From the NCBI GenBank assembly GCA_026390935.1, contig JAPLEZ010000142.1, positions 35,196-99,195 on the forward strand: DNA of 64,000 bases. The letters are read 5' to 3'. Numbering within the stretch: the stretch's first letter is position 1; each line of letters starts with the position of its first letter. The notes below the pieces were generated by a model. That model made no database searches and had not been told where the DNA came from. It saw only the letters and a program-made list of their open reading frames with translations. This document shows positions 1-64,000 of this stretch, piece after piece. This DNA is from Bacteroidota bacterium. Lineage in GTDB: Bacteria; Bacteroidota; Bacteroidia; Flavobacteriales_C; GCA-002722245. The position numbers and the translations under genes are program-made.

Positions 1-3000
1 AAGGGAATTTCGTTGACAATGTAAACTCAGGATTTGTTGAAACAACGATCGGATCAATGAATCTCCAATCCAAAGAAGGCAATCCTTTTGTGTTTTGCAC
101 TTGTTTGAATTCTTTGATTTCGTTCACCAATCTTCTTTGCAATTGTGTGATGTCGTTGGCGCGTACAGAGTCACTCATGTTCACGTCGGCAGCGATCATT
201 TGTGTTGCTGTTGGAACAAACACGTTCGGACAGCTGCTCATCAGCAATTGATCCACACAACTTGTGGTATTTAATGTTGTGATGAATTCCATAGCACGTG
301 TATCGCGAGCATTTACAAAGTTGAGTAAACCATTGCTGGTGCCAGCACCTAATGTTACATTGTTGTTGATATCGCGTGAAATTTTCACTACGTTTTTAAA
401 TGAAGTCAACGGCACATTGAAGTTGTTGGTTCCACTAGTTCCACTGTATTGACCCAACACTTTTCCTCCGCAGGAATCCAATACCGTAATGATATTTCTG
501 GCTCCTGTTGGAACAGCGTTGTAATGATTCAATGCAGCATAATTTAAAGTTCCTGCAGTTTTGCTGTTAGGTTGGTAGTATTCCAAAGCACCTGCAAAAG
601 TACCTGTACCAGTGACTTTGAAGGAACCTTTGTTCCAGCACACCGGACGTTCGAAGTAGGTATACGACTCCGTCATTTCGCGCATTGTTAAGTCGATAGA
701 AGTGCCTGATCCAGGATTTCCAACAACGGTAAATGGCAAGCAAATTACCAAACCTGAATCCGTAAATTGGGGAACATTTGGTTTTGATAAGTTGCTGGTG
801 TAGTAAATACTAATGTTTGCGTAGGCAATGTTTGGATCAGTTTCTACACTTGGATTGGTAATGACACTGATTGCATATGTACCAGGGAAGTTTTTCGACA
901 ACACTACTTTTCCTAAGTTACTTGCATTTACTGTGGTTACCGGCGACAAATATCTTTTGTCGTAACGCAATGTGAAGTCCATTCCAATAATTCCATTTCT
1001 TACTGGCACTGTTGCATTGATAGGAATACAAATGTTTTTGTTAGCGCTTCCGCACACCCAGCTAACATTACCAATTTCGTATTCATAACCAATTTTTATG
1101 GTGTGTTGCGCAATACCAATTCTACCGTTTGCATCGTGAACAGTTACCTGGTAGGTAGTGTTTACATTGGGCTGAACTTTCAATGAATCAGTGCTTCCAA
1201 TCACTACTGATGAAGGTACTTGTGTCCACTCGTAAGTCAAAGGTTTAGTGAAGCAATTTCCTAATGAATCAGGAACAATTGCGTTCAATAAAATTGGTTT
1301 ACTCATGTTTTCATTGCCGCAAATTACTGTGCCACCTTTGATGTATACGGTGAACACATCCGGACAAATTTTGTAGGCAGGAGTGATAGAATCAATGTCA
1401 TCCAATTCATTGCCACAGAAAGCAAATCCTGAAGATTTGATCATGGTTTTAGAAGTAGCAACATAAATATCACAACCGCTGGCCACCTTAACATCAAACT
1501 CTAAAGTGATGATTTCATTTCGTGCACCTTGTACTACTGCGCCTGCAAAAGGAGCAACTTTAAATACAGTGTCGTTCAAACTCAACGCATACAATTCGCT
1601 GTTCAATGCTGTGCTGTTGTTTTTGATAGCAAAATCAAGAGGTTTAGCTAAAACTTTAGCGCCGTATTTTACTACAATGCTTGCAGTATCTAAGGTTAAA
1701 CCATCCGGAAAGTCAATATCGTATTTCACTTTATTCACTTCCGATCCTGTACTGGTTAAAGTGTGGATGTAATGAATTTTCGGATTGATACAACTTTCGC
1801 TAACGCTTTTAGCTGTTACATTTCCTAAGATTCCAGAAGTGATAGAGTAAGCTTTCACATCTTCTGTTGAGTAATAACACAAGTCGTTAAGATTATCAAA
1901 ATCAGTTGGCCATGCGTTGCAATCCCAACCAAATCCAACTTCAAAAGTTGCCGGATTGTTTGGATCGTTAAAGCATTTTGCTAAAGAACCTTTGATGCTT
2001 AGCGCAACAGATTTTTCCAGATTGATGGTGTTCGCTGTATAGGTGTTTTGCGGATCAATCTGATACAAAATACTAACGAAATCACCGTTTACTACTTTGT
2101 TCACTTCAGTTACTTCTTTTGGTAAAAGAGAGCTTACTAAAACCGAACTGAAAATAGTTTGATCATAAGTTAAAGTAACAAAAGGGAATTTTGCAGGAGA
2201 ACCGTTGCTGCCGTTGTTCAAGCTGAAATCCAAATTGAATTTGCTGGTGGTTACCGCTACAATTCCGGTTGAACTCAAAGTACTGGTGAGTTGATTTACC
2301 GGAGTTTCATATGGATTTCCAGGATTTTGAGAAACCATCACGTCGTATTGACTGATAGGATCCAAATCAAAGAAAGCTTTGAAACGGTATTGTTTTCCAA
2401 GTGCAGAAGTATCAGTAGGTTGAGTAGGGGTATAATCCCTGCCAGCTGGAATTTGATCGCACACCGCTTCATTGGTTACCCAAACATAATCCAATAAATG
2501 CTCGTCGATTTGTCGCATTGAATTTTTATTGGTGCCGTTGATTGCATCAATATCGGTAATTGGCGTGTAAATATTTGGAATGGACAAATGCGATAAAGTG
2601 TAATTAATTCCATCTATCACTGCAGTGGTAGATGGTGCGTTGGTAACACCAACACCAGAGTATGAACCGCCAGTATAATAAGCTGGAGCAGTTTTTCCAC
2701 CATCAGAAACTGAGCGATCAATTTTCATGAATTGATATCCTTCAGGAGTTAAAACATCTACTGCTTCAATCATTGGAGCCGGACGGAATTCGTTGGCGAA
2801 AAGTTTAGGGAAATTGTAATTTCCTATGGATGAAAAGAAGGAAAGCAAACGTCCTTTGTCGCACGATTTATCTTTTGCGTAAGTTCCAAATCCGTCTCCA
2901 TACCAGTAATCCTGCTGCACCGCAACGAGGTTGAAGATGGCTTCATAGCCCTCACAATTCAACCAAGTGTTTTTGTAAAACGGTGAAGTGAAAACTGGTT

Positions 3001-5544
3001 TAGGGATAGTTTCTATCACTTTTCCAGCTGAATCTTTTACCACTGGACCGAGTTTAGGGTCGCAGGAAAATTGCGGGAAATCACGAACATACAATGCAAT
3101 TGGAGTTGATGAGAAGTAAGGCATATTTTGGAAGCTCACTTCTTCATAAGCATCTTTTGTTTTCACATTGTATTGAATGTCCATGAAGAATTCAATTTCA
3201 ATTTCATCAGATGACTTGAAACGGAAATTTGGAGCCAGTGCGGGAGATCCGGCATCTTTGTAAGTGTTCATGGTGTTCACGTTTACTTCAAACAGGGATG
3301 TTCCAGTGTTGGCTTGTGTAAGCATTACAGCTGCCGGAACATGAAAAGTGTAATTGGTTCCACCGCTTGTGATGATTACTTTAAAAGGGAGTGATTTATC
3401 TACTTTAAAGGTGTCGTTTGGAAAGGACATGCGCAGATAAGAATATTTTAAATCGCCAATCATCTTGTCGTCAAAAATAATTCCGTTGCATTCTTCAGAA
3501 GAAGTTAAATAGTATTTGGTGTTCATTTGAACACGGTCGCCAACAATTCCAAACTTAGTACGAATGTTATTGTCGGGATTGTTATCCGTGTTTAAATTTT
3601 TTACTGCAGTGGCAGTTAAAGCACTACCATCATCAGGCAAACTATTGTCGTTGTTGTCCACCTGCCCGTAGGTCAAACGTGTCATTTTTGCAAAGCGACC
3701 AGCACCACCAGGGAACATGCAACCAGGGCACATGATATTAGCATCACGAGTGATTTTAATTGAAGGCATTACAAGCGGATTTCCGCAAGAAGCATCTGCT
3801 ACCAAATACATTTCAACGGAATAATTCGGACGCTCTTCTCTGTTCGGATCACTGCAGTTTCCAGTTAACGAATAAGCAATATCTGCAGCGTTGATGTAAT
3901 TATATAAAATCTGACTTTTCTCATCAAAATTACTTTGCGCCAGTTTTGGATACATGGCGTACAGGTCTTTCATTTTGAATTCAAACATTTTAATTTTTTT
4001 GTAATCGTATTTCGGTGTTTCATCTGTAGGGATGTTGTAGCCAACCGGTGATCCCAAAATATTTGTAGGATTCCAGTTTTTTCCATCCGGACTTCTAAAT
4101 TGCAAGTGGGGATAATATCCTCCTGCACCGGTTCCAACATAGTAATTGAGTCCACCTTCTAATTTTAAAACAACAATTAGTCGTGCGTCGTCGGCTTGGT
4201 AGTTTACTCCGTCGGAGTAGCTTGTACCTAAAAATGCATAAGTATTGTTTACAAATAAATTGTCGATTCTGCAGTTTCCGGTTTCGTTGGATTGCAGTGT
4301 TGAAACACGCTCAACATATGTGGCGGCATTATCAACATAATCACCATAACATGCCCCGCAAATCACATGATTGAAATAGAAGGTAGTGTTGGCCACGTCG
4401 GGATTCGTGAGCGGATTGGCAGTAGTGTTTTTTGCAGTAATTTTTGCAGCTGTTCCTAGTTCTGCATCACAATCGTCTTTCCCCATCCAGCTTGTACTCC
4501 AGCCGTCGTAAGAAGCAGTTGTAAAGTTTTTTAAATCAATGGTAGGTTGACAGTTGTATACTTTAAATTCAATGTAGTACATGTCATTGCCAGTAATATT
4601 TCCCAACGGAAAATATGCTCCGCTGATGGCATCAGAAAAACATCTTGTAACAGATCTTTTAACTGCTCCTCCGTATTTTGGATGCGGTACTGCTGTGATC
4701 GCCAATGGAGATCCTGTGCTTACATATTGTTTTGTAGTTGTGTTGTAAGTTGCTTTGTAAATTTTTACTGAGCTAAGTGGCACTTCTTCGGCGCCACCAG
4801 AAGAAACGCTTAAATAAAAATCTTTTACAGTTTCACCTGACGTTGGATTGTGCATTTTTGTGAAATAACTCACCTTGCGGAAACCGCTGGAAGGAGTGGG
4901 CTTTTTAGGATTGTAAGCACAAAAATCGTGACTACTTACGGCCACGTCCATTACATCAATAAATTCGCTTTTGGCTTTAGAAATTCTTTGTACCAAACGT
5001 GTGGTGCCCGATTGCCAAGCATCTTGCATTTGAAAGCAATTGCTCCCTTTGCTGTCGCATACATTTAAATCAACTGTTGATCGGCCTTTAACAATGTCAT
5101 CAATACAATCGGTTACTTTTACTCTTCTTGTAAAAATTAATCCTTTGTTGGCGCCAACGCTAATAGGTAAATTGTTTACCACTAATTGGTAAACGGTCCC
5201 TGAAACCAGACTTCCTTTTAATGTTGCATTGCCTGTAGTTTTCCATGAAAAAGTTGTTCCAGCAGGAATAGCTCCGTTTTCATAAGTGACCACTACATCT
5301 TGTAAACTAAGGGCCGATCCGTAAGTGTCGGTGTAAGAAATCACACCGCTGAAAGAAGTGTTACCCGTGTTTCTTACGGTGAAACTTTTGGTGAGATCGG
5401 TTCCTTTAAATGCGGTTAAATCTCCCGCAATAAAATCCTGAAAATTTGGAGCTGTAACAATAAGTTTCAGCTCTGCCTGTGCAGCAGCATACAGCGCTGC
5501 CAGCCAGACCATCATGAAGGTGAGTAAAATTTTTTTTGCTTTCA
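1..5544 (-). CDS. Giant T9SS-secreted surface protein, paralog B. Partial: the C-terminus runs off the left window edge
   Basis: Reverse-complement of 5544 downward reads MKAKKILLTFMMVWLAALYAAAQAELKLIVTAPNFQDF, close to the N-terminus of the 8039..14458 product. DNA similarity to 14320..14458 was seen directly. No stop occurs before the window edge, so the ORF track omits it. I did not trace every codon for frame integrity. Confidence 0.7.
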
Positions 5545-5667
5545 TTTGTTTGCGATTTAATAGAGGTTAAGTCTTTAAGTGCGCAAAACTATTCAGCAAA
5601 TGGTAGATGCCATATACCCATTTTTGGGTGATTTTACTTCGATAAAATTTTGGTGATTAGAAAGGGA

Positions 5668-6456
5668 TTACATCAATCCGTTTGTTTCGGCTAAAGCGAT
5701 CAACTGATGAACATTATTCACCCTCATTTTTTTAAGCAGATTGTTTCGGTGGTTGTAAATAGTACGTTTGCTGAGGTAAAGCTTTTGGGCTATATCTTCG
5801 GTGGAGTTGTTGTTTTTTAAAAGATGAAGGACGGATAATTCTTTTTTTGTCAGACTTTCTTTCTTGTTGAAATTATAAAAGCGCTGTGCTTTTACCACTT
5901 CAAATTTCCCTTCTTTATTTTTTTTTAAAGTAGTAAACGTGATGGCCTCATCCTGCTTAAAGTGATTGATATTATTGAGAAAAACAATAATGGTCGCCGG
6001 AATGATCCTGGCCTTTGTGTCGTGTACTATTGTGCTATTCATTATCCAGCTGTATTCGCCGTCGGGTTTTCTGTATTTCAATGTTACAGTGAATTTTATG
6101 TCGGCAACATTATGGGTTAAACAGTGCAGCGACATTTGGCGAAACATTGTCAGTAATATCTGATTGGAATGGATTTTAAAGTGATCGGGATGAACTAAGC
6201 TGGGAAGAAAATTTCCTTCCCTTCCTAATATTTCTTCTGCCGACCAGCCGATGACATCTTTATGGTTCGAACTCACGTAGAGGAGTTTTTTCTGCACAAG
6301 ATTATACACATGAAAAGCTTCCGGAATGAGCTTGAAATAGGGATTATTCAATTCATGCTGATAAGAAATTTCTGTTGGCTGCTCCTCTTGGTTGTGAAAG
6401 AAGCGCTTGTGTAATTCACTGATCGTTTGTTGTATATCTTGTTTGGAAGTTTTCAT
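5668..6456 (-). CDS. PAS-domain LuxR/GerE-family transcriptional regulator
   Basis: C-terminal LuxR-type HTH (LTKKELSVLHLLKNNNSTEDIAQKLYLSKRTIYNHRNNLLKKM). PAS-like core (GWSAEEILG...). Paralog of the next gene. Start overlaps the upstream stop by 4 nt. Confidence 0.8.
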   Translation of the reverse strand: MKTSKQDIQQTISELHKRFFHNQEEQPTEISYQHELNNPYFKLIPEAFHVYNLVQKKLLYVSSNHKDVIGWSAEEILGREGNFLPSLVHPDHFKIHSNQILLTMFRQMSLHCLTHNVADIKFTVTLKYRKPDGEYSWIMNSTIVHDTKARIIPATIIVFLNNINHFKQDEAITFTTLKKNKEGKFEVVKAQRFYNFNKKESLTKKELSVLHLLKNNNSTEDIAQKLYLSKRTIYNHRNNLLKKMRVNNVHQLIALAETNGLM

Positions 6457-7241
6457 ATCAATCCGTTAGTCTGAGAAACATGGATAAGTTGATGTACATT
6501 ATTCACCTGCATTTTTTTTAATAAACTGTTGCGATAGTTGTATACAGTGCGTTTACTGAGGTGAAGTTCTGTTGCGATTTCTTCGGTGGAGTTGTTTGTT
6601 TTTAAAAGATAAAGTACTGACAATTCTTTTTTTGTTAAGCTGACTTTGTTGTCGAAGTTGTAAAATCGTTGTGTTTTTACAACCCTAAAATTTCCTTCTT
6701 TATTTTTTTTCAAGACATTGAATGTGATGGCTTCGTCTTGCTTAAAGTGATTGATGTTGTTGAGGAAAGAAATCACTGTCATTGGAATAACCTTCATTGT
6801 GGATTTGTGAACAATAATTGTGTTTAATATCCAATCGTAATCACCATTTGATCTCCTGCATTTCACGGTAAGACTAAATTTTATTGCAGATGGATCATTG
6901 GATAAGCAATGCGCCGAAAATTGGCGAAACATGGACAATAAAATTTGGTCGTTGTACAACTTGGCGTGGTTGGGATGTATTGTGGTAAGCATGAAACCAG
7001 GGCCTCCAGCCATCATTTCTTCAGCGCTCCATCCCATTACATGTTTGTAATTCGGACTTACATATTCAAGTTTTTTAGTGATTAAATTGAAAACGTGAAA
7101 GGCCTCGGGAATGAGTTTGAAATATGGATTGTGTAATTCCTCTTGATACAAAACATCTTTATAATCATTGCCATTGTTTTTGAAAAAACGATGGTATAAA
7201 TTATCAATTGTGTTTTGGATATCTTGATTTGAGGATTTCAA
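6453..7241 (-). CDS. PAS-domain LuxR/GerE-family transcriptional regulator, paralog
   Basis: 262 aa, collinear with 5668..6456. Same PAS plus LuxR HTH layout. ATGA overlaps at both ends. Confidence 0.8.
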   Translation of the reverse strand: MKSSNQDIQNTIDNLYHRFFKNNGNDYKDVLYQEELHNPYFKLIPEAFHVFNLITKKLEYVSPNYKHVMGWSAEEMMAGGPGFMLTTIHPNHAKLYNDQILLSMFRQFSAHCLSNDPSAIKFSLTVKCRRSNGDYDWILNTIIVHKSTMKVIPMTVISFLNNINHFKQDEAITFNVLKKNKEGNFRVVKTQRFYNFDNKVSLTKKELSVLYLLKTNNSTEEIATELHLSKRTVYNYRNSLLKKMQVNNVHQLIHVSQTNGLI

Positions 7242-7912
7242 TTTGGGGTGGTTTTGTTTTTCTTTTTTATGTTCTTCCTGATCGTACTTACAGTATGCAC
7301 ACTGATCCCTAGTTTTTCTGCTATTTGATTGCTTTTATTTCCTTCTTTAATGAGTTTCATCACTTCATTTTCTCTGGGAGATAGCAATGTGTATTTTACT
7401 AAAGAAGTTGACACAGTTTCTTTTGCCAGCAATAAATGTTCGCCGTCAGGTTGAATTTTTTCAACTGTAAAAATTAAAGAATCAAATGGCGTTTCATCCG
7501 TTAAATCAGTTAAAAACAAAAGAGCTGTTTCTTCTTGTTGTGGCAGGTACATGTAACGGGTAAGGAAAATTTTTATGTCGTCACCATCGGCAAGGGGAAG
7601 ATTAATAGAAAACCGCAATTCTGTTTTTTCGTATTTATTTGAACTGTTCCAGGTAATTAATTCCTCTACTTTTTTGCTGTAGGGTTTGGCAACTAAATTT
7701 AAGATGAACTCATTTTCGAACATTATTTTTTGATAGATACTCTCACCAAGTATTTCTCTACAGTTCTTACTTACATGTAAATATTTATTTTGTTTAAAAT
7801 CATAAATGATGATTGCCGAAACAGAATGTGCAAAAATGGAAGACAGTAATCCTTCATCAATCTTATTTATGAAAGAAGATAAGACTGTATTCTTTGATAC
7901 AGATTCGTACAT
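7238..7912 (-). CDS. LuxR/GerE-family transcriptional regulator with N-terminal sensor (PAS-like) domain
   Basis: C-terminal LSPRENEVMKLIKEGNKSNQIAEKLGISVHTVSTIRKNI is a canonical LuxR HTH. Overlaps the downstream gene by 4 nt. Confidence 0.75.
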   Translation of the reverse strand: MYESVSKNTVLSSFINKIDEGLLSSIFAHSVSAIIIYDFKQNKYLHVSKNCREILGESIYQKIMFENEFILNLVAKPYSKKVEELITWNSSNKYEKTELRFSINLPLADGDDIKIFLTRYMYLPQQEETALLFLTDLTDETPFDSLIFTVEKIQPDGEHLLLAKETVSTSLVKYTLLSPRENEVMKLIKEGNKSNQIAEKLGISVHTVSTIRKNIKKKNKTTPN

Positions 7913-8038
7913 AGTTAAGTAATGTTAGGTTTTGGTGCTCAGCATAAAATTACAATAATTTATGGAAACGTAAAGGATATTAAAAAGCAAAACCCTCCAC
8001 GGGCGGGGAGGGTTTTGCACACAAGCATTTCTAGAGGT

Positions 8039-11000
8039 TTATTCAACAATAAATTTTATTGTTTTGTTTTGCTTGCTTTGAGCATCATGAATAGTACAGA
8101 AGTAAACACCTTTGCTTAGTTCTTGAGCCAAAACCGTTTGTGTTCCGACTTTTTCACTAATGAATGTTTTGTATATTGATTGACCAAGCACGTTGCTGAT
8201 TTCAATGTAATTGTGTTCATCAGCTGATGTGAAATGGTAAGTGATTTTGGATTCATTCACCACCGGAGAAGGGAAAATTTTGAGTTCGAACATTACGCCT
8301 TCGCCGAGAGGGGAGTTAACGTTGGTGGATCCTTTACCAACAATTTCCACATTCGCCCAGTCGCCATTGATCATGCCATAGCCAGTTTTCAAATCATTGA
8401 TAGTTAAGGCCTGGCCATCCAGCTTACGAACAGTGATGTAGTAGCAGGTACCTTTGGTATCCCAGGTGACAGGAGTGTAATTGGTTGACCGCAAATAATT
8501 GCTGCTGGCATCGTTGTTCCACATGAAATGGCTTTCATTGCCTGAAATACTGATGTCTTCTGTCATATCAACAATTTTCAGTGTTTGCGGGTTGTATTCC
8601 AATCCAAGGTCGAAACCGTATGCTGCTGCAGTGTCAGGAGCAAAGTAATTTACTGCGATACGGTAGTCGGTGGAGTTTAATTTTTCTGCTTTTTGCAAAT
8701 TGATGTTGAATGTGAATGGGCTCAACACTTTATCTGCGTCTTCAGTTTTAAGATGTAAGTTAGAAGTGTAATATTTACTGGTATAGTTCACCACATCGCC
8801 TAACAATATTCCTCTGAAGATTTCATTCGGACTGTCGGCGCATTGTTCCTGTATAGTAATACATTCAGGAACATTAGGCACATTGTCTCTCCAGTAACGC
8901 ACTTTTCCATCGTTGAAAGGATATTTGGTGGAGATCGTAAAATCGGGGTTGGTAGTTAGAATATCCGGATCGATGAATCTCCAGTCGAGTGATGGTTTAC
9001 CTTTTTGGTTTTGTACTTGTTTAAATTCGGTGATTTCACCAACCAATCTGCGTTGCAATTGAGTGATGTCGTTCGCCCGCACGGAGTCACTCATGTTCAC
9101 ATCGGCAGCAACCATTTGTCCGGCAGTTGGGATAAAAATACCAGGACAACTGGTGAGCACCATTTGATCAACACAGCTGTAGTTGTTCAATGTTGTGATG
9201 TATTCCATGGCTCTGGTATCGCGAGCATTTACATGATCAAGAAAGTTGAGTTTGGTGTTGTTGTTGATGTCGCGTTTGATCTGGATTACATTTTTGCTGG
9301 AGCTTACAGGAACAATAAAATTATTGGATGAATTGGTTCCTTTGTACGTGCCTAAAACTTTACCACCACAAGAATCAAGCACAGTGATTGTATTCAACGC
9401 ACCATTTGTTGTACCTATGGTGTGTGTAAGACCCTGGTAAAGTGAAATGCCTCCTGTTTTTTTGTAAGGTTGGTAATATTCAAGTGTTCCGGCAAAGGTT
9501 CCTGTGCCTGTTATTTTGAATGTGCCTTTATCCCAACAAACCGGTCGCTCAAAATAAGTGTACGACTCGTACATTTCACGCATCGTGAAATCAAAGGTAG
9601 TTCCAGCCGCTGGAGTTTTCTCTACAGTGAAAGGAACGCAGATTACCAGTCCCGAATCAACAAATTGTGGTGATCCCGGACCACTATGGCTGTTGTAGTA
9701 AATACTGATATTGGCGTGTCCGATATTTTTATCAGTTTCCACCGAAGGAGTTGTATTTACGCTGATGGCGTAAGTTCCTGGATAGCCGCCATTGAGCACT
9801 ACTTTTCCAAGATTTGAAGAAGATATTGTAATTACAGGCGATACATAACGCTTGTCATAACGGAGGGTGAAATCCATACCGATGATTCCTTTTCTTACGG
9901 GAACTAAAGCATTAATTGGCACGCAGATGTTTTTGTCTTTGCTTCCGCAAACCCACTTCACATCGGCGATGTCATATTCAAATCCTACTGAAATTGTATG
10001 TTGGTCGATGGCACTTCTTCCTGCAGCATCGTGCACCACCACTTGGTAAGTGCTATTCATTGTTGGTTTAACAATCAATGAATCGGCAGTTCCCAAAATA
10101 GTGCTTGAACCTACTTTAGTCCATTCATAAGTTAATGGATAAGTAACACAATTGCCTGGAGTATTGGGAACCACAGCTTTCAGCACAATTGGCGCGCTGG
10201 AGGCTTCATTGCCACAGATCACTGTTCCTCCAATGATGTTTACACTAAAGCTGTCGGGACAAGCTTTGTATGTTGGAACAATAGTATCCAATTCTGATAA
10301 TGTTGTTCCGCAGAAAGCAGATCCTGTAGTGAGAATAGAAGTTTTAGAAGTTGGAACATAAGTGTTGCAGCCACTGGCCACTTTTGCATCAAATTCCAAT
10401 GTGATGGTTTCATTACGTGCACCTTGCACCACTGCACCAGCAAAGGGAACTGTGCTGAATGCCGTGTCTTTCAGGTTGATGTTGTAAATGCCCTTATTGG
10501 ATGTTGTGCTATTGTCTTTAACACCATAAAATACTGGTCTGGACAGAGCGGCAGATCCGTATTTGATAACAATACTGTTGGTGTCTAAAGTCAATCCATC
10601 AGGGAAGTCAATATTATATTTTACGTTATTTACTTCTGAACCTGTGCTGGTGAGGTTATGTGTAAAATGAATTTTAGGATTGCTGCAATCGCCGCTCATA
10701 TCCGTTGAACTTACATTTCCTAAAATTCCGGAAGCGATGGAATAGGCTTTTATGTTTAGCGTATCATAGTAGCAAAGATTAGTTAAATTAGAAAAATCAT
10801 TTGGAAATGCATTACAATCCCATCCATAGCCAATAATGAATGTAGCCGGTTTTTTCGCATCATTGATGCATTGAGCTAAGCCACCCGTAATTTTTAATGC
10901 GATGCTCTTATTTATATCTAAGGTGTTTGCCATATATGTTCGCGAATCCAACGGGTTTACTCCGTATAATATGGATACTATATCGCCACTCACAGTTTTT

Positions 11001-14000
11001 TTCAATTCAGTTACTTGATTGATAAGTGATGAACTTAATGTGATGGGATTAAATTTTGTTTGATCGTATGTTATTGTAACAAATGGAAATTTTGCTGGAG
11101 AGCCATTGCTGCCATTGTTTAAGGAAAAATCGAAGTTGAACGATCTTGTGGTTACAGCTACAATTCCTGTTGAAGTAAGAGTACTGCTTAATTGATTTAC
11201 TGGTGTGGCCAGGTCGTTTCCGGAAGACCGAGAAACAATGACGTCCGAATCAGTAATTGGGTCCAAGTCGAAAAACGTTTTAAATCGGTATTGTAATCCT
11301 AAGGCTGAAGTGTCTTTTGGCTGATCAGGAGTACGAGTTCTGCCTGCAGGAATTTTGCTGCAAACAGCTTCGTAGTTAATATATACATCATCACGTATAT
11401 GTTCATCAACCTGACGCATGGCACTTGACTGTGTCCCACTGCTTACTTCAACATCTGTTACGTTGGTGTAAATTCCGGGGATATCAAGATGAAGAAGGGT
11501 GTAATTAATTCCACCGATAGTAGCTTTACTGGCTGGAAGTGATTGAATTCCGGATCCCTGATAATAGCTCATTGCATAGCCTATGGGTACAGTTTTTCCA
11601 TCATCAACTCCCCATCTTTGGATATTTGTGAATTGATATCCTTCAGGAATAAGTGCATCTACTGCTTCAATCATGGGTGCCGGTCGGAATTCATAATTAA
11701 ATAATTTTGGAAAATTGTGATTTCCTATTGATGAAAAGAAGGATAATCGTCGATATTTATTGCAAGATAAATCGCTCTGGGGAGTGTTGTATCCATCCGG
11801 ATACCAGTACTCTTGCTGAACTCGGACTAGATTAAAAATAGCTTCGTAACCTTCGCAATTCAACCAAGTGTTTTTATAATAAGGATTGGTATAGGGAGGT
11901 GTGGGAATTGTCTCAATTACATTTCCCGCAGGATCTTTTACTACCGGTCCTAAAACCGGATCACACTGAAATTGTGGGAAATCCCTAACGTATGCCGATT
12001 TAGGTGTGGAAGAAAAGTAAGGCATGTTTTGAAAACTCACTTCTTCGTAAGCACCTGTAGTCTTTGAATTTTCTGTGATATCCATGAAAAATTCAATTTC
12101 AATTTCATCATAGGATTTAAAGCGGAAGTCTGCAGGTAAATCTGGTGATGATGAATTTTTGTAAGCATTAATCGTATTGATATTAATTTCAAATGTATTG
12201 CTGGTGGATGCGCTTTGTGTCAACAACACCGAAGCAGGCACATTAAAGGTGTAGTTTATGCTATTGCTTGTAATAATCACTTTTATAGGATTGACTTTGT
12301 CCACTTTAAATGTGCTATAAGGAAAAGTCATTTCCAGATAGGAATATTTTAATTCACCAATCATTAAATCATCGAAATGATGGCCCTTGCAATCTTCATA
12401 TCCTGTGAGGTAATATTTAGTATTCATTTGAAGGCGGTCACCCACAATTCCAAAATTGGTGCGAATATTATTATCAGGATTTGCATCGTTGTTTATTGTG
12501 TTTACATCTGCATTGGTCAATAGATTTCCGTTATCTGGAATACCATTGTTGTTGTTATCTACTTTGCCGTAGTTTAGCCTTTTCATGGTGACAGATCTGC
12601 CAGCTCCGCCTGGAAATTGACAACCCGGACACATAATATTGGTATTTCGGGTGATTTTTAAAGAAGGCATTACCAGTGGATTCCCACAAGTAGCATCTGC
12701 TATTAGGTACATTTCCACTGAGTAATTTGGTTTTTCTTTTTTCTTTGGGTCGGCGCAATTCCCAGTTAATGAATAAGCGATATCTGCTGCGTTTAAGTAA
12801 TTGTAAAGTATGGTACTTTTTTGATCGAAATTACTTTGAGGAAGAGTGGGGTAAAGTTTGTATAAGGTAGTTAAATCAAATTCAAACATTTTTATTTTCT
12901 GATAGTCGTATGCCGGCAACTCATTCGTGGGGATATTATATCCTACTGCCGTTCCGTTGGTGTTTGTAGGCAGCCAATTATTCCCATCCGGATTTCTAAA
13001 TTGCATTGTAGTATAATATTTGGCATCGCTTCCGGTATAATAATCCAAACCTCCCTCTAACTTTAATACAATTACAAGTCGGGCTTTATCTGCTTGAAAG
13101 TTCACTCCGTCACCGGGACCAGCGCCTAAAAAAGCACCCTCATTGCTTACAAATAGATTATTCAATCGGCAATTTCCGGTTTCATTTTCCTTGAGAGTAG
13201 AAACACGTTCAATGTAAAGAGCATTATTGTCTACATGTTCTTCATAGCATCCGCCGCAAATCATGTCATTGGCGGGTCCAAAATAGGTGGTATTCGAAAT
13301 ATCCGGATTTCCTAAAGTATTTGTTGTAGTTTTGTTCTTAGCTGCATAGGAAGCCGGTTCCTGCATAAATCCATTACAGTCGTCTTTCCCAATCCATCTA
13401 TTGGTCCATTGGTCGTAATAATTTACAGTGAAATTCACTAAATCTATTTTAGGTGCGCAATTGTACACGTTGAATTCTACATAGTAGGCATCTGTTCCAG
13501 AGATATTTCCGATGGGGAAAAAAGCGTCGGAAACAACATTAGTAAAGCATTTCGGATTTGATTTAATAATAGCAAGCCATGGTTTTGTTGGGTCAGCAAC
13601 CGGTGTAATAGTAAGAGGGGATCCGCTGGCTTGGTATTTACCGGTAGAGGTATTTAAAACAGCTTTATAAATGCGTACATCATTAATTGGAATTTCTTCT
13701 TCACCGGCAGAGGATATTTTGATACCAAAATCTTTTACTGTTTCACCTAAAGTTGGATTGTGCATTTTAGTGAAGTAGCTCACTTTACGAACACCGCTAT
13801 TGGCCGTAGGACTTATAGGATTGTAAGCACAAAAATCATGAGCTTCAACATCGATATCAAAGACATCAATAAATTCATTTTTCGCTTTGGATATATATTG
13901 AACTAATCTAGTTCCTGTTGACCAGGCATCTGCCATCTGGATGCAATTTGCGCCATTGATATCGCAAACATTTAATTCAATAGAGGATTGTCCTTTGGAG

Positions 14001-14458
14001 TTCACATCAATACAGTCGATTATTTTTACTCTTCTGGTAAAAATCAAGCCTTTGTTTGCACCTATGCTGGCAGGAAGATTGGTTACAATGAGTTCGTAAG
14101 AAGTCCCTGAGTTGATGCTTCCGTTCAAGGTTGCTGTACCAGTGCTTTTCCATGCAAAGGTAGTTCCGGCAGGGATAGCGCCTCCTTCGTAAGTCACCAC
14201 AATATCTTGCACGCTTAGCGCTCCTCCGTAATTATCTTTATAAGAAATAACTCCGGTAAATGGGTTGTCCGCATTACTGGTGTTTCTTACAGTAAAACTT
14301 TTGACGAGATCGGAGCCTTTGAATGCTGTTAAATTCCCTGAAGTAAAATCCTGAAAATTAGGAGCTGTAACAATAAGTTTCAGCTCTGCTTGGGCGTTGG
14401 CGTAAAGCGATGCCAACCACACCATCATGAAGGTGAAGAAGATTTTTTTTGCTTTCAT
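8039..14458 (-). CDS. Giant (2139 aa) T9SS-secreted surface protein, paralog A, with type-A (Por_Secre_tail) C-terminal sorting domain
   Basis: N-terminal signal peptide MKAKKIFFTFMMVWLASLYANAQA. C-terminal ...GVYFCTIHDAQSKQNKTIKFIVE typical of a T9SS type-A CTD. Contains Ig-like segments, Cys-rich motifs (ICGGCY, MCPGCQFPGGAGR) and a dockerin-like motif (AADVNMSDSVRANDITQLQRRLVGE). Confidence 0.85.
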   Translation of the reverse strand: MKAKKIFFTFMMVWLASLYANAQAELKLIVTAPNFQDFTSGNLTAFKGSDLVKSFTVRNTSNADNPFTGVISYKDNYGGALSVQDIVVTYEGGAIPAGTTFAWKSTGTATLNGSINSGTSYELIVTNLPASIGANKGLIFTRRVKIIDCIDVNSKGQSSIELNVCDINGANCIQMADAWSTGTRLVQYISKAKNEFIDVFDIDVEAHDFCAYNPISPTANSGVRKVSYFTKMHNPTLGETVKDFGIKISSAGEEEIPINDVRIYKAVLNTSTGKYQASGSPLTITPVADPTKPWLAIIKSNPKCFTNVVSDAFFPIGNISGTDAYYVEFNVYNCAPKIDLVNFTVNYYDQWTNRWIGKDDCNGFMQEPASYAAKNKTTTNTLGNPDISNTTYFGPANDMICGGCYEEHVDNNALYIERVSTLKENETGNCRLNNLFVSNEGAFLGAGPGDGVNFQADKARLVIVLKLEGGLDYYTGSDAKYYTTMQFRNPDGNNWLPTNTNGTAVGYNIPTNELPAYDYQKIKMFEFDLTTLYKLYPTLPQSNFDQKSTILYNYLNAADIAYSLTGNCADPKKKEKPNYSVEMYLIADATCGNPLVMPSLKITRNTNIMCPGCQFPGGAGRSVTMKRLNYGKVDNNNNGIPDNGNLLTNADVNTINNDANPDNNIRTNFGIVGDRLQMNTKYYLTGYEDCKGHHFDDLMIGELKYSYLEMTFPYSTFKVDKVNPIKVIITSNSINYTFNVPASVLLTQSASTSNTFEININTINAYKNSSSPDLPADFRFKSYDEIEIEFFMDITENSKTTGAYEEVSFQNMPYFSSTPKSAYVRDFPQFQCDPVLGPVVKDPAGNVIETIPTPPYTNPYYKNTWLNCEGYEAIFNLVRVQQEYWYPDGYNTPQSDLSCNKYRRLSFFSSIGNHNFPKLFNYEFRPAPMIEAVDALIPEGYQFTNIQRWGVDDGKTVPIGYAMSYYQGSGIQSLPASKATIGGINYTLLHLDIPGIYTNVTDVEVSSGTQSSAMRQVDEHIRDDVYINYEAVCSKIPAGRTRTPDQPKDTSALGLQYRFKTFFDLDPITDSDVIVSRSSGNDLATPVNQLSSTLTSTGIVAVTTRSFNFDFSLNNGSNGSPAKFPFVTITYDQTKFNPITLSSSLINQVTELKKTVSGDIVSILYGVNPLDSRTYMANTLDINKSIALKITGGLAQCINDAKKPATFIIGYGWDCNAFPNDFSNLTNLCYYDTLNIKAYSIASGILGNVSSTDMSGDCSNPKIHFTHNLTSTGSEVNNVKYNIDFPDGLTLDTNSIVIKYGSAALSRPVFYGVKDNSTTSNKGIYNINLKDTAFSTVPFAGAVVQGARNETITLEFDAKVASGCNTYVPTSKTSILTTGSAFCGTTLSELDTIVPTYKACPDSFSVNIIGGTVICGNEASSAPIVLKAVVPNTPGNCVTYPLTYEWTKVGSSTILGTADSLIVKPTMNSTYQVVVHDAAGRSAIDQHTISVGFEYDIADVKWVCGSKDKNICVPINALVPVRKGIIGMDFTLRYDKRYVSPVITISSSNLGKVVLNGGYPGTYAISVNTTPSVETDKNIGHANISIYYNSHSGPGSPQFVDSGLVICVPFTVEKTPAAGTTFDFTMREMYESYTYFERPVCWDKGTFKITGTGTFAGTLEYYQPYKKTGGISLYQGLTHTIGTTNGALNTITVLDSCGGKVLGTYKGTNSSNNFIVPVSSSKNVIQIKRDINNNTKLNFLDHVNARDTRAMEYITTLNNYSCVDQMVLTSCPGIFIPTAGQMVAADVNMSDSVRANDITQLQRRLVGEITEFKQVQNQKGKPSLDWRFIDPDILTTNPDFTISTKYPFNDGKVRYWRDNVPNVPECITIQEQCADSPNEIFRGILLGDVVNYTSKYYTSNLHLKTEDADKVLSPFTFNINLQKAEKLNSTDYRIAVNYFAPDTAAAYGFDLGLEYNPQTLKIVDMTEDISISGNESHFMWNNDASSNYLRSTNYTPVTWDTKGTCYYITVRKLDGQALTINDLKTGYGMINGDWANVEIVGKGSTNVNSPLGEGVMFELKIFPSPVVNESKITYHFTSADEHNYIEISNVLGQSIYKTFISEKVGTQTVLAQELSKGVYFCTIHDAQSKQNKTIKFIVE

Positions 14459-14556
14459 TTGTTTGCGATTTAATAGAGGTTATGTTATTAAGTGCGCAAA
14501 ACTATCTAGCGAATTGGGAATCGCAAATACCCATTTTTACCTGATTTCGGTTTTGG

Positions 14557-14598
14557 GTGCAATAAAAAAGCCTTGTCGTTTTTGCGACAAGGCTTTTT
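14557..14598 (-). terminator. Rho-independent terminator (bidirectional hairpin) downstream of 14620..14841
   Basis: Perfect inverted repeat AAAAAGCCTTGTCG (loop TTTTTG) CGACAAGGCTTTTT, flanked by A/T runs. Confidence 0.7.
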
Positions 14599-14619
14599 AA
14601 AATTCTTGAATTTTATTTT

Positions 14620-14841
14620 TTAATATTCGTCCTCATTAAAGAGGAAATCATCTTTAGTTGGATAATCCGGCCAAATTTCTTCGATGGATTCGTAAGGCTC
14701 ACCTTCGTCTTCAATCTCCTGTAAGTTTTCAATTACTTCCATTGGCGCTCCAGAACGTTGAGCGTAATCAATCAATTCATCTTTGGAAGCTGGCCAAGGC
14801 GCGTCCGTTAAATACGATGCTAATTCTAATGTCCAGTACAT
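14620..14841 (-). CDS. Small acidic conserved hypothetical protein (DUF2795-like)
   Basis: 73 aa. MYWTLELASYLTDAPWPASKDELIDYAQRSGAP...WPDYPTKDDF pattern recalled for DUF2795. Followed by a strong terminator. Confidence 0.55.
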   Translation of the reverse strand: MYWTLELASYLTDAPWPASKDELIDYAQRSGAPMEVIENLQEIEDEGEPYESIEEIWPDYPTKDDFLFNEDEY

Positions 14842-14957
14842 ATATTATGTGTTTTTAAGTCCTAGTGTTTGAAACGCAAAAATAGATTTTTTGTTTACAC
14901 TACAAAGAAAAAAAGAAAATAATTCAGTGAATGCCTTGATAGAGGCTAGTTTCCCGT

Positions 14958-15509
14958 TTATTTTTTAACGGGGATCCAAGGTGATTCCGCCACTTTTGAA
15001 TCAAAGCCGGTTTTTCTGGCCAAAATAAAAAGGTAATCGGAAAGGCGGTTGAGGAGTTTTAATATGTGTGGATGAAGATGACCTTGCATGTTCAATTGCA
15101 CAATTCTTCGTTCTGTTCTTCGACATACCGCTCTGCAAACATGAATGTGCGAAATGATAAGGTTTCCGCCTGGAAGCACAAAGTGCTTCATTTCTGGTAA
15201 TGGATTGTTCATTTCATCAATGGCTTTTTCCAGCTCAGTGACCAAAGCCTCGTTGAATTCAGGCAAAGGCAGTGAATTTTTATCGGGAACAGCAGCGAGA
15301 TGTGCACCAATGGTGAACAATTCGGTTTGAATGTCAATGATGAGGTGTTGTTGTTTGGATGCAATTTGCAGAGAGCGAATCAATCCTAAATATGAATTCA
15401 ATTCATCTAAAGTCCCATACGCTTCTAAACGCAAATCGCTTTTTGATAAGCGCGTTCCGCCATACAAACCTGTTTCTCCTGAGTCTCCTGTCTTCGTGTA
15501 TATTTTCAT
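14958..15509 (-). CDS. ATP:cob(I)alamin adenosyltransferase, PduO type
   Basis: MKIYTKTGDSGETGLYGGTRLSKSDLRLEAYGTLDELNS matches the PduO/MMAB N-terminal signature. Confidence 0.85.
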   Translation of the reverse strand: MKIYTKTGDSGETGLYGGTRLSKSDLRLEAYGTLDELNSYLGLIRSLQIASKQQHLIIDIQTELFTIGAHLAAVPDKNSLPLPEFNEALVTELEKAIDEMNNPLPEMKHFVLPGGNLIISHIHVCRAVCRRTERRIVQLNMQGHLHPHILKLLNRLSDYLFILARKTGFDSKVAESPWIPVKK

Positions 15510-15652
15510 GGTAGATTGCCCCTCTCGACTAAAAATAGAAAAATAGAATTAAAAAAAAGAATGTTTTCTTGTAGAGACGCAAAATTTTGCGTCTCAATGG
15601 ATGAATTTGATGGGAGACGGAAAATCTTCCGTCTCTACAAAACCATCTGTGT

Positions 15653-16438
15653 TTAAAACTGCAAAATGAAATGTTCTTTTTCGCGACCTTTTTTAAAAAA
15701 AACGAGTCCGATAAAAAATAAATCGACAGTTGCTGTCACCTCTGGATGTTGTTGAATTTCCTTCCAGGCCTTCTCCATTTCGTCGCTCCAATGTATGTCG
15801 TCGAAAATCAATAATGTTTCTTCATGCACCAATGGCAAACATTGTTTGAAATAACGCACTGTTGGTTCGTATTGATGATTGCCGTCGATAAATACAAAGT
15901 CGAGGGAAGTTGTTTTACTTAGCACGTTTTGAAATGTCTCGTCGAAATTCCCAACTGTAATATTGATGTTATTTAATTTCAACGAATCAAAAACTTTTCG
16001 GGCCACTTTCGCGGTTTCCGGACAGCCTTCCAGTGTTTCAACAACAGCATTTTTATTGGCTGCTGCGAGGTAGGAAGTGGACATGCCAAGAGAAGTTCCA
16101 AGCTCCACTATATTTTTTGGTTGAAGATGATCAACCAATCGAAAAAACAATTTTCCGAATTTTTCGGGCTTGGCTGCGCGTTGAGCAATGTCCTTGATTT
16201 TTCTTTTTCTGCCGTTGCCAAACTGTGATCCAGCACCGAAATCGGTGATGGTGATTTCGTTTTCATTAGCGAGCAAAGCCTTGCGAGCACCTTCTATTTC
16301 ATCGAAAGGATAGTAGTGCTTTTTGGATAAAATCACTTCCGAGTACAATTTGAAAACAAAGGGAGAATGAATGCTGTAGCGGGTTTTTGCCCTAAGCAGG
16401 TACACAATATATTTTATGGCGGTCTTTAGTAAATGCAC
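15653..16438 (-). CDS. Class I SAM-dependent methyltransferase (O-methyltransferase-like)
   Basis: Rossmann-fold region VELGTSLGMSTSYLAAA...DFVFIDGNH typical of family-3 O-methyltransferases. Confidence 0.7.
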   Translation of the reverse strand: MHLLKTAIKYIVYLLRAKTRYSIHSPFVFKLYSEVILSKKHYYPFDEIEGARKALLANENEITITDFGAGSQFGNGRKRKIKDIAQRAAKPEKFGKLFFRLVDHLQPKNIVELGTSLGMSTSYLAAANKNAVVETLEGCPETAKVARKVFDSLKLNNINITVGNFDETFQNVLSKTTSLDFVFIDGNHQYEPTVRYFKQCLPLVHEETLLIFDDIHWSDEMEKAWKEIQQHPEVTATVDLFFIGLVFFKKGREKEHFILQF

Positions 16439-16538
16439 TTTTCAAACCTACATGATTCTTTATGATTCTCAAAAAATACAGTGATTAAAGTTGAGTGGCA
16501 GGATAATTGCATCAAAAAACGCACAAAACTTTTTTCTG

Positions 16539-17321
16539 ATGAAATCACTAGTCCTTTTTCTCGCTTTATCCACTTTTACAATTGCGCAAGCACAATCAAG
16601 ACTGACTTTGTTTGCCGTACAATCCAATCCAATTCTAGGTTTTAAACAACAAGGCTACTTGTCGGGTGGAGGCGTAGGAATGGGTTTGTATTATGTTATT
16701 GGTAACGACAATCTGTTTTCGTTGGACTTGGGCGGATCGGGTTTTGTTTCATACAATGGTGATCGTTCAGGATCTTCACCCATTGGAACCTATACCGTGG
16801 ATAACAGCTTTGGGGGTGGCTTTTTAGAAGGAAGAGTTTTGTTAAACCTTAAGCAGTGGAAACCATACATGCAGATGCATTACGGCGTTATTAATTGCAA
16901 AACAGAAGAATCAGTGCAGGATGTGAGCAGTAAATTATTTAGCGAAAGTTCAATCAACCATGGCGTTGGATTGGGAATTTTGTACGAAGCATCTGATGAT
17001 TTTTATATTGATTTTGGAGTAATGTATAACAGAGGAGGTAGTGTGAATTTTTTGGATCTGAATTCGTTCAGCTCAAAGGGAAATGTGATAGATTATAATG
17101 TTAACAGTGCTTCCAGCGACATGTTGATTTTCAAACTTGGCATTGCTTTTTACATTGATCAATTTGCTGGTAGCAGCAGCACTAGTTCGTACTCTTCTAA
17201 TTCAACTCCCTATTATGATAATGGCAATAGGAACAATTGCAATACATCATCGCCTCCCTCTTACGATAGAACGCCTACTATTATTCATCATGGAAAAACA
17301 CCTGTTGGAATTTCAAGATAA
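16539..17321 (+). CDS. Outer-membrane beta-barrel protein (OmpA-like barrel / porin family) with S/N-rich C-terminal tail
   Basis: Signal peptide MKSLVLFLALSTFTIAQAQS. Alternating hydrophobic, Gly and aromatic beta-strand pattern. The ORF track starts at an upstream TTG (16491), and the ATG at 16539 gives a canonical signal peptide. Confidence 0.65.
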   Translation: MKSLVLFLALSTFTIAQAQSRLTLFAVQSNPILGFKQQGYLSGGGVGMGLYYVIGNDNLFSLDLGGSGFVSYNGDRSGSSPIGTYTVDNSFGGGFLEGRVLLNLKQWKPYMQMHYGVINCKTEESVQDVSSKLFSESSINHGVGLGILYEASDDFYIDFGVMYNRGGSVNFLDLNSFSSKGNVIDYNVNSASSDMLIFKLGIAFYIDQFAGSSSTSSYSSNSTPYYDNGNRNNCNTSSPPSYDRTPTIIHHGKTPVGISR

Positions 17322-17322
17322 A

Positions 17323-17358
17323 AGCTGCCTTGCCGGAAGTAGGGGATGGCAAGGCAGC
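17323..17358. terminator. Bidirectional hairpin between convergent genes
   Basis: AGCTGCCTTGCC (loop of 12 nt) GGCAAGGCAGCT perfect 12-bp stem. Confidence 0.55.
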
Positions 17359-17376
17359 TGGAAGGGAAGGTTAGTT

Positions 17377-18974
17377 TTAAAGTATGGTCATGGTGCGGTT
17401 TATGGTGTATGTAATACCGTCGGCACCTCGCACAACAATTTCTAACGACACGCTTTCATTTTTTCGTAAGGCTCTTATAGAATTGATTTGAGTAGGATTG
17501 AAAACGCCACCGGGAGCATCTGTTTGAGGTCCCAGATCACTTCCCCTCACAAACTGTACTTTACAACTTTGTATGCTAGGAGTTGCGCTTAAAGGAAAAT
17601 CGTCGGAATATTTCGCTTTTATTTTCCCGATAGCCAATATTTCCGACTTATTGATTTTACCGCCAACTTCTTTATTTCCTAATATTATCTCCGGTTTTGG
17701 AAGTTTTTTGATCATCCATTGGTAAGTTCCCATGGTTTCCCATTTTCCTGGACTAATTTCTGCCTGAACCACGATATCCGTTTTTCCAATCGCGTTAGGT
17801 GTAAAGACAAATTGGCCATTGCCTTTTTTTGAGATGCTACATTTGCTATTAGACACACGAATTTTATCGCTTGAAATCCCTGGAACGGAAATAGTCATTT
17901 CGTTGGCCAATTTCATGTACATGATATTCAGTTTATCCGATGAAACTACTGCTGACGGCTGAGCTACCAAATATTTATTTTCAAAAGGATAAGTTAAAAA
18001 CTCTCCCTTGCGTTTCGGATTGGGATGCGGAATTCTCACTACTCCTTTCCATGTATGCTCGCCAACAGAGTTCCCCATACTTGCATAGTTTCCAAACCCG
18101 TCTGTGATATTCAATGTATCAGCTTTAGATCGAAATTTCAACTCTCCTGATGTGGTGAATAAATCGCTATCGTAATCTCCTATTAAAATGATGGCTTTTG
18201 CGTGGTATCCGACGCGGCTAAAAATATTTGCGCCTTGTATTGCTCGCCTTTCATCACATAACTGCTTTGCGCAATGGTAGCGGCCTGTATTTTATTCACC
18301 TTGTAAGTGTCTATCCCCAATTCTTCAAAAAGATAGTTGATGGTAATAGACTCGGTATTTCGTAAATAAGATTGAATATTGCTGAGGTTGGCGGTTACTG
18401 CAGCCAGCGGAAGATGCTCAGAAATTCCTGCTTCCCAAGTGGTTTTGCTTCCTTCGTAATCTTTGTATTCATCAGTCGCTAAAAGTGTGGAAATACTTTG
18501 GCGGATGGAAGTGTCTTTTTTATCAATCAAATTGACAACATATTCCTTCAAAGCAGTAATTTTTTTTCTTAAATCTTCGCCATGGCCCTTGGTCATCAGG
18601 TATTCAGCGCCGATGTCCTGATTGTCTTTCGCCAGCGGAATATTGTGCTCATCCACGCCGCCGGTATTTTCGATGAGCCACGTTTTGTGGGTTTCAATCA
18701 AAGCCGACAATTCCTGAATTTTAGCCTTCACCGTTTTGGCTTTTAGTAAGCTTTCTTTTGCCGCTTTGGAATTGGTGGCTGCTGCTGCTTCAATTTTGTT
18801 GTAGACGGGCTGAATATTTTCCACAAAATTATTGGCGGTGAGGTCGATTCCGCTTTCTAATTTTAAAAAAGCATCCAGTAAATCTTTGGATGCATTCATC
18901 GCCAACATGGCGAGTAATACGAGATACATCATGCCTATCATTTGCTGGCGGGGACTGAGTTTTTCTGCTGACAT
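17377..18974 (-). pseudogene. gldM: gldM/porM (gliding motility / T9SS motor component) disrupted by a frameshift. The N-terminal fragment is 18183..18974 and the C-terminal fragment 17377..18141, whose frame is open up to 18291
   Basis: N-terminus MSAEKLSPRQQMIGMMYLVLLAMLAMNASKD matches the GldM N-terminal TM region. The C-terminal fragment carries the GldM Ig-like domain motif SSDKLNIMYMKLANEMTISVPGISSDKI. The two fragments are in different frames with a 108-nt overlap. Adding one A to the A4 run at 18185..18188 yields a continuous protein of about 517 aa (...SDTTQKPSFLIGDYDSDLFTTSGELKFRSK...). Confidence 0.75.
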
Positions 18975-19183
18975 AGGGTTAAATTTTTTAAGGGTTTCTT
19001 CTCCATCAATGCAGGAAATTTGGATTGGTTACAAATGGATGTGCTTCTGGTTTTTTAGATGCCCCTAAACTTTTTTAACAGCGTCCCCTAAACATTTCTG
19101 TTTTTTCCTTGTGTTTATTCTTTGATAATGCGTATATTCGCGATCCTTTTTCTGTTTTATTTTTATTAAAGAATCGATTGAGT

Positions 19184-22100
19184 ATGATTGAGAATCAAGG
19201 ATTATATCACCCGTCATTTGAGCATGACTCTTGCGGGATCGGGTTTGTAGCGAATCTTAAGAACAAAAAATCCAATAAAATTATTCAGGATGCTATTGCC
19301 ATGTTGGAGAACATGGAGCATCGTGGTGGTTGTGGTTGCGAACCTGAAACTGGTGACGGTGCAGGGGTACTCATCCAAATGCCTCACGATTTTTTGAAAA
19401 ATGAACTCGAAAAACAAAACATTGAATTGCCTGAGTCAGGACAATACGGTGTTTGTATGACCTTCTTTCCTAAGGATGCAGATGAGCAACAACGTTGTAA
19501 GGATTTGTTTGTGGAATATGCTGTTCGCCTTGGATTTGATGTAATTGGCTTCCGCGTGGTTCCTACTGATAATTCAATGTTGGGCGCTACTTCAAAAAGA
19601 GTAGAACCACATGTTGAGCAAATCTTTTTGACTTTTAAAGATAGCAAGGATCCTGAGGCTTTGGAAAGAAGATTGTGTGTGTTGAGAAAATACGCCAACC
19701 GAAATATCCACCGCGAATTACCAAACACATACGATAGCTTCCACATTACTTCAAGCTCTTACAAAGTAATCGTTTACAAAGGTCAGTTGCGTACCAACCA
19801 ATTGCGCCCTTACTACAAAGATTTACAAACGAAAGAGATTGCTTCTGCGATGGCAGTAGTTCACTCTCGTTTCTCTACCAATACTACAGCGAAATGGAGA
19901 TTGGCTCAGCCTTTCCGTTTCATCGCCCACAACGGTGAAATCAACACAATCAAAGGTAACGTAAACTGGATGCGTTCTAAACAAGTTTTGTTGGAAAGCA
20001 CTTTGTTTACTGTGGAAGAAATCGACTGGATGATGCCAATTTGCGACATCAACCGTTCGGATTCATCCAACTTGGACAACGTTGTTGAGATTTTGACCTT
20101 AGGTGGTCGCCCGATGGCGCAGGTGATGATGATGCTGGTGCCTGAGGCATGGCAACAAAATCCTGGTATGCGTGAAGAAAAAAGGGCGTTCTACGAATAC
20201 TATTCTTCTATCATGGAGCCTTGGGATGGTCCGGCTTCTATCTCTTTTACCGATGGTAAAGTGGTGGGTGCTACTTTGGATAGAAACGGTTTGCGTCCGT
20301 CAAGATATTGCGTGTTGGATGACGATACTTTGATCATGTCTTCTGAAGCTGGTTCATTGCCAGTGGACGAATCGAAAGTGATTGAAAAAGGTCGTTTGCA
20401 ACCAGGTAAAATATTTGTTGCCGACTTGGAAAAAGGTCGCATCATCTCTGATAAAGAGTTGAAAGACGAAATTTGTTCTGCTAAACCTTACGGTAGATGG
20501 TTGAAAGAGAACAAGCTGACTTTAAAAGATTTGGCTCGTCCGATGAAAAAAACCAACGCTCCAACCAAAGGAATGGAGTTGTTGCAAAAACAAATTGCTT
20601 ACGGATTTACACGTGAAGATTTGAATACGATTCTGGAGCCAATGGCGAAAGACGGTATGGAGCCACTGGGATCAATGGGGACCGATGTTCCACTAGCAGT
20701 GTTGTCTTCACAAAGTCAGCATTTGGCAAGTTATTTCAAGCAATTGTTTGCACAGGTTTCTAACCCGCCAATTGACCCGATCCGTGAAAAAGTGATCATG
20801 TCGCTTTACACCAACTTGGGTTCACAAAAAAATATTTTGGCTGAAACGCCAGAACACTGTCGTCAGATCCACTTGGATGACCCTCAATTGTCGAATGGAC
20901 AATTGGATAAACTCCGCAAGCTGAACGACGGTTCATTTAAATCATATACTATCAATGCTATTTTCAGCGCTTCGGACAGACCGGGAACTTTGGAAAATGC
21001 TATCGATGAAATTTGCGCCAATGCTGAACGTGCAACTTTAATGGGTTGCAACGTGCTGATCATTTCCGATAGAAATGTAGATGCCAACACAGCACCAATT
21101 CCTTCTTTATTAGCGGTAGGAGCAATTCATTCCGACTTAATTAAAAAAGGATTGAGAACCCGTACAAGTTTAGTAGTTGAAGCTGGTGATGTGATTGAAG
21201 TTCATCATTTTGCTACCTTGATTGGTTTTGGTGCCAACGCTGTAAACGCTTACTTGGCAGGTGATACCATCCGTTCCATGTTCGAAGAAGAGCTGGTAGC
21301 TGGAGAAACCAATATCAAAAAATTATTGGGCAACTACGCTAAAGCCATCAATTATGGTTTGTTGAAAGTGTTCTCAAAAATGGGAATCTCTACAGTACAA
21401 TCTTACCAGGGTGCTCAAATCTTTGAAGCTTTAGGTATCGGTCCGGCTGTGATTGAAAAATGTTTCAGTGGTACAGTTTCTCGTATCAAAGGGATGACTT
21501 TTGATGACTTGGCAAAGGAGGTTTTGATTCGTCACAAACGCGCTTATCAAAATACAAGTCTGGATAAACACTTGTTCATTGGTGGTTACTACCAGTGGAA
21601 AAGAAAAGGAGAGGCGCATTTGTTCAATCCTGAATCTATTTCTTTATTACAAAAAGCAACAAGAACAAACGACGTAAATGTTTACAAACAATTTGCGCAA
21701 AAAATAAACGACCAAAGTCAGCAAGCGCTCACTTTACGTAGCATGCTGCAACTGAAAAAAGGAAATCCTATTCCTTTGGATCAAGTGGAATCTAAAGAAA
21801 GTATCTTCAAGCGTTTCGCTACAGGTGCAATGTCTTTTGGATCTATTTCTTACGAAGCACACAGCACTTTGGCAATTGCGATGAACCGCATTGGTGGTAA
21901 ATCCAACTCGGGTGAAGGTGGTGAAGATGAAGCTCGCTATGCTAAAAAAGCAAATGGGGATTGGGAAAGAAGTGCAATCAAACAAGTGGCTTCTGGCCGT
22001 TTTGGGGTAACAGCACATTACTTAACCAATGCTGATGAATTACAAATTAAAATTGCTCAAGGTGCTAAACCGGGTGAAGGTGGACAATTACCGGGACATA

Positions 22101-23707
22101 AAGTTGATGAGTGGATCGGACGTGTGCGTCACTCAACGCCAGGAGTTGGTTTGATTTCCCCTCCTCCTCACCACGATATTTACTCTATTGAGGATTTGGC
22201 GCAATTGATTTACGATTTAAAAAATGCCAACCGTGCTGCACGCATCAACGTTAAGTTGGTGTCGGAAGCTGGTGTAGGTACTATTGCTTCTGGTGTTGCC
22301 AAAGCAAAAGGTGATGTGGTGTTGATCGCTGGTTACGATGGTGGAACAGGAGCTTCTCCTATCAGTTCTATCCGTCACGCTGGATTGCCATGGGAATTGG
22401 GCTTGGCTGAAACACACCAAACATTATTATTAAACGATTTAAGAAGTCGTATCACTGTACAAACCGACGGACAATTGAGAACCGGTCGTGATATCGCCAT
22501 CGCTACTTTATTGGGAGCGGAAGAATGGGGTATCGCCACAGCTTCCTTAGTAGTTGCAGGTTGTATCATGATGCGTAAATGTCACTTGAATACTTGTCCG
22601 GTAGGAGTTGCTACACAAGATCCTGAATTGAGAAAACTCTTTACAGGAAATCCTGATCACGTAGTGAACTACTTTACTTTCGTTGCAGAAGATCTTCGTT
22701 CTATCATGGCTGAATTAGGATTCAGAACTATTGATGAAATGGTGGGAAGAACAGATTTGTTAGAAGTGAAGTACAACGAACCGAACTGGAAAACTAAAAA
22801 CTTAGATTTATCTCCTTTATTATATCGTCCGAATGTTGCTGCAGGTGTAGGTTCTTACAAGCAAAAAGAGCAGGATCATGAGATCCACGACATCATTGAT
22901 CGCAAATTAATGGAGATCGCTAAACCAGCCATTGAAAAAGGTACAGCGGTTAAAAAAGAATTCAAAATCATTAATACAGATCGTTCGGTTGGTGCAATGT
23001 TGTCGAACGAAATCTGTAAAGTTCACGGTGGCGTTGGTTTACCAGCTGGAACTATCGACATTAAATTTGTTGGTTCTGCCGGACAAAGCTTCGGAGCTTT
23101 CACCACAACAGGTGTTCGTTTCACAGTAGAAGGAGAAGCCAACGATTATTTCGGTAAAGGCTTATCGGGTGCTGAACTGGTGATTTATCCAAACAAGAAA
23201 ACCAAGTATGTTGCTGAAGACAATATGATCATTGGTAACGTTGCTTTTTACGGAGCTACTTCCGGGAAAGCTTTTATCCGCGGACAAGCGGGCGAGCGAT
23301 TCTGCGTAAGAAACTCAGGTGTTACAACCGTTGTAGAAGGTATTGGTGATCATGGTGTGGAATACATGACTGGTGGTAGAGTAGTGGTATTGGGTAAAAC
23401 CGGAAGAAACTTTGGTGCTGGTATGAGCGGTGGTTATGCCTATATCTGGGACAAATGGAAAGAATTTGCTGGAAATTTCAACAATGAATTATCTGATATC
23501 GAAGTGCTTTCTGCAGAAGACGCTGCTGAATTGAAAGCCTTGATTGAAGAGCATTTCCAATACACAAATAGTGGTGTTGCAAAAGGAATTTTGGATAACT
23601 GGGACAAAGAGTTGAAGTATTTCAAAAAGGTAATGCCACGCGATTACAAACGTGTGGTGGAAAAAAAGAAAGCAGATAAAAAAGAGAAAAAAGAATTGGT
23701 TAAATAA
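19184..23707 (+). CDS. gltB: Glutamate synthase (NADPH) large subunit
   Basis: MIENQGLYHPSFEHDSCGIGFVANL gives the amidotransferase N-terminal Cys after the propeptide. FMN and Fe-S regions. The C-terminal GXGXG domain is present. The ORF track extends upstream to a non-conserved start, and I chose the ATG at 19184. Confidence 0.9.
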   Translation: MIENQGLYHPSFEHDSCGIGFVANLKNKKSNKIIQDAIAMLENMEHRGGCGCEPETGDGAGVLIQMPHDFLKNELEKQNIELPESGQYGVCMTFFPKDADEQQRCKDLFVEYAVRLGFDVIGFRVVPTDNSMLGATSKRVEPHVEQIFLTFKDSKDPEALERRLCVLRKYANRNIHRELPNTYDSFHITSSSYKVIVYKGQLRTNQLRPYYKDLQTKEIASAMAVVHSRFSTNTTAKWRLAQPFRFIAHNGEINTIKGNVNWMRSKQVLLESTLFTVEEIDWMMPICDINRSDSSNLDNVVEILTLGGRPMAQVMMMLVPEAWQQNPGMREEKRAFYEYYSSIMEPWDGPASISFTDGKVVGATLDRNGLRPSRYCVLDDDTLIMSSEAGSLPVDESKVIEKGRLQPGKIFVADLEKGRIISDKELKDEICSAKPYGRWLKENKLTLKDLARPMKKTNAPTKGMELLQKQIAYGFTREDLNTILEPMAKDGMEPLGSMGTDVPLAVLSSQSQHLASYFKQLFAQVSNPPIDPIREKVIMSLYTNLGSQKNILAETPEHCRQIHLDDPQLSNGQLDKLRKLNDGSFKSYTINAIFSASDRPGTLENAIDEICANAERATLMGCNVLIISDRNVDANTAPIPSLLAVGAIHSDLIKKGLRTRTSLVVEAGDVIEVHHFATLIGFGANAVNAYLAGDTIRSMFEEELVAGETNIKKLLGNYAKAINYGLLKVFSKMGISTVQSYQGAQIFEALGIGPAVIEKCFSGTVSRIKGMTFDDLAKEVLIRHKRAYQNTSLDKHLFIGGYYQWKRKGEAHLFNPESISLLQKATRTNDVNVYKQFAQKINDQSQQALTLRSMLQLKKGNPIPLDQVESKESIFKRFATGAMSFGSISYEAHSTLAIAMNRIGGKSNSGEGGEDEARYAKKANGDWERSAIKQVASGRFGVTAHYLTNADELQIKIAQGAKPGEGGQLPGHKVDEWIGRVRHSTPGVGLISPPPHHDIYSIEDLAQLIYDLKNANRAARINVKLVSEAGVGTIASGVAKAKGDVVLIAGYDGGTGASPISSIRHAGLPWELGLAETHQTLLLNDLRSRITVQTDGQLRTGRDIAIATLLGAEEWGIATASLVVAGCIMMRKCHLNTCPVGVATQDPELRKLFTGNPDHVVNYFTFVAEDLRSIMAELGFRTIDEMVGRTDLLEVKYNEPNWKTKNLDLSPLLYRPNVAAGVGSYKQKEQDHEIHDIIDRKLMEIAKPAIEKGTAVKKEFKIINTDRSVGAMLSNEICKVHGGVGLPAGTIDIKFVGSAGQSFGAFTTTGVRFTVEGEANDYFGKGLSGAELVIYPNKKTKYVAEDNMIIGNVAFYGATSGKAFIRGQAGERFCVRNSGVTTVVEGIGDHGVEYMTGGRVVVLGKTGRNFGAGMSGGYAYIWDKWKEFAGNFNNELSDIEVLSAEDAAELKALIEEHFQYTNSGVAKGILDNWDKELKYFKKVMPRDYKRVVEKKKADKKEKKELVK

Positions 23708-23774
23708 TTATGAATTATGAATGTTGAATTGTGAATATTCAGCATTCAAAATTCAAAACTCAACATTAATTAAT

Positions 23775-25262
23775 ATGGGCCAACCAGACGGATTTTTAAA
23801 GTACGATAGAAAATTACCGGATTACGAGAAACCGGCAGAAAGAGTTAAACATTACACGGAGTTTTACAAACCGATGTCGGAAGAAAAAACTCGTGAACAA
23901 GCTGCGCGCTGCATGAATTGCGGTGTTCCGTTTTGTCACAATGGTTGTCCGCTCGGAAATGTTATTCCCGAATTCAACGATGCGGTATATCGCAAAGAAT
24001 GGAAAGAGGCTTACACTATCTTAAGTGAAACCAACAATTTCCCTGAGTTCACCGGAAGAATTTGTCCGGCGCCTTGCGAAGGTTCTTGCGTTTTAGGGAT
24101 CAACAAACCTCCTGTAGCTATTGAGCACATTGAGAAAAGCATTATTGAAGAAGCATACAAACAAGGTTGGGTAAAAGCCAATACCAACATCAAAAGAACA
24201 GGCAAAAAAGTGGTTGTGGTAGGTTCTGGTCCGGCAGGATTAGCTGCTGCTGATCAATTGAACAAAGCTGGTCATTTTGTTGTGGTGTATGAAAGAGCTC
24301 AAAAACCTGGTGGTTTAGTTCGTTTTGGAATTCCTGATTTTAAATTGGATAAAGCGGTAGTAGAGAGAAGAATTAAAGTGATGACGGAAGAAGGAATTCT
24401 TTTCAAATGTGGCGTTAACGTTGGTGTTGACATCACTAAAGAAGAATTATTGAAAAGCTTTGATGCTGTTGTTTTAGCGGGTGGCGCAACCAATCCGCGC
24501 GATGTGCAAATTCCAGGAAGAGAGTTCAAAGGAATTTATCCTGCCATGGAATTCTTGTCGCAAAACAATGCTCGTGTTTCTAAATTGAAACATGAAAATC
24601 ACAAAGGACAAAAGGTTGAAGAAATATTGGCTACAGGTAAGAATGTAGTGGTGATTGGTGGTGGTGATACGGGTTCCGACTGTGTGGGAACATCTAACCG
24701 TCATGGTGCAAAATCCATCACTCAATTAGAGATTGCTCCAAAACCATCTGAAGGTCGTACAGCGAGCAATCCTTGGCCAGAGTGGCCTTTGATCTTGCGT
24801 ACTTCTTCATCGCATGATGAAGGTGCAGAAAGAAAATGGAGCATATTGACCAAAGAATTTGTTGGTGATAAAAATGGAAATGTAAGCGGTTTGAAAGTCG
24901 CTGAAATTGAGTGGACAAAAGACGCTCAAGGAAAACATATTTTCAACGAAATTCCTGGTACAGAAAAAATATTGCCTTGTGAATTGGTAACGATTGCTGC
25001 TGGTTTTCTTGGGCCTGATCAAAAGGGTTTATTGGATTCTTTAGGCGTTGCTTACGATGAAAGAAGCAATGTTAAAGCGAGCACCAAAGATTACACTACA
25101 TCAGTAGAAAAAGTATTTGCAGCAGGCGATATGCGCAGAGGTCAGTCGTTGGTGGTTTGGGCCATTAGCGAAGGTCGCGAATGTGCAAAGGCAGTGGATA
25201 CTTATTTGATGGGCGACAGTGCTTTGGAGTCGAAAGATGCGTCAATGCTCGCTATAGGGTAA
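23775..25262 (+). CDS. gltD: Glutamate synthase (NADPH) small subunit
   Basis: MGQPDGFLKYDRKLP... start. Fe-S cysteine clusters (CMNCGVPFCHNGCPLGN). FAD/NAD(P) motifs VVVVGSGPAGLAAA and VVVIGGGDTGSDC. Located immediately downstream of gltB. Confidence 0.9.
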   Translation: MGQPDGFLKYDRKLPDYEKPAERVKHYTEFYKPMSEEKTREQAARCMNCGVPFCHNGCPLGNVIPEFNDAVYRKEWKEAYTILSETNNFPEFTGRICPAPCEGSCVLGINKPPVAIEHIEKSIIEEAYKQGWVKANTNIKRTGKKVVVVGSGPAGLAAADQLNKAGHFVVVYERAQKPGGLVRFGIPDFKLDKAVVERRIKVMTEEGILFKCGVNVGVDITKEELLKSFDAVVLAGGATNPRDVQIPGREFKGIYPAMEFLSQNNARVSKLKHENHKGQKVEEILATGKNVVVIGGGDTGSDCVGTSNRHGAKSITQLEIAPKPSEGRTASNPWPEWPLILRTSSSHDEGAERKWSILTKEFVGDKNGNVSGLKVAEIEWTKDAQGKHIFNEIPGTEKILPCELVTIAAGFLGPDQKGLLDSLGVAYDERSNVKASTKDYTTSVEKVFAAGDMRRGQSLVVWAISEGRECAKAVDTYLMGDSALESKDASMLAIG

Positions 25263-25266
25263 TCCT

Positions 25267-25827
25267 ATGAATATTTTTCGCAAGTTAGTTTTCGTTGGTT
25301 GTTTTATTTCTTTCGGAAGTAATTTGTGTGCACAAGAAAAGTATTCTCCTTTTCATTATACTTTTTTTCAAGAAGGTGGCGCCTCTATATATTATAGTGG
25401 ATACGCACTCGGACCGTCATTAAGCTATTGGTTCCGATTTAATTTTTACGAATTCAGCGAGTTTTTATCTCTGTCGGCTTCATGTCCTGTAAGTATTGGA
25501 GGTTATTTTAGTTCCTATTCTGGTGGCTATTTTGCTTTGGACTTACCCGCTACCCTGGATTTTAATTTTGGCAACCGGGCTAATGACGAAACAGAATTTC
25601 CAGTGGGTGGATTTGCAGGTGTTGGTGCTGCTTTTAATGCTATGTATGGCATTGGAGCAAGCCGTTCATACGGACCACTTGTTCATACAGGATTTCGCAC
25701 ATCTGTTGCTGGAAGAAGTATGACTTTACGGTTTTCTTATTTGTTTGGCTTAGGCGGAATGGACGCTTCCACTCAAGTTGATGGTAATCCAAATGTGATC
25801 GGACTTGGACTTTTTTATTTAATGTAA
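25267..25827 (+). CDS. Hypothetical secreted/outer-membrane protein (Gly/aromatic-rich, small beta-barrel-like)
   Basis: Signal peptide MNIFRKLVFVGCFISFGSNLCAQE. Alternating G/Y/F pattern. Confidence 0.5.
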   Translation: MNIFRKLVFVGCFISFGSNLCAQEKYSPFHYTFFQEGGASIYYSGYALGPSLSYWFRFNFYEFSEFLSLSASCPVSIGGYFSSYSGGYFALDLPATLDFNFGNRANDETEFPVGGFAGVGAAFNAMYGIGASRSYGPLVHTGFRTSVAGRSMTLRFSYLFGLGGMDASTQVDGNPNVIGLGLFYLM

Positions 25828-25836
25828 ATCTTTACA

Positions 25837-26397
25837 GTGGAAGACAACAAAACCTTTACTAGGGTTGATTATTCAGATAAATATTTGTCCAACGAAGTTT
25901 TCGAATTGTGCACATTTATCAATTGCAATTTCTCTAATTGCAATTTTTCTAGCGCCGAATTTATTGAATGTATTTTTGAAGATTGCAATTTCAGCAATGC
26001 AAAAATGGATGGTACAGGATTGAAGGATGTAACCTTAAAAAACTGTAAAGTTTTAGGCATTGACTTTTCAAGATGCAATGATTTTTTACTCTCTTTTCAT
26101 TTTGAAAGATGCATTCTCGATTATTCAAATTTCCATAAAAAGAAAATTAGAAACACAGTGTTCAAGGAGTGTTCCGTACGTGAGGTGGATTTTTCCAATG
26201 CTGATTTATTCGGTTCGTTATTTGAAAATTGCGATTTAAGCAGAAGTATTTTTCAGCAAACAGTTTTAGAAAAAGTGGATTTCCGCACCGCAAAAAATTA
26301 CTCCATTGATTTGGAAAATAACAAGGTGAAAAAAGCTAAGTTTTCTTTGAGTGGAATTATTGGTGTGCTGGATAAATACCAGATTGTGATTGAGTAA
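25837..26397 (+). CDS. Pentapeptide-repeat protein
   Basis: Tandem A(D/N)LXX-type pentapeptides (CNFSNCNFSSAEFIECIFEDCNFSNAKMDG...). Confidence 0.8.
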   Translation: MEDNKTFTRVDYSDKYLSNEVFELCTFINCNFSNCNFSSAEFIECIFEDCNFSNAKMDGTGLKDVTLKNCKVLGIDFSRCNDFLLSFHFERCILDYSNFHKKKIRNTVFKECSVREVDFSNADLFGSLFENCDLSRSIFQQTVLEKVDFRTAKNYSIDLENNKVKKAKFSLSGIIGVLDKYQIVIE

Positions 26398-26485
26398 TTG
26401 TCTGAACCTTGATTCACTTGATGGAAGGATTAAAGGATGTGCAATCAAGATAATCTTTTAATCAAGTGAATCAAGGTTCGGACAA
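26398..26485 (+). terminator. Long hairpin immediately after the pentapeptide gene stop (about 24-bp stem, 1 mismatch, 38-nt loop)
   Basis: TTGTCTGAACCTTGATTCACTTGAT ... ATCAAGTGAATCAAGGTTCGGACAA. Confidence 0.4.
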
Positions 26486-26489
26486 TCTT

Positions 26490-26510
26490 ATTTCTTACTC
26501 ACCATATTCA
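26490..26510. repeat. 21-bp direct repeat ATTTCTTACTCACCATATTCA, copy 1. Copy 2 is at 27246..27266
   Basis: Identical 21-mers 756 bp apart. Copy 2 encodes the last codons of the Anbu gene. Confidence 0.8.
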
Positions 26511-26513
26511 TTG

Positions 26514-26789
26514 CTTCGTGAAGTTTAGCGAAGCGAACTTCGCGAAATTTCGTATCTACTTGGAAGTTTTCAACTTCCTTTTTCTGAAAGAAAAAAATTA
26601 ATGTTATTCGGGATGTCCCTCTTCGAGGAAAGAAGCTGAAAGCTTCTAAGTGCGTTCGTAAAATCACCAAGTTCGCTTCGCTAAACTTGGTGAAGCGGCG
26701 CTCAAAAATTAAAGCAATCTCATTCTTGGGTTAGAACTTCCATAAATAATTCTTTCTTAAAAAATCGGGGGATTGCTTTAATTTTTGAG
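26514..26789. repeat. Cluster of long inverted repeats: 26514..26539 with 26670..26695 (26 bp, 3 mismatches), and 26701..26719 with 26771..26789 (19 bp, perfect). Several local palindromes are also present
   Basis: Read directly from both strands. Non-coding. Confidence 0.7.
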
Positions 26790-26833
26790 TACAAAAATTT
26801 TCGCAATGACGTGCGTGTGGTTTTGTGTGAATT

Positions 26834-27247
26834 TTATTTCGGACGGTATGCGTATTTGTTAAAACCCAGCTGCCCGTCATTGTCAAATTCAATGAACCCA
26901 ATGTCACCATCATCAAAGTAGCTCCACGTTCCGTCTTCGAATTCCTGGTTTTTATTATAAATTTTGTATGAGTTGTCCTTGCTTAATTCAAGAATGCAAT
27001 CACTGCAATTTGGATAGGCGGTGAGCTCATATTTTCCCACATGTTTTTGTCCAATATCATTTTTCCAATTGTCTTTTGTTCCTATCCATATCGAATAGAG
27101 ACCTATTGAAACAATAAGAGAAGCGCCAAAAAACTTTCTCCTGTTACCCGCATATTTTATTGTTAAAAATACGAATGTGAGGCAAATTGCAATGGAAAAT
27201 AGATGTACGAGGAAAATGAAAATTCCTACAAAACCTGCGACACTCAT
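26834..27247 (-). CDS. Hypothetical small membrane protein (2 predicted TM helices plus an acidic soluble domain)
   Basis: 137 aa. Hydrophobic N-terminus (VAGFVGIFIFLVHLFSIAICLTFVFL). Start codon overlaps the stop of the Anbu gene (27244..27247). Lies inside a segment bounded by 21-bp direct repeats. Confidence 0.5.
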   Translation of the reverse strand: MSVAGFVGIFIFLVHLFSIAICLTFVFLTIKYAGNRRKFFGASLIVSIGLYSIWIGTKDNWKNDIGQKHVGKYELTAYPNCSDCILELSKDNSYKIYNKNQEFEDGTWSYFDDGDIGFIEFDNDGQLGFNKYAYRPK

Positions 27248-27963
27248 TTCTTACTCACCATATTCACCCAATCCGCCGACATTTCATGAATACCATCCTT
27301 TAAAACACTTGCCCATTGTTCGGTATAATGGCGCAAATCTTTTTCTTCAAAACGGTGCTGTTTGATGTTGAAAGAATCCTTTTCGTAAATGAATACATCA
27401 ATTGGGTAACCCACGTCGTTGGCGCAAACTTGAGTGGAGTCAAAAGACAATAATCCGGTTTTTAATGCGAATGGAATTCCAACTTCTTTGGTGATGGAGC
27501 GACTCAAAATAGGTTTGCCATAACCTGAATTTCCAATGATCATAAAGGGAGCGGATGCTCCAATTTCAATCCAATTTCCTTGCGGGTACACAAGATATAA
27601 ATGATGTTCTGTATCTCCTTCCATTTGTCCGCCAATGAGTGTATGAATATTGAAATTCAATTTGGCTTCTTCTAAATACGATTTGTCTTCTTTTGCAACG
27701 CGGCGAATTTGCTCGCTAAAAACGTTTACTACTTTAAAAATTTTGTCCATTGGTTCCGATTTCTCGGCCAGAACTTCTTTAAAATAGGTGAGTGCTTTAT
27801 CACGCACAGAGCGCAATCCCGAAGTCATTAAAAACAGAGAATTATTCCCTTCCTGATGGGTGAATAATTTTTTGCCCATGGTGGTTTCTGTTCCTGAAGT
27901 GATGCGTGTATCGGCTATTCCAACGATACCTTCTTTCAATTTTATTCCTAAGCAGTAAGTCAT
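27244..27963 (-). CDS. Anbu (ancestral beta-subunit) proteasome-like Ntn-hydrolase peptidase
   Basis: MTYCLGIKLKEGIVGIADTRITSG, with a Thr nucleophile directly after Met and a 20S beta-subunit-like fold signature. Operon context with CP-ATP-grasp, alpha-E and transglutaminase genes. Confidence 0.8.
   Translation of the reverse strand: MTYCLGIKLKEGIVGIADTRITSGTETTMGKKLFTHQEGNNSLFLMTSGLRSVRDKALTYFKEVLAEKSEPMDKIFKVVNVFSEQIRRVAKEDKSYLEEAKLNFNIHTLIGGQMEGDTEHHLYLVYPQGNWIEIGASAPFMIIGNSGYGKPILSRSITKEVGIPFALKTGLLSFDSTQVCANDVGYPIDVFIYEKDSFNIKQHRFEEKDLRHYTEQWASVLKDGIHEMSADWVNMVSKK
27246..27266. repeat. 21-bp direct repeat, copy 2 (the 3' end of the Anbu gene)
   Basis: See copy 1. Confidence 0.8.
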
Positions 27964-27964
27964 G

Positions 27965-28825
27965 TTATTGTATTTGTTGCACGTGTACCTGGTGTTCTGA
28001 GGACTGTTGATTCGCCGACGAATTTACAACTCCTGAAACAGGTAAGCAATCATCATAATCATAGCCGTGGCAAATTTTAACATAATTATGGTCACATAAA
28101 AGTTTATTTGTAGGATCTATGCCTATCCAGCCCATTTCGGGGATGTGACATTCCACCCACGCGTGCAATTGAGATGCGCCACGTATGGCTTCACTCTGGT
28201 GCAGATAGCCGCTGGTGTATCTTGCTGCTACGCCATTGTTGCGAAGTAATCCTAAAAATAGATGTGTGAAATCCTGACATACTCCTTGACGCAGTTTTAT
28301 CACCTCAGAAGCAAGTGTGGAAGTAGTGGTAACGCCAGTGATAAATTCCATGCTGCCATGCACCTGATCGCGCAAATGAATTATTTTGTCCAATAAATTT
28401 CCTTCGTTGAGCCATAAGAAGTTGGCACTTTCTTCTGGTGATAAGTAAGCTTTTGGTCGCGATTTAGTGAGATGAATGAATTTGTAATTGTCGATGATCC
28501 ACTCGTTGGATTTAAGCACGTTTATTTCTTGTCCGACAGGCAGCGATAATCGTTCAAAAGGATTTAGATCCGGCACATATATTTTAACCGAATACGCAAT
28601 GTTCAGCGTATTAAATTTATTGGTGCTTTTGTAATAAATTTCGCTTACTTCTTTTTGTCGCGCATTGCTGATCCACCAGTCGCCATCTACGTTTATAGAA
28701 AAAACCGGACTGTTAATTTGTGCGCCCAGTGCGGCATAAGGATGAATTAAAAACTTAAGGTACGCTCCCCAAACTGGAGACGCGTAGGCATTTGTTGCCG
28801 TATACTCTAATTGATATTGACGCAT
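27965..28825 (-). CDS. Transglutaminase-like cysteine protease family protein
   Basis: CQDFTHLFLGLLRNNGVAARYTSGYL...HAWVECHIPEMGWIGIDPTN shows the Cys-His-Asp transglutaminase core. Confidence 0.8.
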   Translation of the reverse strand: MRQYQLEYTATNAYASPVWGAYLKFLIHPYAALGAQINSPVFSINVDGDWWISNARQKEVSEIYYKSTNKFNTLNIAYSVKIYVPDLNPFERLSLPVGQEINVLKSNEWIIDNYKFIHLTKSRPKAYLSPEESANFLWLNEGNLLDKIIHLRDQVHGSMEFITGVTTTSTLASEVIKLRQGVCQDFTHLFLGLLRNNGVAARYTSGYLHQSEAIRGASQLHAWVECHIPEMGWIGIDPTNKLLCDHNYVKICHGYDYDDCLPVSGVVNSSANQQSSEHQVHVQQIQ

Positions 28826-28828
28826 AAA

Positions 28829-29767
28829 TTAAAAGGAAAAATATTCTTCTACCAGTTTATTGCCAATAAGATAAATATCATATTGGGTTTTCATGATAAA
28901 GGAAGGCAAATCTTCGTTGATTTCCTCAATGGTGAGGTGTTTTAATCCTGAATATTTTTTGTTGGCTAAAAATTCTGCAGAATCCTTGCTAGGAGTTTTT
29001 GCATCGCTGATGACTTGAATTTGTTCGGTCACTTTTCGCAGGCAACTGAGCACTGATCGGGGAAAGCGATCATTGAGCAGCAAAAATTCCAATGAATCAT
29101 TCATGTTGGGAGCTCTGCGGTAGTGCTTTCTGCTCATGTCGAAAGACTCCAATCCACGCAGTAATGCTGCCAATTGATGTGTTAGTAGGGATATGTTTTC
29201 TTTTTCATTTCCTTTCAAGGCTTCTATGTCGTCCCACTTGGTTTTGATGGCTCTCAAAATTTGTGCAGCGCGTTCTAAAAATATTCCCAATTTAATAATC
29301 GACCATGCTTCATTGTGCACCAATGTGCCATCCATTTGGCCCTTGATGATGGTAAGTTGTTCAATGCTGCTTTGAGTAAAGTCGAAGAGGCCGGTAGTAC
29401 GATATTTTTTTTGATCGTAGTTTAAAACGAAGTGGTAGTATTTATTGATGGACTCCCACAATTCAGTACTAATGATATCTCTGGCGCCTCTTGCATTTTC
29501 TCGGGCATAGATGATACTTGTAATAATGGAGGATGGATTTTTTTTATCAAAGGCAACGGTTTGCAAAACATTTTGTTCGTTGAATTCTTCTTTCGGCAAA
29601 GAACTTCCATTCATTTTTAAAATAGAATTTAGCACCAGCTCTTTTTTAATGAGAATGGGTGCATCCATTGCCGAAAAATAATTCACTTTAGTATAGCGCG
29701 CCGAGTGCTCTATCCGTTCGAGGTAGCGGCCCATCCAAAATAAATTATTTGCAATCCGTGATAACAT
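28829..29767 (-). CDS. Alpha-E domain protein
   Basis: N-terminus MLSRIANNLFWMGRYLERIEHSARY is the hallmark of the alpha-E family that partners with circularly permuted ATP-grasp proteins. Confidence 0.8.
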   Translation of the reverse strand: MLSRIANNLFWMGRYLERIEHSARYTKVNYFSAMDAPILIKKELVLNSILKMNGSSLPKEEFNEQNVLQTVAFDKKNPSSIITSIIYARENARGARDIISTELWESINKYYHFVLNYDQKKYRTTGLFDFTQSSIEQLTIIKGQMDGTLVHNEAWSIIKLGIFLERAAQILRAIKTKWDDIEALKGNEKENISLLTHQLAALLRGLESFDMSRKHYRRAPNMNDSLEFLLLNDRFPRSVLSCLRKVTEQIQVISDAKTPSKDSAEFLANKKYSGLKHLTIEEINEDLPSFIMKTQYDIYLIGNKLVEEYFSF

Positions 29768-29776
29768 ATCTTTGTT

Positions 29777-31231
29777 TTAAATCACCCAGGTGTCCTTTGA
29801 ACCACCACCCTGCGATGAGTTGACAATTAAATTTCCTCTTTTTAAAGCTACACGAGTCAAGCCGCCTGGCAACACGTATTCGATGTTTTTTCCCAACAAA
29901 CAAAAAGTTCGTAAATCGATGTGACGCGATTCAATGATGTTTTCTCCTTCAATAAATGTTGGATGAACCGACAATGACATGATAGGTTGCGCTATATATT
30001 TTCTGCGGTTTTGCTGTATTTGTAGTTTTACCTCATTGATTTGTTCTTTGGTTAAAGTATTTCCAATGGAAATTCCATAACCTCCAGATTCATCCACCGG
30101 CTTGATCACCAGCTTGTCAACGTTTTCCAATACATATTTTAAATCGGAGTCAATACCGCAACGATAAGTTGGAACATTTTTAATGATTTGCTCTTCACCT
30201 AAATAGTATTTAATGATTTCGGGCATATAGGCATATACGGCTTTATCGTCGGCAACGCCTGTTCCGGGAGCGTTCACTAAGGTGACGTTGCCAGCAAGAT
30301 ATGCGCTCATTAAGCCTGGAGTTCCTAAAACAGAATCGGGATTGAACAACAATGGATCCAAGAATGGATCATCAATACGACGGTAAATCACGTGCACTCT
30401 GCGAGAGCCATGAATGGTTTTCATGTACACCACATCGCTTTTTACAAATAAGTCTCTTCCTTCAACCAATTCAACGCCCATGCTTTGTGCTAAAAAGCAA
30501 TGCTCAAAGTAGGCAGAATTGTACATTCCCGGACTCAGTACTACGCAGTTGGGAGCACTGTTTCCCGGACTCACCGATTGCAACATCGTGAGCAGTTTTT
30601 CGGGATAATCGATAATAGGTTGAGGTTGACATTTACTGAATAATTTCGGGAAAGTCTTTTTCAAAGTATTGCGATTGGCCAATACATAACTTACTCCCGA
30701 AGGGCAACGCACGTTGTCTTCCAGCACATAATATTCGCCATCGCTGTGACGGATCAAATCGGTTCCTGAAATGTGGTTGTAAATGCCGCCCAGTGGATTG
30801 AATCCTTCCATTACCGACAACATATTAGCACTGGAGTAAATTAGTTCCTTTGGAACAACTCCATCTTTCAATATTTTTTTATCGTGGTATAAGTCCTTTA
30901 AAAATTCATTAATGGCGTGGTTTCTTTGCAAGATGCCCTTTTCAATTTTAGTCCATTCGTCGTGAGCAATAATGCGTGGAATAAAGTCGAAAGGAAATAT
31001 TTTTTCAGATCCCAATGGATTGTCGGAATAAACTGCAAAGGTGATTCCTTCATTAAAAAAAACAATTTTGGCTTCTTCGTTGAACTTGCAATAATCTTGG
31101 GTGGTGTATTGTGAAAATTGTTCCGATAGAGCGTCATAATGCTGTCGGACCTTCATTTCTTTAGAAACAAACTCGTCGTAAACTCCATCCTTCGGAGTGT
31201 ATGCTGAATTGAAAAGTTGTTTTTGTTCCAA
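29777..31231 (-). CDS. Circularly permuted type-2 ATP-grasp protein
   Basis: 484 aa. Operon partner of alpha-E, transglutaminase and Anbu. The architecture matches the described CP-ATP-grasp amidoligase family. Confidence 0.75.
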   Translation of the reverse strand: MEQKQLFNSAYTPKDGVYDEFVSKEMKVRQHYDALSEQFSQYTTQDYCKFNEEAKIVFFNEGITFAVYSDNPLGSEKIFPFDFIPRIIAHDEWTKIEKGILQRNHAINEFLKDLYHDKKILKDGVVPKELIYSSANMLSVMEGFNPLGGIYNHISGTDLIRHSDGEYYVLEDNVRCPSGVSYVLANRNTLKKTFPKLFSKCQPQPIIDYPEKLLTMLQSVSPGNSAPNCVVLSPGMYNSAYFEHCFLAQSMGVELVEGRDLFVKSDVVYMKTIHGSRRVHVIYRRIDDPFLDPLLFNPDSVLGTPGLMSAYLAGNVTLVNAPGTGVADDKAVYAYMPEIIKYYLGEEQIIKNVPTYRCGIDSDLKYVLENVDKLVIKPVDESGGYGISIGNTLTKEQINEVKLQIQQNRRKYIAQPIMSLSVHPTFIEGENIIESRHIDLRTFCLLGKNIEYVLPGGLTRVALKRGNLIVNSSQGGGSKDTWVI

Positions 31232-31550
31232 GTGACTAAATAATTAATTAGATAAGACTAAGATAATAATTATACTAATCAAAATCTAATAAAATTGTAT
31301 TTGATCGGTTTTTTTTTACCACTAGTAGAATTTAAGAATAAATTTTCATTGTGCCTTAACTGCAAAATTCCTACTTAGTTCAAGGGCAATTAATGTTGGT
31401 AGGCAAGAGAATAGACTAAAATATCATTGTGCTATAAGCGTATAAGGTAAATTCGTAAGTAATTGACAATCAGATTTGTATGTTGACTTCACAACTATAA
31501 TGATGTATTTTTGTGCCCGGGGGAATTAAACAACCAACTTTTGTATTAGT

Positions 31551-33413
31551 ATGAGCTTTATAGTCAATCGCGTGCGGGTTATTTTTGCGACCACATTCTT
31601 CGTTATTTTTTTTAGTTTTCAGGGATACGGGGTTACCTATTACGTGAATGACAATTCAACTACGGGCGACATTTACTGTTCGGCAGTTGGAAATAATGGA
31701 ACTGGAACGGGCTCACAATCGAATCCCTACTTAACGGTTTCTTATGTGATAAACAATAAGACTTTGGGTGCCGGAGACATTGTATACATTGATGCTGGAA
31801 ATTACAATGAAGGTTGGGTTTTAAATTCCAATGCTGATGGAGGAAGTGCCGGAAATCCTTTGACGTTCCAAGGAGCAGGAGTTTCGTTGACGAAAAATAT
31901 TTACACCTCTTCTCAGGGAATAGCTATTGGAAATGGATCGGGTGCAGGTAATAGCTACATTACTTTTAAAGATGTGTATGTAGAAACTACACAAAACGTA
32001 AACACGGTATATGTTAATGCCGGAACGTCAAATATCATTTTTAATAGCTGCTCCTTTAAATCGGTGGTTAGTGGTGCGGCGATCGTTTTTATGTCAGCAA
32101 GCTCATGTAGAGTGATATCGTGCAGTATTAGCACTGTATACAATGGCATTGACTCCTATAACGGCTCAAATCAGATTTTCGACGGGAACACAATTACGCA
32201 TGCTTCGGCCTATACAGCTGGACAAAATCATCTTGGAATTATTGTAGAAGGTACTACAAGTTTTCCTGCACCTTATTTGGCAGACAACTGTGTTATTAGT
32301 AGTAATCGCGTGAGTGGATTTAATTATGGATTTTACATTCAACAAGAAGGCACCGGAAACACTTGGAAGAATAACTATGTGTGGGCAACTGAATACGGTT
32401 TGTTTTGTCCCAATAGCACATATAGTCATGCTTCCAACACTTTTAAATTCAATTCCATTTTATCTGATAAGGATTGTATTTACGGTGCTTGTTTAAGCTG
32501 GGACATTCAAAGCAACATTCTTTATTCCAACACGAGAAATTGTATCACTTTGCTGGATGCTTCCAACGACCCATCTACAATGAATTATAATTTGTATTAT
32601 GCACCAAGTGGTAACATTGGAAGCAGAAATGGGACTACATATGCAACTTTGGCGGCTTGGAAAGCAGCGCTTTCAAAAGATGTCAATAGTTTAAGTGGCA
32701 ATCCTTTATTTTCAAGCACTACAGTTTTGGATATTACGGGTTCATCTCCAGCAATTGGGCTTGCAGGCACCGATGCTGGCGTAACGGATGACGTGCGAAG
32801 AAATCCGACTTACACTCGTCCAACAAGCAATAAGGATATTGGGGCTTTTCAATATAGCAGTGCAGTCTTGCCTGTTGAACTCATTGATTTTTCTGCGTTT
32901 GTTGTTGATGGCGGCAATGAAGTTAGTTGGGTAACTGGTACTGAAATTAACAACGATTATTTTACACTGGAGCGTTCTCATGACGGAATAAACTTTAGTG
33001 CTATTCATTATGAAAAGGGGGCGGGAAGTTCTAATTCGATCATTAATTATTCATATGTTGACAATGCTAAATCTACTGGAATCGTGTATTACAGACTGAA
33101 GCAAACAGATTACGACGGCACCTTTTGCTACTCAAAAGTAGTAGCTGTAGAAAGTAAAAATTCAAATAATTTCTCTTTTTTACTTTACCCTAATCCTTCC
33201 AATGGCAGTACAATTTCCTTTGTTCTGCCTGAAAATAAAGCATCTTCATCCTTAGAAATATATGATGCTTTAGGTAAAATAATATTTTCTGAAAAACTCA
33301 CTTCTCAGAGCCACTATATTTTGGAATGGAGCGAAAAACCCGCTGCTGGTGTTTATTTCGTGACTTTGAAAAGTGGTGATCAAAGTTTTAATCAAAAACT
33401 AATCGTGGAGTAA
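31551..33413 (+). CDS. Secreted right-handed parallel beta-helix (PbH1) repeat protein with T9SS type-A C-terminal sorting domain
   Basis: Signal peptide. Repeated NxxFxxCxF/GxxxG beta-helix turns. C-terminal ...GVYFVTLKSGDQSFNQKLIVE. Confidence 0.75.
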   Translation: MSFIVNRVRVIFATTFFVIFFSFQGYGVTYYVNDNSTTGDIYCSAVGNNGTGTGSQSNPYLTVSYVINNKTLGAGDIVYIDAGNYNEGWVLNSNADGGSAGNPLTFQGAGVSLTKNIYTSSQGIAIGNGSGAGNSYITFKDVYVETTQNVNTVYVNAGTSNIIFNSCSFKSVVSGAAIVFMSASSCRVISCSISTVYNGIDSYNGSNQIFDGNTITHASAYTAGQNHLGIIVEGTTSFPAPYLADNCVISSNRVSGFNYGFYIQQEGTGNTWKNNYVWATEYGLFCPNSTYSHASNTFKFNSILSDKDCIYGACLSWDIQSNILYSNTRNCITLLDASNDPSTMNYNLYYAPSGNIGSRNGTTYATLAAWKAALSKDVNSLSGNPLFSSTTVLDITGSSPAIGLAGTDAGVTDDVRRNPTYTRPTSNKDIGAFQYSSAVLPVELIDFSAFVVDGGNEVSWVTGTEINNDYFTLERSHDGINFSAIHYEKGAGSSNSIINYSYVDNAKSTGIVYYRLKQTDYDGTFCYSKVVAVESKNSNNFSFLLYPNPSNGSTISFVLPENKASSSLEIYDALGKIIFSEKLTSQSHYILEWSEKPAAGVYFVTLKSGDQSFNQKLIVE

Positions 33414-33529
33414 AAGGAAGCTCTCGCTCATACCTACCTCCGACTTTTGCAGAGACAATTTGCCAGTTCACCGATTGCGTTTGTTTGCCAACGCTGATTC
33501 ATGATTCTTTGTAAGAAAAAACAAAACTC

Positions 33530-33925
33530 ATGAAAATTCCTATCCTATTTCTTCAACTTGGCGGGGTGATAAATCTTCTCGTTGGGGTGCTGCATTGCTT
33601 TTTTTGGAAACTTTTTTCTTGGCAAAGTGAACTTAAAAAGCTGAGTGTGGAAAACAGTAACATCGTGCAAATGCTAAATCTTTTTTGCATTGTCTTCTTT
33701 TTTTATTCTTCGATATTGTTGATTTTCAAACCCTATCAATTTTTATCGAATGCGATTGGTCGTGCTTTTGTGGGCCTATTTGCCACTTTGTTTTTGGCCC
33801 GATTGGCAATGGAGTTTTACTTTCCGGCAGGCAGTATTGGGTTTGCCGCTTTCTTGCTATTTACCGTTTTCCTTTTTCCTTTTCCACTAATTAAAACTAA
33901 TACCTCTACTTATGCGAATCAATAA
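33530..33925 (+). CDS. Hypothetical integral membrane protein
   Basis: 131 aa, four hydrophobic segments. Confidence 0.5.
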   Translation: MKIPILFLQLGGVINLLVGVLHCFFWKLFSWQSELKKLSVENSNIVQMLNLFCIVFFFYSSILLIFKPYQFLSNAIGRAFVGLFATLFLARLAMEFYFPAGSIGFAAFLLFTVFLFPFPLIKTNTSTYANQ

Positions 33926-34502
33926 CAAAGAACACCTCAAACTTGCCTGGCGAGTGCATTCCTTACTACCCGATTTCACAGTAGAAGACACTTGGCTGCT
34001 TCCCATGACTTTGAAAGCCAATGAGAGCATACAAGAAGTGCAATTGGTTTTTGCGCAAGCAATGCACGAAACTGCCACAAGGGGAATGGCCGGATTACTC
34101 TTTAAATTCAGATTCTTTTTAGGTAGAGTTTTTGGTTGGGAGGATCCTGTATCCCCTGTTTCTGCGCTACCTGAAGGAAGCATTCGGGCAAGATATGCGG
34201 AGCAAGAATCGTTGCAGGCAAAAGATTTTACCTCCAATGGCTTTGGTGGTTTTGTACCTGTGTACCATTTAGAAATGGAGATTTTGTTAGAGATAGAAAA
34301 CAAAACGGTACTGGCCGCCTGTCACTTAGGAAAAGTGCAATTGGGGCCCAATGACTTTGGTGTTCACATGACTATTTATGTAAAACCAAAGGGACGGTTT
34401 GGAAAATTTTATATGCAATTAATTAAGCCCTTTCGACTTTTCATTGTGTATCCTGCTCTGCTTAAAATGGTTGGAAAGCAATGGAAAAGGTACAAATCGT
34501 AA
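33912..34502 (+). CDS. Hypothetical protein (possibly DUF2867-like)
   Basis: 196 aa. Overlaps the upstream gene by 14 nt. No recognisable catalytic motif. Confidence 0.5.
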   Translation: MRINNKEHLKLAWRVHSLLPDFTVEDTWLLPMTLKANESIQEVQLVFAQAMHETATRGMAGLLFKFRFFLGRVFGWEDPVSPVSALPEGSIRARYAEQESLQAKDFTSNGFGGFVPVYHLEMEILLEIENKTVLAACHLGKVQLGPNDFGVHMTIYVKPKGRFGKFYMQLIKPFRLFIVYPALLKMVGKQWKRYKS

Positions 34503-34567
34503 AACATTTTTTGGCCTTCGCCATTGATCTATTTATTGTATTTTAGAAACTTAATTTTATCACACAA

Positions 34568-35578
34568 ATGCAGCGATTCGTTTATTTCACCGCACATTTT
34601 TTGTTTTGGACTGTTTTTGCTGCGCTGTCGTGGATGAGTTTTAGTGCTAATCCTTTGGAATTGGCGTTTGTGAAATCGAATCTTGAAGCTCCTGTAATGC
34701 TGATTCTTTGGGCGGCAATAAGTTTTTACGCTTTCTATTTTTTTGTACAACCGCTGTTTCTCGACACTAAAAAGTACTTCACTTATTTTGTAGTATCGGT
34801 GCTTTCAAGCATCACAATGAGTGCGCTGTTTACCGTCATTTTCTGGTTCAGCTATCCAGTGTTCACTGAGCATGCGCTGCAGAAATTTTCGGAAGGAATT
34901 ATAGGTTCGTTCATCATTAGTCAGTGTGGTAGTTTGCTGCGCGGATTTGTTAATTGGAATAAAAACTTACAGTACAAAGCCGCTTTGGAAAATCAGTCGC
35001 TCCGCAATGAATTGGCTATGCTCAAAGCACAATTGAGTCCGCATTTTCTTTTCAATACGCTCAACAACATTGATTCATTGATTTACAAATCGCAGGACGA
35101 GGCCTCTGCCTCATTAATTAAATTGTCGGGATTACTTAGGTATATGTTGTATGAAAGCGAAAGTAAGGAAGTGTTTATCGCCAAGGAAATAGAGTACATC
35201 CAACAATTGGTTGAGTTACAGCAATTGCGATTTGCTGAAAAAAATTTCGTGACGCTTGACATTCAAAATAGCTGTTCCGAATTTAAAATTGCTCCTCTAT
35301 TGTTTCTGCCATTGATTGAGAATGCTTTTAAATTTGTGTCGAATCCGGCAACAATGCCCGCTATACACATTGAATTAAACGTACAAAATAATGGCGTGAA
35401 ATTAATTTGCTGCAACTACTTTGTGCCAAAGAACGCAGGTACTGTGCAAACGCAAGGCGGCATCGGACTGGTGAATACCCGCCGCCGATTGGAGCTGTTA
35501 TACCCCAATCGTTTTAATTTGCAGGTATCGCAAACCCACAATATGTTTACAGTTGAACTCAATATTGAAAGGATATGA
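34568..35578 (+). CDS. Sensor histidine kinase, LytS/YehU family
   Basis: N-terminal multi-TM region. His_kinase box LKAQLSPHFLFNTLNNI. Followed by a HATPase region. Overlaps the response regulator by 4 nt. Confidence 0.85.
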   Translation: MQRFVYFTAHFLFWTVFAALSWMSFSANPLELAFVKSNLEAPVMLILWAAISFYAFYFFVQPLFLDTKKYFTYFVVSVLSSITMSALFTVIFWFSYPVFTEHALQKFSEGIIGSFIISQCGSLLRGFVNWNKNLQYKAALENQSLRNELAMLKAQLSPHFLFNTLNNIDSLIYKSQDEASASLIKLSGLLRYMLYESESKEVFIAKEIEYIQQLVELQQLRFAEKNFVTLDIQNSCSEFKIAPLLFLPLIENAFKFVSNPATMPAIHIELNVQNNGVKLICCNYFVPKNAGTVQTQGGIGLVNTRRRLELLYPNRFNLQVSQTHNMFTVELNIERI

Positions 35579-36282
35579 TCGTGACATGCATCCTCATAGA
35601 AGACGAGCCTTTGGCGGCAGAAAAGTTAGTTGGATTTATCAAAAAAGTGCCCTTCCTTGAATTAAAGGAGAACTTCCAAAGCAGCGTATTGGGGCTAAAC
35701 TATTTAAAAGAAAATTCAGTTGATCTTGTATTTCTAGATATTCAAATGGATTCATTAACGGGCATAGATTTACTGGAAAGTTTGTCGAAGAAACCAGCCA
35801 TAATTTTAACTACTGCATTTCAGGAATACGCATTGCAGGGATATGAACTTCGTGTGAGCGATTATTTGCTAAAACCCTATTCTTTTGTTCGGTTTTTGAA
35901 GGCGGTGGATAAGGTGTATGATGAGCTATTGCCAAGCCATCCTACCCCGGAAATAGCGCAAGATTGCATATTTGTAAAAACAGAATACCGCATTGAAAAA
36001 GTTGAAATTCAAAACATATTGTACATTGAAGGAATGAGTGATTATTTGCGGATTCATTTGGCCGGCGGAAAAAAAATTATGAGTCTGCAAAGCTTTAAAT
36101 CGTATGAAGCAATATTACCAAAAATCAATTTTATACGCGTGCATAAGTCCTTTCTGATTGCGATGGACAAAATTGAAAGCATTGAAAGACAAAGAGTAAA
36201 AATTGCCGATCAGCTGATACCGATCAGCGACACCTATAAAGCAGATTTTTTCGCTAGGATAGAAAATAAAGGATTGTTGTAA
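35575..36282 (+). CDS. LytTR-family two-component response regulator
   Basis: Receiver domain (LIEDEPLAAEKL...FLDIQMDSLTGIDLLE) plus a C-terminal LytTR DNA-binding domain. Confidence 0.85.
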   Translation: MIVTCILIEDEPLAAEKLVGFIKKVPFLELKENFQSSVLGLNYLKENSVDLVFLDIQMDSLTGIDLLESLSKKPAIILTTAFQEYALQGYELRVSDYLLKPYSFVRFLKAVDKVYDELLPSHPTPEIAQDCIFVKTEYRIEKVEIQNILYIEGMSDYLRIHLAGGKKIMSLQSFKSYEAILPKINFIRVHKSFLIAMDKIESIERQRVKIADQLIPISDTYKADFFARIENKGLL

Positions 36283-36290
36283 AATGAAAA

Positions 36291-36318
36291 AAGGGAAGCG
36301 AACGCTTCCCTTTTTTCA
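36291..36318. terminator. Rho-independent terminator shared by convergent genes
   Basis: GGGAAGCG-AAC-GCTTCCC followed by TTTTTTC. The reverse strand has the equivalent T-run. Confidence 0.75.
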
Positions 36319-36334
36319 TTAGTTGCCGTAATTT

Positions 36335-37708
36335 TTATTTCAGCACAATTTTCTTGGTCACCAGTGAGATGCCATTGTTGTCTTTAAGCGTTACAAAATA
36401 AACTCCTGCGCCAGTCCATGCACTTAAGTCGATATTTACTGTTTGCTGCGATATCAGTGAGTTGTAAACTTGCTGTGATTGTTCATTTACAATATTAAGA
36501 GTGTAATTGTTGAAATTTTGAAAGGTTCCAAAATCAATCGTTAAATGATCTTTAGTTGGGTTCGGGAACATTTTGATAGTTAACTGATCCAACACATTTA
36601 TACCCAATTTAAATTGAATGAAAAGCGTGTCGCTGGTATTCTTATACAAAGTGTCCGTTTTGTTTACGTAAACAGTATCAATTACCTTCAAATAAACGGT
36701 GTCCTTGGCAAGATATATAGTGTCATGAATGCTTCCTTTACCTACTGAATCCACTTCTAGAGAAGCTATTGAAGTGGTGTCGGAACATTGGTCGTTGGCA
36801 ATAATGCAACGGAAGGAGTTTTTGTCCATTCCAATACCAACGATGTCCACACTCAATGCAGAGCTATTTACTCCGCTGTAATTGCAAGTGCCAGGAATAT
36901 TTGTAAATCCTTTTCCCTCGTTTATTTGCCACTGATAGTTACTAGGGTTTAAGTTTGAATAAGTCCAAAACCCTGCATTTCCGCCACCTTTAGCTTTGTA
37001 GTTTTGTGGCTGCATCGCAATAATGTTAGTACATGGGTTTTGTTCACTACACAAAATCTTTGCTTCCTGCGGAGAAACTGCTCTGTTGTATATTCTGATA
37101 TCGTCAATTTTTCCTGCGAAGAAATAGGTGCTTAAATTTCGTGATGAACCAATAATAGTTTTGCTTAATCCATTCACCGAATTTGCAAGATTGGACGTGG
37201 TTTGAGAGATTTCAAAACAATCCAAGAAAATTTGAGTTGTGTTGGTGGTTCTTGTGATTAAAATATGATGCCATTCATTTTTTGTGATGGGAGCTTCTGC
37301 TCTTTGGTATCCAACAGCAAAAGTGACTTTATCGGTGCCGCTGCTATTTATAAGGTTCACTACTGTGCAGCCATTTACAATATTGGCAAAATCCGAGCTG
37401 TAAATCATTTTTGCAGTGCTTTCAATTGCGGTAGCATAAAACCAAAAACTAATGCTTCTTTCTGGAAGATCATACGGACTGGTTAGGTCAATGTACGAGC
37501 TACTTCCATTGAAGGAATAGGCCGAATTAGGATTGTTAAATCGGTCGGAGGTGATAGAAGCTCCGTAGTTTGCGCCATTGGAACCCGACCCTTTGTTGTT
37601 GACATTTCCATTAAAAGGAAAATAGCCCACGAGTCCTGAATCTAAATTTTGTGAAAAGGCTGCAGTGACGCTAATAGCCGCTAGCAGCGAGAGTAGTGTT
37701 TTCTTCAT
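36335..37708 (-). CDS. Secreted LamG/concanavalin-like lectin domain protein with T9SS type-A C-terminal domain
   Basis: Signal peptide MKKTLLSLLAAISVTAAFSQ. I chose the internal ATG at 37708 over the ORF-track start at 37951. LamG motif (DDIRIYNRAVSPQEAKIL). C-terminal ...GVYFVTLKDNNGISLVTKKIVLK. Confidence 0.7.
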   Translation of the reverse strand: MKKTLLSLLAAISVTAAFSQNLDSGLVGYFPFNGNVNNKGSGSNGANYGASITSDRFNNPNSAYSFNGSSSYIDLTSPYDLPERSISFWFYATAIESTAKMIYSSDFANIVNGCTVVNLINSSGTDKVTFAVGYQRAEAPITKNEWHHILITRTTNTTQIFLDCFEISQTTSNLANSVNGLSKTIIGSSRNLSTYFFAGKIDDIRIYNRAVSPQEAKILCSEQNPCTNIIAMQPQNYKAKGGGNAGFWTYSNLNPSNYQWQINEGKGFTNIPGTCNYSGVNSSALSVDIVGIGMDKNSFRCIIANDQCSDTTSIASLEVDSVGKGSIHDTIYLAKDTVYLKVIDTVYVNKTDTLYKNTSDTLFIQFKLGINVLDQLTIKMFPNPTKDHLTIDFGTFQNFNNYTLNIVNEQSQQVYNSLISQQTVNIDLSAWTGAGVYFVTLKDNNGISLVTKKIVLK

Positions 37709-37856
37709 AAAAATATTTGTTGTTAGTAGTGGCGCTAAAATAGGCATATTATTTAAAGCTGTCAATATCTTAAACAGTTTCATTGCACACTCACCAACTA
37801 TCTTTATATTAGCGCTATTCTTCCAAAAAGCAAACAACTGTGACCTGTAAATAGAG

Positions 37857-40463
37857 ATGGCAACCTTAGAAAAATTCCAGAACAACGTAGCGGTTAAATA
37901 CCAAATTTTTAACAGTTTATTTTTAACCCTTCCTTTTGAGGAAGTCACCAATATAGGTGTTACTCTGCCTTTGCTTTTTCAAGATTGTAAGGACGGTTTT
38001 GAGCACAATAGAACTCCTCAGGAAATTGTTGATCAGTTTTTCAAAAAAAGAACAAAAATAAAAAATGAAGAAGAAATCAATTTGTTGATTTTTAAGTTCA
38101 TTCAATACATCGAAAGACAAGTGGTGTTGTTTGACGCCATTGAAGATTCAGCATTTGAAAAGATCAACGATTTAGACGGTCAGGGCACTATTAAATATTT
38201 ATTCAGTCGTTCACAAAATGCCAACCGTATGGAGAAGTTGGTGCAAAAGCTGAAGGATTTTAAAGTGCGTCCGGTGTTGACCGCTCACCCTACACAGTTT
38301 TATCCAAGTCGAGTTTTATCAATTATCAACGACCTGGAAGTAGCCATTCGTAAAAACGATTTGCGCGACATCAACGATTTGCTTCGTCAGCTCGGAAGAA
38401 CTCCATTTGTAACCAAAGAAAAACCAACTCCGCTGGATGAAGCCATGCGTTTAATGTGGTACTTGGAATATGTTTTTTACCATTCCATTCCTAAAATTCA
38501 CAGCAGAATGCGCAAGCAAATGAAGTTGGCTGGGGTGGATGTGGATGATTTTGATAATAATTTAATTGACCTTGGTTTTTGGCCAGGTGGCGATAGAGAC
38601 GGAAATCATTTTGTTACTGCCGATATCACCAGAAAGGTGGCTTCTGAGTTGAAACAAAAAGTTTTCATTTGCTACTATAGAGATTTAAGAAATTTAAGAA
38701 AACGCTTGACCTTTAGTGGAATCGATGAGCGCATAGAAATTATTTACAATACGCTTTCCAACACCATTTTCAATACTGATGGAAAACGCTACCACACTAA
38801 GGAAGATTTACTGAAGGATTTAAATTACATCCGCGTGTTGATAGTGGAAAAACACAATGGTTTGTTTATTCATTTGTTGGATGAATTGATTTGGAAAGTG
38901 AAAATTTTTGGTTTCCATTTCGCTTTGTTGGATGTGCGCCAGGATTCCCGCATCCACGGAAAAGTGCTCAGCGATGTTTTTGAAGCGATGGCTTCTGGAA
39001 AATTAAAAGACTCGGTACGAGGTAAGATCCCAAAAAATTACGAAGAGCTTTCTGAAGCTAAAAAAATTGCAGCGTTGTTGACGTTGGAAGGAAATATTGA
39101 TCCTGATCTTTTTGAAGACGACATGACGAAAGAGACTTTGAAATCTCTTTACGTGATCAGAGACATTCAAAAAGCTAACGGTGAAATTGCATGTCACCGT
39201 TACATTATCAGCAACACGCAAACAGCGGTGAACATGTTTGAGGTGTACGCTTTGGCTCGCATTTGCGGATGGGAAAAAGAAATGACATTGGACATCGTTC
39301 CTTTGTTTGAAACCATTGATGATTTGGTCAACGCCAATGACATCATGGCTACCATGTATGGAAATGATGCTTATGAAGCACAATTGAAATTCCGTGGTAA
39401 AAAACAATACATCATGTTGGGCTTCTCCGATGGAACAAAAGATGGTGGCTATTTGATGGCCAACTGGTCTATTTTCCGTGCGAAAGAAAACCTGACGGAA
39501 ATTGCAAGAAAGAATAAAGTGAGTGTGGTGTTTTTCGACGGTCGCGGCGGACCACCAGCGCGAGGCGGAGGAAATACCAATAAATTTTACTCCAGTTTAG
39601 GAGATAGAATCGAAGACGATGAAATTCAATTGACCGTTCAAGGTCAAACCATTTCTTCCAACTTCGGAACAGTAGATTCTTCTCAGTACAACATAGAGCA
39701 GTTGATTTGTGCTGGCTTGGAAAACTTTGTTTTTAAAGGAGATATTTTAAAATTATCCGACAAAAATCGTGAGTTGATTGACGACATGGCGAAGGAGGCT
39801 TACGATGAATATTGCCGATTTAAAAACGATCCTAAATTCATTGATTACCTTGAAGAAGTGAGCGTTTTGCAATACTACGGTAAAACAAATATTGGTTCCC
39901 GTCCATCCAAAAGAAAAAAAGCAGATAAGCTTACATTGAGCGATTTACGTGCGATTCCTTTTGTAGGAGCGTGGACTCAGATGAAGCAAAATGTTCCTGG
40001 ATTTTTTGGTTTCGGTACTGCCATCAAGAAATACAAAGATGCTGGCAGAATCGACGAGATAAAAGATTTGTACCAAAAATCATTGTTCTTCAGAACGCTG
40101 GCAGAAAACTCAATGATGTCCTTGTCTAAAACCTATTTCCCGTTAACAGCTTATTTGGCCAACGACAAAAAATTTGGAAAATTTTGGAAATGGATTCACG
40201 ATGAATATACCATCACTAAAGCTCTTTTGCTGGAGATTTCAGGAATGGATTCTTTGCTGGAAAATCAACCTTCCAACCAGGCATCTATTCAAATGAGAGA
40301 GAATATTATTTTGCCATTGATCACTATTCAGCAATATGCTTTAATGAACTTAAAAGATATTGAAAAGGGCGAGAGAAAAGATGCGGAGATGGCTCCTGTG
40401 TTTGAAAAAATGATCATTCGTGCTTTCTTTGGAAGTATTAATGCGAGTAGGAATTCGGCTTAG
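37857..40463 (+). CDS. ppc: Phosphoenolpyruvate carboxylase
   Basis: VLTAHPTQFYPSRVL, FFDGRGGPPARGGG and GYLMANWS motifs. 868 aa. Confidence 0.9.
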   Translation: MATLEKFQNNVAVKYQIFNSLFLTLPFEEVTNIGVTLPLLFQDCKDGFEHNRTPQEIVDQFFKKRTKIKNEEEINLLIFKFIQYIERQVVLFDAIEDSAFEKINDLDGQGTIKYLFSRSQNANRMEKLVQKLKDFKVRPVLTAHPTQFYPSRVLSIINDLEVAIRKNDLRDINDLLRQLGRTPFVTKEKPTPLDEAMRLMWYLEYVFYHSIPKIHSRMRKQMKLAGVDVDDFDNNLIDLGFWPGGDRDGNHFVTADITRKVASELKQKVFICYYRDLRNLRKRLTFSGIDERIEIIYNTLSNTIFNTDGKRYHTKEDLLKDLNYIRVLIVEKHNGLFIHLLDELIWKVKIFGFHFALLDVRQDSRIHGKVLSDVFEAMASGKLKDSVRGKIPKNYEELSEAKKIAALLTLEGNIDPDLFEDDMTKETLKSLYVIRDIQKANGEIACHRYIISNTQTAVNMFEVYALARICGWEKEMTLDIVPLFETIDDLVNANDIMATMYGNDAYEAQLKFRGKKQYIMLGFSDGTKDGGYLMANWSIFRAKENLTEIARKNKVSVVFFDGRGGPPARGGGNTNKFYSSLGDRIEDDEIQLTVQGQTISSNFGTVDSSQYNIEQLICAGLENFVFKGDILKLSDKNRELIDDMAKEAYDEYCRFKNDPKFIDYLEEVSVLQYYGKTNIGSRPSKRKKADKLTLSDLRAIPFVGAWTQMKQNVPGFFGFGTAIKKYKDAGRIDEIKDLYQKSLFFRTLAENSMMSLSKTYFPLTAYLANDKKFGKFWKWIHDEYTITKALLLEISGMDSLLENQPSNQASIQMRENIILPLITIQQYALMNLKDIEKGERKDAEMAPVFEKMIIRAFFGSINASRNSA

Positions 40464-40488
40464 ATGTAAGAGGATATAATCCCTGTAT

Positions 40489-42294
40489 CTATTGTCCCTT
40501 TATTAATTTAAGCTCATCAGCCGAGAATCCGGCTGGATCGCCTTCGCCCGCATAATTTGCGGAAAAGGTTAATTTATAGAGATACTTAAGATCAATAGAA
40601 GCAGACCAAGATGTACACCCCGTGCCCGCTGCAACCTGATAGGTGCAAGATCCGAAACTAGTTGACGCTATTTTTACTTTGTCGTCAATGCTGTAATAAT
40701 CTAAATCAAATTGGCTTCTAAGACCTGGCGAATATTCTTGTGACCATCTAAGTGTGCCGGTTTGCATAAGATCTGGAACCCCGTCTAATATGCTTCTTGT
40801 AACGCATATAAATCGGTAATTTGGAAATGGTGCTGAGTAGAAATAGATATCTCCCGTTTGTCCTGCTTGTGGAGAACAGGTGCTGCCAGGGCTCCATTCT
40901 CCCAATTCATATTTACCAACATACCAAACTGGTTTTTGTGGCGGAATTAATTCCAATGTCGCACTTAAAGTGAGCTTTGATTCACCGAATTTCGATTTAT
41001 ACATGATATCAAAAGTAAATTCCTGGTTTACAATTTCTGTGGTAGTGAACTCTACGATAATACCGTCGGCACTGAAATCTAATTTTCCAGTGACTTTCGG
41101 ATTTGAAATGTTAGTCATGAAAAGCAGATGCGGATCTACAGCCAAGGTTTTTGATTTCGCCACTGCAACATTGTTGAGGTCATAAGCCGAGCCTTCTAGC
41201 ACGTAGCCGAATTTGGAGGTGAACTGGTTTATTTTGTCCCACATTTTTCCAATTTCATTTAAGGAAATGATCATGTCATTCATCAAAATTGAAGTGGAGT
41301 TGACGTCTTCTTTATCAGGATTTCTATACGGAGACTGTAATTTTATTTGGTAGGCTTTGTCTTTTTGAAAGGTATATACTGAGGCTGTTTTAAGCGAGGA
41401 GTTCAAGTCGGCAACCAAAATTTCACCAAAGCGCACCAGCGCTCTATCTAGTCCGTCAATATTACTTGCATTGAACTGGTACAGTTTAACCATCAGTCCA
41501 AGACCACAAGCTGCGCTTATCCACGGTGCTGATGGGGCTGCCACAATGCCTATAAGAACAAGACTCAGTAGTTTATTTTTATTTACACGAGCCCTTTCAA
41601 TGGTTTGTTCCAAAATGGCTTCAGGGCAATCTAGTGCTTCGTCGCCACTTGTTTTAAATGAATAGCCCTTGATGTTGTTTGCAATAGGATTTTGAACAGC
41701 AGAAAACAATTCGAGATTGGCAGCGATAAATGCAGCCAACTCCTTCTTTTGATCCGCTGACATATTCGCTATACTGTCGTTAACAGCTTTTGTATAGGCT
41801 TTTATAGTTGCAAGGTGTTGCGCGCTGAATTGTGATCCGTCGGCATCTTTTATATGGGAATAAATACTGTCTAGATTATTGTCGCTGAAAGTGAATTCGC
41901 TGAATGAATTATTTATGAAGGCAGTTGGATCAGCTATCAAAGTACCTGCACTTACATTGAATTCGGTTTTATATTCTATGTTGTTTACTATGATTTTAAA
42001 GTCATATTTGCCACTGGCCAGTTCAGGCACAATGAAAGCCAAAATTGCAGCACTTGAATCCACACCAACTTTTATGGTTTTTCCACCAATTGTTGCGTCG
42101 TAAATTTTAGCGTCAAAGGCTAGGTTGGTGACTTCAATAGTGGCGATTTCCATTACTGTAACATCTGATTTCTTTGCGGAAATGTACGATTGACCAGTGT
42201 TTGTATTAGTGTTGCTGTTGTTTGTGTTGGATTCCTTAGTGCAGGCTGCTGTTAGCACTATCAAAAGTATAAGAAGGGGAACTAAATTTTTCAT
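40489..42294 (-). CDS. Hypothetical lipoprotein (large, surface-exposed, beta-rich)
   Basis: Lipoprotein signal MKNLVPLLILLIVLTAAC followed by a low-complexity N/T linker. I chose the start at 42294, internal to the ORF-track start. Confidence 0.55.
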   Translation of the reverse strand: MKNLVPLLILLIVLTAACTKESNTNNSNTNTNTGQSYISAKKSDVTVMEIATIEVTNLAFDAKIYDATIGGKTIKVGVDSSAAILAFIVPELASGKYDFKIIVNNIEYKTEFNVSAGTLIADPTAFINNSFSEFTFSDNNLDSIYSHIKDADGSQFSAQHLATIKAYTKAVNDSIANMSADQKKELAAFIAANLELFSAVQNPIANNIKGYSFKTSGDEALDCPEAILEQTIERARVNKNKLLSLVLIGIVAAPSAPWISAACGLGLMVKLYQFNASNIDGLDRALVRFGEILVADLNSSLKTASVYTFQKDKAYQIKLQSPYRNPDKEDVNSTSILMNDMIISLNEIGKMWDKINQFTSKFGYVLEGSAYDLNNVAVAKSKTLAVDPHLLFMTNISNPKVTGKLDFSADGIIVEFTTTEIVNQEFTFDIMYKSKFGESKLTLSATLELIPPQKPVWYVGKYELGEWSPGSTCSPQAGQTGDIYFYSAPFPNYRFICVTRSILDGVPDLMQTGTLRWSQEYSPGLRSQFDLDYYSIDDKVKIASTSFGSCTYQVAAGTGCTSWSASIDLKYLYKLTFSANYAGEGDPAGFSADELKLIKGQ

Positions 42295-42422
42295 TAGATA
42301 CTGTTTGATTGTTTTATGAGCATGCAATATGGGTATTATATTGATGGGGAACTAATAAATTGTAAAACAAAAAAGCAATCCCTGTTGGAGATTGCTTCTT
42401 TCGTTTTACTGTATATGTTTTG

Positions 42423-44669
42423 TTATTTACTCAATAAAAATCCTTTACTCATTCCATCTACCAGCACCGTGAAATCTCCAGCTTCGGTAATCCATTCGTT
42501 TTTAGCGTTCACAAAAGCTAAGTCCTTAGGATGAATAACAAAAGTTACAATGGTGCTTTCTCCGGCTTTTAAATTCACTTTAGAGAAGCCTTTTAAACGT
42601 TTGTTAGATGGCGTAATTGACGCCACTTCATCTCTCACATACAATTGAACTACTTCTTTTCCTTCGCGGGTTCCGGTGTTGCTTACTTTAACGGAAACTT
42701 TTATGCTGTCGTTAAAACCAATGCTATTTTTATCGAGGATCAAATCGCTGTATTTAAAAGTAGTGTAGCTCAATCCTGATCCGAAGGTATACTGCGGATT
42801 GATGGCATTCATTCCAAATGAAGGATCTCTCATTTCCGATTTTTTGTAATCGTAAGTAGTGAATGATCCAGTGTATCTTGGGTAAGTGAATGGAAGTTTT
42901 CCGCTGGGATTTGCATCGCCAAAAAGAATTTCGGCAATTGCTCTTCCTCCTTCGTTGCCTGGATGATAAGCCATTACAACAGCATCCACCAATGGTTCAA
43001 TTTCTGAAATAAGACGTGGACGGTTTTCTGCTAAAACCAAAATTATTTTTTTACCCGTTTTTGCCAACTCCTTGATCAAATTGAGTTGATTTCTGTCCAT
43101 GGTTAAATCTTCAATATCACCAGGTTTTTCTGCACTTGGTTTTTCTGCTAAACAAACAATGATATAATCGGCGTTTTGAGCTTGTTTAACGGCCTCTGCT
43201 GTATTTACATCTTTGTCGTAAGTTGTTCCTTCAACATAAATTGTTTTGTCGGCTCCAATCTCATCTTGAATGGCTTGAAGAATAGTTTTTTTGTCTTTAG
43301 GATTGTGTTTGGTTTCAACACCTTGCCAAGTGTAGGTCCACGCGCCATTTAAAGGATTTAGTAAGTTTGCTCCGGCACCTGTTACTAATACTTTTTTGTC
43401 TTTCGCCAATGGCATAATGTTATTGGTGTTTTTCAAAAGAGTAACACTTTCTAACGCGGTTAAATAATTTTGATTGGCAAATTCTGGAGATGCAAATTTC
43501 GGATACATTTTAGCATCATAATATGGATGTTCAAATAGACCCAATTTTATTTTCACGCGAAGAATTCTTCTAACAGCATCATCAATTCTGCTCATTGGAA
43601 CTTTTCCTTCGTTAACGTTTTCAATTAAATATTTGCAGAAGTCTACATCTAGTGGAGTCATGCTCATGTCGATTCCAGCGTTGATCGATAGGGCAACAGC
43701 ATCTTTATAATTGGCAGCAACGTTGTGCACCGTGTATAGCATGATGATGTCTTCCCAGTCGGTGACAGCAAATCCCTGGAAATTTAATTCTTGTTTTAGT
43801 ATTTCAGTAACGATGTGGTAATCGGCATGAACAGGAGTACCATTGATTTCGCTAGAGTTTACCATCACCGTCATTGCTCCATTTTTAATGGCTTCGGCAA
43901 AAGGAACTAAATAGTATTCTCTTAATAAACGCTCAGGCATTAAAATCGGTGTTCTGTCTTTTCCGCTGGTGGAGTTGCTGTACCCAACGTAATGCTTCAA
44001 GCATGCTGCAACTTTTTCGGGATTAGAAAAATCATCCCCTTGGTAACCATGAATAATGGCTTTTCCCATTTGTGATGCTAAGTATGGATCTTCTCCGAAG
44101 GTTTCGAAAAAACGCGACCACAATGGTTGTCGTCCTAAATCCAATACAGGAGAAAAATTCCACGGAATTCCAGAAGCACGAACTTCGTAGGCCGAAATTG
44201 CACCAGCTTTTTCAATCAATGCAGGATTCCAGGTTGCAGCCATTGCTAATTCTTGCGGAAAAATGGTAGAACCTGCGGTGTAGGTAGCGCCATGAATAGC
44301 ATCAATACCATATAATACCGGAATTTTCATTCGGGTTTTTTCTGTCGCTACTTTTTGAATTTTAGAAATGATGTCGTGCCATCTTTCACGTGGAATGGCA
44401 TAAGTACCAGTATTTAAAATTGATCCAACATGATATTTCAATAAAATAGAATCCAGTTTTGCAGGATCAATTTCCATTGTTTTATTGTCATCAAATGCTT
44501 TTCCTTTAGCTACCACATCCAAAGTAACTTGTGTCATTTGTCCAACTTTTTCAGCCAGGGTCATTTGAGAAATCAGCTTATCAATTTTTGCTTCGGTAGT
44601 ATTTTGCTGAGCCGAAGATGTTATGTAAAAAAGACACAACAACGCTAGGGGTAAGGTTTTAATGTTCAC
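42423..44669 (-). CDS. Glycoside hydrolase family 3 beta-glucosidase
   Basis: GH3 N-terminal catalytic domain (GFAVTDWEDI region, KHYVGYS), a C-terminal domain and a fibronectin-like domain. Signal peptide. Confidence 0.85.
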   Translation of the reverse strand: MNIKTLPLALLCLFYITSSAQQNTTEAKIDKLISQMTLAEKVGQMTQVTLDVVAKGKAFDDNKTMEIDPAKLDSILLKYHVGSILNTGTYAIPRERWHDIISKIQKVATEKTRMKIPVLYGIDAIHGATYTAGSTIFPQELAMAATWNPALIEKAGAISAYEVRASGIPWNFSPVLDLGRQPLWSRFFETFGEDPYLASQMGKAIIHGYQGDDFSNPEKVAACLKHYVGYSNSTSGKDRTPILMPERLLREYYLVPFAEAIKNGAMTVMVNSSEINGTPVHADYHIVTEILKQELNFQGFAVTDWEDIIMLYTVHNVAANYKDAVALSINAGIDMSMTPLDVDFCKYLIENVNEGKVPMSRIDDAVRRILRVKIKLGLFEHPYYDAKMYPKFASPEFANQNYLTALESVTLLKNTNNIMPLAKDKKVLVTGAGANLLNPLNGAWTYTWQGVETKHNPKDKKTILQAIQDEIGADKTIYVEGTTYDKDVNTAEAVKQAQNADYIIVCLAEKPSAEKPGDIEDLTMDRNQLNLIKELAKTGKKIILVLAENRPRLISEIEPLVDAVVMAYHPGNEGGRAIAEILFGDANPSGKLPFTYPRYTGSFTTYDYKKSEMRDPSFGMNAINPQYTFGSGLSYTTFKYSDLILDKNSIGFNDSIKVSVKVSNTGTREGKEVVQLYVRDEVASITPSNKRLKGFSKVNLKAGESTIVTFVIHPKDLAFVNAKNEWITEAGDFTVLVDGMSKGFLLSK

Positions 44670-44699
44670 GGTTTAAATTTTTCGCAATTTATAAATTAA

Positions 44700-45686
44700 T
44701 TATGGTTGATAAGGATGATTGATCGTAAATATTGGATGATCGAAAGCAACTGATACTGCATTGGTATAAGGCGCCACTTGATCAGAAAGCAAAACAAAAG
44801 AGACTTTATCCAACTTATCTGGTTTACCAGGTGTTGACACATTGTCTAATAGCTCAGCATAGGTGTAGCTCAATAATTTCCATCCTGTCCAATCTGGACG
44901 TATATTGATATGTCGAGCTACGCCGCCTTCTTCCCAAAAATTTACTAAAAACCAAGTGTCCGACGGACCATTTCCATAAACCATTATATTGAAATATACT
45001 TTGTTGGAATCGGTCGATAAACCGTAGGTTGAACCATGATTCACATCTGCTTTATTGGAAGCAATATCCATGTAATTTACATAAGGTTCGATAGGTAACT
45101 TGGGATCAAAATTTTGGTGTTTCCATGGCGTTCCCGACATGTAAAAATATTTACCGCCGTCGGCTTTTGGATGAGAATTATCGAATACAGTTACTGCAGG
45201 CCAGTCGCGAGGCCAATCGGTAGCGCTTTTCAATGCAGAGAAATCAGTGATGAGAATGCCATTTTTATCAGGATTTCTCAAGCCTGTTATTGGCATCGTT
45301 GTTTTGAAAGTGTCGGTGGTATGTTTAAAGGTGAGAAAAATGGTCACAGTTTCTTTTTGGAAAGATGGAACGTCATCAGCGGTACCATTCCAAAGTGCAT
45401 TTGATTTATCTACCACTTTTGAAATGGTAGTAAATGTTTTTGTAGCGCCGCTGGTATTCCCTTTTACGGTAATTACCCAGTCGGTTTCTTTTTCAAAGGA
45501 CGCCGTAAAATAAACCGTTTCATCTTTTGAAAAATCTACAGCGGACATACTTTTATTGAGTGGATCAACAACCGTTACCGGACCGTAAATCCCAACAATG
45601 GAAGGGCCTAGCGTGTCTTTTCTGCAGCCGAACTGCAGAGTAAGAACAGCGGTAAAGGCAATTAATATAAATGATAAGTTCTTCAT
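44700..45686 (-). CDS. Hypothetical lipoprotein, candidate glycan-binding surface protein
   Basis: Lipoprotein signal MKNLSFILIAFTAVLTLQFGC. Sits between the GH3 gene and the outer-membrane barrel genes. Confidence 0.5.
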   Translation of the reverse strand: MKNLSFILIAFTAVLTLQFGCRKDTLGPSIVGIYGPVTVVDPLNKSMSAVDFSKDETVYFTASFEKETDWVITVKGNTSGATKTFTTISKVVDKSNALWNGTADDVPSFQKETVTIFLTFKHTTDTFKTTMPITGLRNPDKNGILITDFSALKSATDWPRDWPAVTVFDNSHPKADGGKYFYMSGTPWKHQNFDPKLPIEPYVNYMDIASNKADVNHGSTYGLSTDSNKVYFNIMVYGNGPSDTWFLVNFWEEGGVARHINIRPDWTGWKLLSYTYAELLDNVSTPGKPDKLDKVSFVLLSDQVAPYTNAVSVAFDHPIFTINHPYQP

Positions 45687-45697
45687 AATTTCTTCAA

Positions 45698-47401
45698 TTA
45701 AAAGTTCATGTTGAACATTACTAAAATTTGACTCAGCGAATAGTTGTTCGCGCTAGTTGCTTTGTCTTGATAAGAGAACAAATGATCCTGAACAGTCAAA
45801 TATGATTTTTCGCTGAAGCGGTATTTCACTCCGAAAGCGATAACTGTTTGAGCTACGTCCATGTTAGTGGTAGTGAAATTAACGATCAAATCATTGTAAG
45901 TATTTCTAACCGAAATAAATTCATTTCCTTTTGAGGTCAACATTTTATAACCTCCCAAAACACTCATCTTTTTAAATACTTCCACTTCTAAACCTAGGTC
46001 AGCTAAATTATTTACCAAACTAACTTTTTCAAGTACATCCCCGCCACGATTGGTGGATTCAAAGCTGTATCCGGCAGTTAAAATTAAGCGTTTGTTCCAG
46101 TTCAAAAATTTATGAATGTTGAAATCAACAGCTCCTTTTACAAGCATAAAGCTTCTTAATTGGCTAGATCCTACACCTGCAATTTCCGATAAATATGCAG
46201 CGTCAACATCGGCTACAATTTTTTGTAATGAATCTTTGTACTGTGCATTCAATTGAAATCCTGTTCTGTTTGGCGTTGCTTTTCCGTAAGGCTGTGCATT
46301 TCCATACATTGGATTGTATGCCATCAAACTTCTTGAAATTACTTTGTTGTAAATATTGGCATCTCTTACTAAGTCGAAAATGGTGATACCACGCGTTAAC
46401 GTGTTGTTGTATTTTTGAAAATCGGTAACAGTACCACCATAATTTACACGTTTGCTTTGTGCTGCTGAACTGTAAAATTCGGGCGCAACGTAAGAGTAGT
46501 TGGTGGTTAAAATTAAGTGTTGGTTTTTCAATTGCAATTGTAAACCTGCATCGTAAAAATATCCTTTGGAGTTGCCCGATTTAAATGCTGTGTGTGCATT
46601 TTCAGAATATCCTCCTTCACCAATTAATGACAATTGAGTATTTGCTCCATTAACAATTTTATAATTGATTTCTCCTGTTGCAACCGGATTGTAAAGAAGC
46701 ACTGTATCGCTTTTTACGTTGGCAGCTACATCAAATAAATTTACATAGTTGGCAGCAATTTTCAGTCGTGAACTTTGAGTGATGGTAATTTTTCCTCCGG
46801 CATGAAAAGCAGATGGGAAAGTAGCGTAGCTTGCTCTGTTTCTTAAAAAGAATCCATCTACTCTAATAGTGTCTATAGGAGCTTGATCAAAGGCCAAAGC
46901 AAAGTTTGTTGCTGCACCTTGCTGCCACCAAGAGTTTCCTCTGTTGCTAAGGTTTTCGTAGTTGGTGTAGTCTCTGCGCATATCACTAAAAATTAGCGCT
47001 TCATTTACAGAACCCTCTGAACTATTATTGAAAAAAGTATATGGAGTTAACTTCATGTACAAGTCACCCACCTGATAGTTGAAGATTTTGGCAACTGTTC
47101 CTTTTACCGACAATTGTCGCAAAGTTGCAGAAGCGCCTGCAGTGTAAAATCCACTGAAGTCGTTGTTGAAACGAACAATGGCTTGTATCTCCGTTTTTTT
47201 ATCGGGATTGATGTTAATGCCCAAATCCATCAACACATTCCCTTTGCTGGTGTGGTTGGCGTTGGTGGTGTCGGCATTGTTCATTGTATTTACTTTCTGC
47301 AATGCCCGAGCGTATGCACCAAATTTGATTTTGTCATCTTGTGCATTCATTAGTTGAACACTGATGAAGAACAAACAAAGTAAGATTGCTTTTTTATTCA
47401 T
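45698..47401 (-). CDS. Uncharacterised outer-membrane beta-barrel protein (about 567 aa)
   Basis: Signal peptide MNKKAILLCLFFISVQLMNAQ. C-terminal aromatic residue (...LVMFNMNF) typical of OMPs. Alternating beta-strand pattern. No TonB plug. Confidence 0.6.
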   Translation of the reverse strand: MNKKAILLCLFFISVQLMNAQDDKIKFGAYARALQKVNTMNNADTTNANHTSKGNVLMDLGININPDKKTEIQAIVRFNNDFSGFYTAGASATLRQLSVKGTVAKIFNYQVGDLYMKLTPYTFFNNSSEGSVNEALIFSDMRRDYTNYENLSNRGNSWWQQGAATNFALAFDQAPIDTIRVDGFFLRNRASYATFPSAFHAGGKITITQSSRLKIAANYVNLFDVAANVKSDTVLLYNPVATGEINYKIVNGANTQLSLIGEGGYSENAHTAFKSGNSKGYFYDAGLQLQLKNQHLILTTNYSYVAPEFYSSAAQSKRVNYGGTVTDFQKYNNTLTRGITIFDLVRDANIYNKVISRSLMAYNPMYGNAQPYGKATPNRTGFQLNAQYKDSLQKIVADVDAAYLSEIAGVGSSQLRSFMLVKGAVDFNIHKFLNWNKRLILTAGYSFESTNRGGDVLEKVSLVNNLADLGLEVEVFKKMSVLGGYKMLTSKGNEFISVRNTYNDLIVNFTTTNMDVAQTVIAFGVKYRFSEKSYLTVQDHLFSYQDKATSANNYSLSQILVMFNMNF

Positions 47402-47440
47402 GGTAGATGTATATAAGTTTTTCATTTGTTTCTGTTTTCT

Positions 47441-49399
47441 TTAGAACATTACTTTCAATTCAAGTGTGCCTTCATTTCCTGAGAATTTCTCAGTGGCGAA
47501 ATTTTTGTCTTCAAAGGAGAACCATCGTTGACGGATGTATAAGGTGGTTGAGCTCGTTAGCGAAAAATCGAAACCTACGCCAATCGCTTTTCCAACCTGA
47601 TCTCTCGCATTTCCGTTAGTTCCTAAATCAGTGCTTTGATTTCCTTTGATCATTTCTATACCTCCGTAGAGTGTAAGAATGAAATTTTTGTGCAATTGGT
47701 AGTACACGTCCATTTCATGGTATTGTGCACGAATGTATGCGCTATTATCAAATTTGGTGAAGGCCGAAAATTGTTTTTGCACCGAGCTGAATGTTCCAAG
47801 GTAGTTCACATATAAATCGCGATCCAACACATTCATTTTGTATTTCACTTGGAAATCGAAAGCGTTGTAAAATCTTTTGAATTGGGCATTTCCGTTGGCA
47901 AGTGTATCTGTAAGATTAACTTGCTCATAAGCACCACGGTAGTAAGTTCCAACTCTGTTGTTTGGACCGAACATGCCGGGAATAGGGAAGTAGCCAGGCA
48001 ATCTCGACCACAATAGACTATTCACTCTGTGACCATAGTTTAACACTTTGCCGTTGGCAATCAGTTCTTTTTCAGCTGAAATTTGTGTGCCTGTTGACAC
48101 CATGAATTTCCATACTTTAAAGTTGGTGTTTACTGCGCCACCCATTCTGTTGTTGGCTATGTCGCCAACATTGTCGAGAGAAGGACCAAAGGGCTGCAAT
48201 GAGGTCGTGCCTGTATTTCCTTGGTAACCCGTGTACACTTCTTTAATGGTTGTGTTGTTGAAATTGGCAACGTTGCTGGTGAAGCTTTTGCCAATAGTGT
48301 AATAGCGAAAATCCAAAGGAATGAACGTGTATTTTTTAGGAATGGATAAATCTAAAATCACACCTTCACTCCAGTTTTCTTTGTAAGACGGACTCACATA
48401 TCTTCCGGCACCAACTTCCCCTTTTAAGGATATGCCTTTTATTTTAAATGAGAATTCGGACGTGATAATGTTCCATTGAACATCATTTTTCGATTTAATA
48501 CTATCCGATCTATTGAAATTATTGAAAGTGTTTAAGCTTACGTAATTGTTGTCTTTCAAATTTTTCTTCAATCGGATCCCTAAATTTTGAGAAGGCTTTA
48601 CTTCATTTTCTCTGTTGATTCCACCGTTGGCTCCCGTTTTTCCGTAAAATATATCAACGTTGGTGTTGATTTTAGTGATCAAGCCTGTTGCCATAAAACC
48701 TTTGAACGCTTGTGTTCCAAACCTGTTATCTTGAGTGATCGCACCGCTATAGTAGTAGGAAGCATAACGTGTTTTTACGTTGCCTGCTGGATCCCACGGT
48801 CGTCTTTCAAAAATGCTGAAGCGATTGAATCCTACGTTGGCTCCAAAAGTAAATGGAGTTAATTTCGTCCATTCAATACCACCTGCAATTAAAAAGAAAT
48901 TACCAATCGGGGTGTTTATGTTTCCTCTCAATACAGCAGAGAAGAAAGGACTTACGGTAGGTGCCGCGCCAATACCCGGACCTTTATACACCTGAAAAGG
49001 ATTTCCTATCATCACCTCGGTACCAAAGCTTGTGGTGGCTGTGGGCTGACCACCAACATATAAAAACATGGTAGGATCAAAATAACCATCACCCACGCTC
49101 ATGCTTCGTTTAGGTCCGTCGCCGTATGCTTGATTCATATCTCGGTTGTAGAAAAAACCTCTGTAGTAACCGCCGGTTTGAATACCACTGAGGAATTCTT
49201 TGAACAAGCTTTTTTCTACCGGTGAACTAATTCCATCCGATGAATTTTCTCTTACCAGAGATTTTCTAACCAATGACCAGGGTGTGAAGGCAGCCTTCAT
49301 GGAATCTGATTCTGTTTGTTGCGCGTACGTGGCGTTAAAGCCTGCGCAGCACGCAAACAAGAGGGTTAGAATTCTTTTATTATTTTTTTTAATATGCAT
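47441..49399 (-). CDS. Uncharacterised outer-membrane beta-barrel protein (652 aa)
   Basis: Signal peptide MHIKKNNKRILTLLFACCAGFNATYAQQ. C-terminal ...TLELKVMF. Gly/aromatic-rich strands. No TonB box. Confidence 0.6.
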   Translation of the reverse strand: MHIKKNNKRILTLLFACCAGFNATYAQQTESDSMKAAFTPWSLVRKSLVRENSSDGISSPVEKSLFKEFLSGIQTGGYYRGFFYNRDMNQAYGDGPKRSMSVGDGYFDPTMFLYVGGQPTATTSFGTEVMIGNPFQVYKGPGIGAAPTVSPFFSAVLRGNINTPIGNFFLIAGGIEWTKLTPFTFGANVGFNRFSIFERRPWDPAGNVKTRYASYYYSGAITQDNRFGTQAFKGFMATGLITKINTNVDIFYGKTGANGGINRENEVKPSQNLGIRLKKNLKDNNYVSLNTFNNFNRSDSIKSKNDVQWNIITSEFSFKIKGISLKGEVGAGRYVSPSYKENWSEGVILDLSIPKKYTFIPLDFRYYTIGKSFTSNVANFNNTTIKEVYTGYQGNTGTTSLQPFGPSLDNVGDIANNRMGGAVNTNFKVWKFMVSTGTQISAEKELIANGKVLNYGHRVNSLLWSRLPGYFPIPGMFGPNNRVGTYYRGAYEQVNLTDTLANGNAQFKRFYNAFDFQVKYKMNVLDRDLYVNYLGTFSSVQKQFSAFTKFDNSAYIRAQYHEMDVYYQLHKNFILTLYGGIEMIKGNQSTDLGTNGNARDQVGKAIGVGFDFSLTSSTTLYIRQRWFSFEDKNFATEKFSGNEGTLELKVMF

Positions 49400-49424
49400 T
49401 ATTTCGTTGAGTTATAATGAGTAT

Positions 49425-50324
49425 TTATGGTTTCTTATATACACGTACGTAGTCTACAAACATATACTTTGGAAAAGTAGTGCTTTCGTCGGGCGGACCA
49501 GGCCATTGACCGCCAATGGCGAGGTTGAGAATCATGTGAAAAGTTTGGTCGAATGGCCATCTGTGTGGATCGGTATCTGTAGTTTTTTTTGTGGAGTACA
49601 GCACGCCATCTAAATACCATCTAATTTCTTTCGGTTCCCATTCCACTGAGTACACATGAAAGGCGGTAGATAAATCACCTTCAGCAACATCAGTATGTTC
49701 TCCTTTGTAAGAATTGTTTGGCCAAGGCTGTCCGAAGTGAATGGTTCCGTAGCAAGTTTTTGGTTGGTGACCGATGGATTCCATGATGTCAATTTCACCA
49801 CTTTGTGGCCAAGTGCCATAAACATAGTCGGTAGGCAACATCCATATTGCTGGCCATACCCCTTGCTGTACCGGAGTTTTGGCGCGGATGTCGAAACGAC
49901 CATAAGTCCAGCCATGCTTGTATCTTGTGTTCAATCTACCAGAAGTATAAAATTTCCCTTTGTAGTTTTGTTTGATGGCTTTAAGTACCAAGTATTTTTT
50001 ATCGATGATGTAAGAGTTGGCTTTTGAAGCGGTGTAGTATTGTAATTCATTATTTCCTCCTCCATCACCATTTACTTCGTGCGTCCATTTTGTGCTGTCA
50101 ATTTCAGTTCCTGCAAATTCATCGGACCAAACCAATTCCCATCCATCTTTTTTAATTGGCTCTTTAAAACCATTGTCGGGAGTGGAAGTGAGGTCAACGG
50201 CAATATTTTCCGAAGCTGATTCGTACAAATCGGGTTGCTCCACCATGCTCACATGGGAGCAGCTATACATTGCAAACAAAGCGATGCAGAGCGAGGAGTA
50301 AAGTCGAAAGTTTTTATTGATCAT
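49425..50324 (-). CDS. Glycoside hydrolase family 16 beta-glucanase (laminarinase-like)
   Basis: GH16 catalytic motif GEIDIME (E-x-D-x-x-E). Signal peptide. Confidence 0.85.
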   Translation of the reverse strand: MINKNFRLYSSLCIALFAMYSCSHVSMVEQPDLYESASENIAVDLTSTPDNGFKEPIKKDGWELVWSDEFAGTEIDSTKWTHEVNGDGGGNNELQYYTASKANSYIIDKKYLVLKAIKQNYKGKFYTSGRLNTRYKHGWTYGRFDIRAKTPVQQGVWPAIWMLPTDYVYGTWPQSGEIDIMESIGHQPKTCYGTIHFGQPWPNNSYKGEHTDVAEGDLSTAFHVYSVEWEPKEIRWYLDGVLYSTKKTTDTDPHRWPFDQTFHMILNLAIGGQWPGPPDESTTFPKYMFVDYVRVYKKP

Positions 50325-50334
50325 GTGTTTTAGC

Positions 50335-50922
50335 TTATTTTTTAAGTTTCTTTACGAAGCGAATCTCATCTAGATACAATGTTCCTGTTGGAAGCACCAT
50401 ATATAAGAGCGTATTTACGCGGGCAAGGTCGGCTCCTTTAATGTTGATGGAGTACTTTTTCCATTCGCTGCCGATCTCTAAAAATGTGTCATTTACTTTG
50501 TCAACTTCAGGCGCACCGCCGCCACCAACGCCTATTTCGGGCAAGATGTATGGTCCGCTTTCAGTCTCTTCTGCACGGGCATAAAACTCTAATTTATCGT
50601 AAGGGGTGAGGTCGGGTAATTTTTGATCTTCTTTTAAAGAAATATTCCATGAGCCTGTAAATTGAATGTGCAAACCTCGCCATGCTTCCGAATTATCGGT
50701 TGTGATTTTCATGCAGTTTTCCCCTTTATAAGGTTTGTCTTTGCAGTTGATGTCGATTTTCATGCTCTTCCCATCTTTCTCTCCCATGAAGCCTGTAGGT
50801 ATACCATGTTTGAAATAGTCGGAATAGATTAAGTAGGATTCCACTTCATCTTGTAAAGAAGGAGTAAATGCCAAAAGTGCAACCAAAAAAGCAAGTGAGA
50901 GTATTAGCTTATAACTTTTCAT
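50335..50922 (-). CDS. Hypothetical secreted protein, possible carbohydrate-binding module
   Basis: Signal peptide MKSYKLILSLAFLVALLAF. Beta-sandwich-like composition. Genomic context with GH16. Confidence 0.45.
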   Translation of the reverse strand: MKSYKLILSLAFLVALLAFTPSLQDEVESYLIYSDYFKHGIPTGFMGEKDGKSMKIDINCKDKPYKGENCMKITTDNSEAWRGLHIQFTGSWNISLKEDQKLPDLTPYDKLEFYARAEETESGPYILPEIGVGGGGAPEVDKVNDTFLEIGSEWKKYSINIKGADLARVNTLLYMVLPTGTLYLDEIRFVKKLKK

Positions 50923-51016
50923 TCAATGAATTTTTAGATAAGTAATTAAACAATGATAAAATATTAATAACAAGAAATCAAGCAAATAGTCATTTATTTC
51001 ACGTTCTCAAAACTTC

Positions 51017-51046
51017 TGTAAATAGCTGATAATTAAGCTATTTACA
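51017..51046. promoter_or_regulatory. Palindromic candidate operator TGTAAATAGCT-N8-AGCTATTTACA
   Basis: Perfect 11-bp arms with an 8-nt spacer. Shares the TAGCT-N8-AGCTA core with the palindrome at the hipB promoter. Confidence 0.4.
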
Positions 51047-51227
51047 TCTATGTTGTTGCGGATTGGTCGCAATCATTATCTACGCTAAAGTACTGATAAT
51101 TAATGATATTGTCAAATATACACTAACATTTATTTTTCGCTTGTATAACATATCGTTTGGGACGGGGGAGTAAAAGATTTTTGGGGAGGGAAGTTTATTT
51201 TGACGTTTTAATAAACAGAAAAGGTAA

Positions 51228-52454
51228 TTACATACATCTATCAATTGCCCTTTGTATCATGTTTTTTGAATCCCTGCTCACTCCGCACTCACTTGCATAT
51301 TTTTTCCAGTTGTTCACCACCTCTTGCACCTGCTCAATAATATTTGCAGAGTTTTTTACTCTAAAATAATTTGCCAGCTCCAATAAGTGCTTTTTTGTGG
51401 GATTTGCACTTTCTCCGCCTACCATAGTGCTATGCATGCCATATCCCGAACTTGAAAAAGTTAAATCATAGGCAGGTGCCACTTTCCATTTCCCCGTAGC
51501 GTCCATTAAGAAAGAAAAGTTTTTACTGTGATCATCTCTGTTGTGGGTGAAGATATTAAATGCTGCCAATCGCAATATTTTTTCATAGGCATTTATATCC
51601 TTTTCCAGTCGGAAAGCACAATCCATCAGATTTCCATAATCCAATGAACTTGATCTAAAATTATCGTGCATTATTCCTGCTGCCGAATGCATATGTAGGC
51701 GCGTATTTCCGTTTCTGTCAAAGCGTTTGGTGCCAAAATATACTTTTTGTGATTTGCCTTTAAAGAGTTTGCACTCGCTCATTTCAATGCCTGCATCGGA
51801 AGCCATTCGATAATAAGCATATTCTATGTTTGCAACGTCAGTTAGATCTAAGGAAGATGGAAATTTGATCAGCCAGTGCTGATAATCTTTGGGCAACATT
51901 TTTTCATCTGCAATTAAATGCTGTGTAACAGGATTGTATCCCACTACAATTTTTGGTCGGGCTCCACCTGAAGAGCCACCAAGAATAACTAGCTCATCTA
52001 AAACATCAATCGCAGTGCCCGAAATAATTTGTTGGCTAGCCTTAGCAATTTCATCCAATTCAAGCTTGAAATTGTTGTCGATTTCTTCCCCTTTAGCTGG
52101 TTGGTAAATCAAGGCCCCCATGCCGTTAGCGCCCACATAAGCCAGACGGTCGAGTGCGCCAACATCATCAAGCGCTATGCCTTTGGCACTTAAAGATCTA
52201 TCGAGCAACAATCTTCCCCAGCCATCAGGCAATGAATCTGCAAACACACCAAATAATCCATCGAAAGGAAGGGCGTCGGCTTTATTTATCTCCCTGTTTA
52301 ATTTTAATTTGATGGGGGATATTTCGAGCCCTGTTTTTATAAAATCACTGTAGTATTTGAAATAAATATTTTTTGCTTCCGCCACCAATTCACCCACTTC
52401 AATTTCTTCTTTATTGAACTGAATCGAAACAATTATTTTCTTGATACGCCCCAT
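51228..52454 (-). CDS. hipA: HipA-family serine/threonine kinase toxin
   Basis: HipA N-terminal coupling domain and a C-terminal kinase core with HSKNFSFLMD (HxKNxS catalytic loop). Start overlaps the hipB stop (TAATG). Confidence 0.8.
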   Translation of the reverse strand: MGRIKKIIVSIQFNKEEIEVGELVAEAKNIYFKYYSDFIKTGLEISPIKLKLNREINKADALPFDGLFGVFADSLPDGWGRLLLDRSLSAKGIALDDVGALDRLAYVGANGMGALIYQPAKGEEIDNNFKLELDEIAKASQQIISGTAIDVLDELVILGGSSGGARPKIVVGYNPVTQHLIADEKMLPKDYQHWLIKFPSSLDLTDVANIEYAYYRMASDAGIEMSECKLFKGKSQKVYFGTKRFDRNGNTRLHMHSAAGIMHDNFRSSSLDYGNLMDCAFRLEKDINAYEKILRLAAFNIFTHNRDDHSKNFSFLMDATGKWKVAPAYDLTFSSSGYGMHSTMVGGESANPTKKHLLELANYFRVKNSANIIEQVQEVVNNWKKYASECGVSRDSKNMIQRAIDRCM

Positions 52455-52783
52455 TATTTTCTAGTTTTATCTCCAAATAATTTTTCTATCGCCTTAAGAT
52501 TTTCTGTTGATTTTAATATTAATTCAAAGTCGTTTATCCGGTTTAAGACGTGTGCTAATTTTAATAGTGATTCCAACGAAATCTGCCCGCTTAACTCAAA
52601 GCGTTTAATGCTTCCCAGCGAAACGCCTGATCGTTTGGCCAGTTCCATTTGTGTAAAACCCATTTGCTTTCTTAAAACTTTATGTTTTTGAGCAAGTTCT
52701 TCTAAAAAATCATGAGGATATTTCTCTATTCCAAATTTTGCCATGATGGATAATATATTATCTAAATGTAGATGTTTGTTCAC
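52454..52783 (-). CDS. hipB: XRE-family HTH antitoxin (HipB-like)
   Basis: HTH MGFTQMELAKRSGVSLGSIKRFE. Lies immediately upstream of hipA and is translationally coupled to it. Confidence 0.75.
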   Translation of the reverse strand: MNKHLHLDNILSIMAKFGIEKYPHDFLEELAQKHKVLRKQMGFTQMELAKRSGVSLGSIKRFELSGQISLESLLKLAHVLNRINDFELILKSTENLKAIEKLFGDKTRK

Positions 52784-52787
52784 TAAA

Positions 52788-52805
52788 TAGCTAATATATT
52801 AGCTA
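52788..52805. promoter_or_regulatory. Perfect 18-bp palindrome TAGCTAATATATTAGCTA 5 nt upstream of the hipB start, a candidate HipB operator
   Basis: Read directly. The half-site spacing (N8) mirrors the E. coli HipB operator architecture. Confidence 0.5.
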
Positions 52806-52970
52806 AAATGATTCGAGTCTAGCCTGAATTTAGAATGCTTTCAGCGTATTAGGTAACCTTATTTTAAGTCCCTGTTTTACCACTTACTTGGACCATATGC
52901 ACCACCTAAATCCCAACTTAATCTTAACGCACATTATATCATAACGCCTTCACCTACAAAAGGAATTAGA

Positions 52971-53615
52971 TTAATTCAATTTTATTTTTGACCTTTTTTG
53001 TTTACCAAAATCCTCTATGTATTTTGCTCTATCAAACTCTTTAATATATTCAATATTCCAATTTATAAAGGATTCTTTTGAAAGCTTTTTACTATATTCT
53101 TCATTCAAAAGAATAGCAGATTCCTTCCCTTTTAATAAGGCTGTTGTAATTATTTTAGTATACATAGCACTTTCATTGGATGGATTCTGATTAAGCAAAA
53201 AATCTGCTACTTCATTTGCTTTTTTAAAGTAATAATTTGCAGTATCATTCTTTCGCAATTTTGCATAAAACACTCCCTTATCAAGTAATAACACATCATT
53301 TTCTGGATTTACAGATATCATATGATTTATTAGTGTAATCGCCTTGGTCCAATCTTCTTTTTGAATTAATGCATTTAACTTATTATGATAAGGCAATGCA
53401 TAATTGGGATCACATTGAATGGCTTTATCTAAGAGGTAAATAGCTGAATCTAGATAAAAGGTAGAATCCTCTTCCATATATTTTTGTAGGAACCGAGTTC
53501 CTTCATTGTTATATAAGATGCATTCTTTATCTGTATTGCTTTTACAAGAAATGGATAATCCATAACAAACAATACTGAGTAAAATCCATTTGAAAATATT
53601 ACTGTTTTCTTTCAT
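52971..53615 (-). CDS. Tetratricopeptide-repeat protein (secreted/lipoprotein)
   Basis: Signal peptide plus Cys (LSISCKSN). TPR-like helical repeats (YALPYHNKLNALIQKEDWTKAITLINHMISVNPEN...). Confidence 0.6.
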   Translation of the reverse strand: MKENSNIFKWILLSIVCYGLSISCKSNTDKECILYNNEGTRFLQKYMEEDSTFYLDSAIYLLDKAIQCDPNYALPYHNKLNALIQKEDWTKAITLINHMISVNPENDVLLLDKGVFYAKLRKNDTANYYFKKANEVADFLLNQNPSNESAMYTKIITTALLKGKESAILLNEEYSKKLSKESFINWNIEYIKEFDRAKYIEDFGKQKRSKIKLN

Positions 53616-53660
53616 TTATTGTCATTCAATATAAAAGCCCAGAATTGCTGGGCTTGTGAT

Positions 53661-53918
53661 TTACTTTTCTTGCTCCAAAGGCAGACGAACATATTCTTTG
53701 AACCTTTCTTCGATTGCTCCAAAAGATTTAAAATTCTCTTTTGCCTGCATTAAACTAACACTATTTGCTCCCCCTTGATAATTAGGCTCTTGAAATTGTA
53801 CGCCATCATCTTCCCAGTAGCATACTGGACAAAATTGAAAGGTATTCTCAGCTTTGTCATTTAAAGTATAAAAGCCACAACACGGGCACTTATACTTTCC
53901 AAAAATATTAGTGTCCAT
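53661..53918 (-). CDS. Cysteine-rich CPCC-domain small protein
   Basis: YKCPCCGFYTL...FCPVCYWEDDGVQ is the CPxCG...CPxC-WEDD pattern of the Cys_rich_CPCC family. Confidence 0.65.
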   Translation of the reverse strand: MDTNIFGKYKCPCCGFYTLNDKAENTFQFCPVCYWEDDGVQFQEPNYQGGANSVSLMQAKENFKSFGAIEERFKEYVRLPLEQEK

Positions 53919-54140
53919 GTAGCTATACTTGTTTTAGATAGTAATAGATTCCTCTTGTTGGGCGGAAATATGACTCCATATAGCGGCTAAAATGTTTACT
54001 TATGACTAAGCCACAAATAAGTGATTTTTTCATTGGAATACGTTTAGTTAAATAATTTGGCTCACTGGTTAGGTGAGCGACGAAGCTAAAAAATATTATT
54101 CGTTTCCATTTAGAAAAAATTGCTTGGATGGAATGTTTGA

Positions 54141-54178
54141 AAATAAAAAAGAGGATAATGATTGCTCATTATCCTCTT
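54141..54178 (-). terminator. Rho-independent terminator downstream of 54203..55078
   Basis: 13-bp stem AAGAGGATAATGA / TCATTATCCTCTT with a 4-nt loop, followed on the minus strand by TTTTATTT. Confidence 0.75.
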
Positions 54179-54202
54179 AACTATGGGGTATAGTAAGTAT
54201 TC

Positions 54203-55078
54203 TTAGTTCAAAAACAATCTTTGAGTAGTTGTTCCTGCTGCAGTTTGCACTGTGATGTAGTAGATACCAGCATTTTTACCATTCAAATCAATGTTTACGT
54301 TTGATTGTGTTGATTGAGTTGAATAAATGGTTTGTCCTAAAACGTTTGAAACCGATACAGTAATCAAATCTGAATTTGCATTGTTTAAAGAAACGTTAAC
54401 TAAACCAGTTGAAGGGTTTGGGTAAACTGCCAACTTATTTTCGGTGATTAGATTAATTCCATTTGATTTTTCGCCAACTGTAAGTTTGGCAACTTTAAGA
54501 GTTCCGCTCAACGCAACAGTGAAGTCGGCTGCATCAGGCAGACCTTTGTGGTATGGCCATTCACTTGCATATCCAGCATTAACCCAAAAACGAATTTTTT
54601 TGATTTTAGTGGAATCAACATTTCCCTGCGCAGTACCGTTAGCTCCACCGTAATTATCTTTAAACTGACCTTGGAAATTGCAGCTATGTGCAGTGAACCC
54701 TGCGTCTTTAACTACCTTGAAGATGTTTTGTTGACCGCCTGCTAATTGGTTATCAGCTTGCTTATTGTTTTCATCAACCAACACAAATTGTAAAGCTACT
54801 GTTTGATCAGTGCTTGCATTAATGGTAACTATAGGTTTAACCCCTGCAGCAGAAAAATCAATGGAAGTAGGGAAAGTGATTTCAAAGTTGTCGTAATGAT
54901 CGTATCCAGCAGAAGTGATCGCCCAGTTGTTGCCGTCACTTGTGCTAGTGAAGTTAACATAATTGTTCCCAGTCAAAGTTGGAGCAGTGGTAAATTCATC
55001 AGAGTAAGAGTAAGTTTGCGCATTCGCTGTTATTCCCAAAAACAACAGACTAACAATAGAGAGTAAATTTCTTTTCAT
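54203..55078 (-). CDS. Hypothetical secreted protein with T9SS type-A C-terminal sorting domain
   Basis: Signal peptide MKRNLLSIVSLLFLGITANAQ. C-terminal ...GIYYITVQTAAGTTTQRLFLN. Confidence 0.7.
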   Translation of the reverse strand: MKRNLLSIVSLLFLGITANAQTYSYSDEFTTAPTLTGNNYVNFTSTSDGNNWAITSAGYDHYDNFEITFPTSIDFSAAGVKPIVTINASTDQTVALQFVLVDENNKQADNQLAGGQQNIFKVVKDAGFTAHSCNFQGQFKDNYGGANGTAQGNVDSTKIKKIRFWVNAGYASEWPYHKGLPDAADFTVALSGTLKVAKLTVGEKSNGINLITENKLAVYPNPSTGLVNVSLNNANSDLITVSVSNVLGQTIYSTQSTQSNVNIDLNGKNAGIYYITVQTAAGTTTQRLFLN

Positions 55079-55379
55079 AATTATAAAATTAGTTTATAGA
55101 ACAATGTTAAGTGTTATTTGTTTATTTGTCAAGAGATATTTGAAATAAATATTTTGTAAAATATTGAATAATACGTAGTTAAAATGAACTAAAATACACT
55201 AACATTACGTTTAGTGGTTTTGATAATATTTTGATAATCAGTGATGTAAGTTATTTTGGTAGCGCTAATATTTGCGTTTAGATAACAACGTTTTGCGGTA
55301 TAATAGTTTTGTAATTTCACTTTGAATGATTTTGAATTATCAGTTCACTTATACTTGATTTTTGAAAATACGTTGCATA

Positions 55380-57233
55380 TTATTTTTCTTCCTCTGAATT
55401 TAGCACCAGCTGACTCCAGCCATCTTGATCTTTGTCCTTGGATTTCTTTCTTGTTGCCAGTACCTCCTGAATCTTTTTATTAAACGTCCAGCAAGTGCTT
55501 TGTCGCAGCGATAAAATAGTAGACAATTCCAATGACGTAATTTTCTCTTTGTTGGCAAACACAAGGAAGAGAAGGTAAAAGGCTTTATTTATTGGGAATT
55601 TCAATTTATGGAAAATGGTATCCACCGTTGGAGATTCATCATAACGACACTTGGTGCAGCGGCGATAAAAATCATCTTTGCCTTCACACCATTTCTGATT
55701 GCCGCATTTCTTGCAGGCGTAGCCCTTCGACCATTTCAAGTCAACCAGGTATTTAAGACAGCTTTCTTTATCGGGGAAGATTCTGCTGAATTCTTCGAAA
55801 TTCACTTCCTTCATCAACACCCTCGCTTTTGTTAATTCCTTGACGTTGGTGGTTAATGCCTTATTGTCTTCGTTCAGCAAGGCATTCATGCGGTTGATTT
55901 CTTCGTAGGCATCCTGCAACTCAAGATTTTTTTCGTCGAGGTCGCGGGTACGTTCCAATACTTTTTCCTCTAATTCTCTATTTACTTTGTCTTTTAATAG
56001 TTCATTCTCTTTCAATTGTTCAATTACTCTTTGTTGAGCAGCTTGCTGCTTGGCGCGAATCAACTTTATTCTATCTCCCAGTGCGAAAGAAAGAATAACG
56101 ATTTCAAACACAAATCCAATGTTGAAGGAATACACAAAGAAAATATTGTCGCTATGGATTAAACCACTCATTCTGAAGGCCAGAAAAATAATGGTTACAA
56201 TCATGAACGAGTAACCGATGATGAAATATCTTGCTTGGTGCAGACCTTTTTTAATGCACAGTATAGATGCAATGTAAATAAATAAAAAGGGTAGAAGATA
56301 AAATTCAAAGTGCAAAGGCATTCTCATTATTATTCCAACAAAGAAGAAGGCGATGTAAAAAAGCATCACGATATTAAGGGCTGTATTGATTTTTGGAAGT
56401 AAACTCTTAAGCTCTAAAAAGCGTTTTGCATAAATGGTGAAAGTTAAAAGCAATAACAAAGGCGCTAAATTACCAATGACCAAGTTTATAGAAGGGAAGT
56501 TCGGCCATATGTACTGAAATCCTAAACCATCTTCTACCATTGAAATCATGGCGCAACAAACTACATAGAGTACATAATACAAGTATACTTTGTCGCGTAA
56601 GGAGAAAAACATAATCAGGTTGTAAATACCCATGATGGCAAGTATTCCATAGAATAAGCCAAGCAAGTAATATTCACCTAAAGCATATCTGCTAAAAGAC
56701 GAGGTGGACCGTATTTTAAAAATGAAGGGATTGTGATTATTGGATTTACATCGCACAAAGTAGGTTTGAACGGCTGTGTCGGGAGAAATGTCAAACACAA
56801 AATTTTTGTGCTGGTATTTTCTAATGCCAAAATTGGAGGTGAAGCCGGCTTTTTCTTTGGTGAATACTTCGGGATCATTTGTAGATTGCTTGTACAACTC
56901 AAAATCGTTGATGTGTGAGTCGCTGTTTTCCAGCACATAATGCTTGTTTAAACTAGCATTTGCCTTGATGCGGAATTTGATCCAATACGCAGATTCAGGA
57001 TTAACAATGAAAGCAAAGCGCTCACTACTTTGGAATGGAGTAAATCCATTGTTGTGCTTGATGTCATTGATGTTGAGCTTGTTGGTTTTGTCCTCCAGAA
57101 TTTCAGTTGATTTCCCTTCTATCAAGTAATCATCACTGATTTTTTCATCTAACAGAATCACTTCCTGAGCCTTTAAATCGGCAGATAAAAGAAGAAGAGT
57201 GACACAAAAAATTTTGCAGATATATCGGATCAT
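55380..57233 (-). CDS. 7TMR-DISM membrane receptor (extracellular DISMED2-like domain plus 7 TM) fused to a coiled coil and a C-terminal IS1595/ISXO2-type transposase Zn-ribbon/HTH DNA-binding module. Lacks a DDE domain
   Basis: Signal peptide. About 200 aa extracellular beta-rich domain. Seven hydrophobic helices (YYLLGLFYGILAIMGIYNLIMFF ... FVFEIVILSFALG). Coiled coil (KQQAAQQRVIEQLKENELLKDKVNRELEEKVLERTRDLDEKNLELQ). C-terminal CLKYLVDLKWSKGYACKKCGNQKWCEG...YRRCTKCRYDESPTVDTIFHKLKFPINKAFYLLFLV...SLELSTILSLRQSTCWTFNKKIQE parallels the N-terminal Zn-ribbon plus HTH of IS1595-family transposases. Confidence 0.7.
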   Translation of the reverse strand: MIRYICKIFCVTLLLLSADLKAQEVILLDEKISDDYLIEGKSTEILEDKTNKLNINDIKHNNGFTPFQSSERFAFIVNPESAYWIKFRIKANASLNKHYVLENSDSHINDFELYKQSTNDPEVFTKEKAGFTSNFGIRKYQHKNFVFDISPDTAVQTYFVRCKSNNHNPFIFKIRSTSSFSRYALGEYYLLGLFYGILAIMGIYNLIMFFSLRDKVYLYYVLYVVCCAMISMVEDGLGFQYIWPNFPSINLVIGNLAPLLLLLTFTIYAKRFLELKSLLPKINTALNIVMLFYIAFFFVGIIMRMPLHFEFYLLPFLFIYIASILCIKKGLHQARYFIIGYSFMIVTIIFLAFRMSGLIHSDNIFFVYSFNIGFVFEIVILSFALGDRIKLIRAKQQAAQQRVIEQLKENELLKDKVNRELEEKVLERTRDLDEKNLELQDAYEEINRMNALLNEDNKALTTNVKELTKARVLMKEVNFEEFSRIFPDKESCLKYLVDLKWSKGYACKKCGNQKWCEGKDDFYRRCTKCRYDESPTVDTIFHKLKFPINKAFYLLFLVFANKEKITSLELSTILSLRQSTCWTFNKKIQEVLATRKKSKDKDQDGWSQLVLNSEEEK

Positions 57234-57304
57234 TGCTAAGCTATAGGTTGATTATTTACTGGTGCTGATACTTAAAAAGATAGAAGTAAGTTTCATATCG
57301 TCTT

Positions 57305-60300
57305 TTATCTGATCAAAGTGATCCGGCCAATTAAAGATTTTTCTGAAGTTTTTTCATTTTTACTTGCCACCGAAAAGGTGATTTTGTAAACGTAAACATC
57401 AATTTGTGAATCGTGTCCGTATTTCCCTTTTCCATTCCAGCCTGTATTGATATCTGTGGAAGTAAAAATGTTTTCTCCCCACCTGTTGAAGATGTCCATT
57501 TTGAAATCCAGGATATTGTAAGCTGATGGTGTAAAGACATCGTTTTTATTATCGCCGTTAGGAGTGAAGGAATTAGGCACAAAAAAACTGTACGGACAAT
57601 TGCCATCAAAAACTATGGTATCACTTATTTCCTTGCAATCACCGCTGCTCATTCGCACAATATATTGTCCTGGTTGCTTTGCTAAATATTGCGCCTTGGT
57701 GCTGTTGTCCTGCCAAATGTAAGTGTTGACGGTACTTGTGTCGCCGGCATTTAAAAGAACATTATCACCATCACATAAAGTGGAATCTTCTCCTAAATTA
57801 ATTTGTGGCAACGCTTTTACTTTGATAATGACGCTTTGTGTATCGCTAGGGCAGCTGCCGTTTGAGGTAGTCCAAAGTAATGTTGTACTGCTTCCATTAG
57901 TTAATTCTGTGAGCTGAGTGCTAGGAGAATTTACATCCATAATATTTGCACTTCCTGAAATTAGCTTCCAGGAGCCGCTTCCGATAACAGGAACCGTTGC
58001 TGATAAAGTGGTTGTTGTACTGCAAATGCTTTGATCATTTCCTGCAAGGGCCGGGCTTGGCAGACTTTCAATCACGATGTCTACACTATCCGACGAAGAG
58101 CAAACTCCGTTGGAGATCGTCCAAAGCAATGTTGTTTTTCCGGCAGTCAAACCGCTGATTGACGATGCTGCATCATTAGCATTTGCAATTGTTGCCGATC
58201 CACTGCTTACCGTCCATGTTCCGGTTTCCGAAAGCTGAGCGCTATTTCCAGCTAGAATTGCAGTGCTCATATTACACAACACCTGATCATTTCCTGCGTC
58301 GGAAAGGCTTGGTGCTAAAAGACTTTGAACATTTATTGAGGTGGATGAACTCGGACAGGAACCGTTCACTATCGTCCACACAAAAGTGTTAGTCCCTGCG
58401 GTTAAACCATTTACAGTAGCGTTTGGAGCAGTAATATTGGAAAAAGTTCCGCTGCCAGATGATACTGTCCAGATGCCTGTTCCAACACTTGCGATATTTC
58501 CCGAGAGTTGAATATCCGTGCCACAAATCACAGTGTCATTTCCTGCGATAGATGGAGTTGGCAGGGCATTGAATACAACTGGAGTTCCTTTTGAAACGGA
58601 GAGGCATGGATCGCTCAAGTCGATTCCTCCTCCGCCATTGCTGTTTCCTGCTACAGCCGAAATGTAGTAGGTGGTGCCGTACACCATAGGATTAACAAAG
58701 GAAAATGAAGGAGTAGTATTTGTTCCGAAAACAGTGCCCAGTAGGGTGCCGTTGTTACTGTGCAAATAGTACATCAAGGCATCGTCGGCATCTAAATTGG
58801 CGCCTGTGGCAGCAGCTGCAATTGCGTTTGCATTTTCGCAAACATTCATTGCTGTTAACGCCATACTTCCCGCTGAGGTAGCGCAATTGCAATTTTTTGA
58901 TCCGGCAACAATATTGGGCGTGCAATTGTTTTTGTCTTTAACAATGAAGGAATAAGCGCTGCCACTTGGTATTGGAGCACTTGTAAATGTATTGCCTAAT
59001 AATACTCCTGGTCCTCCTGGTCCAACTCCGTTTACCAACACTTCATAGGAAAGAGAATCTCCACCGCTTAAAGTAAAGGTCACAGTGTAATCACTAATTC
59101 CATTGCAGGTTTCAGAGAAGATAGGAGTTGCTGGAGCCTGAGCATTTTTGACGTTGACTGTGTCAGAATCCTTGCAACCGTTGGTGTCCGTTACTACAAC
59201 TGAATAGTCGTTAGCGTTGGAAACACTAATGGTTTTTGATGTCTCAGAAGTTGACCATTGGTAAGTTCCGTTTACACCGGCATCTAAAGTTATTGTTGAT
59301 GCCTGGCAAACCACAGTGTCGGTTCCAAGATTTACCACGGGCAAAGCATTAAATACAACTGGAGTTCCTTTTGCAACCGATAAACATGGGTCGTTCAAAT
59401 CAATTTCTCCAAGTCCGTTGTCAGTGCCTACTACAGAAGAAATGTAGTATGTTGTGCCATACACCATGCCACTACTGAAGTTGAAGTAGGGGCTGTTTCC
59501 AGTGGCATAAACTGTCCCTAAGTTTGTTCCGCTGCCGCTGTGTAAATAGTAAAGTAAAACATCATTGGGGTCCAGTATTTCGTTGTTGTTATGGCTTGCT
59601 GATGCGTGAGCCGTGTCGCCACATATTTTTATTAGAGTTTGCTTCATTGTTCCGGCATTGCTAATGCACGAGCAAGATTTTGAGCCAGAAATTGTGTCGA
59701 CATCACAAGAGTTTTTATCAGTCACGATGAAGGAGTAAGCGGATCCGCTGGCAATCAAGGAACTTGTAAAGGAAGTGCCGGAAAGTGTACCGGGTCCACC
59801 CGTAGCACCGCCATTTACACTTACGGAATATGGTGCTTCTCCTCCCGAAATGTCAAAAGTAAGGGTGTAAGAAGTTCCAGTGCCGTTGCATGTTTTAGTA
59901 ATGTTGGTTTCGTTGATGGTGTCTTTTAACTGAACAATGAAAGTGTCTTTTTTTACTATACAATTGCTGATGTTGTAGCTTATGTGGTAGGTTCCTGCAG
60001 CAGATGCAGTGTAGGTATTGGTGTTTGCACCTCCAATGTTTACGCCGTTTTTGTCCCATTGGTAATTGGTGGCGCAGGTAGTGTCTTTTGCTTTTAGTTT
60101 TACTGGATTGTTTGGGCAAATCACATAAATACTATCGGGAATTTTTGTTTCCGGACATTTATTAAATACATACATGGAGTCTTCATTGGGGAGTAGAAAA
60201 CAACTGCCATCGGAAAAGGTGACTTTCGTTTTTGCGAAAGCACCTGCCGGATTGTATACCACATAATTTTTGCAGCCATTTTTATTGAATACGGCATAGG

Positions 60301-62647
60301 TAGGCATATCGGCTGTGATAGTGGCGTCAACAGTTCCAAGTTTTTCTAAAGAGTATATCCATTGGTAGGTATGTGCTTTGGTTTCGCCAGTTTGGGGAAT
60401 ATAAGTGGCTTCATTGGCGGCAAAAGTGCTTTTTGCTGAGGCATTGTCAATTAAGGCTTGAAAATTCCAAATGATGTCTTTGAAATCGGTGTGAGGAGCG
60501 GCAATTTTACTATTGACGTTCAGGTTGTTGGTGGTCATTTCATTGTAGTTGTCTGCGGCTGCAGCCTGATTTAAACCCAGGTACAATGAACTTCCGTTGA
60601 TGGGTAGAAAACTAATTCCGTGATTGTATTCGGGGTTATAAGGGCCTGGCCACATAGCACTTCCAAACCATGTTTGGTAGCCAACTCCCCATCCCCAAAC
60701 CATTCCGGCGGTGTTGAACCAGTTGCCAGACGGATAGGTTATTTTGTCTTCGTCTTGCCAGTACTGTCTGTAGCCATCAATTTCTGTGGCATAAAGAAAG
60801 GCCCCCAAATCGCGCAAGGTTTTATTGTTTGTTTCTGTCCCCCATAAAGCAACGCCAGAGGCGAAGTTGATGGCTTCGGAGCTAGATTCCTGATTATTAC
60901 CTGCAGTAAAGTTGGAGTGACCCGAAGCCCATGAATGTCCGGCGTAAGGATCAAAATTACGCAGAAATGGAAATTGAGTATTGCTGCGATCCCAGTTGGC
61001 CACATCTTTAATCAACATTTCAACCATTGGTCCCCATTGGGTTTCCCAAGTGTTGTTGGGTTCAAACTTTGCCACAATAGCTGCTGCTTTCACAAAATAG
61101 CCATAGCCGAAATGGTGGTCGTTCAGCTGTCTGTCAGATTCAAAAGCAGAAGGCATTCCAATTAAAGATTGCCATTTTGAATCGTAGTAAAATTGGTCGT
61201 CATTAGGCGCTGCTGCTTTGTTTGTGGTGAACCAGCGTTGCAGGTAGTCTTTGGTCCATTGCCTGAAAGTATCACGAGCAACGGTATGGCCAACCATATC
61301 TGCTAGTTCAATCAAATCGCATACTTTAAGTAAAGCAACTCCAGCTCCATAAACAGCGAGGGACGCATTGTCGGCATAAAAGAAAAAGTTTTTTCCTTTT
61401 ACTAGTTCCGCCTGGACGTAGTTATACAACTTCGTTTTGTCGTAGGTGCCGTAATCGGGCATTCCCGGCAGAAAGCCGTGATTGGTATGTGAATTCACAA
61501 AAGAGCTTCCTTCATATACTTTCATTTCTCCTCGAGCTGTTGATGGGTAACTATATGCTGTTGCTGCGGCAGGGGATGAGGCATCAATGTTTTTCCACTG
61601 GTGCGGATACATAGCCATTAATGTTTTGGTTTCAGTGCTGTTTCCCTGTGGCACGGTGGTGCATGTGAAGGTATTGCGGACAACCGATTTACATTCGTCA
61701 TATTCCCAGGAAACCTTTGTGTCGGTGACAAAAGCAAATGCAAATTTCGCATAATAGGCAAGTGTTGCAGGAGAATTGTCGGGTAATACAGCAACGGAAA
61801 AATAATTTTGTCCCGCTGGCAATTGAACTTTTTGTGCGTCTCGAGGTACATTGTTGTAGGCCATATCGCCTTCCATCTGATTAAGAATGTATGATGCACT
61901 GAGTGTTGTTCCCGGAGGACAAAAGATCCCGTAATGCTTGCCTAAAAGCGTAACTCCTCGGGCTTCAATGGTGGCGTTGGAAATGCTAGCAAAGGGTACA
62001 GGAGTTCCTGCGATGTACCTTAATGTAGGATTGCTTGAGCCTGTTTTTTTAAAATATACATAGGGTGATCCATGACCAGAGGTAGCTTCAAGCACTCTAC
62101 CGGCTCCATCATCCCATTGCATTGTAACCGACCAATCACCATAGCTTTTTACCTTCGTTCCAGTTGAAGCTGGAACATCCATACCGTCCAAACCTACCCA
62201 TAAGTGATTTTCTCTCCAAACGTGATAATCTACCATGCCGCCATTTGCGTTATTGGAAAAAACAGGATTGTTTTCATAGGACACATTTAATCCGTATCGA
62301 GTAGCTTGGATAATTAATGGATGAGGATGCATGAGGAAAGAATACGGAGAAATCAACCAATCAGGATAATAAACACTATTTGGCATTTCGTAACTCCAAA
62401 TGGCCGATGACCACCAATCGTTGGTTTGTATTGGCTGCGAAAAACCGGGTACTACTTTCGGCAACGCACCAGTGCGATCAGCATTGTCAACTCTTTGATA
62501 GTGACTTGTACCAGGCGCCGGATTATTAGGTAAAATAGTTGCGCCTGTTGGCAGTGCTGTCGTATAACTTCCCGCTCCTACCGAAACCGTTTGTGCGGAT
62601 ACAGACAGTGAACTTAAGAGCAGTATAAAGAGTAATCTAAAAATCAT
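57305..62647 (-). CDS. Cell-surface GH81 endo-beta-1,3-glucanase with multiple Ig-like/Cys-rich repeat domains and a T9SS type-B (gliding-motility-associated) C-terminal domain
   Basis: GH81 signatures LNDHHFGYGYF, DPYAGHSWASGH and ESSSEAINF. Signal peptide MIFRLLFILLLSSLSVSAQ, with the start chosen at 62647. C-terminal FVPNSFTPNGDNKNDVF...GRITLIR is the type-B CTD. Internal 780-bp tandem duplication (58561..59340 and 59341..60120). Confidence 0.8.
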   Translation of the reverse strand: MIFRLLFILLLSSLSVSAQTVSVGAGSYTTALPTGATILPNNPAPGTSHYQRVDNADRTGALPKVVPGFSQPIQTNDWWSSAIWSYEMPNSVYYPDWLISPYSFLMHPHPLIIQATRYGLNVSYENNPVFSNNANGGMVDYHVWRENHLWVGLDGMDVPASTGTKVKSYGDWSVTMQWDDGAGRVLEATSGHGSPYVYFKKTGSSNPTLRYIAGTPVPFASISNATIEARGVTLLGKHYGIFCPPGTTLSASYILNQMEGDMAYNNVPRDAQKVQLPAGQNYFSVAVLPDNSPATLAYYAKFAFAFVTDTKVSWEYDECKSVVRNTFTCTTVPQGNSTETKTLMAMYPHQWKNIDASSPAAATAYSYPSTARGEMKVYEGSSFVNSHTNHGFLPGMPDYGTYDKTKLYNYVQAELVKGKNFFFYADNASLAVYGAGVALLKVCDLIELADMVGHTVARDTFRQWTKDYLQRWFTTNKAAAPNDDQFYYDSKWQSLIGMPSAFESDRQLNDHHFGYGYFVKAAAIVAKFEPNNTWETQWGPMVEMLIKDVANWDRSNTQFPFLRNFDPYAGHSWASGHSNFTAGNNQESSSEAINFASGVALWGTETNNKTLRDLGAFLYATEIDGYRQYWQDEDKITYPSGNWFNTAGMVWGWGVGYQTWFGSAMWPGPYNPEYNHGISFLPINGSSLYLGLNQAAAADNYNEMTTNNLNVNSKIAAPHTDFKDIIWNFQALIDNASAKSTFAANEATYIPQTGETKAHTYQWIYSLEKLGTVDATITADMPTYAVFNKNGCKNYVVYNPAGAFAKTKVTFSDGSCFLLPNEDSMYVFNKCPETKIPDSIYVICPNNPVKLKAKDTTCATNYQWDKNGVNIGGANTNTYTASAAGTYHISYNISNCIVKKDTFIVQLKDTINETNITKTCNGTGTSYTLTFDISGGEAPYSVSVNGGATGGPGTLSGTSFTSSLIASGSAYSFIVTDKNSCDVDTISGSKSCSCISNAGTMKQTLIKICGDTAHASASHNNNEILDPNDVLLYYLHSGSGTNLGTVYATGNSPYFNFSSGMVYGTTYYISSVVGTDNGLGEIDLNDPCLSVAKGTPVVFNALPVVNLGTDTVVCQASTITLDAGVNGTYQWSTSETSKTISVSNANDYSVVVTDTNGCKDSDTVNVKNAQAPATPIFSETCNGISDYTVTFTLSGGDSLSYEVLVNGVGPGGPGVLLGNTFTSAPIPSGSAYSFIVKDKNNCTPNIVAGSKNCNCATSAGSMALTAMNVCENANAIAAAATGANLDADDALMYYLHSNNGTLLGTVFGTNTTPSFSFVNPMVYGTTYYISAVAGNSNGGGGIDLSDPCLSVSKGTPVVFNALPTPSIAGNDTVICGTDIQLSGNIASVGTGIWTVSSGSGTFSNITAPNATVNGLTAGTNTFVWTIVNGSCPSSSTSINVQSLLAPSLSDAGNDQVLCNMSTAILAGNSAQLSETGTWTVSSGSATIANANDAASSISGLTAGKTTLLWTISNGVCSSSDSVDIVIESLPSPALAGNDQSICSTTTTLSATVPVIGSGSWKLISGSANIMDVNSPSTQLTELTNGSSTTLLWTTSNGSCPSDTQSVIIKVKALPQINLGEDSTLCDGDNVLLNAGDTSTVNTYIWQDNSTKAQYLAKQPGQYIVRMSSGDCKEISDTIVFDGNCPYSFFVPNSFTPNGDNKNDVFTPSAYNILDFKMDIFNRWGENIFTSTDINTGWNGKGKYGHDSQIDVYVYKITFSVASKNEKTSEKSLIGRITLIR

Positions 62648-62951
62648 CGTTGCAGGATTACGTTTAGAAAAAAAATTAGTTTGCATAGAAAGATCAGTAA
62701 TAAGCATAACTCCAATTTAAAGTAAATCAAAGCAGAAACAAAGTAAAACCATCAAAAGTTACAGCGTAATAAATTGATTTACAGATAGTTAAATTGATGG
62801 TAATTCACGCTTACAAGGCAAAATCGTTATTTGCTAAAAATGTGATAATGAGGCTATTGATTATTTTGGTAACAAGAAGGTTTTACACTTAGTGCGCAAT
62901 TGCAAAAGTGAAGCGTAATTTTATTTTACTAAAAAAGGAGGGAGATTTTTT

Positions 62952-62985
62952 AAAAGCAGACAGTAGTTTAATACTGTCTGCTTTT
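62952..62985 (-). terminator. Rho-independent terminator downstream of the partial gene 62991..64000
   Basis: AAAAGCAGACAGTA (loop GTTTAA) TACTGTCTGCTTTT perfect 14-bp inverted repeat with U-tail. Confidence 0.7.
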
Positions 62986-62990
62986 ACTTT

Positions 62991-64000
62991 TTAATTTTTT
63001 ATCAAAGTGACATAGCCAGTTTGCTCGTAGCTATTTTTGGAAGAATCCGTGTAGTTAACAATCCAATAGTACGTACCTGATGCAGCCAATGAGTTTTTGA
63101 AATAGCCATCCCAAACCGGAATTTGTGGTTCATTTACTTCGAACATCTTAATGCCCCATCTGTCGTAAACAACAAAGTGCATAGCTAAAATATTTTCGCT
63201 GTAGAATTTATAATTTCCATTATCAGTGATGACTTCTTTTTCATTTCCGCAGGGTCTGAAATCATCATTTACACCATCAGAGTTTGGCGTGAACACATCG
63301 GGGAAGCACAACTTTATTGCTTCGCAATATTCACCTACATAAACTGTATCACTTGCAAAGCAGTTGTATTGATTGGATACTGTAACCCAAACACTGTCCG
63401 GTTTTAATAGTGAAGTGCTGTTGACCATTTCTCCAGTAGACCACATTATTGACTTGTAAGTATTTGCAATGGTATCCTTCCAAAGTTCTCCGCCTGTAAA
63501 GCAAACTGTTGTGTCGCTACCAAGAGATACAGATGGTTTAGGATAAATTGTTACTGCAAAAGATGCAGTCGCTTGACAATTATTTTTATCTGTAACTAAA
63601 ACAGTATGTGCTCCATTTGTACCGACAGATTTAGTAGCAATGGCACCAGCGGGCCCAGCATCCCATGAGTATGTTGCTGGCGTGGCAATGGTTGCTTTTA
63701 AAGTTGCGTCCAATAAAATTGTACTACAAGCTGAAGTGTCCTTTAAGCCCAGTACTGGTAAAGAATTTACAGTGATTGTCGCAGTGTTGCTGCTGCTGCA
63801 AGTTGTTGTTGGATCGGTGTAGTTGTATGTTAATGTGTGCGCACCAACTGTTGTAGAAGCAGGATTGTAATTTGCCCCACTTACGCCGCTTCCCGAATAG
63901 GTTCCTCCTACAGGTGAGCCACCTGATAAGGGAAATGCAGGTGCATTAATACATGCACTGGAAGATGGAAGAGTAAATGTTACAACTGGCAGGGCATCCA
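62991..64000 (-). CDS. Partial secreted repeat protein with T9SS type-B C-terminal domain. The N-terminus lies beyond the right window edge
   Basis: C-terminal ...CFPDVFTPNSDGVNDDFRP...GTYYWIVNYTDSSKNSYEQTGYVTLIKN is the type-B CTD. The frame stays open to position 64000. Confidence 0.65.
   Translation of the reverse strand, partial: DALPVVTFTLPSSSACINAPAFPLSGGSPVGGTYSGSGVSGANYNPASTTVGAHTLTYNYTDPTTTCSSSNTATITVNSLPVLGLKDTSACSTILLDATLKATIATPATYSWDAGPAGAIATKSVGTNGAHTVLVTDKNNCQATASFAVTIYPKPSVSLGSDTTVCFTGGELWKDTIANTYKSIMWSTGEMVNSTSLLKPDSVWVTVSNQYNCFASDTVYVGEYCEAIKLCFPDVFTPNSDGVNDDFRPCGNEKEVITDNGNYKFYSENILAMHFVVYDRWGIKMFEVNEPQIPVWDGYFKNSLAASGTYYWIVNYTDSSKNSYEQTGYVTLIKN

Follow-up and report, generated by a model that had tools for sequence, protein, structure and literature searches.

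Do two giant surface-protein genes that stand side by side in one genome, and resemble each other most at their 5' ends, record a duplication that is still going on, or a locus that took shape long ago? The question is raised by a stretch of 64,000 nt (hereafter the window) from an uncultured Flavobacteriales genome, in which two long-diverged genes for giant secreted surface proteins, here called A and B, lie side by side together with three small sensor-regulator genes, R1 to R3 (Table 1). A first-pass annotation of this DNA had proposed a segmental duplication, promoter included, of a locus that is still duplicating. Our analysis suggests that the locus is probably an old two-paralog cell-surface locus with an ancestral layout and differential loss among relatives, not the product of a fresh duplication.

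Table 1. Features of the locus, in window coordinates
Feature	Position	Strand	Remarks
Giant gene A	1..5545	minus	first 1848 codons; runs past left window edge; ATG 5545-5543
Signal peptide of A	5474-5545	minus
Leader and promoter of A	5546..5667	minus	-7 box, upstream conserved block, conserved 5'UTR
-7 box of A	5584-5591	minus	TAGTTTTG
Upstream conserved block of A	5614-5625	minus	AAAAATGGGTAT
R3, long-type PAS-LuxR one-component regulator	5668..6456	minus	262 aa; identical to MCX6182737.1
R2, long-type PAS-LuxR regulator	6453..7241	minus	262 aa; TTG start; MCX6182738.1
R1, short-type regulator	7238..7912	minus	224 aa
Intrinsic terminator after B, strong	7987..8018	minus	12-bp stem, 7 GC pairs, then T run
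Giant gene B	8039..14458	minus	complete ORF, 2139 aa
T9SS type-A C-terminal domain of B	8042-8278	minus	Pfam and NCBIfam
Dockerin-like repeat of B	about 8999-9121	minus
Cohesin-like module of B (weak)	about 9593-9943	minus
Signal peptide of B	14387-14458	minus
Leader and promoter of B	14459..14562	minus
-7 box of B	14497-14504	minus	TAGTTTTG
Conserved block of B	14527-14538	minus	AAAAATGGGTAT
Terminator hairpin of upstream DUF2795 gene	14563..14598	minus	AAGCCTTGTCG-CAAAAA-CGACAAGGCTT, then TTTT; read from sequence

The proteins of A and B align collinearly over 1856 columns with 66.4% identity and 17 gaps, in agreement with the roughly 65-70% estimated earlier and at odds with the concern that only the N-terminal 50 amino acids might match. 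Likewise, a self-comparison of the window, in the sense of the dot-plot that had been proposed, traced direct repeats along 1..5634 and 8917..14547 at a constant offset of about 8.9 kb, and the internal stops once feared in the left copy are absent from all 1848 codons up to the window edge. Full-length A is NCBI MCX6182736.1 (P0048; 2138 aa), which matches the part of A in the window (1848 residues) at 100% identity. The giant family is very rare: a collection of 5.8 billion proteins contained 5 relatives, and one of 1.84 billion cluster representatives gave 40 matches with E<=1e-3. Between A and B the NG86 dS is about 4 (saturated) and dN is 0.26, and third-position identity at identical residues is 48%. 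Closer relatives of both genes are found in other genomes, for A in the form of single-copy genes at 88-89% (P0001) and 88% (L011), and for B in the form of a truncated gene at 77-78% (L003). Since synonymous sites are saturated and each copy is closer to a gene in another genome, the duplication is, as far as sequence comparison can tell, real and ancient, neither recent nor ongoing. Moreover, the lack of stops and the dN/dS ratios (about 0.08 for A against its L001 ortholog, 0.09 for B against L003) indicate that both giant genes are functional and under purifying selection.

A promoter-like leader in front of each giant gene, and a terminator behind B, can be read off the sequence itself. 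An identical Bacteroidetes-type -7 box (TAnnTTTG) lies 38 nt before the ATG in both A and B. A conserved 38-nt leader precedes each giant gene, and in the B promoter a -33-like TTTG is found 19 nt upstream of the -7 box. Upstream, the B transcription unit is bounded by the hairpin of the DUF2795 gene, which stands before the leader in L001, L003 and L004 as well; a giant gene followed by a hairpin equivalent to that after B is also found in L001, L003, L004 and L011. The 75 nt beyond the B terminator contain TAATTTTA, which resembles a promoter for the regulators, and a terminator scan found no intrinsic terminator on the minus strand between the R3 stop and the A promoter. Because the overlapping genes R1-R2-R3 run into the A promoter without a terminator, A may receive read-through transcription in addition to that from its own promoter.

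Comparison with neighbouring genomes, which had been suggested as a means to recognize single- and double-copy states, revealed several of them. In L001 and L004, one giant gene directly follows DUF2795. In L003, a deletion running from the promoter to about codon 900 has removed the front part of a B-type gene, which is followed by three regulators and then SecA. In L011 (GCA_023251095.1), the series opens with what is left of B: part of its promoter including AAAAATGGGTAT, roughly the final 30 codons, and the terminator. A short and a long regulator come next, then an A-type gene that is intact, DUF2141, a further two regulators and SecA. Because remains of B, two regulators and an intact A persist in L011, the layout with two giant genes appears to predate these genomes, one copy having been lost repeatedly. 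The ancestor would have carried giant B, a short regulator, one or more long regulators and giant A; to judge by the relatives, A was followed by DUF2141, a short and a long regulator, and SecA, the whole lying between DUF2795 and secA. A search of the source contig with the long regulator of L001, which bears on this predicted DUF2141/regulator tail beyond A, yielded no close homolog.

These observations have to be weighed against three other histories. In one of them, gene and promoter were duplicated recently, and the 5' end is either the part that has diverged least since then or a stretch in which frequent gene conversion has preserved the likeness. The 5' region had been described as nearly identical; in fact its identity is 83% across 274 nt (5361-5634 vs 14274-14547), as opposed to about 66% elsewhere, and 75% across the 100 nt ahead of the ATG, with an exact match of 41 nt (5529-5569 = 14442-14482). 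In addition, at 3 or 4 sites in the leader and the first 40 codons A and B have states in common that are absent in L001, L004 and L011, and over codons 26-50 A and B are 87% identical while B and L001 are 77% identical. However, leaders of the single-copy orthologs L001, L004 and L011 are themselves 73-84% identical in pairwise comparisons, so the 75% between A and B is unexceptional and cannot serve as a mark of duplication, and the sites specific to the window are too few to demonstrate conversion. The gene-wide synonymous saturation already contradicts a recent duplication of the gene bodies, a closer ortholog exists elsewhere for each copy, and self-comparison of the window found neither a third nor a partial giant-gene copy. 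We therefore regard a recent or still-amplifying duplication as highly improbable. Because the single-copy orthologs have the same raised leader similarity, the likeness of A and B at their 5' ends is mainly attributed to constraint, that is, to purifying selection on promoter, 5'UTR and signal peptide.

A merger during assembly, in which A-type and B-type alleles of the same site from two strains were joined through their shared 5' sequence into one contig of a metagenome-assembled genome, would fit the origin of the window, which does come from such a genome, and the existence of relatives with the A-type or the B-type gene alone at this site. An independent Logan assembly (run SRR20698652, L007), 100% identical to window positions 5540..10742, does end exactly at the 41-nt repeat, breaking inside it. 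However, the same contig recovers at 100% identity the junction from the R3 stop to the A-specific leader, which is unique sequence, whereas a merger through the repeat would put A after DUF2795 and not after R3. In L011, independently, an A-type gene again stands after regulators and downstream of a B remnant, and the NCBI accessions of A, R3 and R2 follow one another on a single 101,397-bp contig, so that an artefact is hardly credible. Lateral arrival of the second copy is unlikely, too, but has more in its favor. According to this explanation, an A-type cassette with its own regulators came from a related Flavobacteriales and was inserted in tandem beside a resident B, or later replaced a resident A by homologous recombination. 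Between A and L001, dS is 0.86, with a drop to 0.2-0.44 over the final 450 codons, compared to 1.70 for the flanking gltB and saturation for cobA, MT and DUF2795; along A it is mosaic, from 0.2 to 1.8. At synonymous third positions, A and L001 are 67% identical, as against 46-56% for backbone genes. By its backbone genes the window genome is closest to L003 (gltB 95% aa), but identity between the two falls to ~40% for the regulators and to 77-78% for B. Vertical descent with loss, in its simple form, does not explain why the dS of A to L001 is lower than that of gltB. On the other hand, if a surface-protein gene and gltB differ in codon bias, dS could be lowered even in the absence of transfer, neither mobile-element genes nor insertion scars were seen at 5546-5667, and any insertion must predate the split of the window genome and L011 because L011 already has B, regulators and A linked. 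Both the lateral and the in-place models predict the same present-day structure.

The old two-paralog locus also includes the regulators, which belong to two classes. The first-pass annotation had assigned a PAS-like sensor and a LuxR HTH to each of the three. This holds for R3 (GerE 52.6 bits; PAS_3 27.3 bits, cut-off 25.6) and marginally for R2 (GerE 52.2 bits; PAS_3 25.3 bits, just below the cut-off), but not for R1, for which the profile search gave no PAS match and a GerE match of 45.3 bits restricted to profile positions 2-44 of 57. Even so, R1 shows end-to-end homology to R2/R3 (hhalign probability 98.9%, E 3.9e-17); it stops after the recognition helix, so that its GerE/LuxR domain is missing the final helix. 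The orthologs of R1 have 194-230 aa, and those of L001, L003 and L004 end at the same point; the identity to the short regulator of L011 is 60%. Tandem amplification, as suggested before, thus applies to R2 and R3, which are old tandem paralogs (63% aa identity; R2 is the ortholog of a 263-aa regulator in L011, 68% identity), and not to R1, whose separate short class is conserved in five genomes. Similarly, of the ATGA overlaps said to chain the genes, only that between R2 and R3 was confirmed, with the R3 ATG over the R2 stop; R1 and R2 meet at TTGA, where R2 starts with TTG. With an N-terminal PAS-like sensor, a C-terminal GerE/LuxR HTH and no receiver domain, the regulators have the same domain order as the PAS/LOV-LuxR one-component regulators EL222 from Erythrobacter litoralis and 3CLO, a structural-genomics protein from Bacteroides thetaiotaomicron. 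3CLO aligns over profile positions 129-254, while the similarity to EL222 is limited to the HTH. In NarL/GerE-type domains the fourth helix is the dimer interface, and unlike EL222 and 3CLO the short class lacks this helix. We know of no study of such a pairing of short and long regulators.

A giant gene adjoins a short and a long regulator in five genomes, and this conserved synteny suggests that R1-R3 probably control A and B. The PAS-LuxR regulators would sense a small-molecule or physical cue and probably set transcription from both conserved leaders, and the short class without helix 4 probably modulates the long class. However, a motif search found no operator motif common to the promoters of the giant genes and the regulators, and because the remoter family members P0003, P0004 and P0005 have no LuxR neighbours, the link is confined to this clade and may be no more than positional.

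The signal peptides assigned earlier to both giant proteins, and the type-A sorting tail assigned to the complete copy, were confirmed. The N-termini of A and B read as Sec-type signal peptides (MKAKKI..LYA.AQA|E), and both tails are of T9SS type A (TIGR04183, 30.3 bits for B with a cut-off of 23, and 35 bits for A in P0048; PF18962, 28.7 bits for B with a cut-off of 27). Profile and structure searches detected no catalytic domain or fold, which leaves the alternative that the locus encodes an enzyme unsupported. An AlphaFold model of B residues 401-1500 is all beta (mean pLDDT 76.7), while the model of residues 1-1150 has a mean pLDDT of 49.8, with low overall confidence for the N-terminal 400 residues. 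Foldseek matches include integrin legs, MG domains of complement and alpha-2-macroglobulin, Gram-positive pilins, antigen I/II C-domains, and DUF11, FN3 and Big strings. Residues ~1784-1820 of B match the dockerin repeat of 4uyp_B (E 1.6e-6; pattern DVNxxxxVRxxDI), the only such repeat in B to reach significance, and residues 1506-1622 are weakly cohesin-like (Pfam E 0.0075, 16.9 bits, below the cut-off of 24.1; 5lxv_A E 0.016). Judged by these models and matches, each giant protein resembles a chain of beta-sandwich domains that includes a dockerin-like repeat and, as a weak match, a cohesin-like module.

Among the giant surface adhesins that Flavobacteriia secrete by the T9SS are SprB and RemA of Flavobacterium johnsoniae. 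A and B are similar to them in their multi-thousand-residue size and richness in beta structure, in carrying a signal peptide at the N-terminus and a T9SS sorting domain at the C-terminus, in belonging to paralog families of Bacteroidota genomes, and in sharing their window with a GldM-like T9SS and gliding gene and other T9SS cargo. SprB has a type-B tail and a PorP/SprF partner; in contrast, the tails of A and B are type A (TIGR04183), and no PorP/SprF gene adjoins them. Similarity to any Pfam adhesin repeat was not detected in the giant proteins. The calcium-loop-plus-helix repeat of B resembles the dockerin of Acetivibrio ScaB, and together with the weak cohesin-like stretch it recalls cellulosomal scaffoldins; however, B has one significant repeat where canonical dockerins have two, and combines cohesin-like and dockerin-like modules in one polypeptide without a carbohydrate-active domain. 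Non-cellulosomal cohesin- and dockerin-like modules have been reported across bacteria.

Based on their domain content and on what is known of the T9SS, the giant proteins would be exported by Sec via the N-terminal signal peptide, after which the T9SS would recognize the type-A C-terminal domain and move them across the outer membrane. There they would be displayed as long beta-sandwich strings, with the dockerin-like calcium-loop repeat and the cohesin-like module near the C-terminus, and their most likely role is in adhesion or the formation of a surface coat. Tandem surface-protein paralogs with differential loss among related strains are a general bacterial pattern, to which two divergent tandem paralogs, of which relatives keep one or the other alongside deletion scars, correspond. 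Both genes have full promoters, and neither an invertase, inverted repeats (none in the self-comparison) nor silent cassettes that could serve as switching machinery were found at the locus. A and B are thus a well-preserved case of an ordinary kind of locus, an old tandem pair of surface-protein paralogs, of which the window genome retains both members intact where its relatives deleted or truncated one.

Every gene within 1..14841 of the window lies on the minus strand, in the order DUF2795, the giant surface-protein gene B, the regulator genes R1, R2 and R3, and the second giant gene A, which runs off the left window edge. Repeat finding returned eight families of direct repeats with a constant offset of about 8.9 kb, tying 1..5634 to 8917..14547, and alignment of the two giant proteins was collinear, with 66.4% identity, 17 gaps and 51-79% identity across successive blocks of 100 alignment columns. 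The repeat structure together with the collinear alignment demonstrated that the core observation of the first-pass annotation, a duplicated giant gene whose products are about 65-70% identical downstream, is correct; the likeness extends beyond the N-terminal 50 residues along all of A seen in the window, and no internal stop interrupts this copy. The 5' ends, which had been called nearly identical, are indeed the most similar part of the two genes and include an exact run of 41 nt covering the start codon, but this description was overstated, since identity is 83% over 274 nt and 75% over the 100 nt preceding the ATG.

Features of the giant-gene locus, of related loci (L001, L003, L004, L011) and of other genes in the window
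Feature	Position	Strand	Description
Giant gene A	1..5545	minus	ATG 5545-5543; 1848 codons to window edge, zero stops
Leader of A	5546..5667		promoter and 5'UTR
R3	5668..6456	minus	262 aa; GerE 52.6 bits, PAS_3 27.3 bits
R2	6453..7241	minus	262 aa; GerE 52.2 bits, PAS_3 25.3 bits
R1	7238..7912	minus	224 aa; GerE 45.3 bits, profile positions 2-44 of 57 only
Terminator	7987-8018		strong; after B
Giant gene B	8039..14458	minus	2139-aa ORF
Leader of B	14459..14562		promoter and 5'UTR
Eight-A runs	5530..5537; 14443..14450		codons 3-6 of A and B
BTnc231 match	14564..14670		24 bits (gathering score 80), E 0.32
GldM-like gene	17377..18974	minus	split into two ORFs
T9SS type-A cargo	31551..33413		620 aa; weak NosD-like beta-helix match
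GH3	42423..44669		
7TMR-DISM sensor	55380..57233		
GH81 protein	57305..62707		1800 aa; type-B (CHU_C) T9SS tail
Short-type regulators	L001:16942-17634; L003:13814-14473; L004:9267-9959		
Short-type regulators	L011:711-1382; L011:9424-10008		
B-type deletion scar	L003:9988-10100		just after -33 region, block AAAAATGGGTAT joined to about codon 900
B-type scar	L011:281-620		degenerate promoter piece, last 30 or so codons, terminator

The arrangement was also traced in independent records. R3 is 100% identical to MCX6182737.1 and R2 corresponds to MCX6182738.1, both from the same 101,397-bp contig of a Bacteroidota MAG, and the protein with the accession just before that of R3 (MCX6182736.1, here P0048, 2138 aa) matches the 1848 window residues of A at 100%; the source genome thus has A in full. 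A Logan assembly of run SRR20698652 contains an exact match to 5540..10742 that stops within the 41-nt repeat, and because this independent assembly includes the junction from R3 to the A-specific leader, the junction is not one assembler's artefact. Protein B was missing from a collection of 15 billion proteins by both exact look-up and homology search, while A, R3 and R2, which neighbour B on the same NCBI contig, are present there with consecutive accessions; one possibility is that B carries no protein annotation in the record.

In agreement with the first-pass annotation, B ends in a type-A sorting domain (TIGR04183 30.3 bits, cut-off 23; PF18962 28.7 bits, cut-off 27), as does full-length A (35 bits), and a Sec signal peptide with a Lys-rich n-region, a hydrophobic core and AQA|E could be read in both copies. 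By sorting tail and signal peptide alike, A and B are predicted to be T9SS type-A cargo. The Lys-rich start of the signal peptide is encoded by a run of eight A (ATGAAAGCAAAAAAAAT) that is present in both giant genes and in the orthologs of L001, L004 and L011; since the window contains 17 homopolymer stretches of eight or more A or T, it is probably not a phase-variation tract.

Beyond the T9SS tail, Pfam and NCBIfam recognised nothing in the giant proteins. A word-indexed search found five relatives among 5.8 billion proteins, and an exhaustive profile search with the N-terminal 1150 residues gave 40 hits at E<=1e-3 and 7 at E<=1e-30 among 1.84 billion cluster representatives; the family is very rare. 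About ten of the latter relatives are full-length-like (1,700-3,300 aa), and among three of these that were scanned T9SS tails were found in P0012 and P0014, while P0011 had no Pfam match. The block most widely shared in the family comprises residues 540-650. AlphaFold modelling of residues 401-1500 with 18 sequences yielded an almost all-beta multidomain chain (mean pLDDT 76.7), while that of residues 1-1150 with 7 sequences was unusable (pLDDT 49.8). Foldseek matched the model only to generic beta-sandwich strings with low TM-scores, including integrin alpha legs, complement and alpha-2-macroglobulin MG domains, Gram-positive pilins, antigen I/II C-domains, and DUF11, FN3 and Big proteins. 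No enzyme fold was among these matches, which leaves the enzyme half of the earlier "adhesin or enzyme" proposal unsupported; the proteins most probably act as adhesins or form a surface coat. The alpha-2-macroglobulin and complement matches raised the idea of a thioester-like motif in the conserved MCPGCQF block, which was rejected because the Gln is not conserved, being Met in A and in the distant family member P0004. In contrast to SprB/RemA-type gliding adhesins, which have a type-B (CHU_C / TIGR04131) tail and SprB repeats and adjoin a PorP/SprF-like partner, A and B have type-A tails, lack CHU_C and SprB-repeat hits, and have no PorP/SprF gene beside them.

A focused profile of residues 1470-1860 additionally detected one repeat resembling those of cellulosomal dockerins, with significant alignments to either repeat of 4uyp_B/4uyq_B (E 1.6e-6) and to 4fl4_A (E 7.5e-4), and a cohesin-like region with a weak match to PDB 5lxv_A (E 0.016). 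In Pfam scans the cohesin match was below the cut-off (PF00963 16.9 bits vs 24.1, E 0.0075) and was seen in four of seven family members. A dockerin module consists of two tandem 22-residue calcium-binding loop-helix repeats; a second repeat was not significant in the profile comparison with PDB, and Pfam scans gave no Dockerin_1 hit.

Signs that the host genome encodes a T9SS are indirect: the window holds a GldM-like gene and two further proteins with T9SS tails, and no T9SS core genes were seen in it. The GldM-like gene, a paralog of a T9SS/gliding motor component, is split by a one-base frameshift near 18141-18183 (CCATCATTTTAATAGG where CCAATCATT is expected); it is unbroken in L001 and L003 (533-542 aa), and the split copy is either a pseudogene or a MAG sequencing error. 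The predicted 620-aa cargo protein suggests that the genome uses T9SS for several proteins. A glycan-utilisation-like neighbourhood at 42423..62707, with GH3, the 7TMR-DISM sensor and the GH81 protein, suggests use of beta-1,3-glucan (laminarin).

The reading of the locus as a recent segmental duplication did not survive comparison with related genomes. Between A and B dS is about 4, dN 0.26 and third-position identity 48%, with synonymous sites saturated, and each copy is closer to genes of other genomes than to its partner: A shares 88-89% identity with the single-copy genes of L001 (protein P0001) and L011, and B shares 77-78% with the gene of L003. Both paralogs are under purifying selection, with dN/dS of about 0.08-0.09 against their orthologs. 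The proposed check of neighbouring genomes for copy state revealed a single giant gene in L001 and L004 (DUF2795, giant gene, DUF2141, short regulator, long regulator, SecA) and one broken or remnant copy in each of the other two loci. L003, from a GTDB MAG and closest to the window in backbone (gltB 95% identical in amino acids), has a B-type gene with a deletion, three regulators and SecA. L011 (GCA_023251095.1) carries a B remnant, a short regulator (60% to R1) and a long regulator (68% to R2), followed by an intact A-type gene, DUF2141, a short regulator, a long regulator and SecA. The B-type scars in L003 and L011 are independent; a shared deletion hot spot after GGGTAT was rejected, as L011 retains degenerate promoter past that point. 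The single long regulator beside the L011 remnant was also considered as a recombinant of R2 and R3, which is not the case, because it is nearer to R2 along nearly its whole length. Collection scans (three loci from metagenomes, one from GTDB) found no further double-copy state, and the window genome alone, among the genomes seen, has both giant genes intact. A search with the long regulator of L001, aimed at the genes beyond A, recovered no close homologue from the source contig. The history is most simply explained by an ancestral locus of two cassettes that suffered repeated loss, and A and B are long-separated paralogs at a dynamic surface-protein locus rather than a fresh or ongoing segmental duplication.

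The similarity of the 5' ends could in principle reflect a short gene-conversion tract. Both leaders share an upstream block, AAAAATGGGTAT, and a conserved 5'UTR, and in each of them TAGTTTTG, which fits the TAnnTTTG consensus of the Bacteroidetes -7 element, sits exactly 38 nt ahead of the ATG. The same leader is, however, 73-84% identical among A, B, L001 and L004, single-copy loci included, and is also present in L011, so that the A-B similarity is not exceptional; only three or four sites have states shared by A and B and absent from the orthologs, too weak a signal to claim conversion. Most of the 5' similarity is accounted for by constraint on promoter, 5'UTR, signal peptide and first beta-strand. 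The DUF2795 terminator lies ahead of B, and a strong terminator comes after B, with equivalents behind the giant gene in L001, L003, L004 and L011, while a terminator scan found none between R3 and the promoter of A. An Rfam scan of 1-20000 revealed no riboswitch or leader RNA; its only hit, below threshold, was to the Bacteroides sRNA BTnc231 across the 3' end and terminator of DUF2795, most likely a chance match.

On top of the old duplication, alleles appear to have moved between lineages. Divergence between A and the L001 gene is lower than in the backbone, with dS of 0.86 for the whole gene and 0.2-0.44 across its final 450 codons compared with 1.70 for the flanking gltB and saturation in other flanking genes, and dS along A is mosaic; in addition, the regulators of the window and L003 are only about 40% identical despite 95% identity of gltB. 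The low, mosaic dS and the divergent regulators suggest recombinational allele exchange at the locus among lineages. The same three observations would also fit a lateral origin or replacement of A itself, which we regard as unlikely.

The claim that each regulator combines a PAS-like sensor with a LuxR HTH stood for the HTH, which exceeded the GerE (PF00196) cut-off of 23.5 bits in R1, R2 and R3, but only in part for the sensor: PAS_3 (cut-off 25.6 bits) was above threshold in R3 and just below it in R2, and the Pfam scan gave no PAS hit in R1. Likewise, of the ATGA overlaps said to chain these genes, the R2/R3 junction is ATGA but the R1/R2 junction is TTGA, with TTG as the start of R2. Pfam and NCBIfam detected no receiver or autoinducer-binding domain in the regulators, and assignment to quorum-sensing LuxR or NarL/FixJ response regulators was rejected, as such matches covered only the HTH and fell far below curated cut-offs; among solved architectures, 3CLO from Bacteroides thetaiotaomicron and EL222 come closest. 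R2 and R3 are 63% identical with saturated synonymous divergence. The short class shows homology to the long class along its entire length (hhalign 98.9%), which for R1 means residues 19-221. The HTH of R1 stops after the recognition helix (..TIRKNIKKK..). Since short-type orthologs of 194-230 aa occur in L001, L003, L004 and L011, with the same end point in the first three, this form is not a product of decay. The helix absent from R1 and these three orthologs forms the dimer contact in NarL/GerE-type domains. The short type always lies directly upstream of a long-type partner, and in the loci examined its stop codon overlaps the start codon of that partner.

A short and a long regulator accompany the giant gene in five genomes (the window genome and those of L001, L003, L004 and L011), and no such pair lies alongside the distant family members P0003, P0004 and P0005. 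The giant-gene leaders and the regulator promoters have zero 8-mers in common, and CACCCAAAA, considered as a shared operator motif, was not enriched (2 found vs 3.8 expected). Given this clade-limited pairing and the lack of a shared operator motif or leader RNA element, local control of the giant genes by the regulators is plausible but unproven. In a far more speculative scenario, to which we give very little credence, the short and long PAS-LuxR proteins would form a heteromeric switch that picks the giant protein, the dockerin- and cohesin-like modules would dock A to B or to a common anchor, and phage or grazer selection would drive paralog loss; if true, the locus would represent a regulated system for surface variation and surface assembly that has no described counterpart in Bacteroidota. 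We know of no study of short/long PAS-LuxR pairing, and literature searches for PAS-LuxR regulators in connection with T9SS in Flavobacteria gave no relevant result.

In summary, the finding is real and well delimited. The locus is of a known type, T9SS cargo beside one-component regulators, and leaves the current understanding of T9SS cargo and LuxR regulators unchanged; its value lies in a well-documented example and in the correction of the recent-duplication reading. Worth characterising are the protein family, which is very rare and has hardly any annotated domains, and the conserved pairing of short and long PAS-LuxR regulators. If our reading is right, the three states of the locus, with both paralogs intact, one deleted or one truncated, would provide a natural series on the gain, keeping and loss of giant surface proteins in Bacteroidota.

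Follow-up and report, generated by a model that had tools for sequence, protein, structure and literature searches.

The window, by which we mean the whole 64 kb stretch of DNA that was analysed, contains a homologue of gldM that is spread over two overlapping minus-strand reading frames (Table 1). The first begins with an ATG at 18974 and encodes 263 aa, ending in ...AASDTTQKPSF ahead of the stop codons TAA TAG (18180..18185); the second stays open from 18291 as far as its stop at 17377, and its homology to GldM starts at about 18192 and continues downward. All four GldM domains (1st to 4th) are found in order across the two frames with scores above the Pfam gathering scores, the fourth barely: GldM_1st (8.3e-29) and the beginning of GldM_2nd (3.2e-12) lie in the first frame, and the remainder of GldM_2nd, GldM_3rd (1.7e-18) and GldM_4th (27.1 bits, cut-off 24.6) in the second. 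A single base inserted at any point of the overlap joins the two frames to give a protein of 532 aa, and this repaired protein matches TIGR03517, the NCBIfam equivalog model 'type IX secretion system motor protein PorM/GldM' (cut-off 180 bits), with 301.6 bits, spanning positions 1-522 of the model's 524; the unrepaired fragments, at 178.9 and 116.6 bits, fail to reach the cut-off. A sequence-only reading of this DNA had described a gene that is GldM-like over its whole length and split over 18183..18291, and the domain matches and the two reading frames bear it out on both counts, although its figure of about 517 aa for the fused product is too low. Its concern that the split protein might not align to GldM models is answered by the TIGR03517 score, and the observation of a frameshifted gldM is confirmed. 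The public record gives little hint of this arrangement, since the NCBI annotation consists of just a 245 aa, TTG-started C-terminal piece (MCX6182745.1, 'GldM family protein', window 17377-18111) and an exact look-up of the 263 aa N-terminal product returned no record, so that the databases represent the gene by a fragment.

GldM/PorM is the rotor-shaft subunit of the proton-driven GldL5-GldM2 (PorLM) motor of the type IX secretion system, in which formula the numerals are subunit numbers; elsewhere we use GldM2 (gene gldM2) as the name of the protein described here. The references used for GldM/PorM were TIGR03517, the Pfam families PF12081, PF21601, PF21602 and PF12080, and the PDB entries 6YS8, 6EY4, 7CMG and 7SAU. 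The single membrane helix of the first frame, QMIGMMYLVLLAMLAMN, includes Arg9 and Tyr17 and aligns with the helix of PorM, and residues P8, R9, Q10, M12, I13, M16, Y17, L18, V19 and L20 are invariant in the aligned stand-alone and canonical sequences. In GldM/PorM the conserved helix arginine pairs with GldL. An AlphaFold model of the orthologue from the closest relative, nzgw150 (P0002, 84 % identical, mean pLDDT 81), consists of a helix, a helical D1 and three beta domains, and its best PDB matches are PorM 7CMG (1.8e-28), GldM 6EY4 and the GldLM motors 7SAU and 7SAX (TM 0.8).

Table 1. Features of the gldM2 locus and type IX cargo genes in the window
Feature	Position	Strand	Remarks
gldM2 N-terminal reading frame	18183..18974	-	Cytoplasmic N-terminus, membrane helix, helical D1, first D2 strands
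gldM2 second reading frame	17377..18291	-	Remaining D2, then D3, D4, native stop
Inferred missing base	between + strand 18192 and 18193	-	Third position of invariant Pro261 codon (AAG CC^ATC)
A4 run	18185..18188		Site favoured by the sequence-only reading; insertion closes the frame and gives QKPSFLIG
T4 run, third possible site	18196..18199		Insertion gives QKAIILIG and loses the invariant Pro
gltB-gldM2 intergenic region	18975..19183		Holds TGTAACCAAT (19024..19033) and GCATTGATGG (19003..19012)
gltB	19184..23707	+	Divergent neighbour of gldM2
OMP-like gene	16491..17321	+	Convergent; signal peptide MKSLVLFLALSTFTIAQA; weak Opacity-porin match
SAM-dependent O-methyltransferase	15653..16438	-	Methyltransf_24/3; downstream of gldM2
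Por_Secre_tail cargo (four genes)	8039..14458, 31551..33413, 36335..37951, 54203..55078		Type IX cargo
CHU_C cargo (two genes)	57305..62707, 62991..63713		Type IX cargo

The site of the missing base can be placed by comparison with homologues. On the minus strand the break reads ACG CAA AAG CC^ATC ATT TTA ATA GGA, and all 30 of the 30 closest homologues read DTTQ[QKE]P[IMVTL][IV].[VI]G at this point, with Pro261 invariant even when the canonical GldMs are included. Restoring a base within the Pro261 codon gives QKPIILIGDYD, in agreement with the homologues. Because the proline is invariant and the DTTQ-x-P text is restored exactly, the third base of this codon is the likeliest site of the loss, and its replacement is the most parsimonious repair. 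The frame is also closed by an additional base in the A4 run, as had been proposed earlier, but that run is probably not where the base was lost, as the resulting peptide mismatches two conserved positions of the consensus P-[IVMT]-I-L-[VI]-G and the Pro261 codon fits the homologues better.

The gene stands apart from the other genes of the type IX motor. The 64 kb window contains no gldK, no gldL and no gldN, and neither tblastn nor alignment revealed a gldL relic upstream of gldM2, which does not lie inside a gldK-gldL-gldM-gldN (porKLMN) operon. When GldK, GldL and GldN were compared by tblastn with all 61 fetched loci, a clean split was seen: every locus with a GldM of no more than 37 % identity carries gldK, gldL and gldN beside gldM, and none of about 25 stand-alone loci (43-85 % identity) has any of the three within 4-10 kb. 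The absence of gldK, gldL and gldN noted from the sequence is thus borne out across the 64 kb, as are the divergent gltB and the convergent OMP gene. The stand-alone location is real and is conserved in related Flavobacteriales, in which intact copies encode 531-537 aa; the copy in the window, lacking one base and lying in two frames, is not an intact ORF.

The shared synteny comprises divergent gltBD, then the OMP-like gene, the O-methyltransferase, a PduO-type adenosyltransferase and a DUF2795 gene. Syntenic intact orthologues of 532-533 aa are found in the metagenome-assembled genome (MAG) nzgw150 (85 % identity, with a gltB that is 98 % identical) and, at 71 % identity, in MAG CH-Oct18-48 and two metagenome contigs; a further syntenic orthologue, in MAG JBJTOK01, is 76 % identical over its first 435 residues. 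More distant members (L007-L009, L054 and L055, 43-48 % identity) are also alone, in other contexts. No partner of gldM2 is consistent across the loci. Some relatives have the OMP-like gene (48-54 % identity) and others lack it, so that it is no fixed partner; the most widely conserved downstream neighbour is the O-methyltransferase gene, which is kept to relatives at 48 % identity and has at most a putative functional link to gldM2. In the intergenic region, every relative with the gltB synteny retains the arrangement TGTAACCAAT-N11-GCATTGATGG some 40-60 nt ahead of gldM2, but L007, in which gldM2 does not adjoin gltB, lacks it; this motif may belong to the regulation of gltB. A scan for consensus promoters and terminators gave nothing above shuffled expectation.

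Several other features of the window may be mentioned. A cluster for beta-glucan degradation (42423-62707) includes genes for GH3 (42423..44669), GH16 (49425..50324) and GH81 (57305..62707) proteins, the last being a protein of 1,800 aa with a type B (CHU_C) secretion signal, and large proteins with no Pfam match are encoded nearby, three at 44700..49399 and one at 40489..42327. An 87 nt stretch at 14453-14540 is 86 % identical to one at 5540-5625, at the 5' ends of two giant genes, one for a Por_Secre_tail cargo of 2,139 aa and the other a reading frame longer than 1,855 aa, without a Pfam match, that extends beyond the start of the window. Directly downstream of the giant cargo gene are three tandem genes for LuxR-type (GerE) regulators (5668-7912), the first two with PAS domains, and homologues of this trio occur in the same order in L005. 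A conserved cluster of four genes at 27244-31231 (circularly permuted ATP-grasp, Alpha-E, transglutaminase-core and proteasome-type subunit) has syntenic counterparts in L003 and L004. A gene for a HipA-like toxin kinase (51228-52454) lies alone in a stretch of low G+C (0.336), and a 7TMR-DISM receptor (55380-57233) has a match to an IS1595-type zinc ribbon.

Two related MAGs could be checked for the canonical operon, and both have it. In MAG JBJTOK01 (GCA_046074525.1) the stand-alone gene is on contig 59 (MFM7023546.1) and porP-gldKLMN on contig 8, where the canonical GldM (MFM7021495.1, 552 aa) is encoded within topA-arginase-porP-gldK-gldL-gldM-gldN; the two contigs have similar composition (G+C 0.422 vs 0.419, tetranucleotide r 0.94). 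In the closest relative, nzgw150 (JAHEZL01, GCA_023251095.1), the stand-alone gene is on contig 24 and the operon, with a GldM of 541 aa, on contig 10. The co-occurrence of the two forms rests on MAG bins, which are possibly chimeric. The canonical GldMs are distinct proteins, 32-38 % identical to the stand-alone form, and in a neighbour-joining tree of 26 GldMs (300 bootstraps) the stand-alone clade, the canonical clade and their sister grouping each received 100 %, with both of the co-resident operon copies falling inside the canonical clade. These groupings place a duplication of gldM within this Flavobacteriales lineage, with both copies kept during its diversification, and the stand-alone gene is a conserved paralogue, GldM2, separate from the canonical gldM. 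We found no description of a GldM paralogue or of an orphan gldM in the literature searched. The neighbourhood of the canonical operon is itself fixed in three loci (L056, L061 and L063), in the order topA, arginase, porP, gldK, gldL, gldM, gldN, a gene of 166 aa, an AI-2E transporter and a NIT/HAMP histidine kinase; L056, which is among these canonical-operon loci of the lineage, has three GldN paralogues.

The divergence between co-resident paralogues is very unevenly distributed. Residues 1-40, with the membrane helix, are 88-92 % identical, and identity then falls to 31-39 % in D1, 28-32 % in D2, 29-38 % in D3 and 20-24 % in D4. Recent gene conversion was considered as the source of the alike N-termini and was rejected, since codons 1-40 contain 16-19 synonymous differences, and the similarity of the helix is therefore held by selection. 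Separately, the first 38 nt or so of stand-alone and canonical gldM (window 18937-18974, minus strand; L006, L005, L063 and L061) are nearly identical as DNA, synonymous sites included, and past this point synonymous sites vary freely; a constraint on the translation-start region may be the reason. The two clades also differ in where they vary: the canonical copies are best conserved in D3-D4 (95 % from one MAG to the other), and it is there that the stand-alone clade varies most; D2 of the latter carries a clade-specific motif, PHPNPKRKGEFLTYPFEN. The JBJTOK01 stand-alone gene (L005:10001-11629, JBJTOK010000059.1, P0007) has a different end, encodes 542 aa and has a clear GldM_4th match; relative to the window copy its D1-D2 is 84 % identical, D3 40 % and D4 20 %, and its distal domains look to have been replaced by recombination.

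The window copy shows little sign of having been broken for long. Compared with nzgw150 its dN/dS is 0.064 (0.060 before the break and 0.068 after it), dN to the outgroup is 0.237 for the window copy and the intact sister alike, and apart from the one missing base the gene has no further stop or indel and retains its native start and stop. The low dN/dS, the equal dN and the single lesion together imply that the break is either very recent or not real. The second of these, in which the gene is the same GldM2 paralogue, intact and functional in the organism, and the base is missing only through a fault in the assembly or consensus of the MAG, is a serious contender, although we lean away from it. 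It is favoured by the strong purifying selection on the family, with neither excess substitutions nor a second lesion in the window copy, and by the intact copies of 531-537 aa in all other close relatives but one lineage; a MAG consensus can hold local indels where strains differ, and one apparently split copy among the relatives (L059), at first a candidate for a third frameshift, was rejected as such when its split proved to be just a scaffold gap of Ns. That so strongly constrained a gene should be broken at all also raises the suspicion of an artefact.

Against this, the break site has no long homopolymer, its runs being only 2-4 nt, whereas all 141 of the 141 homopolymer runs of at least 6 nt in the intact ORFs of the window are in frame, as are six runs of 6-8 nt inside gldM2 itself, and no other broken gene was seen in the 64 kb. 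These counts argue against a homopolymer sequencing error, as had been suggested earlier, and an assembly error of another kind would be the more plausible artefact. Real lesions in this gene do occur, moreover, as the syntenic gldM2 beside gltB in two other MAGs (L057:5414-7011 and L058:3886-5483; GCA_049430665.1 and GCA_049429285.1) has an independent 1 nt deletion, TTG[G]CC GCA, which leaves frames of 192 and 336 aa, and the 1,598 nt gene is identical in the two assemblies. On balance we think it slightly more likely that the mutation is real and recent than that the assembly is in error. A same-strain copy was sought in GTDB species representatives and in JGI metagenomes, and none was found, the closest matches being 85 % and 71 % identical, respectively; a 151 aa query across the junction returned solely the C-terminal piece already annotated by NCBI (P0121 = MCX6182745.1). 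An exact look-up of the neighbouring PduO-type adenosyltransferase did lead to a 1,140 bp Logan contig from SRR20698652 that is 100 % identical to window 14453..15592, short of gldM2, and this run contains the window's strain.

If the gene were instead the sole gldM of its genome, detached from gldK, gldL and gldN, the break would have hit the only type IX motor, a possibility that the sequence-only reading had raised. The window does encode at least six type IX cargo proteins and none of the motor partners, the repaired protein scores above the GldM equivalog cut-off, and no canonical GldM of the window's own MAG was visible among the matches to the canonical GldM P0111. Absence from such lists is weak evidence, as the same kind of search missed P0121 despite an identity over 245 aa. 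Both of the relatives that were checked, including nzgw150 with its nearly identical gltB, hold the full operon with a distinct GldM on another contig, and the stand-alone and canonical forms make up separate, fully supported clades, so that a sole gldM is contradicted by inference and seems very unlikely; to judge from the two relatives, a canonical operon is probably present in the window's own genome.

Nor is it at all probable that this is a redundant duplicate in long-term decay, an old pseudogene. The gene is a duplicate, as one of the earlier readings had it, and it is broken both here and, independently, in another lineage, but the supposed decay finds no counterpart in a dN/dS of 0.064 in both halves, an unaccelerated rate, the lack of further lesions and the native start and stop, and the paralogue has stayed intact in a clade with members as far apart as 43 % identity. 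The comparison with orthologous loci that had been called for earlier shows relatives in frame among some 25 conserved stand-alone loci. Even less weight can be given to a programmed change of frame, either by -1 ribosomal slippage on CAA AAG, where the shift is of the needed sense, A-AAG is a shifty lysine codon context and the second broken copy (L057) would need a -1 shift at U-UUG, or by slipped-strand phase variation of GldM2, for no signal is conserved, the relatives read through the site in a single frame with different codons (CAG CAA CCC ACC, CAA CAA CCT ATT or CAA AAA CCA ATG), slippage on AAG would exchange the invariant Pro261 for alanine, and the phase-variable locus once proposed has no long repeat, its 2-4 nt runs being far below the usual length while the 6-8 nt runs of the gene are stable.

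The account that we prefer, to which we give a probability of about one in two, is that GldM2 is a conserved paralogue that is present beside the canonical operon and works with the same GldL towards a different output, and that in this MAG its gene has suffered a real and very recent deletion in the Pro261 codon. The gene arose when gldM was duplicated in a single lineage of uncultured Flavobacteriales, and it has been kept there since, alongside porP-gldK-gldL-gldM-gldN. Two GldM2 chains would sit inside the same GldL pentamer, a 5:2 complex suggested by the 88-92 % identity of the helix to that of the co-resident GldM, and proton flow would be converted to rotation of a different periplasmic shaft, whose partner may be something else than the GldK/GldN ring, or which may modulate the motor. 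The loss of one base from the Pro261 codon would be real, very recent and inactivating, and the broken allele would yield a stub of 263 aa (the helix, D1 and part of D2) together with a C-terminal piece that lacks an export signal. The cell would lose GldM2 function, and ordinary secretion would go on through the canonical operon, whose presence is suggested by the relatives. A bolder form of this proposal, which we regard as doubtful, is that in a clade of these Flavobacteriales GldM2 is a second, exchangeable rotor on the GldL stator, such that GldM drives the GldK/GldN track and GldM2 drives or regulates another envelope machine, and that this second rotor has been lost now and then, as here and in L057/L058.

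The frameshift as such is ordinary, and the conserved stand-alone paralogue is of modest but real interest. For annotation, a broken 'GldM' in MAGs of this kind does not imply that type IX secretion is dead, and one gldM per genome is the wrong number for this lineage. With a GldL-contacting helix that is nearly unchanged and shaft domains that have diverged, GldM2 amounts to a natural experiment on the motor and output parts of the protein, and it raises the idea of one GldL stator driving more than one shaft.

GldM2 resembles GldM/PorM in its length, its order of four domains, its N-terminal helix with Arg9 and Tyr17 and its predicted fold, and departs from it in being encoded alone, in forming a clade of its own and in D1-D4 that are only 20-39 % identical to those of the co-resident GldM. 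Truncated GldM'/PorM' constructs are reported to assemble with GldL still. The 263 aa stub is nearly equal in length to those made for cryo-EM of the GldLM' motors (263-268 residues; PDB 7SAU, 7SAX and 7SAT) and likewise contains the helix and D1, although these are engineered versions of the canonical protein and the stub is the predicted product of a broken gene. Dispersal of type IX core genes is known from Pedobacter heparinus and P. saltans, which fail the co-location rule of TXSScan (PMC10515386), but there single-copy genes are scattered, whereas the GldM2 lineage has an intact operon plus one additional, unlinked copy of the gene. A precedent for the duplication of a core component is provided by GldN and GldO of Flavobacterium johnsoniae, paralogous and partly redundant ring proteins of the type IX system in one genome (review PMC9127263). 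The two cases differ in that gldO adjoins gldN and is partly redundant with it, while gldM2 is unlinked from the canonical operon and its product has diverged strongly outside the membrane helix, and this combination argues for a separate role of GldM2 rather than redundancy.

Follow-up and report, generated by a model that had tools for sequence, protein, structure and literature searches.

Our analysis showed that the 3′ end of the Anbu gene (ancestral beta-subunit proteasome-like peptidase) is present twice in the 64-kb window, that is, in the whole stretch of DNA that was analysed. The two copies form a short direct repeat that encloses a gene for a small membrane protein and DNA rich in inverted repeats. 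The locus resembles a scar left by one insertion event, not a new kind of mobile element. We propose, tentatively and with somewhat less than even confidence, that illegitimate or short-homology recombination duplicated the Anbu tail and added a coupled cistron together with terminator-like hairpins. The initial annotation had explained the repeat by integration of an element into the Anbu 3′ end with a replacement terminus. The insertion, an empty site in relatives and the TAA stop of the distal repeat copy agree with that view, but no integrase or transposase, terminal inverted repeats, attC cores or second copy turned up in the searches given below, nor any repeats at the homologs of the inserted gene. 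The positions of the features are listed in Table 1.

Table 1. Features at the Anbu/pentapeptide junction of the window.
Feature	Position	Strand	Remarks
ATP-grasp gene	29777-31231	(-)	Anbu operon
Alpha-E gene	28829-29767	(-)	Anbu operon
Transglutaminase gene	27965-28825	(-)	Anbu operon
Anbu gene	27244..27963	(-)	Last gene of the Anbu operon
Proximal repeat copy	27246..27266 (24 nt: 27243-27266)		Supplies the C-terminal NMVSKK codons of Anbu and the first base (T) of its TGA stop
Whole lineage-specific insert	26398..27243		846 nt, relative to relatives with abutting Anbu and pentapeptide stops
137-aa membrane protein gene	26834..27247	(-)	Start codon shares the sequence ATGA with the Anbu stop
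Hairpin A	26701..26789		Perfect 19-nt arms, 51-nt loop
Hairpin B	26513..26696		184-nt imperfect palindrome; 68-nt arms, 76% complementary; 20-nt perfect core; abuts the distal repeat
60-aa ORF, spurious	26488..26670	(-)	TTG start; made by the distal repeat and hairpin B; ends NMVSKK-TAA
Distal repeat copy	26487..26510 (exact 21 nt: 26490-26510)		Displaced, non-coding Anbu tail with the ancestral TAA
Hairpin I2	26398..26486		36-nt arms, 89% complementary; separates the pentapeptide stop from the distal repeat
Pentapeptide-repeat protein gene	25837..26397	(+)	Convergent; ancestral Anbu neighbour in the L084-L087 lineage

The 21-mer ATTTCTTACTCACCATATTCA has exactly two copies in the window, at the positions that the initial annotation had given, and no further site with three or fewer mismatches was found there. 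Chance would give an expectation of 0.01, and two or more matches were seen in 0 of 100 shuffles. A repeat search extended the similarity to 24 nt, of which 23 are identical, with a start-to-start spacing of 756; the single mismatch is an A in the distal copy against a G in the proximal copy. Beyond the repeat the flanks agree no better than random sequences do, with 18/60 identical positions next to Anbu and 11/40 on the opposite side, and a larger, older duplication was therefore ruled out. An exact search for the 21-mer in 241 million metagenome contig records gave 0 matches, and among 97 loci it was present only in L001, which comes from the same organism. Two doubts had been raised in the initial annotation: relatives might carry the same arrangement with divergent repeats, or the 21-mer might be a common genomic motif. 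No relative was found with the same arrangement, and the metagenome result indicates that the 21-mer is not common. A literature search for the CGTCATTGCGAG motif returned unrelated primer sequences and nothing relevant.

Read on the minus strand, the proximal copy gives N-M-V-S-K-K of Anbu and the first base of its TGA stop, while the distal copy forms the end of a 60-aa ORF that crosses the 184-nt hairpin. Reading of the ORFs thus confirmed the earlier assignment of one copy to the last Anbu codons and of the other to a spurious ORF ending in NMVSKK. This ORF is spurious; it had no credible family match in Pfam, and as a gene product it was not on record in an exact look-up. The stop codon is TAA in the distal copy and in every relative, all of which end AAATAA, and TGA in the proximal copy only. 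A proximal TGA fused to the ATG of the cassette, together with a distal ancestral TAA, fits a displaced original terminus.

One copy at a gene 3′ end, another in non-coding DNA downstream and a sole difference at an adenine of the distal copy would also suit a functional pair, either a DGR-like template and variable repeat or a conserved regulatory motif. We regard this as hardly credible. DGR repeats are far longer, at least ~60 nt, than the 21-24 nt observed here, 9 of the 10 adenines are unchanged, and no reverse transcriptase was found among the scanned ORFs of the window. In addition, the Anbu tail lies outside the conserved fold, and the second copy is missing altogether in relatives.

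The junctions were compared with an independent assembly. Two Logan contigs from run SRR20698652, L001 (100%) and L093 (99.97%), match the window and bear out its proximal junction as well as the pentapeptide side. Because these contigs end at 26784 and 26427, the distal repeat copy is seen in the window assembly only. An artefact at the distal junction, such as a k-mer join or merged filled and empty haplotypes, would account for contigs of the same organism stopping short of the distal copy and for the exact repeat being 21 nt long, which is also a common minimum k-mer size. Such an artefact is nevertheless very improbable, since the separate Logan assembly, which uses k=31, gives the proximal junction at 100% identity, and the similarity continues across a mismatch to 23/24, as is not expected from a k-mer join. 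A de Bruijn contig requires k-mers across GCAA|TGAAT, so that this junction must exist in the reads, and the hairpins, being imperfect palindromes, do not resemble foldback artefacts.

We have identified an empty site in the contigs of four relatives (L084-L087), in which Anbu is followed by the convergent pentapeptide gene with zero spacing. Here the Anbu TAA is followed directly by TTACTCAATCAC, the pentapeptide stop. In BLAST, homology of these contigs to the window stops by about 27256 and resumes at 26399; by eye, common terminal codons reach the stop. As the two stops abut in these relatives, the 846 nt from 26398 to 27243 are lineage-specific. The initial annotation had taken the 735 bp between the repeats as the unit and had suggested looking in related genomes for an empty site. 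The four contigs do lack the insert, but they share only about 84% DNA identity with the window, differ in the Anbu tail (TGAATTTGGTGGGAGAAAAAAAAT) and are also without hairpin I2. Since the empty site lacks these 89 nt too, the insert is a composite of 846 nt and not a 735-nt unit. For this lineage the predicted empty-site junction is ...GGGTGAATATGGTGAGTAAGAAATAAGATTGTCC.

Other states of the junction were found in L088 and L090, where the pentapeptide gene is missing, and in L002 and L089, which indicates that the convergent junction is variable. A possible remnant of the membrane protein gene in the post-Anbu DNA of L002 was rejected, as the match lacked significance, with 43 of 300 shuffles scoring equally well. 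We regard the Anbu/porin-like convergent junction as a small hotspot at which genes have been gained and lost within this groundwater clade of Flavobacteriales.

The insert consists of five parts, namely the 137-aa gene, hairpin A, hairpin B, the displaced copy of the Anbu tail and hairpin I2. The 735 nt between the repeat copies are made up of the 137-aa gene and 323 nt of inverted-repeat-rich DNA, in agreement with the small membrane protein gene and about 320 bp described at first. The non-coding part of the insert folds at -92 kcal/mol (z = -11.7), and hairpin B as RNA at about -77 to -80 kcal/mol. Hairpin I2 reaches -50.8 kcal/mol as plus-strand RNA against -39.9 for the other strand, and this better fold suggests that it is the terminator of the pentapeptide transcript. 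The convergent units, which have no spacer in relatives, are now separated by three strong hairpins, and these probably serve as terminators or insulators. The locus is in this respect a record of spacerless convergent genes acquiring terminator-like hairpins. Rfam matches in 26200-27400 were only sub-threshold miRNA-hairpin families, as given by generic hairpins. The insert does not deviate in GC or GC3; base composition gives no signal of foreign origin and is compatible with a donor of similar composition.

No integrase, transposase or reverse transcriptase domain was found by Pfam in the scanned ORFs, which comprised 35 of the 42 window ORFs of at least 120 aa and the 60-aa ORF. A search for further copies of the segment, as proposed in the initial annotation, found none in the window, in plasmids or in phages by DNA and protein searches. 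The hairpin arms were also searched in 90 loci. The hairpin-A core had one match in viral contigs, which lay inside a coding region and was taken as chance.

A discrete palindrome-rich insert between direct repeats would be in keeping with a transposon or MITE-like target-site duplication, with the hairpins as element ends. A CGTCATTGCGA-type motif flanks hairpin A to about 26815, and a related, hairpin-A-type element follows Anbu in L002 and L089, where its orientation is reversed. In Bacteroidota, REP/MITE-like hairpins resemble this arrangement of three long imperfect palindromes between convergent genes, one of them related to the L002/L089 element, but the hairpins here are single-copy within the window. 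We consider a transposon very unlikely. The insert has no terminal inverted repeats: its ends, GAGTGTCGCAGG... and TTGCTTCGTGAAG..., are unrelated, as are GAGTGTCGCAGGTTTT... and TTGCTTCGTGAAGTTT..., the latter being the reverse complement of the opposite end. There is no transposase among the scanned ORFs, no other copy was found in the window, plasmids or phages, and one element end would have to be the first base after the AT of a native start codon. To our knowledge, the target-site duplications of almost all bacterial transposon families described fall in a range that does not include 21 nt.

The insertion proposed here would have begun in an ancestor that already had hairpin I2 between Anbu and the pentapeptide gene. 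The foreign DNA, about 735 nt long and made up of the promoterless gene for the 137-aa protein, which kept its native ATG, and of structured 3′ DNA, would then have entered at the extreme end of Anbu, leaving the last 21 nt of Anbu on either side. Scars of illegitimate recombination and template switching arise in natural transformation and in replication repair. The event could have been a template switch or homology-facilitated illegitimate recombination, or a fragment may have been integrated where a break was staggered; in our view no dedicated recombinase would lie behind the repeat. At the proximal joint the start region of the cassette (AATGAG) would have met the Anbu terminus (AAATAAG); AAATGAG and the resident AAATAAG match at 6 of 7 positions, a candidate patch of microhomology. 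The joint is placed within AAAT/GAG because ATG-AGT is the cassette's own start, as judged from the N-termini of the family. The Anbu reading frame would have been kept whole, its stop becoming a TGA that overlaps the ATG of the newcomer (ATGA). We infer this order of events, as there is one instance of the locus and no intermediate (Anbu-NMVSKK-TAA-I2-pentapeptide, with a single 21-mer).

Known insertions by illegitimate, homology-facilitated or template-switch recombination are similar in that they are single events with no mobility genes, joined at short imperfect homology (here AAAT[G/A]AG), with a short duplication of the recipient around foreign DNA. They differ in that they seldom give so functional a result as the neat ATGA overlap of stop and start seen here. 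Several observations run against illegitimate recombination. The exact ATGA overlap is tidy for a random joint and requires selection or microhomology; at the distal joint (GCAA|TGAAT) no microhomology is visible, as the donor sequence is missing; the distal copy comes from a single assembly; and the same perfect duplication would be left by integration through a core of 21 nt, whether site-specific or of the Campbell type.

The last of these leads to the main rival, which we regard as possible and clearly less probable than the single insertion. A circular element that carried a copy of the last ~21 nt of Anbu, joined to the ATG of the membrane protein, would have integrated within the 21-nt core by a site-specific or Campbell-type event. 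The proximal copy would be the replacement terminus borne by the element and the distal copy the displaced original; the present 735-nt unit would be mobilised in trans or would be the remnant of a larger element minus its integrase. The exact, sharp-edged direct repeats, one of which overlaps a gene 3′ end, speak for this, as do the empty site and the position of the ancestral TAA beside the ancestral neighbour with the derived TGA fused to the ATG. Integrative islands and mobilisable elements with tyrosine recombinases target the 3′ ends of tRNA, tmRNA or protein genes (attB) and carry a replacement terminus. Our locus is like them in having a direct repeat of about 20 nt, one copy of which completes the intact gene while the second is displaced beyond the insert, and in the empty site of relatives. 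However, the insert is only 735-846 nt, has no integrase, excisionase or second instance, and its target is a non-conserved protein-gene tail.

Further evidence disagrees with a circular element. Neither the insert nor the scanned window ORFs contain an integrase or recombinase, and no second instance was found, the 21-mer being missing from the metagenome records mentioned above. The gene was seen at none of 79 other Anbu loci, members of its family have no flanking repeats, and the model requires a donor with the gene already behind an identical Anbu tail. By direct reading, CTTATTTCTTACTCACCATATTCA and its flanks do not have the dyad symmetry that is usual for recombinase core sites. A module of the Xer/dif type (IMEX, pdif) was rejected in the same region, where no inverted ~11-nt arms around a 6-8-nt spacer (a site of ~28 nt) were found. 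Excision through the direct repeats, the alternative offered in the initial annotation, is possible.

Homologs of the membrane protein occur in five other, unrelated contexts (seven loci), and no such flanking repeats were found around them there. A metagenome scan with a narrow family profile found one locus, L092, in which a different hairpin lies 3′ of the homologous gene. In L082 the homolog P0002 (50% identical) sits between two attC-like repeats of 130 nt that are 89% identical, which hints that the family travels in cassettes and to that extent favours the circular element. Identity of the L082 repeats stops at ...AAAACGTTG; the enclosed unit begins with GTTGTGC, and its own 3′ repeat has the complementary GCACAAC.

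These GTTGTGC / GCACAAC ends also bear on whether an integron-type gene cassette, a promoterless ORF with an attC-like site, entered the end of the Anbu operon as a secondary site. As in integron cassettes, a single promoterless ORF read from an upstream promoter is followed by long imperfect palindromes, and a homolog lies between attC-like repeats in L082. The palindromes of the window measure 89, 184 and 89 nt, and the 137-aa ORF has no 5′ spacer on account of the ATGA overlap. This origin seems very improbable to us. A regular-expression scan of 26398-27243 found no attC core (R'', RYYYAAC, or R', GTTRRRY) on either strand, and no intI, attI or cassette array was found in the window. Hairpin B, at 184 nt, is outside the usual attC range of 57-141 nt, and the hairpins have no sequence in common with the L082 repeats. 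Integron recombination, moreover, leaves no 21-nt target duplication, whereas the target is duplicated here.

A further idea is an integrase-less 'operon-tail cassette', a promoterless gene with folded DNA that would be mobilised in trans, use a host tail of ~21 nt as its core and create a new stop-start overlap, through which the host operon would express it. Its logic is similar to that of an integron cassette, without attC or attI. We give it a small chance. The site-specific model, if true, would imply minimal cassettes of a new class, yet none of our findings requires one, and we retain the single insertion as the preferred reading.

The Anbu operon (circularly permuted ATP-grasp, Alpha-E, transglutaminase, Anbu) has been described (PMC5666114). 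All four canonical genes are present here in a row on one strand, but a fifth cistron, the small membrane protein gene, with putative translational coupling, was seen in this lineage only. The Pfam domains found in the operon were Proteasome, CP_ATPgrasp_2, Alpha-E and Transglut_core. The PDB Anbu chains 5loy, 5nyj and 5nyf match residues 1-225 of the window Anbu at E 1e-35 to 1e-31, the matches to PDB Anbu chains as a whole ranging from 1e-35 to 1e-27, and its final ~14 residues, NMVSKK among them, are outside the conserved core. The Anbu protein itself was not on record in an exact look-up. A small membrane protein gene after Anbu was seen in 0 of 79 distant Anbu loci. Because the Anbu stop overlaps the new ATG, the new gene would be transcribed and translationally coupled as the fifth cistron of the operon. 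The locus is thereby a base-by-base record of a conserved Anbu operon gaining an extra cistron, with coupling predicted from the ATGA overlap.

No Pfam or NCBIfam family matched the 137-aa protein, and our search found its family in 88 clusters among 1.84 billion representatives. The analysis thus defines a sporadic, previously unnamed family of membrane proteins of ~140 aa. Members in relatives begin MSTAGF, MSAFGE or MAALGE, which indicates that the start of the window protein, MSVAGF, is native. The protein has two N-terminal transmembrane helices and a beta-rich domain of ~75 aa with a conserved CxxC; its AlphaFold2 model (pLDDT 80.5) shows two helices (3-31 and 36-67) and then six strands. 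From the positive-inside rule, applied to the loop KYAGNRRK, the CxxC beta domain is predicted to lie outside the cytoplasm.

The stretch behind the Anbu gene contains a lineage-specific insertion, made up of a gene for a 137-aa membrane protein and structured non-coding DNA, and the Anbu tail is duplicated with sharp edges. The 21-mer ATTTCTTACTCACCATATTCA is placed exactly as the initial annotation described it, with one copy at the Anbu end (proximal) and one on the side of the pentapeptide-repeat gene (distal), at a spacing of 756 nt, and the window has no third site at up to three mismatches. Its chance expectation was 0.01, and not one of 100 shuffled sequences yielded at least two matches. 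If one mismatch is allowed the repeat reaches 24 nt (26487-26510 and 27243-27266), outside which identity is at the random level (18/60 on one side, 11/40 on the other).

Features of the Anbu operon and of the DNA behind it, listed in Anbu orientation
Feature	Coordinates	Strand	Remarks
ATP-grasp gene	29777-31231		circularly permuted; canonical operon
Alpha-E gene	28829-29767		canonical operon
Transglutaminase gene	27965-28825		canonical operon
Anbu gene	27244-27963	-	239 aa; final gene of canonical operon
Proximal 21-mer	27246-27266
Membrane-protein gene	26834-27247	-	ATG overlaps Anbu stop (ATGA)
Spacer			22 nt
Hairpin A	26701-26789		perfect 19-nt arms
Hairpin B	26513-26696		68-nt arms
GCAA
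60-aa ORF	26488-26670		TTG start
Distal 21-mer	26490-26510		with TAA
G
Hairpin I2	26398-26486		followed by pentapeptide stop
Pentapeptide-repeat gene	25837-26397	+	convergent with Anbu

Solved Anbu structures match residues 1–225 of the 239-aa protein (E 1e-35 to 1e-27), and its gene closes an operon described previously (PMC5666114). The proximal copy, on the minus strand, codes for NMVSKK, the final six residues of Anbu, and the final base of the exact repeat is the T of the TGA stop; the duplicated codons fall in the non-conserved C-terminal tail. The distal copy forms the 3′ end of the 60-aa ORF, which ends in NMVSKK-TAA. As had been proposed, this ORF is spurious: it traverses a long palindrome, and a family search gave no match. 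The 21-mer did not turn out to be a common motif, one of the findings that would have spoken against the initial annotation: none of 241 million metagenome records contained it, and among 97 fetched loci it was found only in one from the same organism. The repeat-flanked arrangement is thus far a single instance, and its distal copy sits in the gap (26428-26783) between two independent Logan contigs of this organism. An assembly artefact is hardly likely, and the feature is real.

Contexts were compared for the six members of the Anbu cluster at ≥90% identity. In four independent groundwater or metagenome assemblies (L084-L087; Anbu 94% identical in amino acids, DNA 83–86%), Anbu ends in EWVNLVGEKK-TAA and is followed with zero spacer by TTACTCAATCAC, the pentapeptide stop, and homology to the window picks up again at 26399. 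Since these assemblies pass straight from one stop to the other, 26398-27243 is extra in the window relative to their lineage. These assemblies offer an empty site, which the initial annotation had called for, the nearest being about 84% identical in DNA; their Anbu tail differs and they also lack hairpin I2, so the extra DNA (846 nt) extends beyond the 735-bp cassette that annotation had delimited. Two Logan contigs (L088, L090) lack the pentapeptide-repeat gene too, with 4 nt between the Anbu stop and a convergent homolog of 25267-25827 and no long flanking repeat visible at this junction; the pentapeptide-repeat gene is variably present among close relatives. Flavobacteriales MAG nzgw150 (L002, L089; Anbu 97% in amino acids) has different DNA after the Anbu stop, with CGTCATTGCGA-type hairpins. 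This clade has a small gain-and-loss hotspot at the end of the Anbu operon.

Downstream of Anbu, a related palindromic element (ACGTCATTGCGA ... TCGCAATGA) is present in L002 (5780-5870), L089 (2515-2559) and the window (26765-26815); it is inverted in L002 and L089, the closest genome lineage, and the flank of hairpin A aligns in opposite orientation with 50 nt of the L002 element. Both contigs terminate within this DNA, suggesting that the element is repeated and interrupts assembly.

All relatives' Anbu genes end in AAATAA, and the distal copy also has TAA; TGA occurs only in the proximal copy. The MVSKK tail is derived, all relatives having VG[DE]KK, and as both copies carry the derived form, the duplication arose within the window's own lineage.

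The membrane protein had no match in Pfam or NCBIfam. An exhaustive HMMER search gave a family of 88 clusters of proteins of about 140 aa that share its architecture; 32 clusters reached E≤1e-10. In the AlphaFold2 model (pLDDT 80.5), two long N-terminal helices precede a six-stranded C-terminal domain; fold matches to small lipocalin-like lipoproteins were not significant. The positively charged loop KYAGNRRK between the helices would place the CxxC-bearing beta domain outside the cytoplasm. Family members begin with MSTAGF, MSAFGE or MAALGE, so the MSVAGF start in the window is native rather than a fusion artefact.

Homologs elsewhere were found 5′-truncated beside a convergent ACT-domain gene (L083), in ordinary chromosomal neighbourhoods (L094-L096, L097), with a 21-nt tandem array ahead of the gene and a nested hairpin behind it (L092), and between two attC-like repeats (L082); none of these had flanking direct repeats of the window type. 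The array in L092 (849-1142) has about 14 copies, and the 136-nt hairpin (1746-1881) has a CGACCCCTACGGGGTCG core. On L082, a 1.4-kb JGI contig, 130-nt repeats (274-405 and 1186-1320; 89% identical) surround a two-ORF unit that includes the homolog P0002; identity stops at ...AAAACGTTG, and the unit starts with GTTGTGC, complementary to GCACAAC in its own 3′ repeat. Judged by sequence, these repeats bear an integron attC-like signature. For the window an integron cassette is improbable, attC cores (RYYYAAC / GTTRRRY) being absent from both strands of the insert.

The insertion came without mobility machinery: neither the insert nor the window ORFs that were scanned gave a recombinase, transposase or reverse transcriptase domain. 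Neither end of the insert is an inverted repeat of the other, and a transposon target-site duplication is very unlikely; a DGR-like or regulatory repeat pair is more improbable still. The search for other copies of the segment, which had been proposed, yielded none in the window, and nothing similar in plasmids and phages. Among 79 distant Anbu loci a small membrane protein never follows Anbu; the next gene, where present, usually codes for a protein of about 270–290 aa.

The native start codon of the cassette lies at the proximal joint, and the ancestral-type stop in the distal copy. We tentatively favour template switching or illegitimate, possibly homology-facilitated, recombination. The ancestor was probably Anbu-NMVSKK-TAA-G-I2-pentapeptide, into which a foreign fragment (the gene with hairpins A and B) would have been joined. 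At the proximal joint, cassette AATGAG would have met resident AAATAAG (6/7 identical), hence the two extra matching bases past the mismatch; at the second joint, resident sequence would have been re-entered 21 nt upstream, thereby duplicating the Anbu tail. The main rival, in line with the initial annotation, is that a circle bearing the 21-nt Anbu tail integrated through that core, by site-specific recombination or short homology. This would account equally well for the perfect repeat identity and the TAA/TGA asymmetry, but it lacks a recombinase, recurrence and a plausible donor, and we regard it as doubtful. The feature is the scar of an insertion through which the Anbu operon gained an accessory gene, and is not demonstrably a mobile element.

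The Anbu frame stays intact, and the newcomer is positioned as a putative fifth, translationally coupled cistron. The non-coding part of the insert folds at -92 kcal/mol (z = -11.7), and hairpins A, B and I2 rank among the strongest palindromes of the 64-kb window. Their probable role is to terminate or insulate the two convergent units, which in relatives overlap end to end. As plus-strand RNA, I2 is 11 kcal/mol more stable than as minus-strand RNA (-50.8 vs -39.9 kcal/mol; G-U asymmetry), which suggests that it serves the pentapeptide transcript, as a predicted terminator, rather than the Anbu operon. Precise deletion between the 21–24-nt repeats is conceivable.

Other palindromes in the window are an AT-rich one of 74 nt at the gltB/gltD junction (23700-23773) and a double GAGACG...CGTCTC hairpin 3′ of the cobalamin adenosyltransferase gene (15569-15640). 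On the minus strand, gldM (17377-18974) appears split or frameshifted, one ORF having GldM domain 1 plus the beginning of domain 2, and the next, in another frame, domains 3 and 4. The same strand carries three tandem LuxR/GerE-family regulator paralogs, one with a PAS domain (5668-7912), a HipA-like toxin kinase gene (HipA_C and Couple_hipA; 51228-52454), and a reading frame, open for at least 1855 aa, that continues past the window start (1-5700). Several other very large genes have a type IX secretion C-terminal sorting domain (8039-14458, 57305-62707).

Follow-up and report, generated by a model that had tools for sequence, protein, structure and literature searches.

The 64,000-nucleotide stretch of DNA analysed here (the window) very probably carries a standard Anbu operon together with a recent passenger gene, found in this lineage only, which stems from a family of gene cassettes and was inserted in the 3' end of the Anbu gene. 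What the Anbu operon does has long been an open question, to which a conserved membrane partner would have offered a valuable lead. Since the apparent partner is a one-off insertion, the fifth ORF (ORF5) should not be used for inferring Anbu biology.

Five co-oriented ORFs are listed on the minus strand, and the first four constitute a genuine and ordinary canonical Anbu operon. Gene 1 (29777..31231) codes for a CP-ATP-grasp protein of 484 aa, a putative peptide/amide ligase matching PF14403 (1.1e-157) and PF04174 (2.2e-140) over its full length, and is syntenic in relatives. It is followed, also on the minus strand, by the genes of an Alpha-E protein (28829..29767; 312 aa; PF04168, 5.6e-73, profile positions 1-294 of 294), a transglutaminase-like protein (27965..28825; 286 aa; PF01841 Transglut_core, 5.6e-18), the translation of which displays the Cys/His/Asp motifs GVCQDF, HAWVE and IDPTN, and the Anbu peptidase (27244..27963; 239 aa; PF00227, 4e-5), a proteasome-fold protein with an N-terminal Thr. 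When compared with PDB sequences using phmmer, Anbu matched 5loy, 5nyj and 5nyf at 1e-35 to 1e-31 over residues 1-225, and further matched 5lox and 5nyw, the five structures together spanning 1e-35 to 1e-26. Its N-terminus, MTYCLGI, aligns with TYCVGI of solved Anbu and has the Thr directly after the initiator Met. The Pfam and PDB matches thus confirm the four co-oriented hallmark genes recognised in an earlier, sequence-only reading of this DNA; the tight packing that it described also stands, with measured gaps of 9, 3 and 1 nt in place of the 3-10 nt claimed. Loci L003 and L083-L092 contain the identical four genes in identical order, and synteny is conserved in relatives, where the four genes lie between a T9SS-tail gene and gltD-gltB. 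The literature likewise describes the Anbu operon as four genes, without a membrane partner (PMC5666114).

With regard to ORF5 (26834..27247, minus strand), its ATG (27247-27245) overlaps the Anbu TGA (27246-27244) as ATGA at 27247-27244, as had been noted from the sequence. Codon usage and family conservation, analysed along with dN/dS and an AlphaFold2 model, establish that ORF5 is a real gene. It scores +0.155 bits/codon in frame versus -0.25 or lower in the other frames and is host-like in its own frame only; GC, GC3 and codon usage all match the host. Moreover, at least 12 homologues were found (44-65% identity), and a dN/dS of 0.07-0.25 in the family denotes purifying selection, so the lack of codon-usage support that the sequence-only reading had envisaged does not apply. 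The earlier description, a 137-aa two-TM protein whose soluble domain is acidic, agrees with the AlphaFold2 prediction (mean pLDDT 80.5), which comprises long helices at residues 3-31 and 36-67, then a six-strand beta domain, and with the pI of 4.65 of this C-terminal domain, which harbours two conserved Cys. The family appears to be small, unannotated and membrane-anchored, with a helical hairpin probably in an N-out/C-out arrangement, and the acidic Cys-containing beta domain is predicted to face the periplasm. Searches of Pfam, NCBIfam, PADLOC, PHROGs and PDB sequences returned no match to ORF5. Large proteins with four to seven repeats matching the beta domain (P0211, P0218 and P0219) gave no informative Pfam matches either. 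A viral scan with the family was negative, and a metagenome scan with the family alignment returned one locus only, because the derived peptide patterns are narrow.

No trace of ORF5 was found by tblastn in 89 other Anbu loci, even at E<=10 (0/89), and none of these loci has a small TM gene after Anbu. The absence of ORF5 homologues at equivalent positions, which the sequence-only reading had held to count against its own proposal, is therefore what these loci display, and the idea that the fifth gene extends the operon and links it to the membrane finds no counterpart in any of them; conservation of such a gene downstream of Anbu is equally lacking, the closest relatives having empty sites. 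In L083-L086, whose Anbu is 94% identical at the amino acid level and about 84% at the nucleotide level, the junction reads ...AAAATAA, then TTACTCAATCAC, and window positions 25838-26399 align immediately after Anbu. These positions correspond to the flanking marker of the empty site, a convergent gene coding for a pentapeptide-repeat protein (25837..26397, plus strand; PF13599, 9e-26), which is 86% identical in nucleotides to that of L083-L086, where its stop abuts the Anbu stop. In L087-L092 (83% identity for Anbu), a convergent gene starts 4 nt after Anbu. Among the Anbu loci compared, the insertion is present in one genome only, and ORF5 is, from this comparison of loci, a strain-specific insertion and not a conserved part of the Anbu system. 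Of note, an insert-free join in this genome would read ...GGGTGAATATGGTGAGTAAGAAATAAGATTGTCC.

The homologues of ORF5 are found, never beside Anbu, in arrays of co-oriented, small and unrelated ORFs in Bacteroidota. The spacers of these arrays hold attC sites with RYYYAAC...GTTRRRY boxes, and the start of a homologue cassette is the reverse complement of its own R'', as in the P0133 cassette, where GTTAGGCGA pairs with GCGCCTAAC. The attC stem of these cassettes comprises 17 pairs, 13 of which show compensatory changes. A covariance model (R1), validated by the recovery of held-out attC sites in L001, L096/97 and L100-102, was used to search for such sites, and at least 19 same-strand attC sites were detected by covariance model in 20 kb of Flavobacterium aquidurense (GCA_900107365.1; L104). 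Elsewhere, therefore, the ORF5 family is carried as promoterless integron gene cassettes. No integron integrase was found within 10 kb either side of P0133, the F. aquidurense homologue, and upstream the array continues to the very edge of L104 and beyond it; these arrays may thus be CALINs rather than complete integrons. Integrons have been reported to be rare in the phylum of Flavobacterium (PMC9024848), in which their presence was already recorded (PMC8618304). The window itself has no attC that model R1 could detect, the best hit reaching E=0.72, and a local search with filters off giving 10 bits. The upstream cassette boundary of ORF5 is replaced by the Anbu end, and no GTTRRRY boundary is present in the window. 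The location of the homologues in cassette arrays and the missing attC in the window mark ORF5 as cargo of the cassette type which came to lie outside an integron. An insertion by the canonical IntI-mediated pathway was discarded, given this lack of attC and the fact that the pathway makes no target duplication.

These observations also bear on whether ORF5 could be a working fifth part of the system, retained because it anchors the Anbu ligase/peptidase at the membrane or couples it to the membrane, which we consider very improbable. The perfect ATGA start/stop overlap and the co-orientation would fit such a role, as would an intact ORF with host-like codons in a family under purifying selection, and the weak top matches of a fold comparison include the protease inhibitor potempin E. 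However, none of these fold matches is significant (E>=0.08), the gene is missing from 89 of 89 other Anbu loci with the nearest relatives having empty sites, and its relatives reside in cassette arrays. In addition, a periplasmic location is predicted for the beta domain, whereas the proteins of the Anbu operon have neither signal peptides nor TM segments. As for the overlap, all members of the ORF5 family start natively at ATGAG, with a conserved N-terminus MST(A/S)G, so that the ATGA is this native start joined at a repeat boundary, which fits chance or microhomology.

The repeat in question is a 24-nt direct repeat on the minus strand, the two copies of which are 23/24 identical and 756 nt apart. 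The proximal copy (27243..27266) consists of the last seven Anbu codons and the TGA, and contains the ATGAG start of ORF5, while the distal copy (26487..26510) is the ancestral Anbu 3' end with its TAA; the single difference is an A in the distal and a G in the proximal copy. Its 20-mer core never occurred twice in 100 shuffles. The distal copy still adjoins, through a hairpin (H1), the stop of the pentapeptide-repeat gene that runs towards it, the same neighbour as in the relatives with an empty site. The copies bracket ORF5 and about 320 nt of palindromic DNA, in an insert of 732 nt that encodes ORF5 only, two other ORFs of 60-61 aa having weak or no frame-specific coding signal. The insert ends, TGTCGCAGG... 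and ...CACGAAGCAA, are not inverted repeats, and neither the insert nor those neighbours in the window that were examined contain a recombinase gene. By its arrangement, the repeat is a target-site duplication of unusual length; a 24-bp duplication is atypical for known transposases. The direct repeat to which the sequence-only reading had alluded is thus real, and of its suggestion of an insertion artefact, the insertion holds and the artefact does not, the event being a real biological insertion. Two other origins were discarded: a diversity-generating retroelement, evoked by the distal A versus proximal G, as the repeat is only 24 nt long, no reverse transcriptase is present and the ancestral end of the gene is what the distal copy represents; and a Xer/dif-type (IMEX) site, as the 24-mer has no dyad symmetry.

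In the scenario that we favour, namely passenger insertion in the Anbu 3' end, a 732-nt segment comprising ORF5 and two palindromic elements, H3 and H2, would have been inserted within the last 24 nt of Anbu, and those 24 nt duplicated. The upstream copy would keep Anbu at full length, now ending with TGA, and the ATG that ORF5 brought with it would fall on that stop; the downstream copy would be the orphaned original end with its TAA. ORF5 would then depend on read-through from the Anbu operon for its transcription and on termination-reinitiation coupling for its translation. This mode of expression is the most likely one in view of the ATGA geometry and, for the read-through, because ORF5 has neither attC nor a promoter of its own: no TAnnTTTG box was found upstream of it on the gene strand. 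A sigma-70 promoter/terminator scan, which is not informative for Bacteroidota, gave terminator-like hairpins on the plus strand only.

The palindromic DNA consists of several elements. H3 (26695..26812) is a long hairpin with perfect 19-nt arms (26701-26719 / 26771-26789) and a DNA fold z of -4.0. A 37-nt part of it recurs, according to blastn, downstream of Anbu in L003; some of the spacer may therefore be older than ORF5, and what was inserted may differ from the 732 nt that separate the repeats. H2 (26513..26696), a compound palindrome with 68-nt arms that are 76% complementary, abuts the distal repeat and holds two inverted copies of AAGTTTAGCGAAGCGAACTT. H1 (26397..26486) is an 88-nt near-perfect hairpin (DNA fold of -24.4 kcal/mol, z = -8.7) inserted precisely between two stop codons, the ancestral one of Anbu and that of the convergent gene, and is absent in L083-L086. 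Furthermore, a 17-nt inverted repeat (15/17) brackets ORF5 and joins codons 5-10 (GGTTTTGT...; left arm 27219-27235) to a box after the stop (...ACAAAACC; right arm 26819..26835), the left arm lying inside the ORF. The right arm is followed by a possible R''-like remnant, CACAAAAC-CACACGC, and the pair was matched in 0/60 dinucleotide shuffles. Rfam gave, for 26200-27300, sub-threshold miRNA-hairpin matches only, of the generic long-hairpin kind. H1, H2 and H3 were rejected as multi-copy MITEs, since neither the 64-kb window nor about 1 Mb of fetched loci, nor the viral contigs and plasmids, yielded further copies.

The same features could be read as the remnant of a tyrosine- or serine-recombinase integrative element at the Anbu 3' end, in which the 756-nt unit would be flanked by attL and attR with a 24-nt core and most of a larger element, its integrase included, would later have been deleted. 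Such elements typically leave direct repeats that rebuild the target gene at its 3' end, a single A/G difference would fit attP and attB cores one base apart, and a large palindrome, H2, abuts the distal copy. Nevertheless, this origin is unlikely: neither the insert nor its neighbours contain a recombinase gene, the native ATGAG of ORF5 lies inside the supposed core, and H1, H2 and H3 have no other copy in the fetched loci, viral contigs or plasmids. In addition, the 24-nt sequence is not conserved even in relatives at 84% nucleotide identity, which makes it a poor att target.

A MAG source, in which repeats and palindromes can confuse assemblers, raises the further question of whether the fifth ORF is spurious or, like its junction, a chimera of the assembly. 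Over 1102 nt that span Anbu and ORF5 (window positions 27885-26784), an independent assembly from Logan (SRR20698652) matches with 100% identity, so that the step from Anbu to ORF5 did not arise as an error of one assembly. The Logan contig stops at a break within H3, and for the distal junction there is one assembly only. The one-base difference between the repeat copies, the host-like GC, GC3 and codon usage, and the dozen or more homologues under purifying selection also argue against a chimera or spurious ORF, which is extremely unlikely.

We infer that the passenger acts independently of Anbu. Its homologues have CdiI, SUKH-4, HepT and GNAT as cassette neighbours and, by guilt by association, our best guess, made with low confidence, is that ORF5 may be an accessory protective or immunity-like protein of the envelope. 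There is a very slim chance that this cassette-born, periplasm-facing protein has been co-opted and acts together with the cytoplasmic Anbu system, perhaps holding it at the membrane or passing on a signal from the envelope; if true, this would give a first handle on what Anbu does. As a natural example, the locus shows cleanly how a promoterless gene of a cassette family probably gains expression at the end of a housekeeping-type operon, the host gene Anbu being preserved by the target duplication. It could conceivably record a new way, independent of attC, of domesticating cassette genes into chromosomal operons, the 24-bp duplication preserving the host gene. The analysis also draws attention to a small, wholly unannotated family of membrane proteins and to large attC arrays in Flavobacterium.

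When compared with known systems, H1, H2 and H3 resemble MITE/REP-like elements as long stable hairpins in an intergenic hot spot between convergent genes, but differ from them in having no extra copies in the 64-kb window and about 1 Mb of related loci, and the 732-nt insert is devoid of terminal inverted repeats. The NBU-type elements of Bacteroides exemplify integrative elements whose insertion at the 3' end of a gene leaves that gene restored. As with these, the insert lies between direct repeats, and the target has its 3' end and stop codon rebuilt; unlike them, the insert measures only 732 nt, carries no recombinase and has a repeat that is not a conserved target. With respect to integron cassettes (sedentary chromosomal integrons/CALINs), the homologues of ORF5 conform in being short and promoterless, each followed by a structured attC with R''/R' boxes and with a start complementary to R'', in long same-strand arrays. 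The window departs from them in lacking attC, array, integrase and GTTRRRY boundary and in its 24-nt target duplication, which IntI-mediated recombination does not make, and retains as putative remnants only the R''-like box after the stop and the inverted repeat bracketing ORF5. As regards the Anbu operon, which is known from the work of Valas and Bourne in 2008, Iyer et al. in 2009 and Fuchs et al. in 2017 (PMC5666114), the window has the order ATP-grasp, Alpha-E, TGase, Anbu, whereas many Cytophagales loci have a TGase-like gene after Anbu, and the window instance alone has an inserted fifth gene. It is alike in having all four hallmark families co-oriented and tightly packed, with synteny conserved in relatives, and an Anbu that aligns end to end with the solved structures, the N-terminal Thr included.

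The operon on the minus strand is a canonical, ordinary Anbu operon, and the sequence-only reading of five co-oriented ORFs in this region was borne out by ORF listing. Pfam recognised three of the four hallmark genes, namely, those for the CP-ATP-grasp (29777-31231; CP_ATPgrasp_2/1, 1e-157), Alpha-E (28829-29767; Alpha-E, 6e-73) and transglutaminase-like (27965-28825; Transglut_core, 6e-18) proteins. The fourth, Anbu (27244-27963), matches solved Anbu structures (5loy, 5nyj, 5nyf, 5lox and 5nyw; 1e-35 to 1e-26) along its whole length, including the Thr following the initiator Met. Successive ORFs of the operon are separated by 9, 3 and 1 nt, and the fifth, ORF5 (26834-27247, 137 aa), does have a start codon that overlaps the Anbu stop as had been proposed, the Anbu TGA and ORF5 ATG forming ATGA. 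The NCBI Bacteroidota MAG entries for Anbu and ORF5 are MCX6182752.1 and NT150_12575, respectively. An independently assembled Logan contig (SRR20698652) is 100% identical across 27885-26784, and the Anbu-ORF5 junction is thus independent of any single assembly.

ORF5 nevertheless does not belong to the Anbu system. The comparison covered 80 Anbu loci taken from species-representative genomes and 10 from the closest protein relatives; ORF5 gave no tblastn match in any of them even at E<=10, and none has a small membrane ORF after Anbu. The check for conservation of such a gene downstream of Anbu was therefore negative, and its reading as an operon extension did not hold, since it is strain-specific, with an empty site in the closest relatives. 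As described in the literature, the operon has four genes, none of them for a membrane partner (PMC5666114). In loci L083-L086 (Anbu 94% identical at the amino acid level, about 84% at the nucleotide level), the empty site is explicit, ...GGTGGGAGAAAAAAAATAA running directly into TTACTCAATCAC, and the Anbu stop adjoins that of a convergent pentapeptide-repeat gene aligning to 25838-26399; the window thus holds about 846 extra nucleotides (26400-27245). In the 83%-identity group L087-L092 (22 contigs), a convergent gene begins 4 nt past Anbu. L003 (84% nucleotide identity) has non-coding DNA 3' of Anbu and lacks ORF5. The pentapeptide-repeat gene itself (25837-26397) is missing from L087-L092, where a homologue of 25267-25827 directly follows Anbu, which marks the Anbu/gltD interval as a variable hot spot within the clade. 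Many Cytophagales carry, 3' of Anbu, a transglutaminase-like gene of about 275 aa. In most of the Cytophagales, Balneolales and other loci (L004-L082), the position after Anbu is taken by a co-oriented gene of 270-300 aa, often with start/stop overlap, whose product begins with the transglutaminase-like pattern MKLKI.H.T.Y.Y. Operon gene order therefore differs between lineages, the transglutaminase-like gene preceding Anbu in the window.

ORF5 is a genuine gene, as homologues, shared family features, dN/dS and codon score all agree. Single-sequence search returned two homologues and profile search about a dozen (44-65% identity); an HMM search run exhaustively over 1.84 billion representatives yielded no more than 88 clusters at E<=1e-3, almost all 130-150 aa long. 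Members share the N-terminus MST(A/S)G(F/L)G and two hydrophobic helices, followed by a C-terminal domain in which W-x-YFDDGD, GQLG and Cys residues are invariant, and dN/dS is 0.07-0.25 wherever synonymous sites are unsaturated. The concern that codon usage might not support the ORF was unfounded: with the host codon table ORF5 scores +0.155 bits/codon when read in frame, against -0.25 or lower for each of the five alternative frames, and its GC3 equals that of Anbu. The AlphaFold2 model is confident (pLDDT 80.5), with helices at 3-31 and 36-67 and then a six-strand beta domain. The inter-helix loop KYAGNRRK is basic, the C-terminal domain has a pI of 4.65, and by the positive-inside rule the beta domain would face the periplasm. 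No annotated family was matched in Pfam, NCBIfam, PADLOC, PHROGs or PDB sequences, and Foldseek gave no significant match, only a non-significant likeness to small lipoprotein beta-barrels. One homologue (L002, 91-342), convergent with a RelA/SpoT-like C-terminal (ACT-like) ORF, lacks both helices and consists of the beta domain only (83 aa, TTG start); it is either a truncated pseudogene or a soluble variant. Three large proteins, P0211, P0218 (about 734 aa) and P0219 (353 aa), for which Pfam gave nothing informative, match the profile of the beta domain in 4-7 separate stretches; this hints at a short beta-hairpin repeat as the building unit of the domain, one that also occurs in tandem arrays.

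Outside this locus, the ORF5 family is integron-borne. On larger contigs, homologues belong to long arrays in which small, mutually unrelated ORFs point the same way, 150-250 nt apart; CdiI, SUKH-4, GNAT, HepT-like and methyltransferase genes are among them, and the spacers carry a repeat beginning RYYYAAC and ending GTTRRRY. The variable bases at each cassette start are the reverse complement of its own R'', one of the conserved boxes of attC sites (GTTATGCCC/GGGCATAAC, GTTGTGTGC/GCACACAAC, GTTAGGCGA/GCGCCTAAC for the homologue P0133, and GTTGTGC/GCACAAC in L001), as expected for circular cassettes opened between G and TT. In an alignment of 15 attC sites, the stem comprises 17 pairs, 13 of which show compensatory changes. 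With L093 and L099 as its basis, a covariance model detects the sites withheld from it in L001, L096/97 and L100-102; in Flavobacterium aquidurense it picks up 19 sites within 20 kb, all on the same strand. In the 64-kb window it finds no site (best E = 0.72, 10 bits locally with filters off), and ORF5 is therefore cassette-type cargo, now outside any integron. The F. aquidurense locus (L104; FNPS01000002.1, 436200-456610) comprises at least 21 small ORFs, all on one strand; its attC sites are about 135 nt each and highly similar. No integrase was seen within 10 kb and the array extends beyond the upstream end; it would count as a large sedentary integron or a CALIN, an attC array without integrase. 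In two independent arrays (L001, 404-739; L099, about 3760-4100), the cassette of the homologue also holds a small multi-TM ORF (about 110 aa) upstream of it, the two upstream ORFs not looking homologous by eye; in L099 a degenerate half-attC separates the homologue from its upstream ORF, suggesting a fusion of two cassettes. Given the membrane-anchored, acidic, putatively periplasmic domain and the company of CdiI, SUKH-4 and HepT cassettes, our best guess for ORF5, of low confidence, is an accessory protein of the envelope with a protective or immunity-type role.

ORF5 was inserted in this lineage with duplication of a 24-nt target, which kept Anbu intact. The direct repeat (27243-27266 and 26487-26510; 23/24 identical, spacing 756 nt) spans the last seven Anbu codons (NMVSKK and stop), and in none of 100 shuffles did its 20-mer core occur twice. 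The distal copy, ending in TAA, is the ancestral Anbu end still in place, as its contiguity with ...TTACTCAATCAC is kept through the hairpin H1. The proximal copy ends in TGA and contains ATGAG, the native ORF5 start, since every family member begins ATGAG(Y). Between the copies lie ORF5 and the palindromic elements H3 and H2. H1 (26397-26486), an 88-nt near-perfect hairpin with 36-nt arms (-24.4 kcal/mol, z = -8.7), sits exactly between the ancestral Anbu stop and that of the convergent pentapeptide gene, a junction without H1 in L083-L086; it resembles a MITE/REP-type insertion or a bidirectional terminator, and no further copy was found. H2 (26513-26696) is a compound palindrome with 68-nt arms, each carrying AAGTT-TAGCGAAGCGA-AACTT with the motif GCGAAGC, known as a very stable DNA mini-hairpin; two of its parts score terminator-like on the plus strand, for the convergent gene, and searches found no homologue anywhere. 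H3 has 19-nt perfect arms, and part of it recurs 3' of Anbu in L003: a 37-nt segment (26773-26809) is 92% identical, in inverted orientation, to L003 6833-6867, far above expectation for intergenic DNA in an 84%-identical relative. This sharing suggests a conserved or mobile hairpin element tied to this intergenic hot spot.

IntI recombination causes no target duplication, and the insert showed no terminal inverted repeats, recombinase or other copies. This leaves either a staggered break or a template switch, with A-rich microhomology (AAAT/AG) as its guide, or an integrative element, since decayed, with the 24-mer as att core; selection to keep the C-terminus of Anbu intact would favour recovering exactly such a duplication-bearing event. 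The Anbu 3' end at 26487-26510 (AATGAATATG...AAGAAATAA) looks like the 3' terminus conserved among ORF5-family genes (AATGAATATGAATAC...AAGAAATAA), probably a coincidence of A-rich, Lys-rich termini, although it could have served as microhomology for recombination. As cassette genes are typically promoterless, Anbu and ORF5 are not separated by any gap, and no Bacteroidota -7 box was found upstream of ORF5 on the gene strand, ORF5 is most probably transcribed together with the Anbu operon and translated by ATGA coupling.

The ORF5 "extension" is a strain-specific hitchhiker and therefore offers no insight into Anbu function. The locus neatly exemplifies the domestication of a cassette-family gene at a chromosomal operon end via an unusual 24-bp duplication; the unannotated protein family and the large attC arrays in Flavobacterium are also of interest. 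As to integron cassettes, the ORF5 stop is followed by an R''-like box, CACAAAAC-CACACGC, and a 17-nt inverted repeat (15/17; none in 60 shuffles) brackets the gene, from codon 5 (27219-27235) to just past the stop (26819-26835); it recalls R'/R'' complementarity, but its left arm falls within coding sequence. Integrons are said to be rare in Bacteroidetes (PMC9024848), although Bacteroidota carrying them are already known (PMC8618304); for a phylum with this reputation, the L104 array, if a sedentary integron or CALIN, would be a large one.
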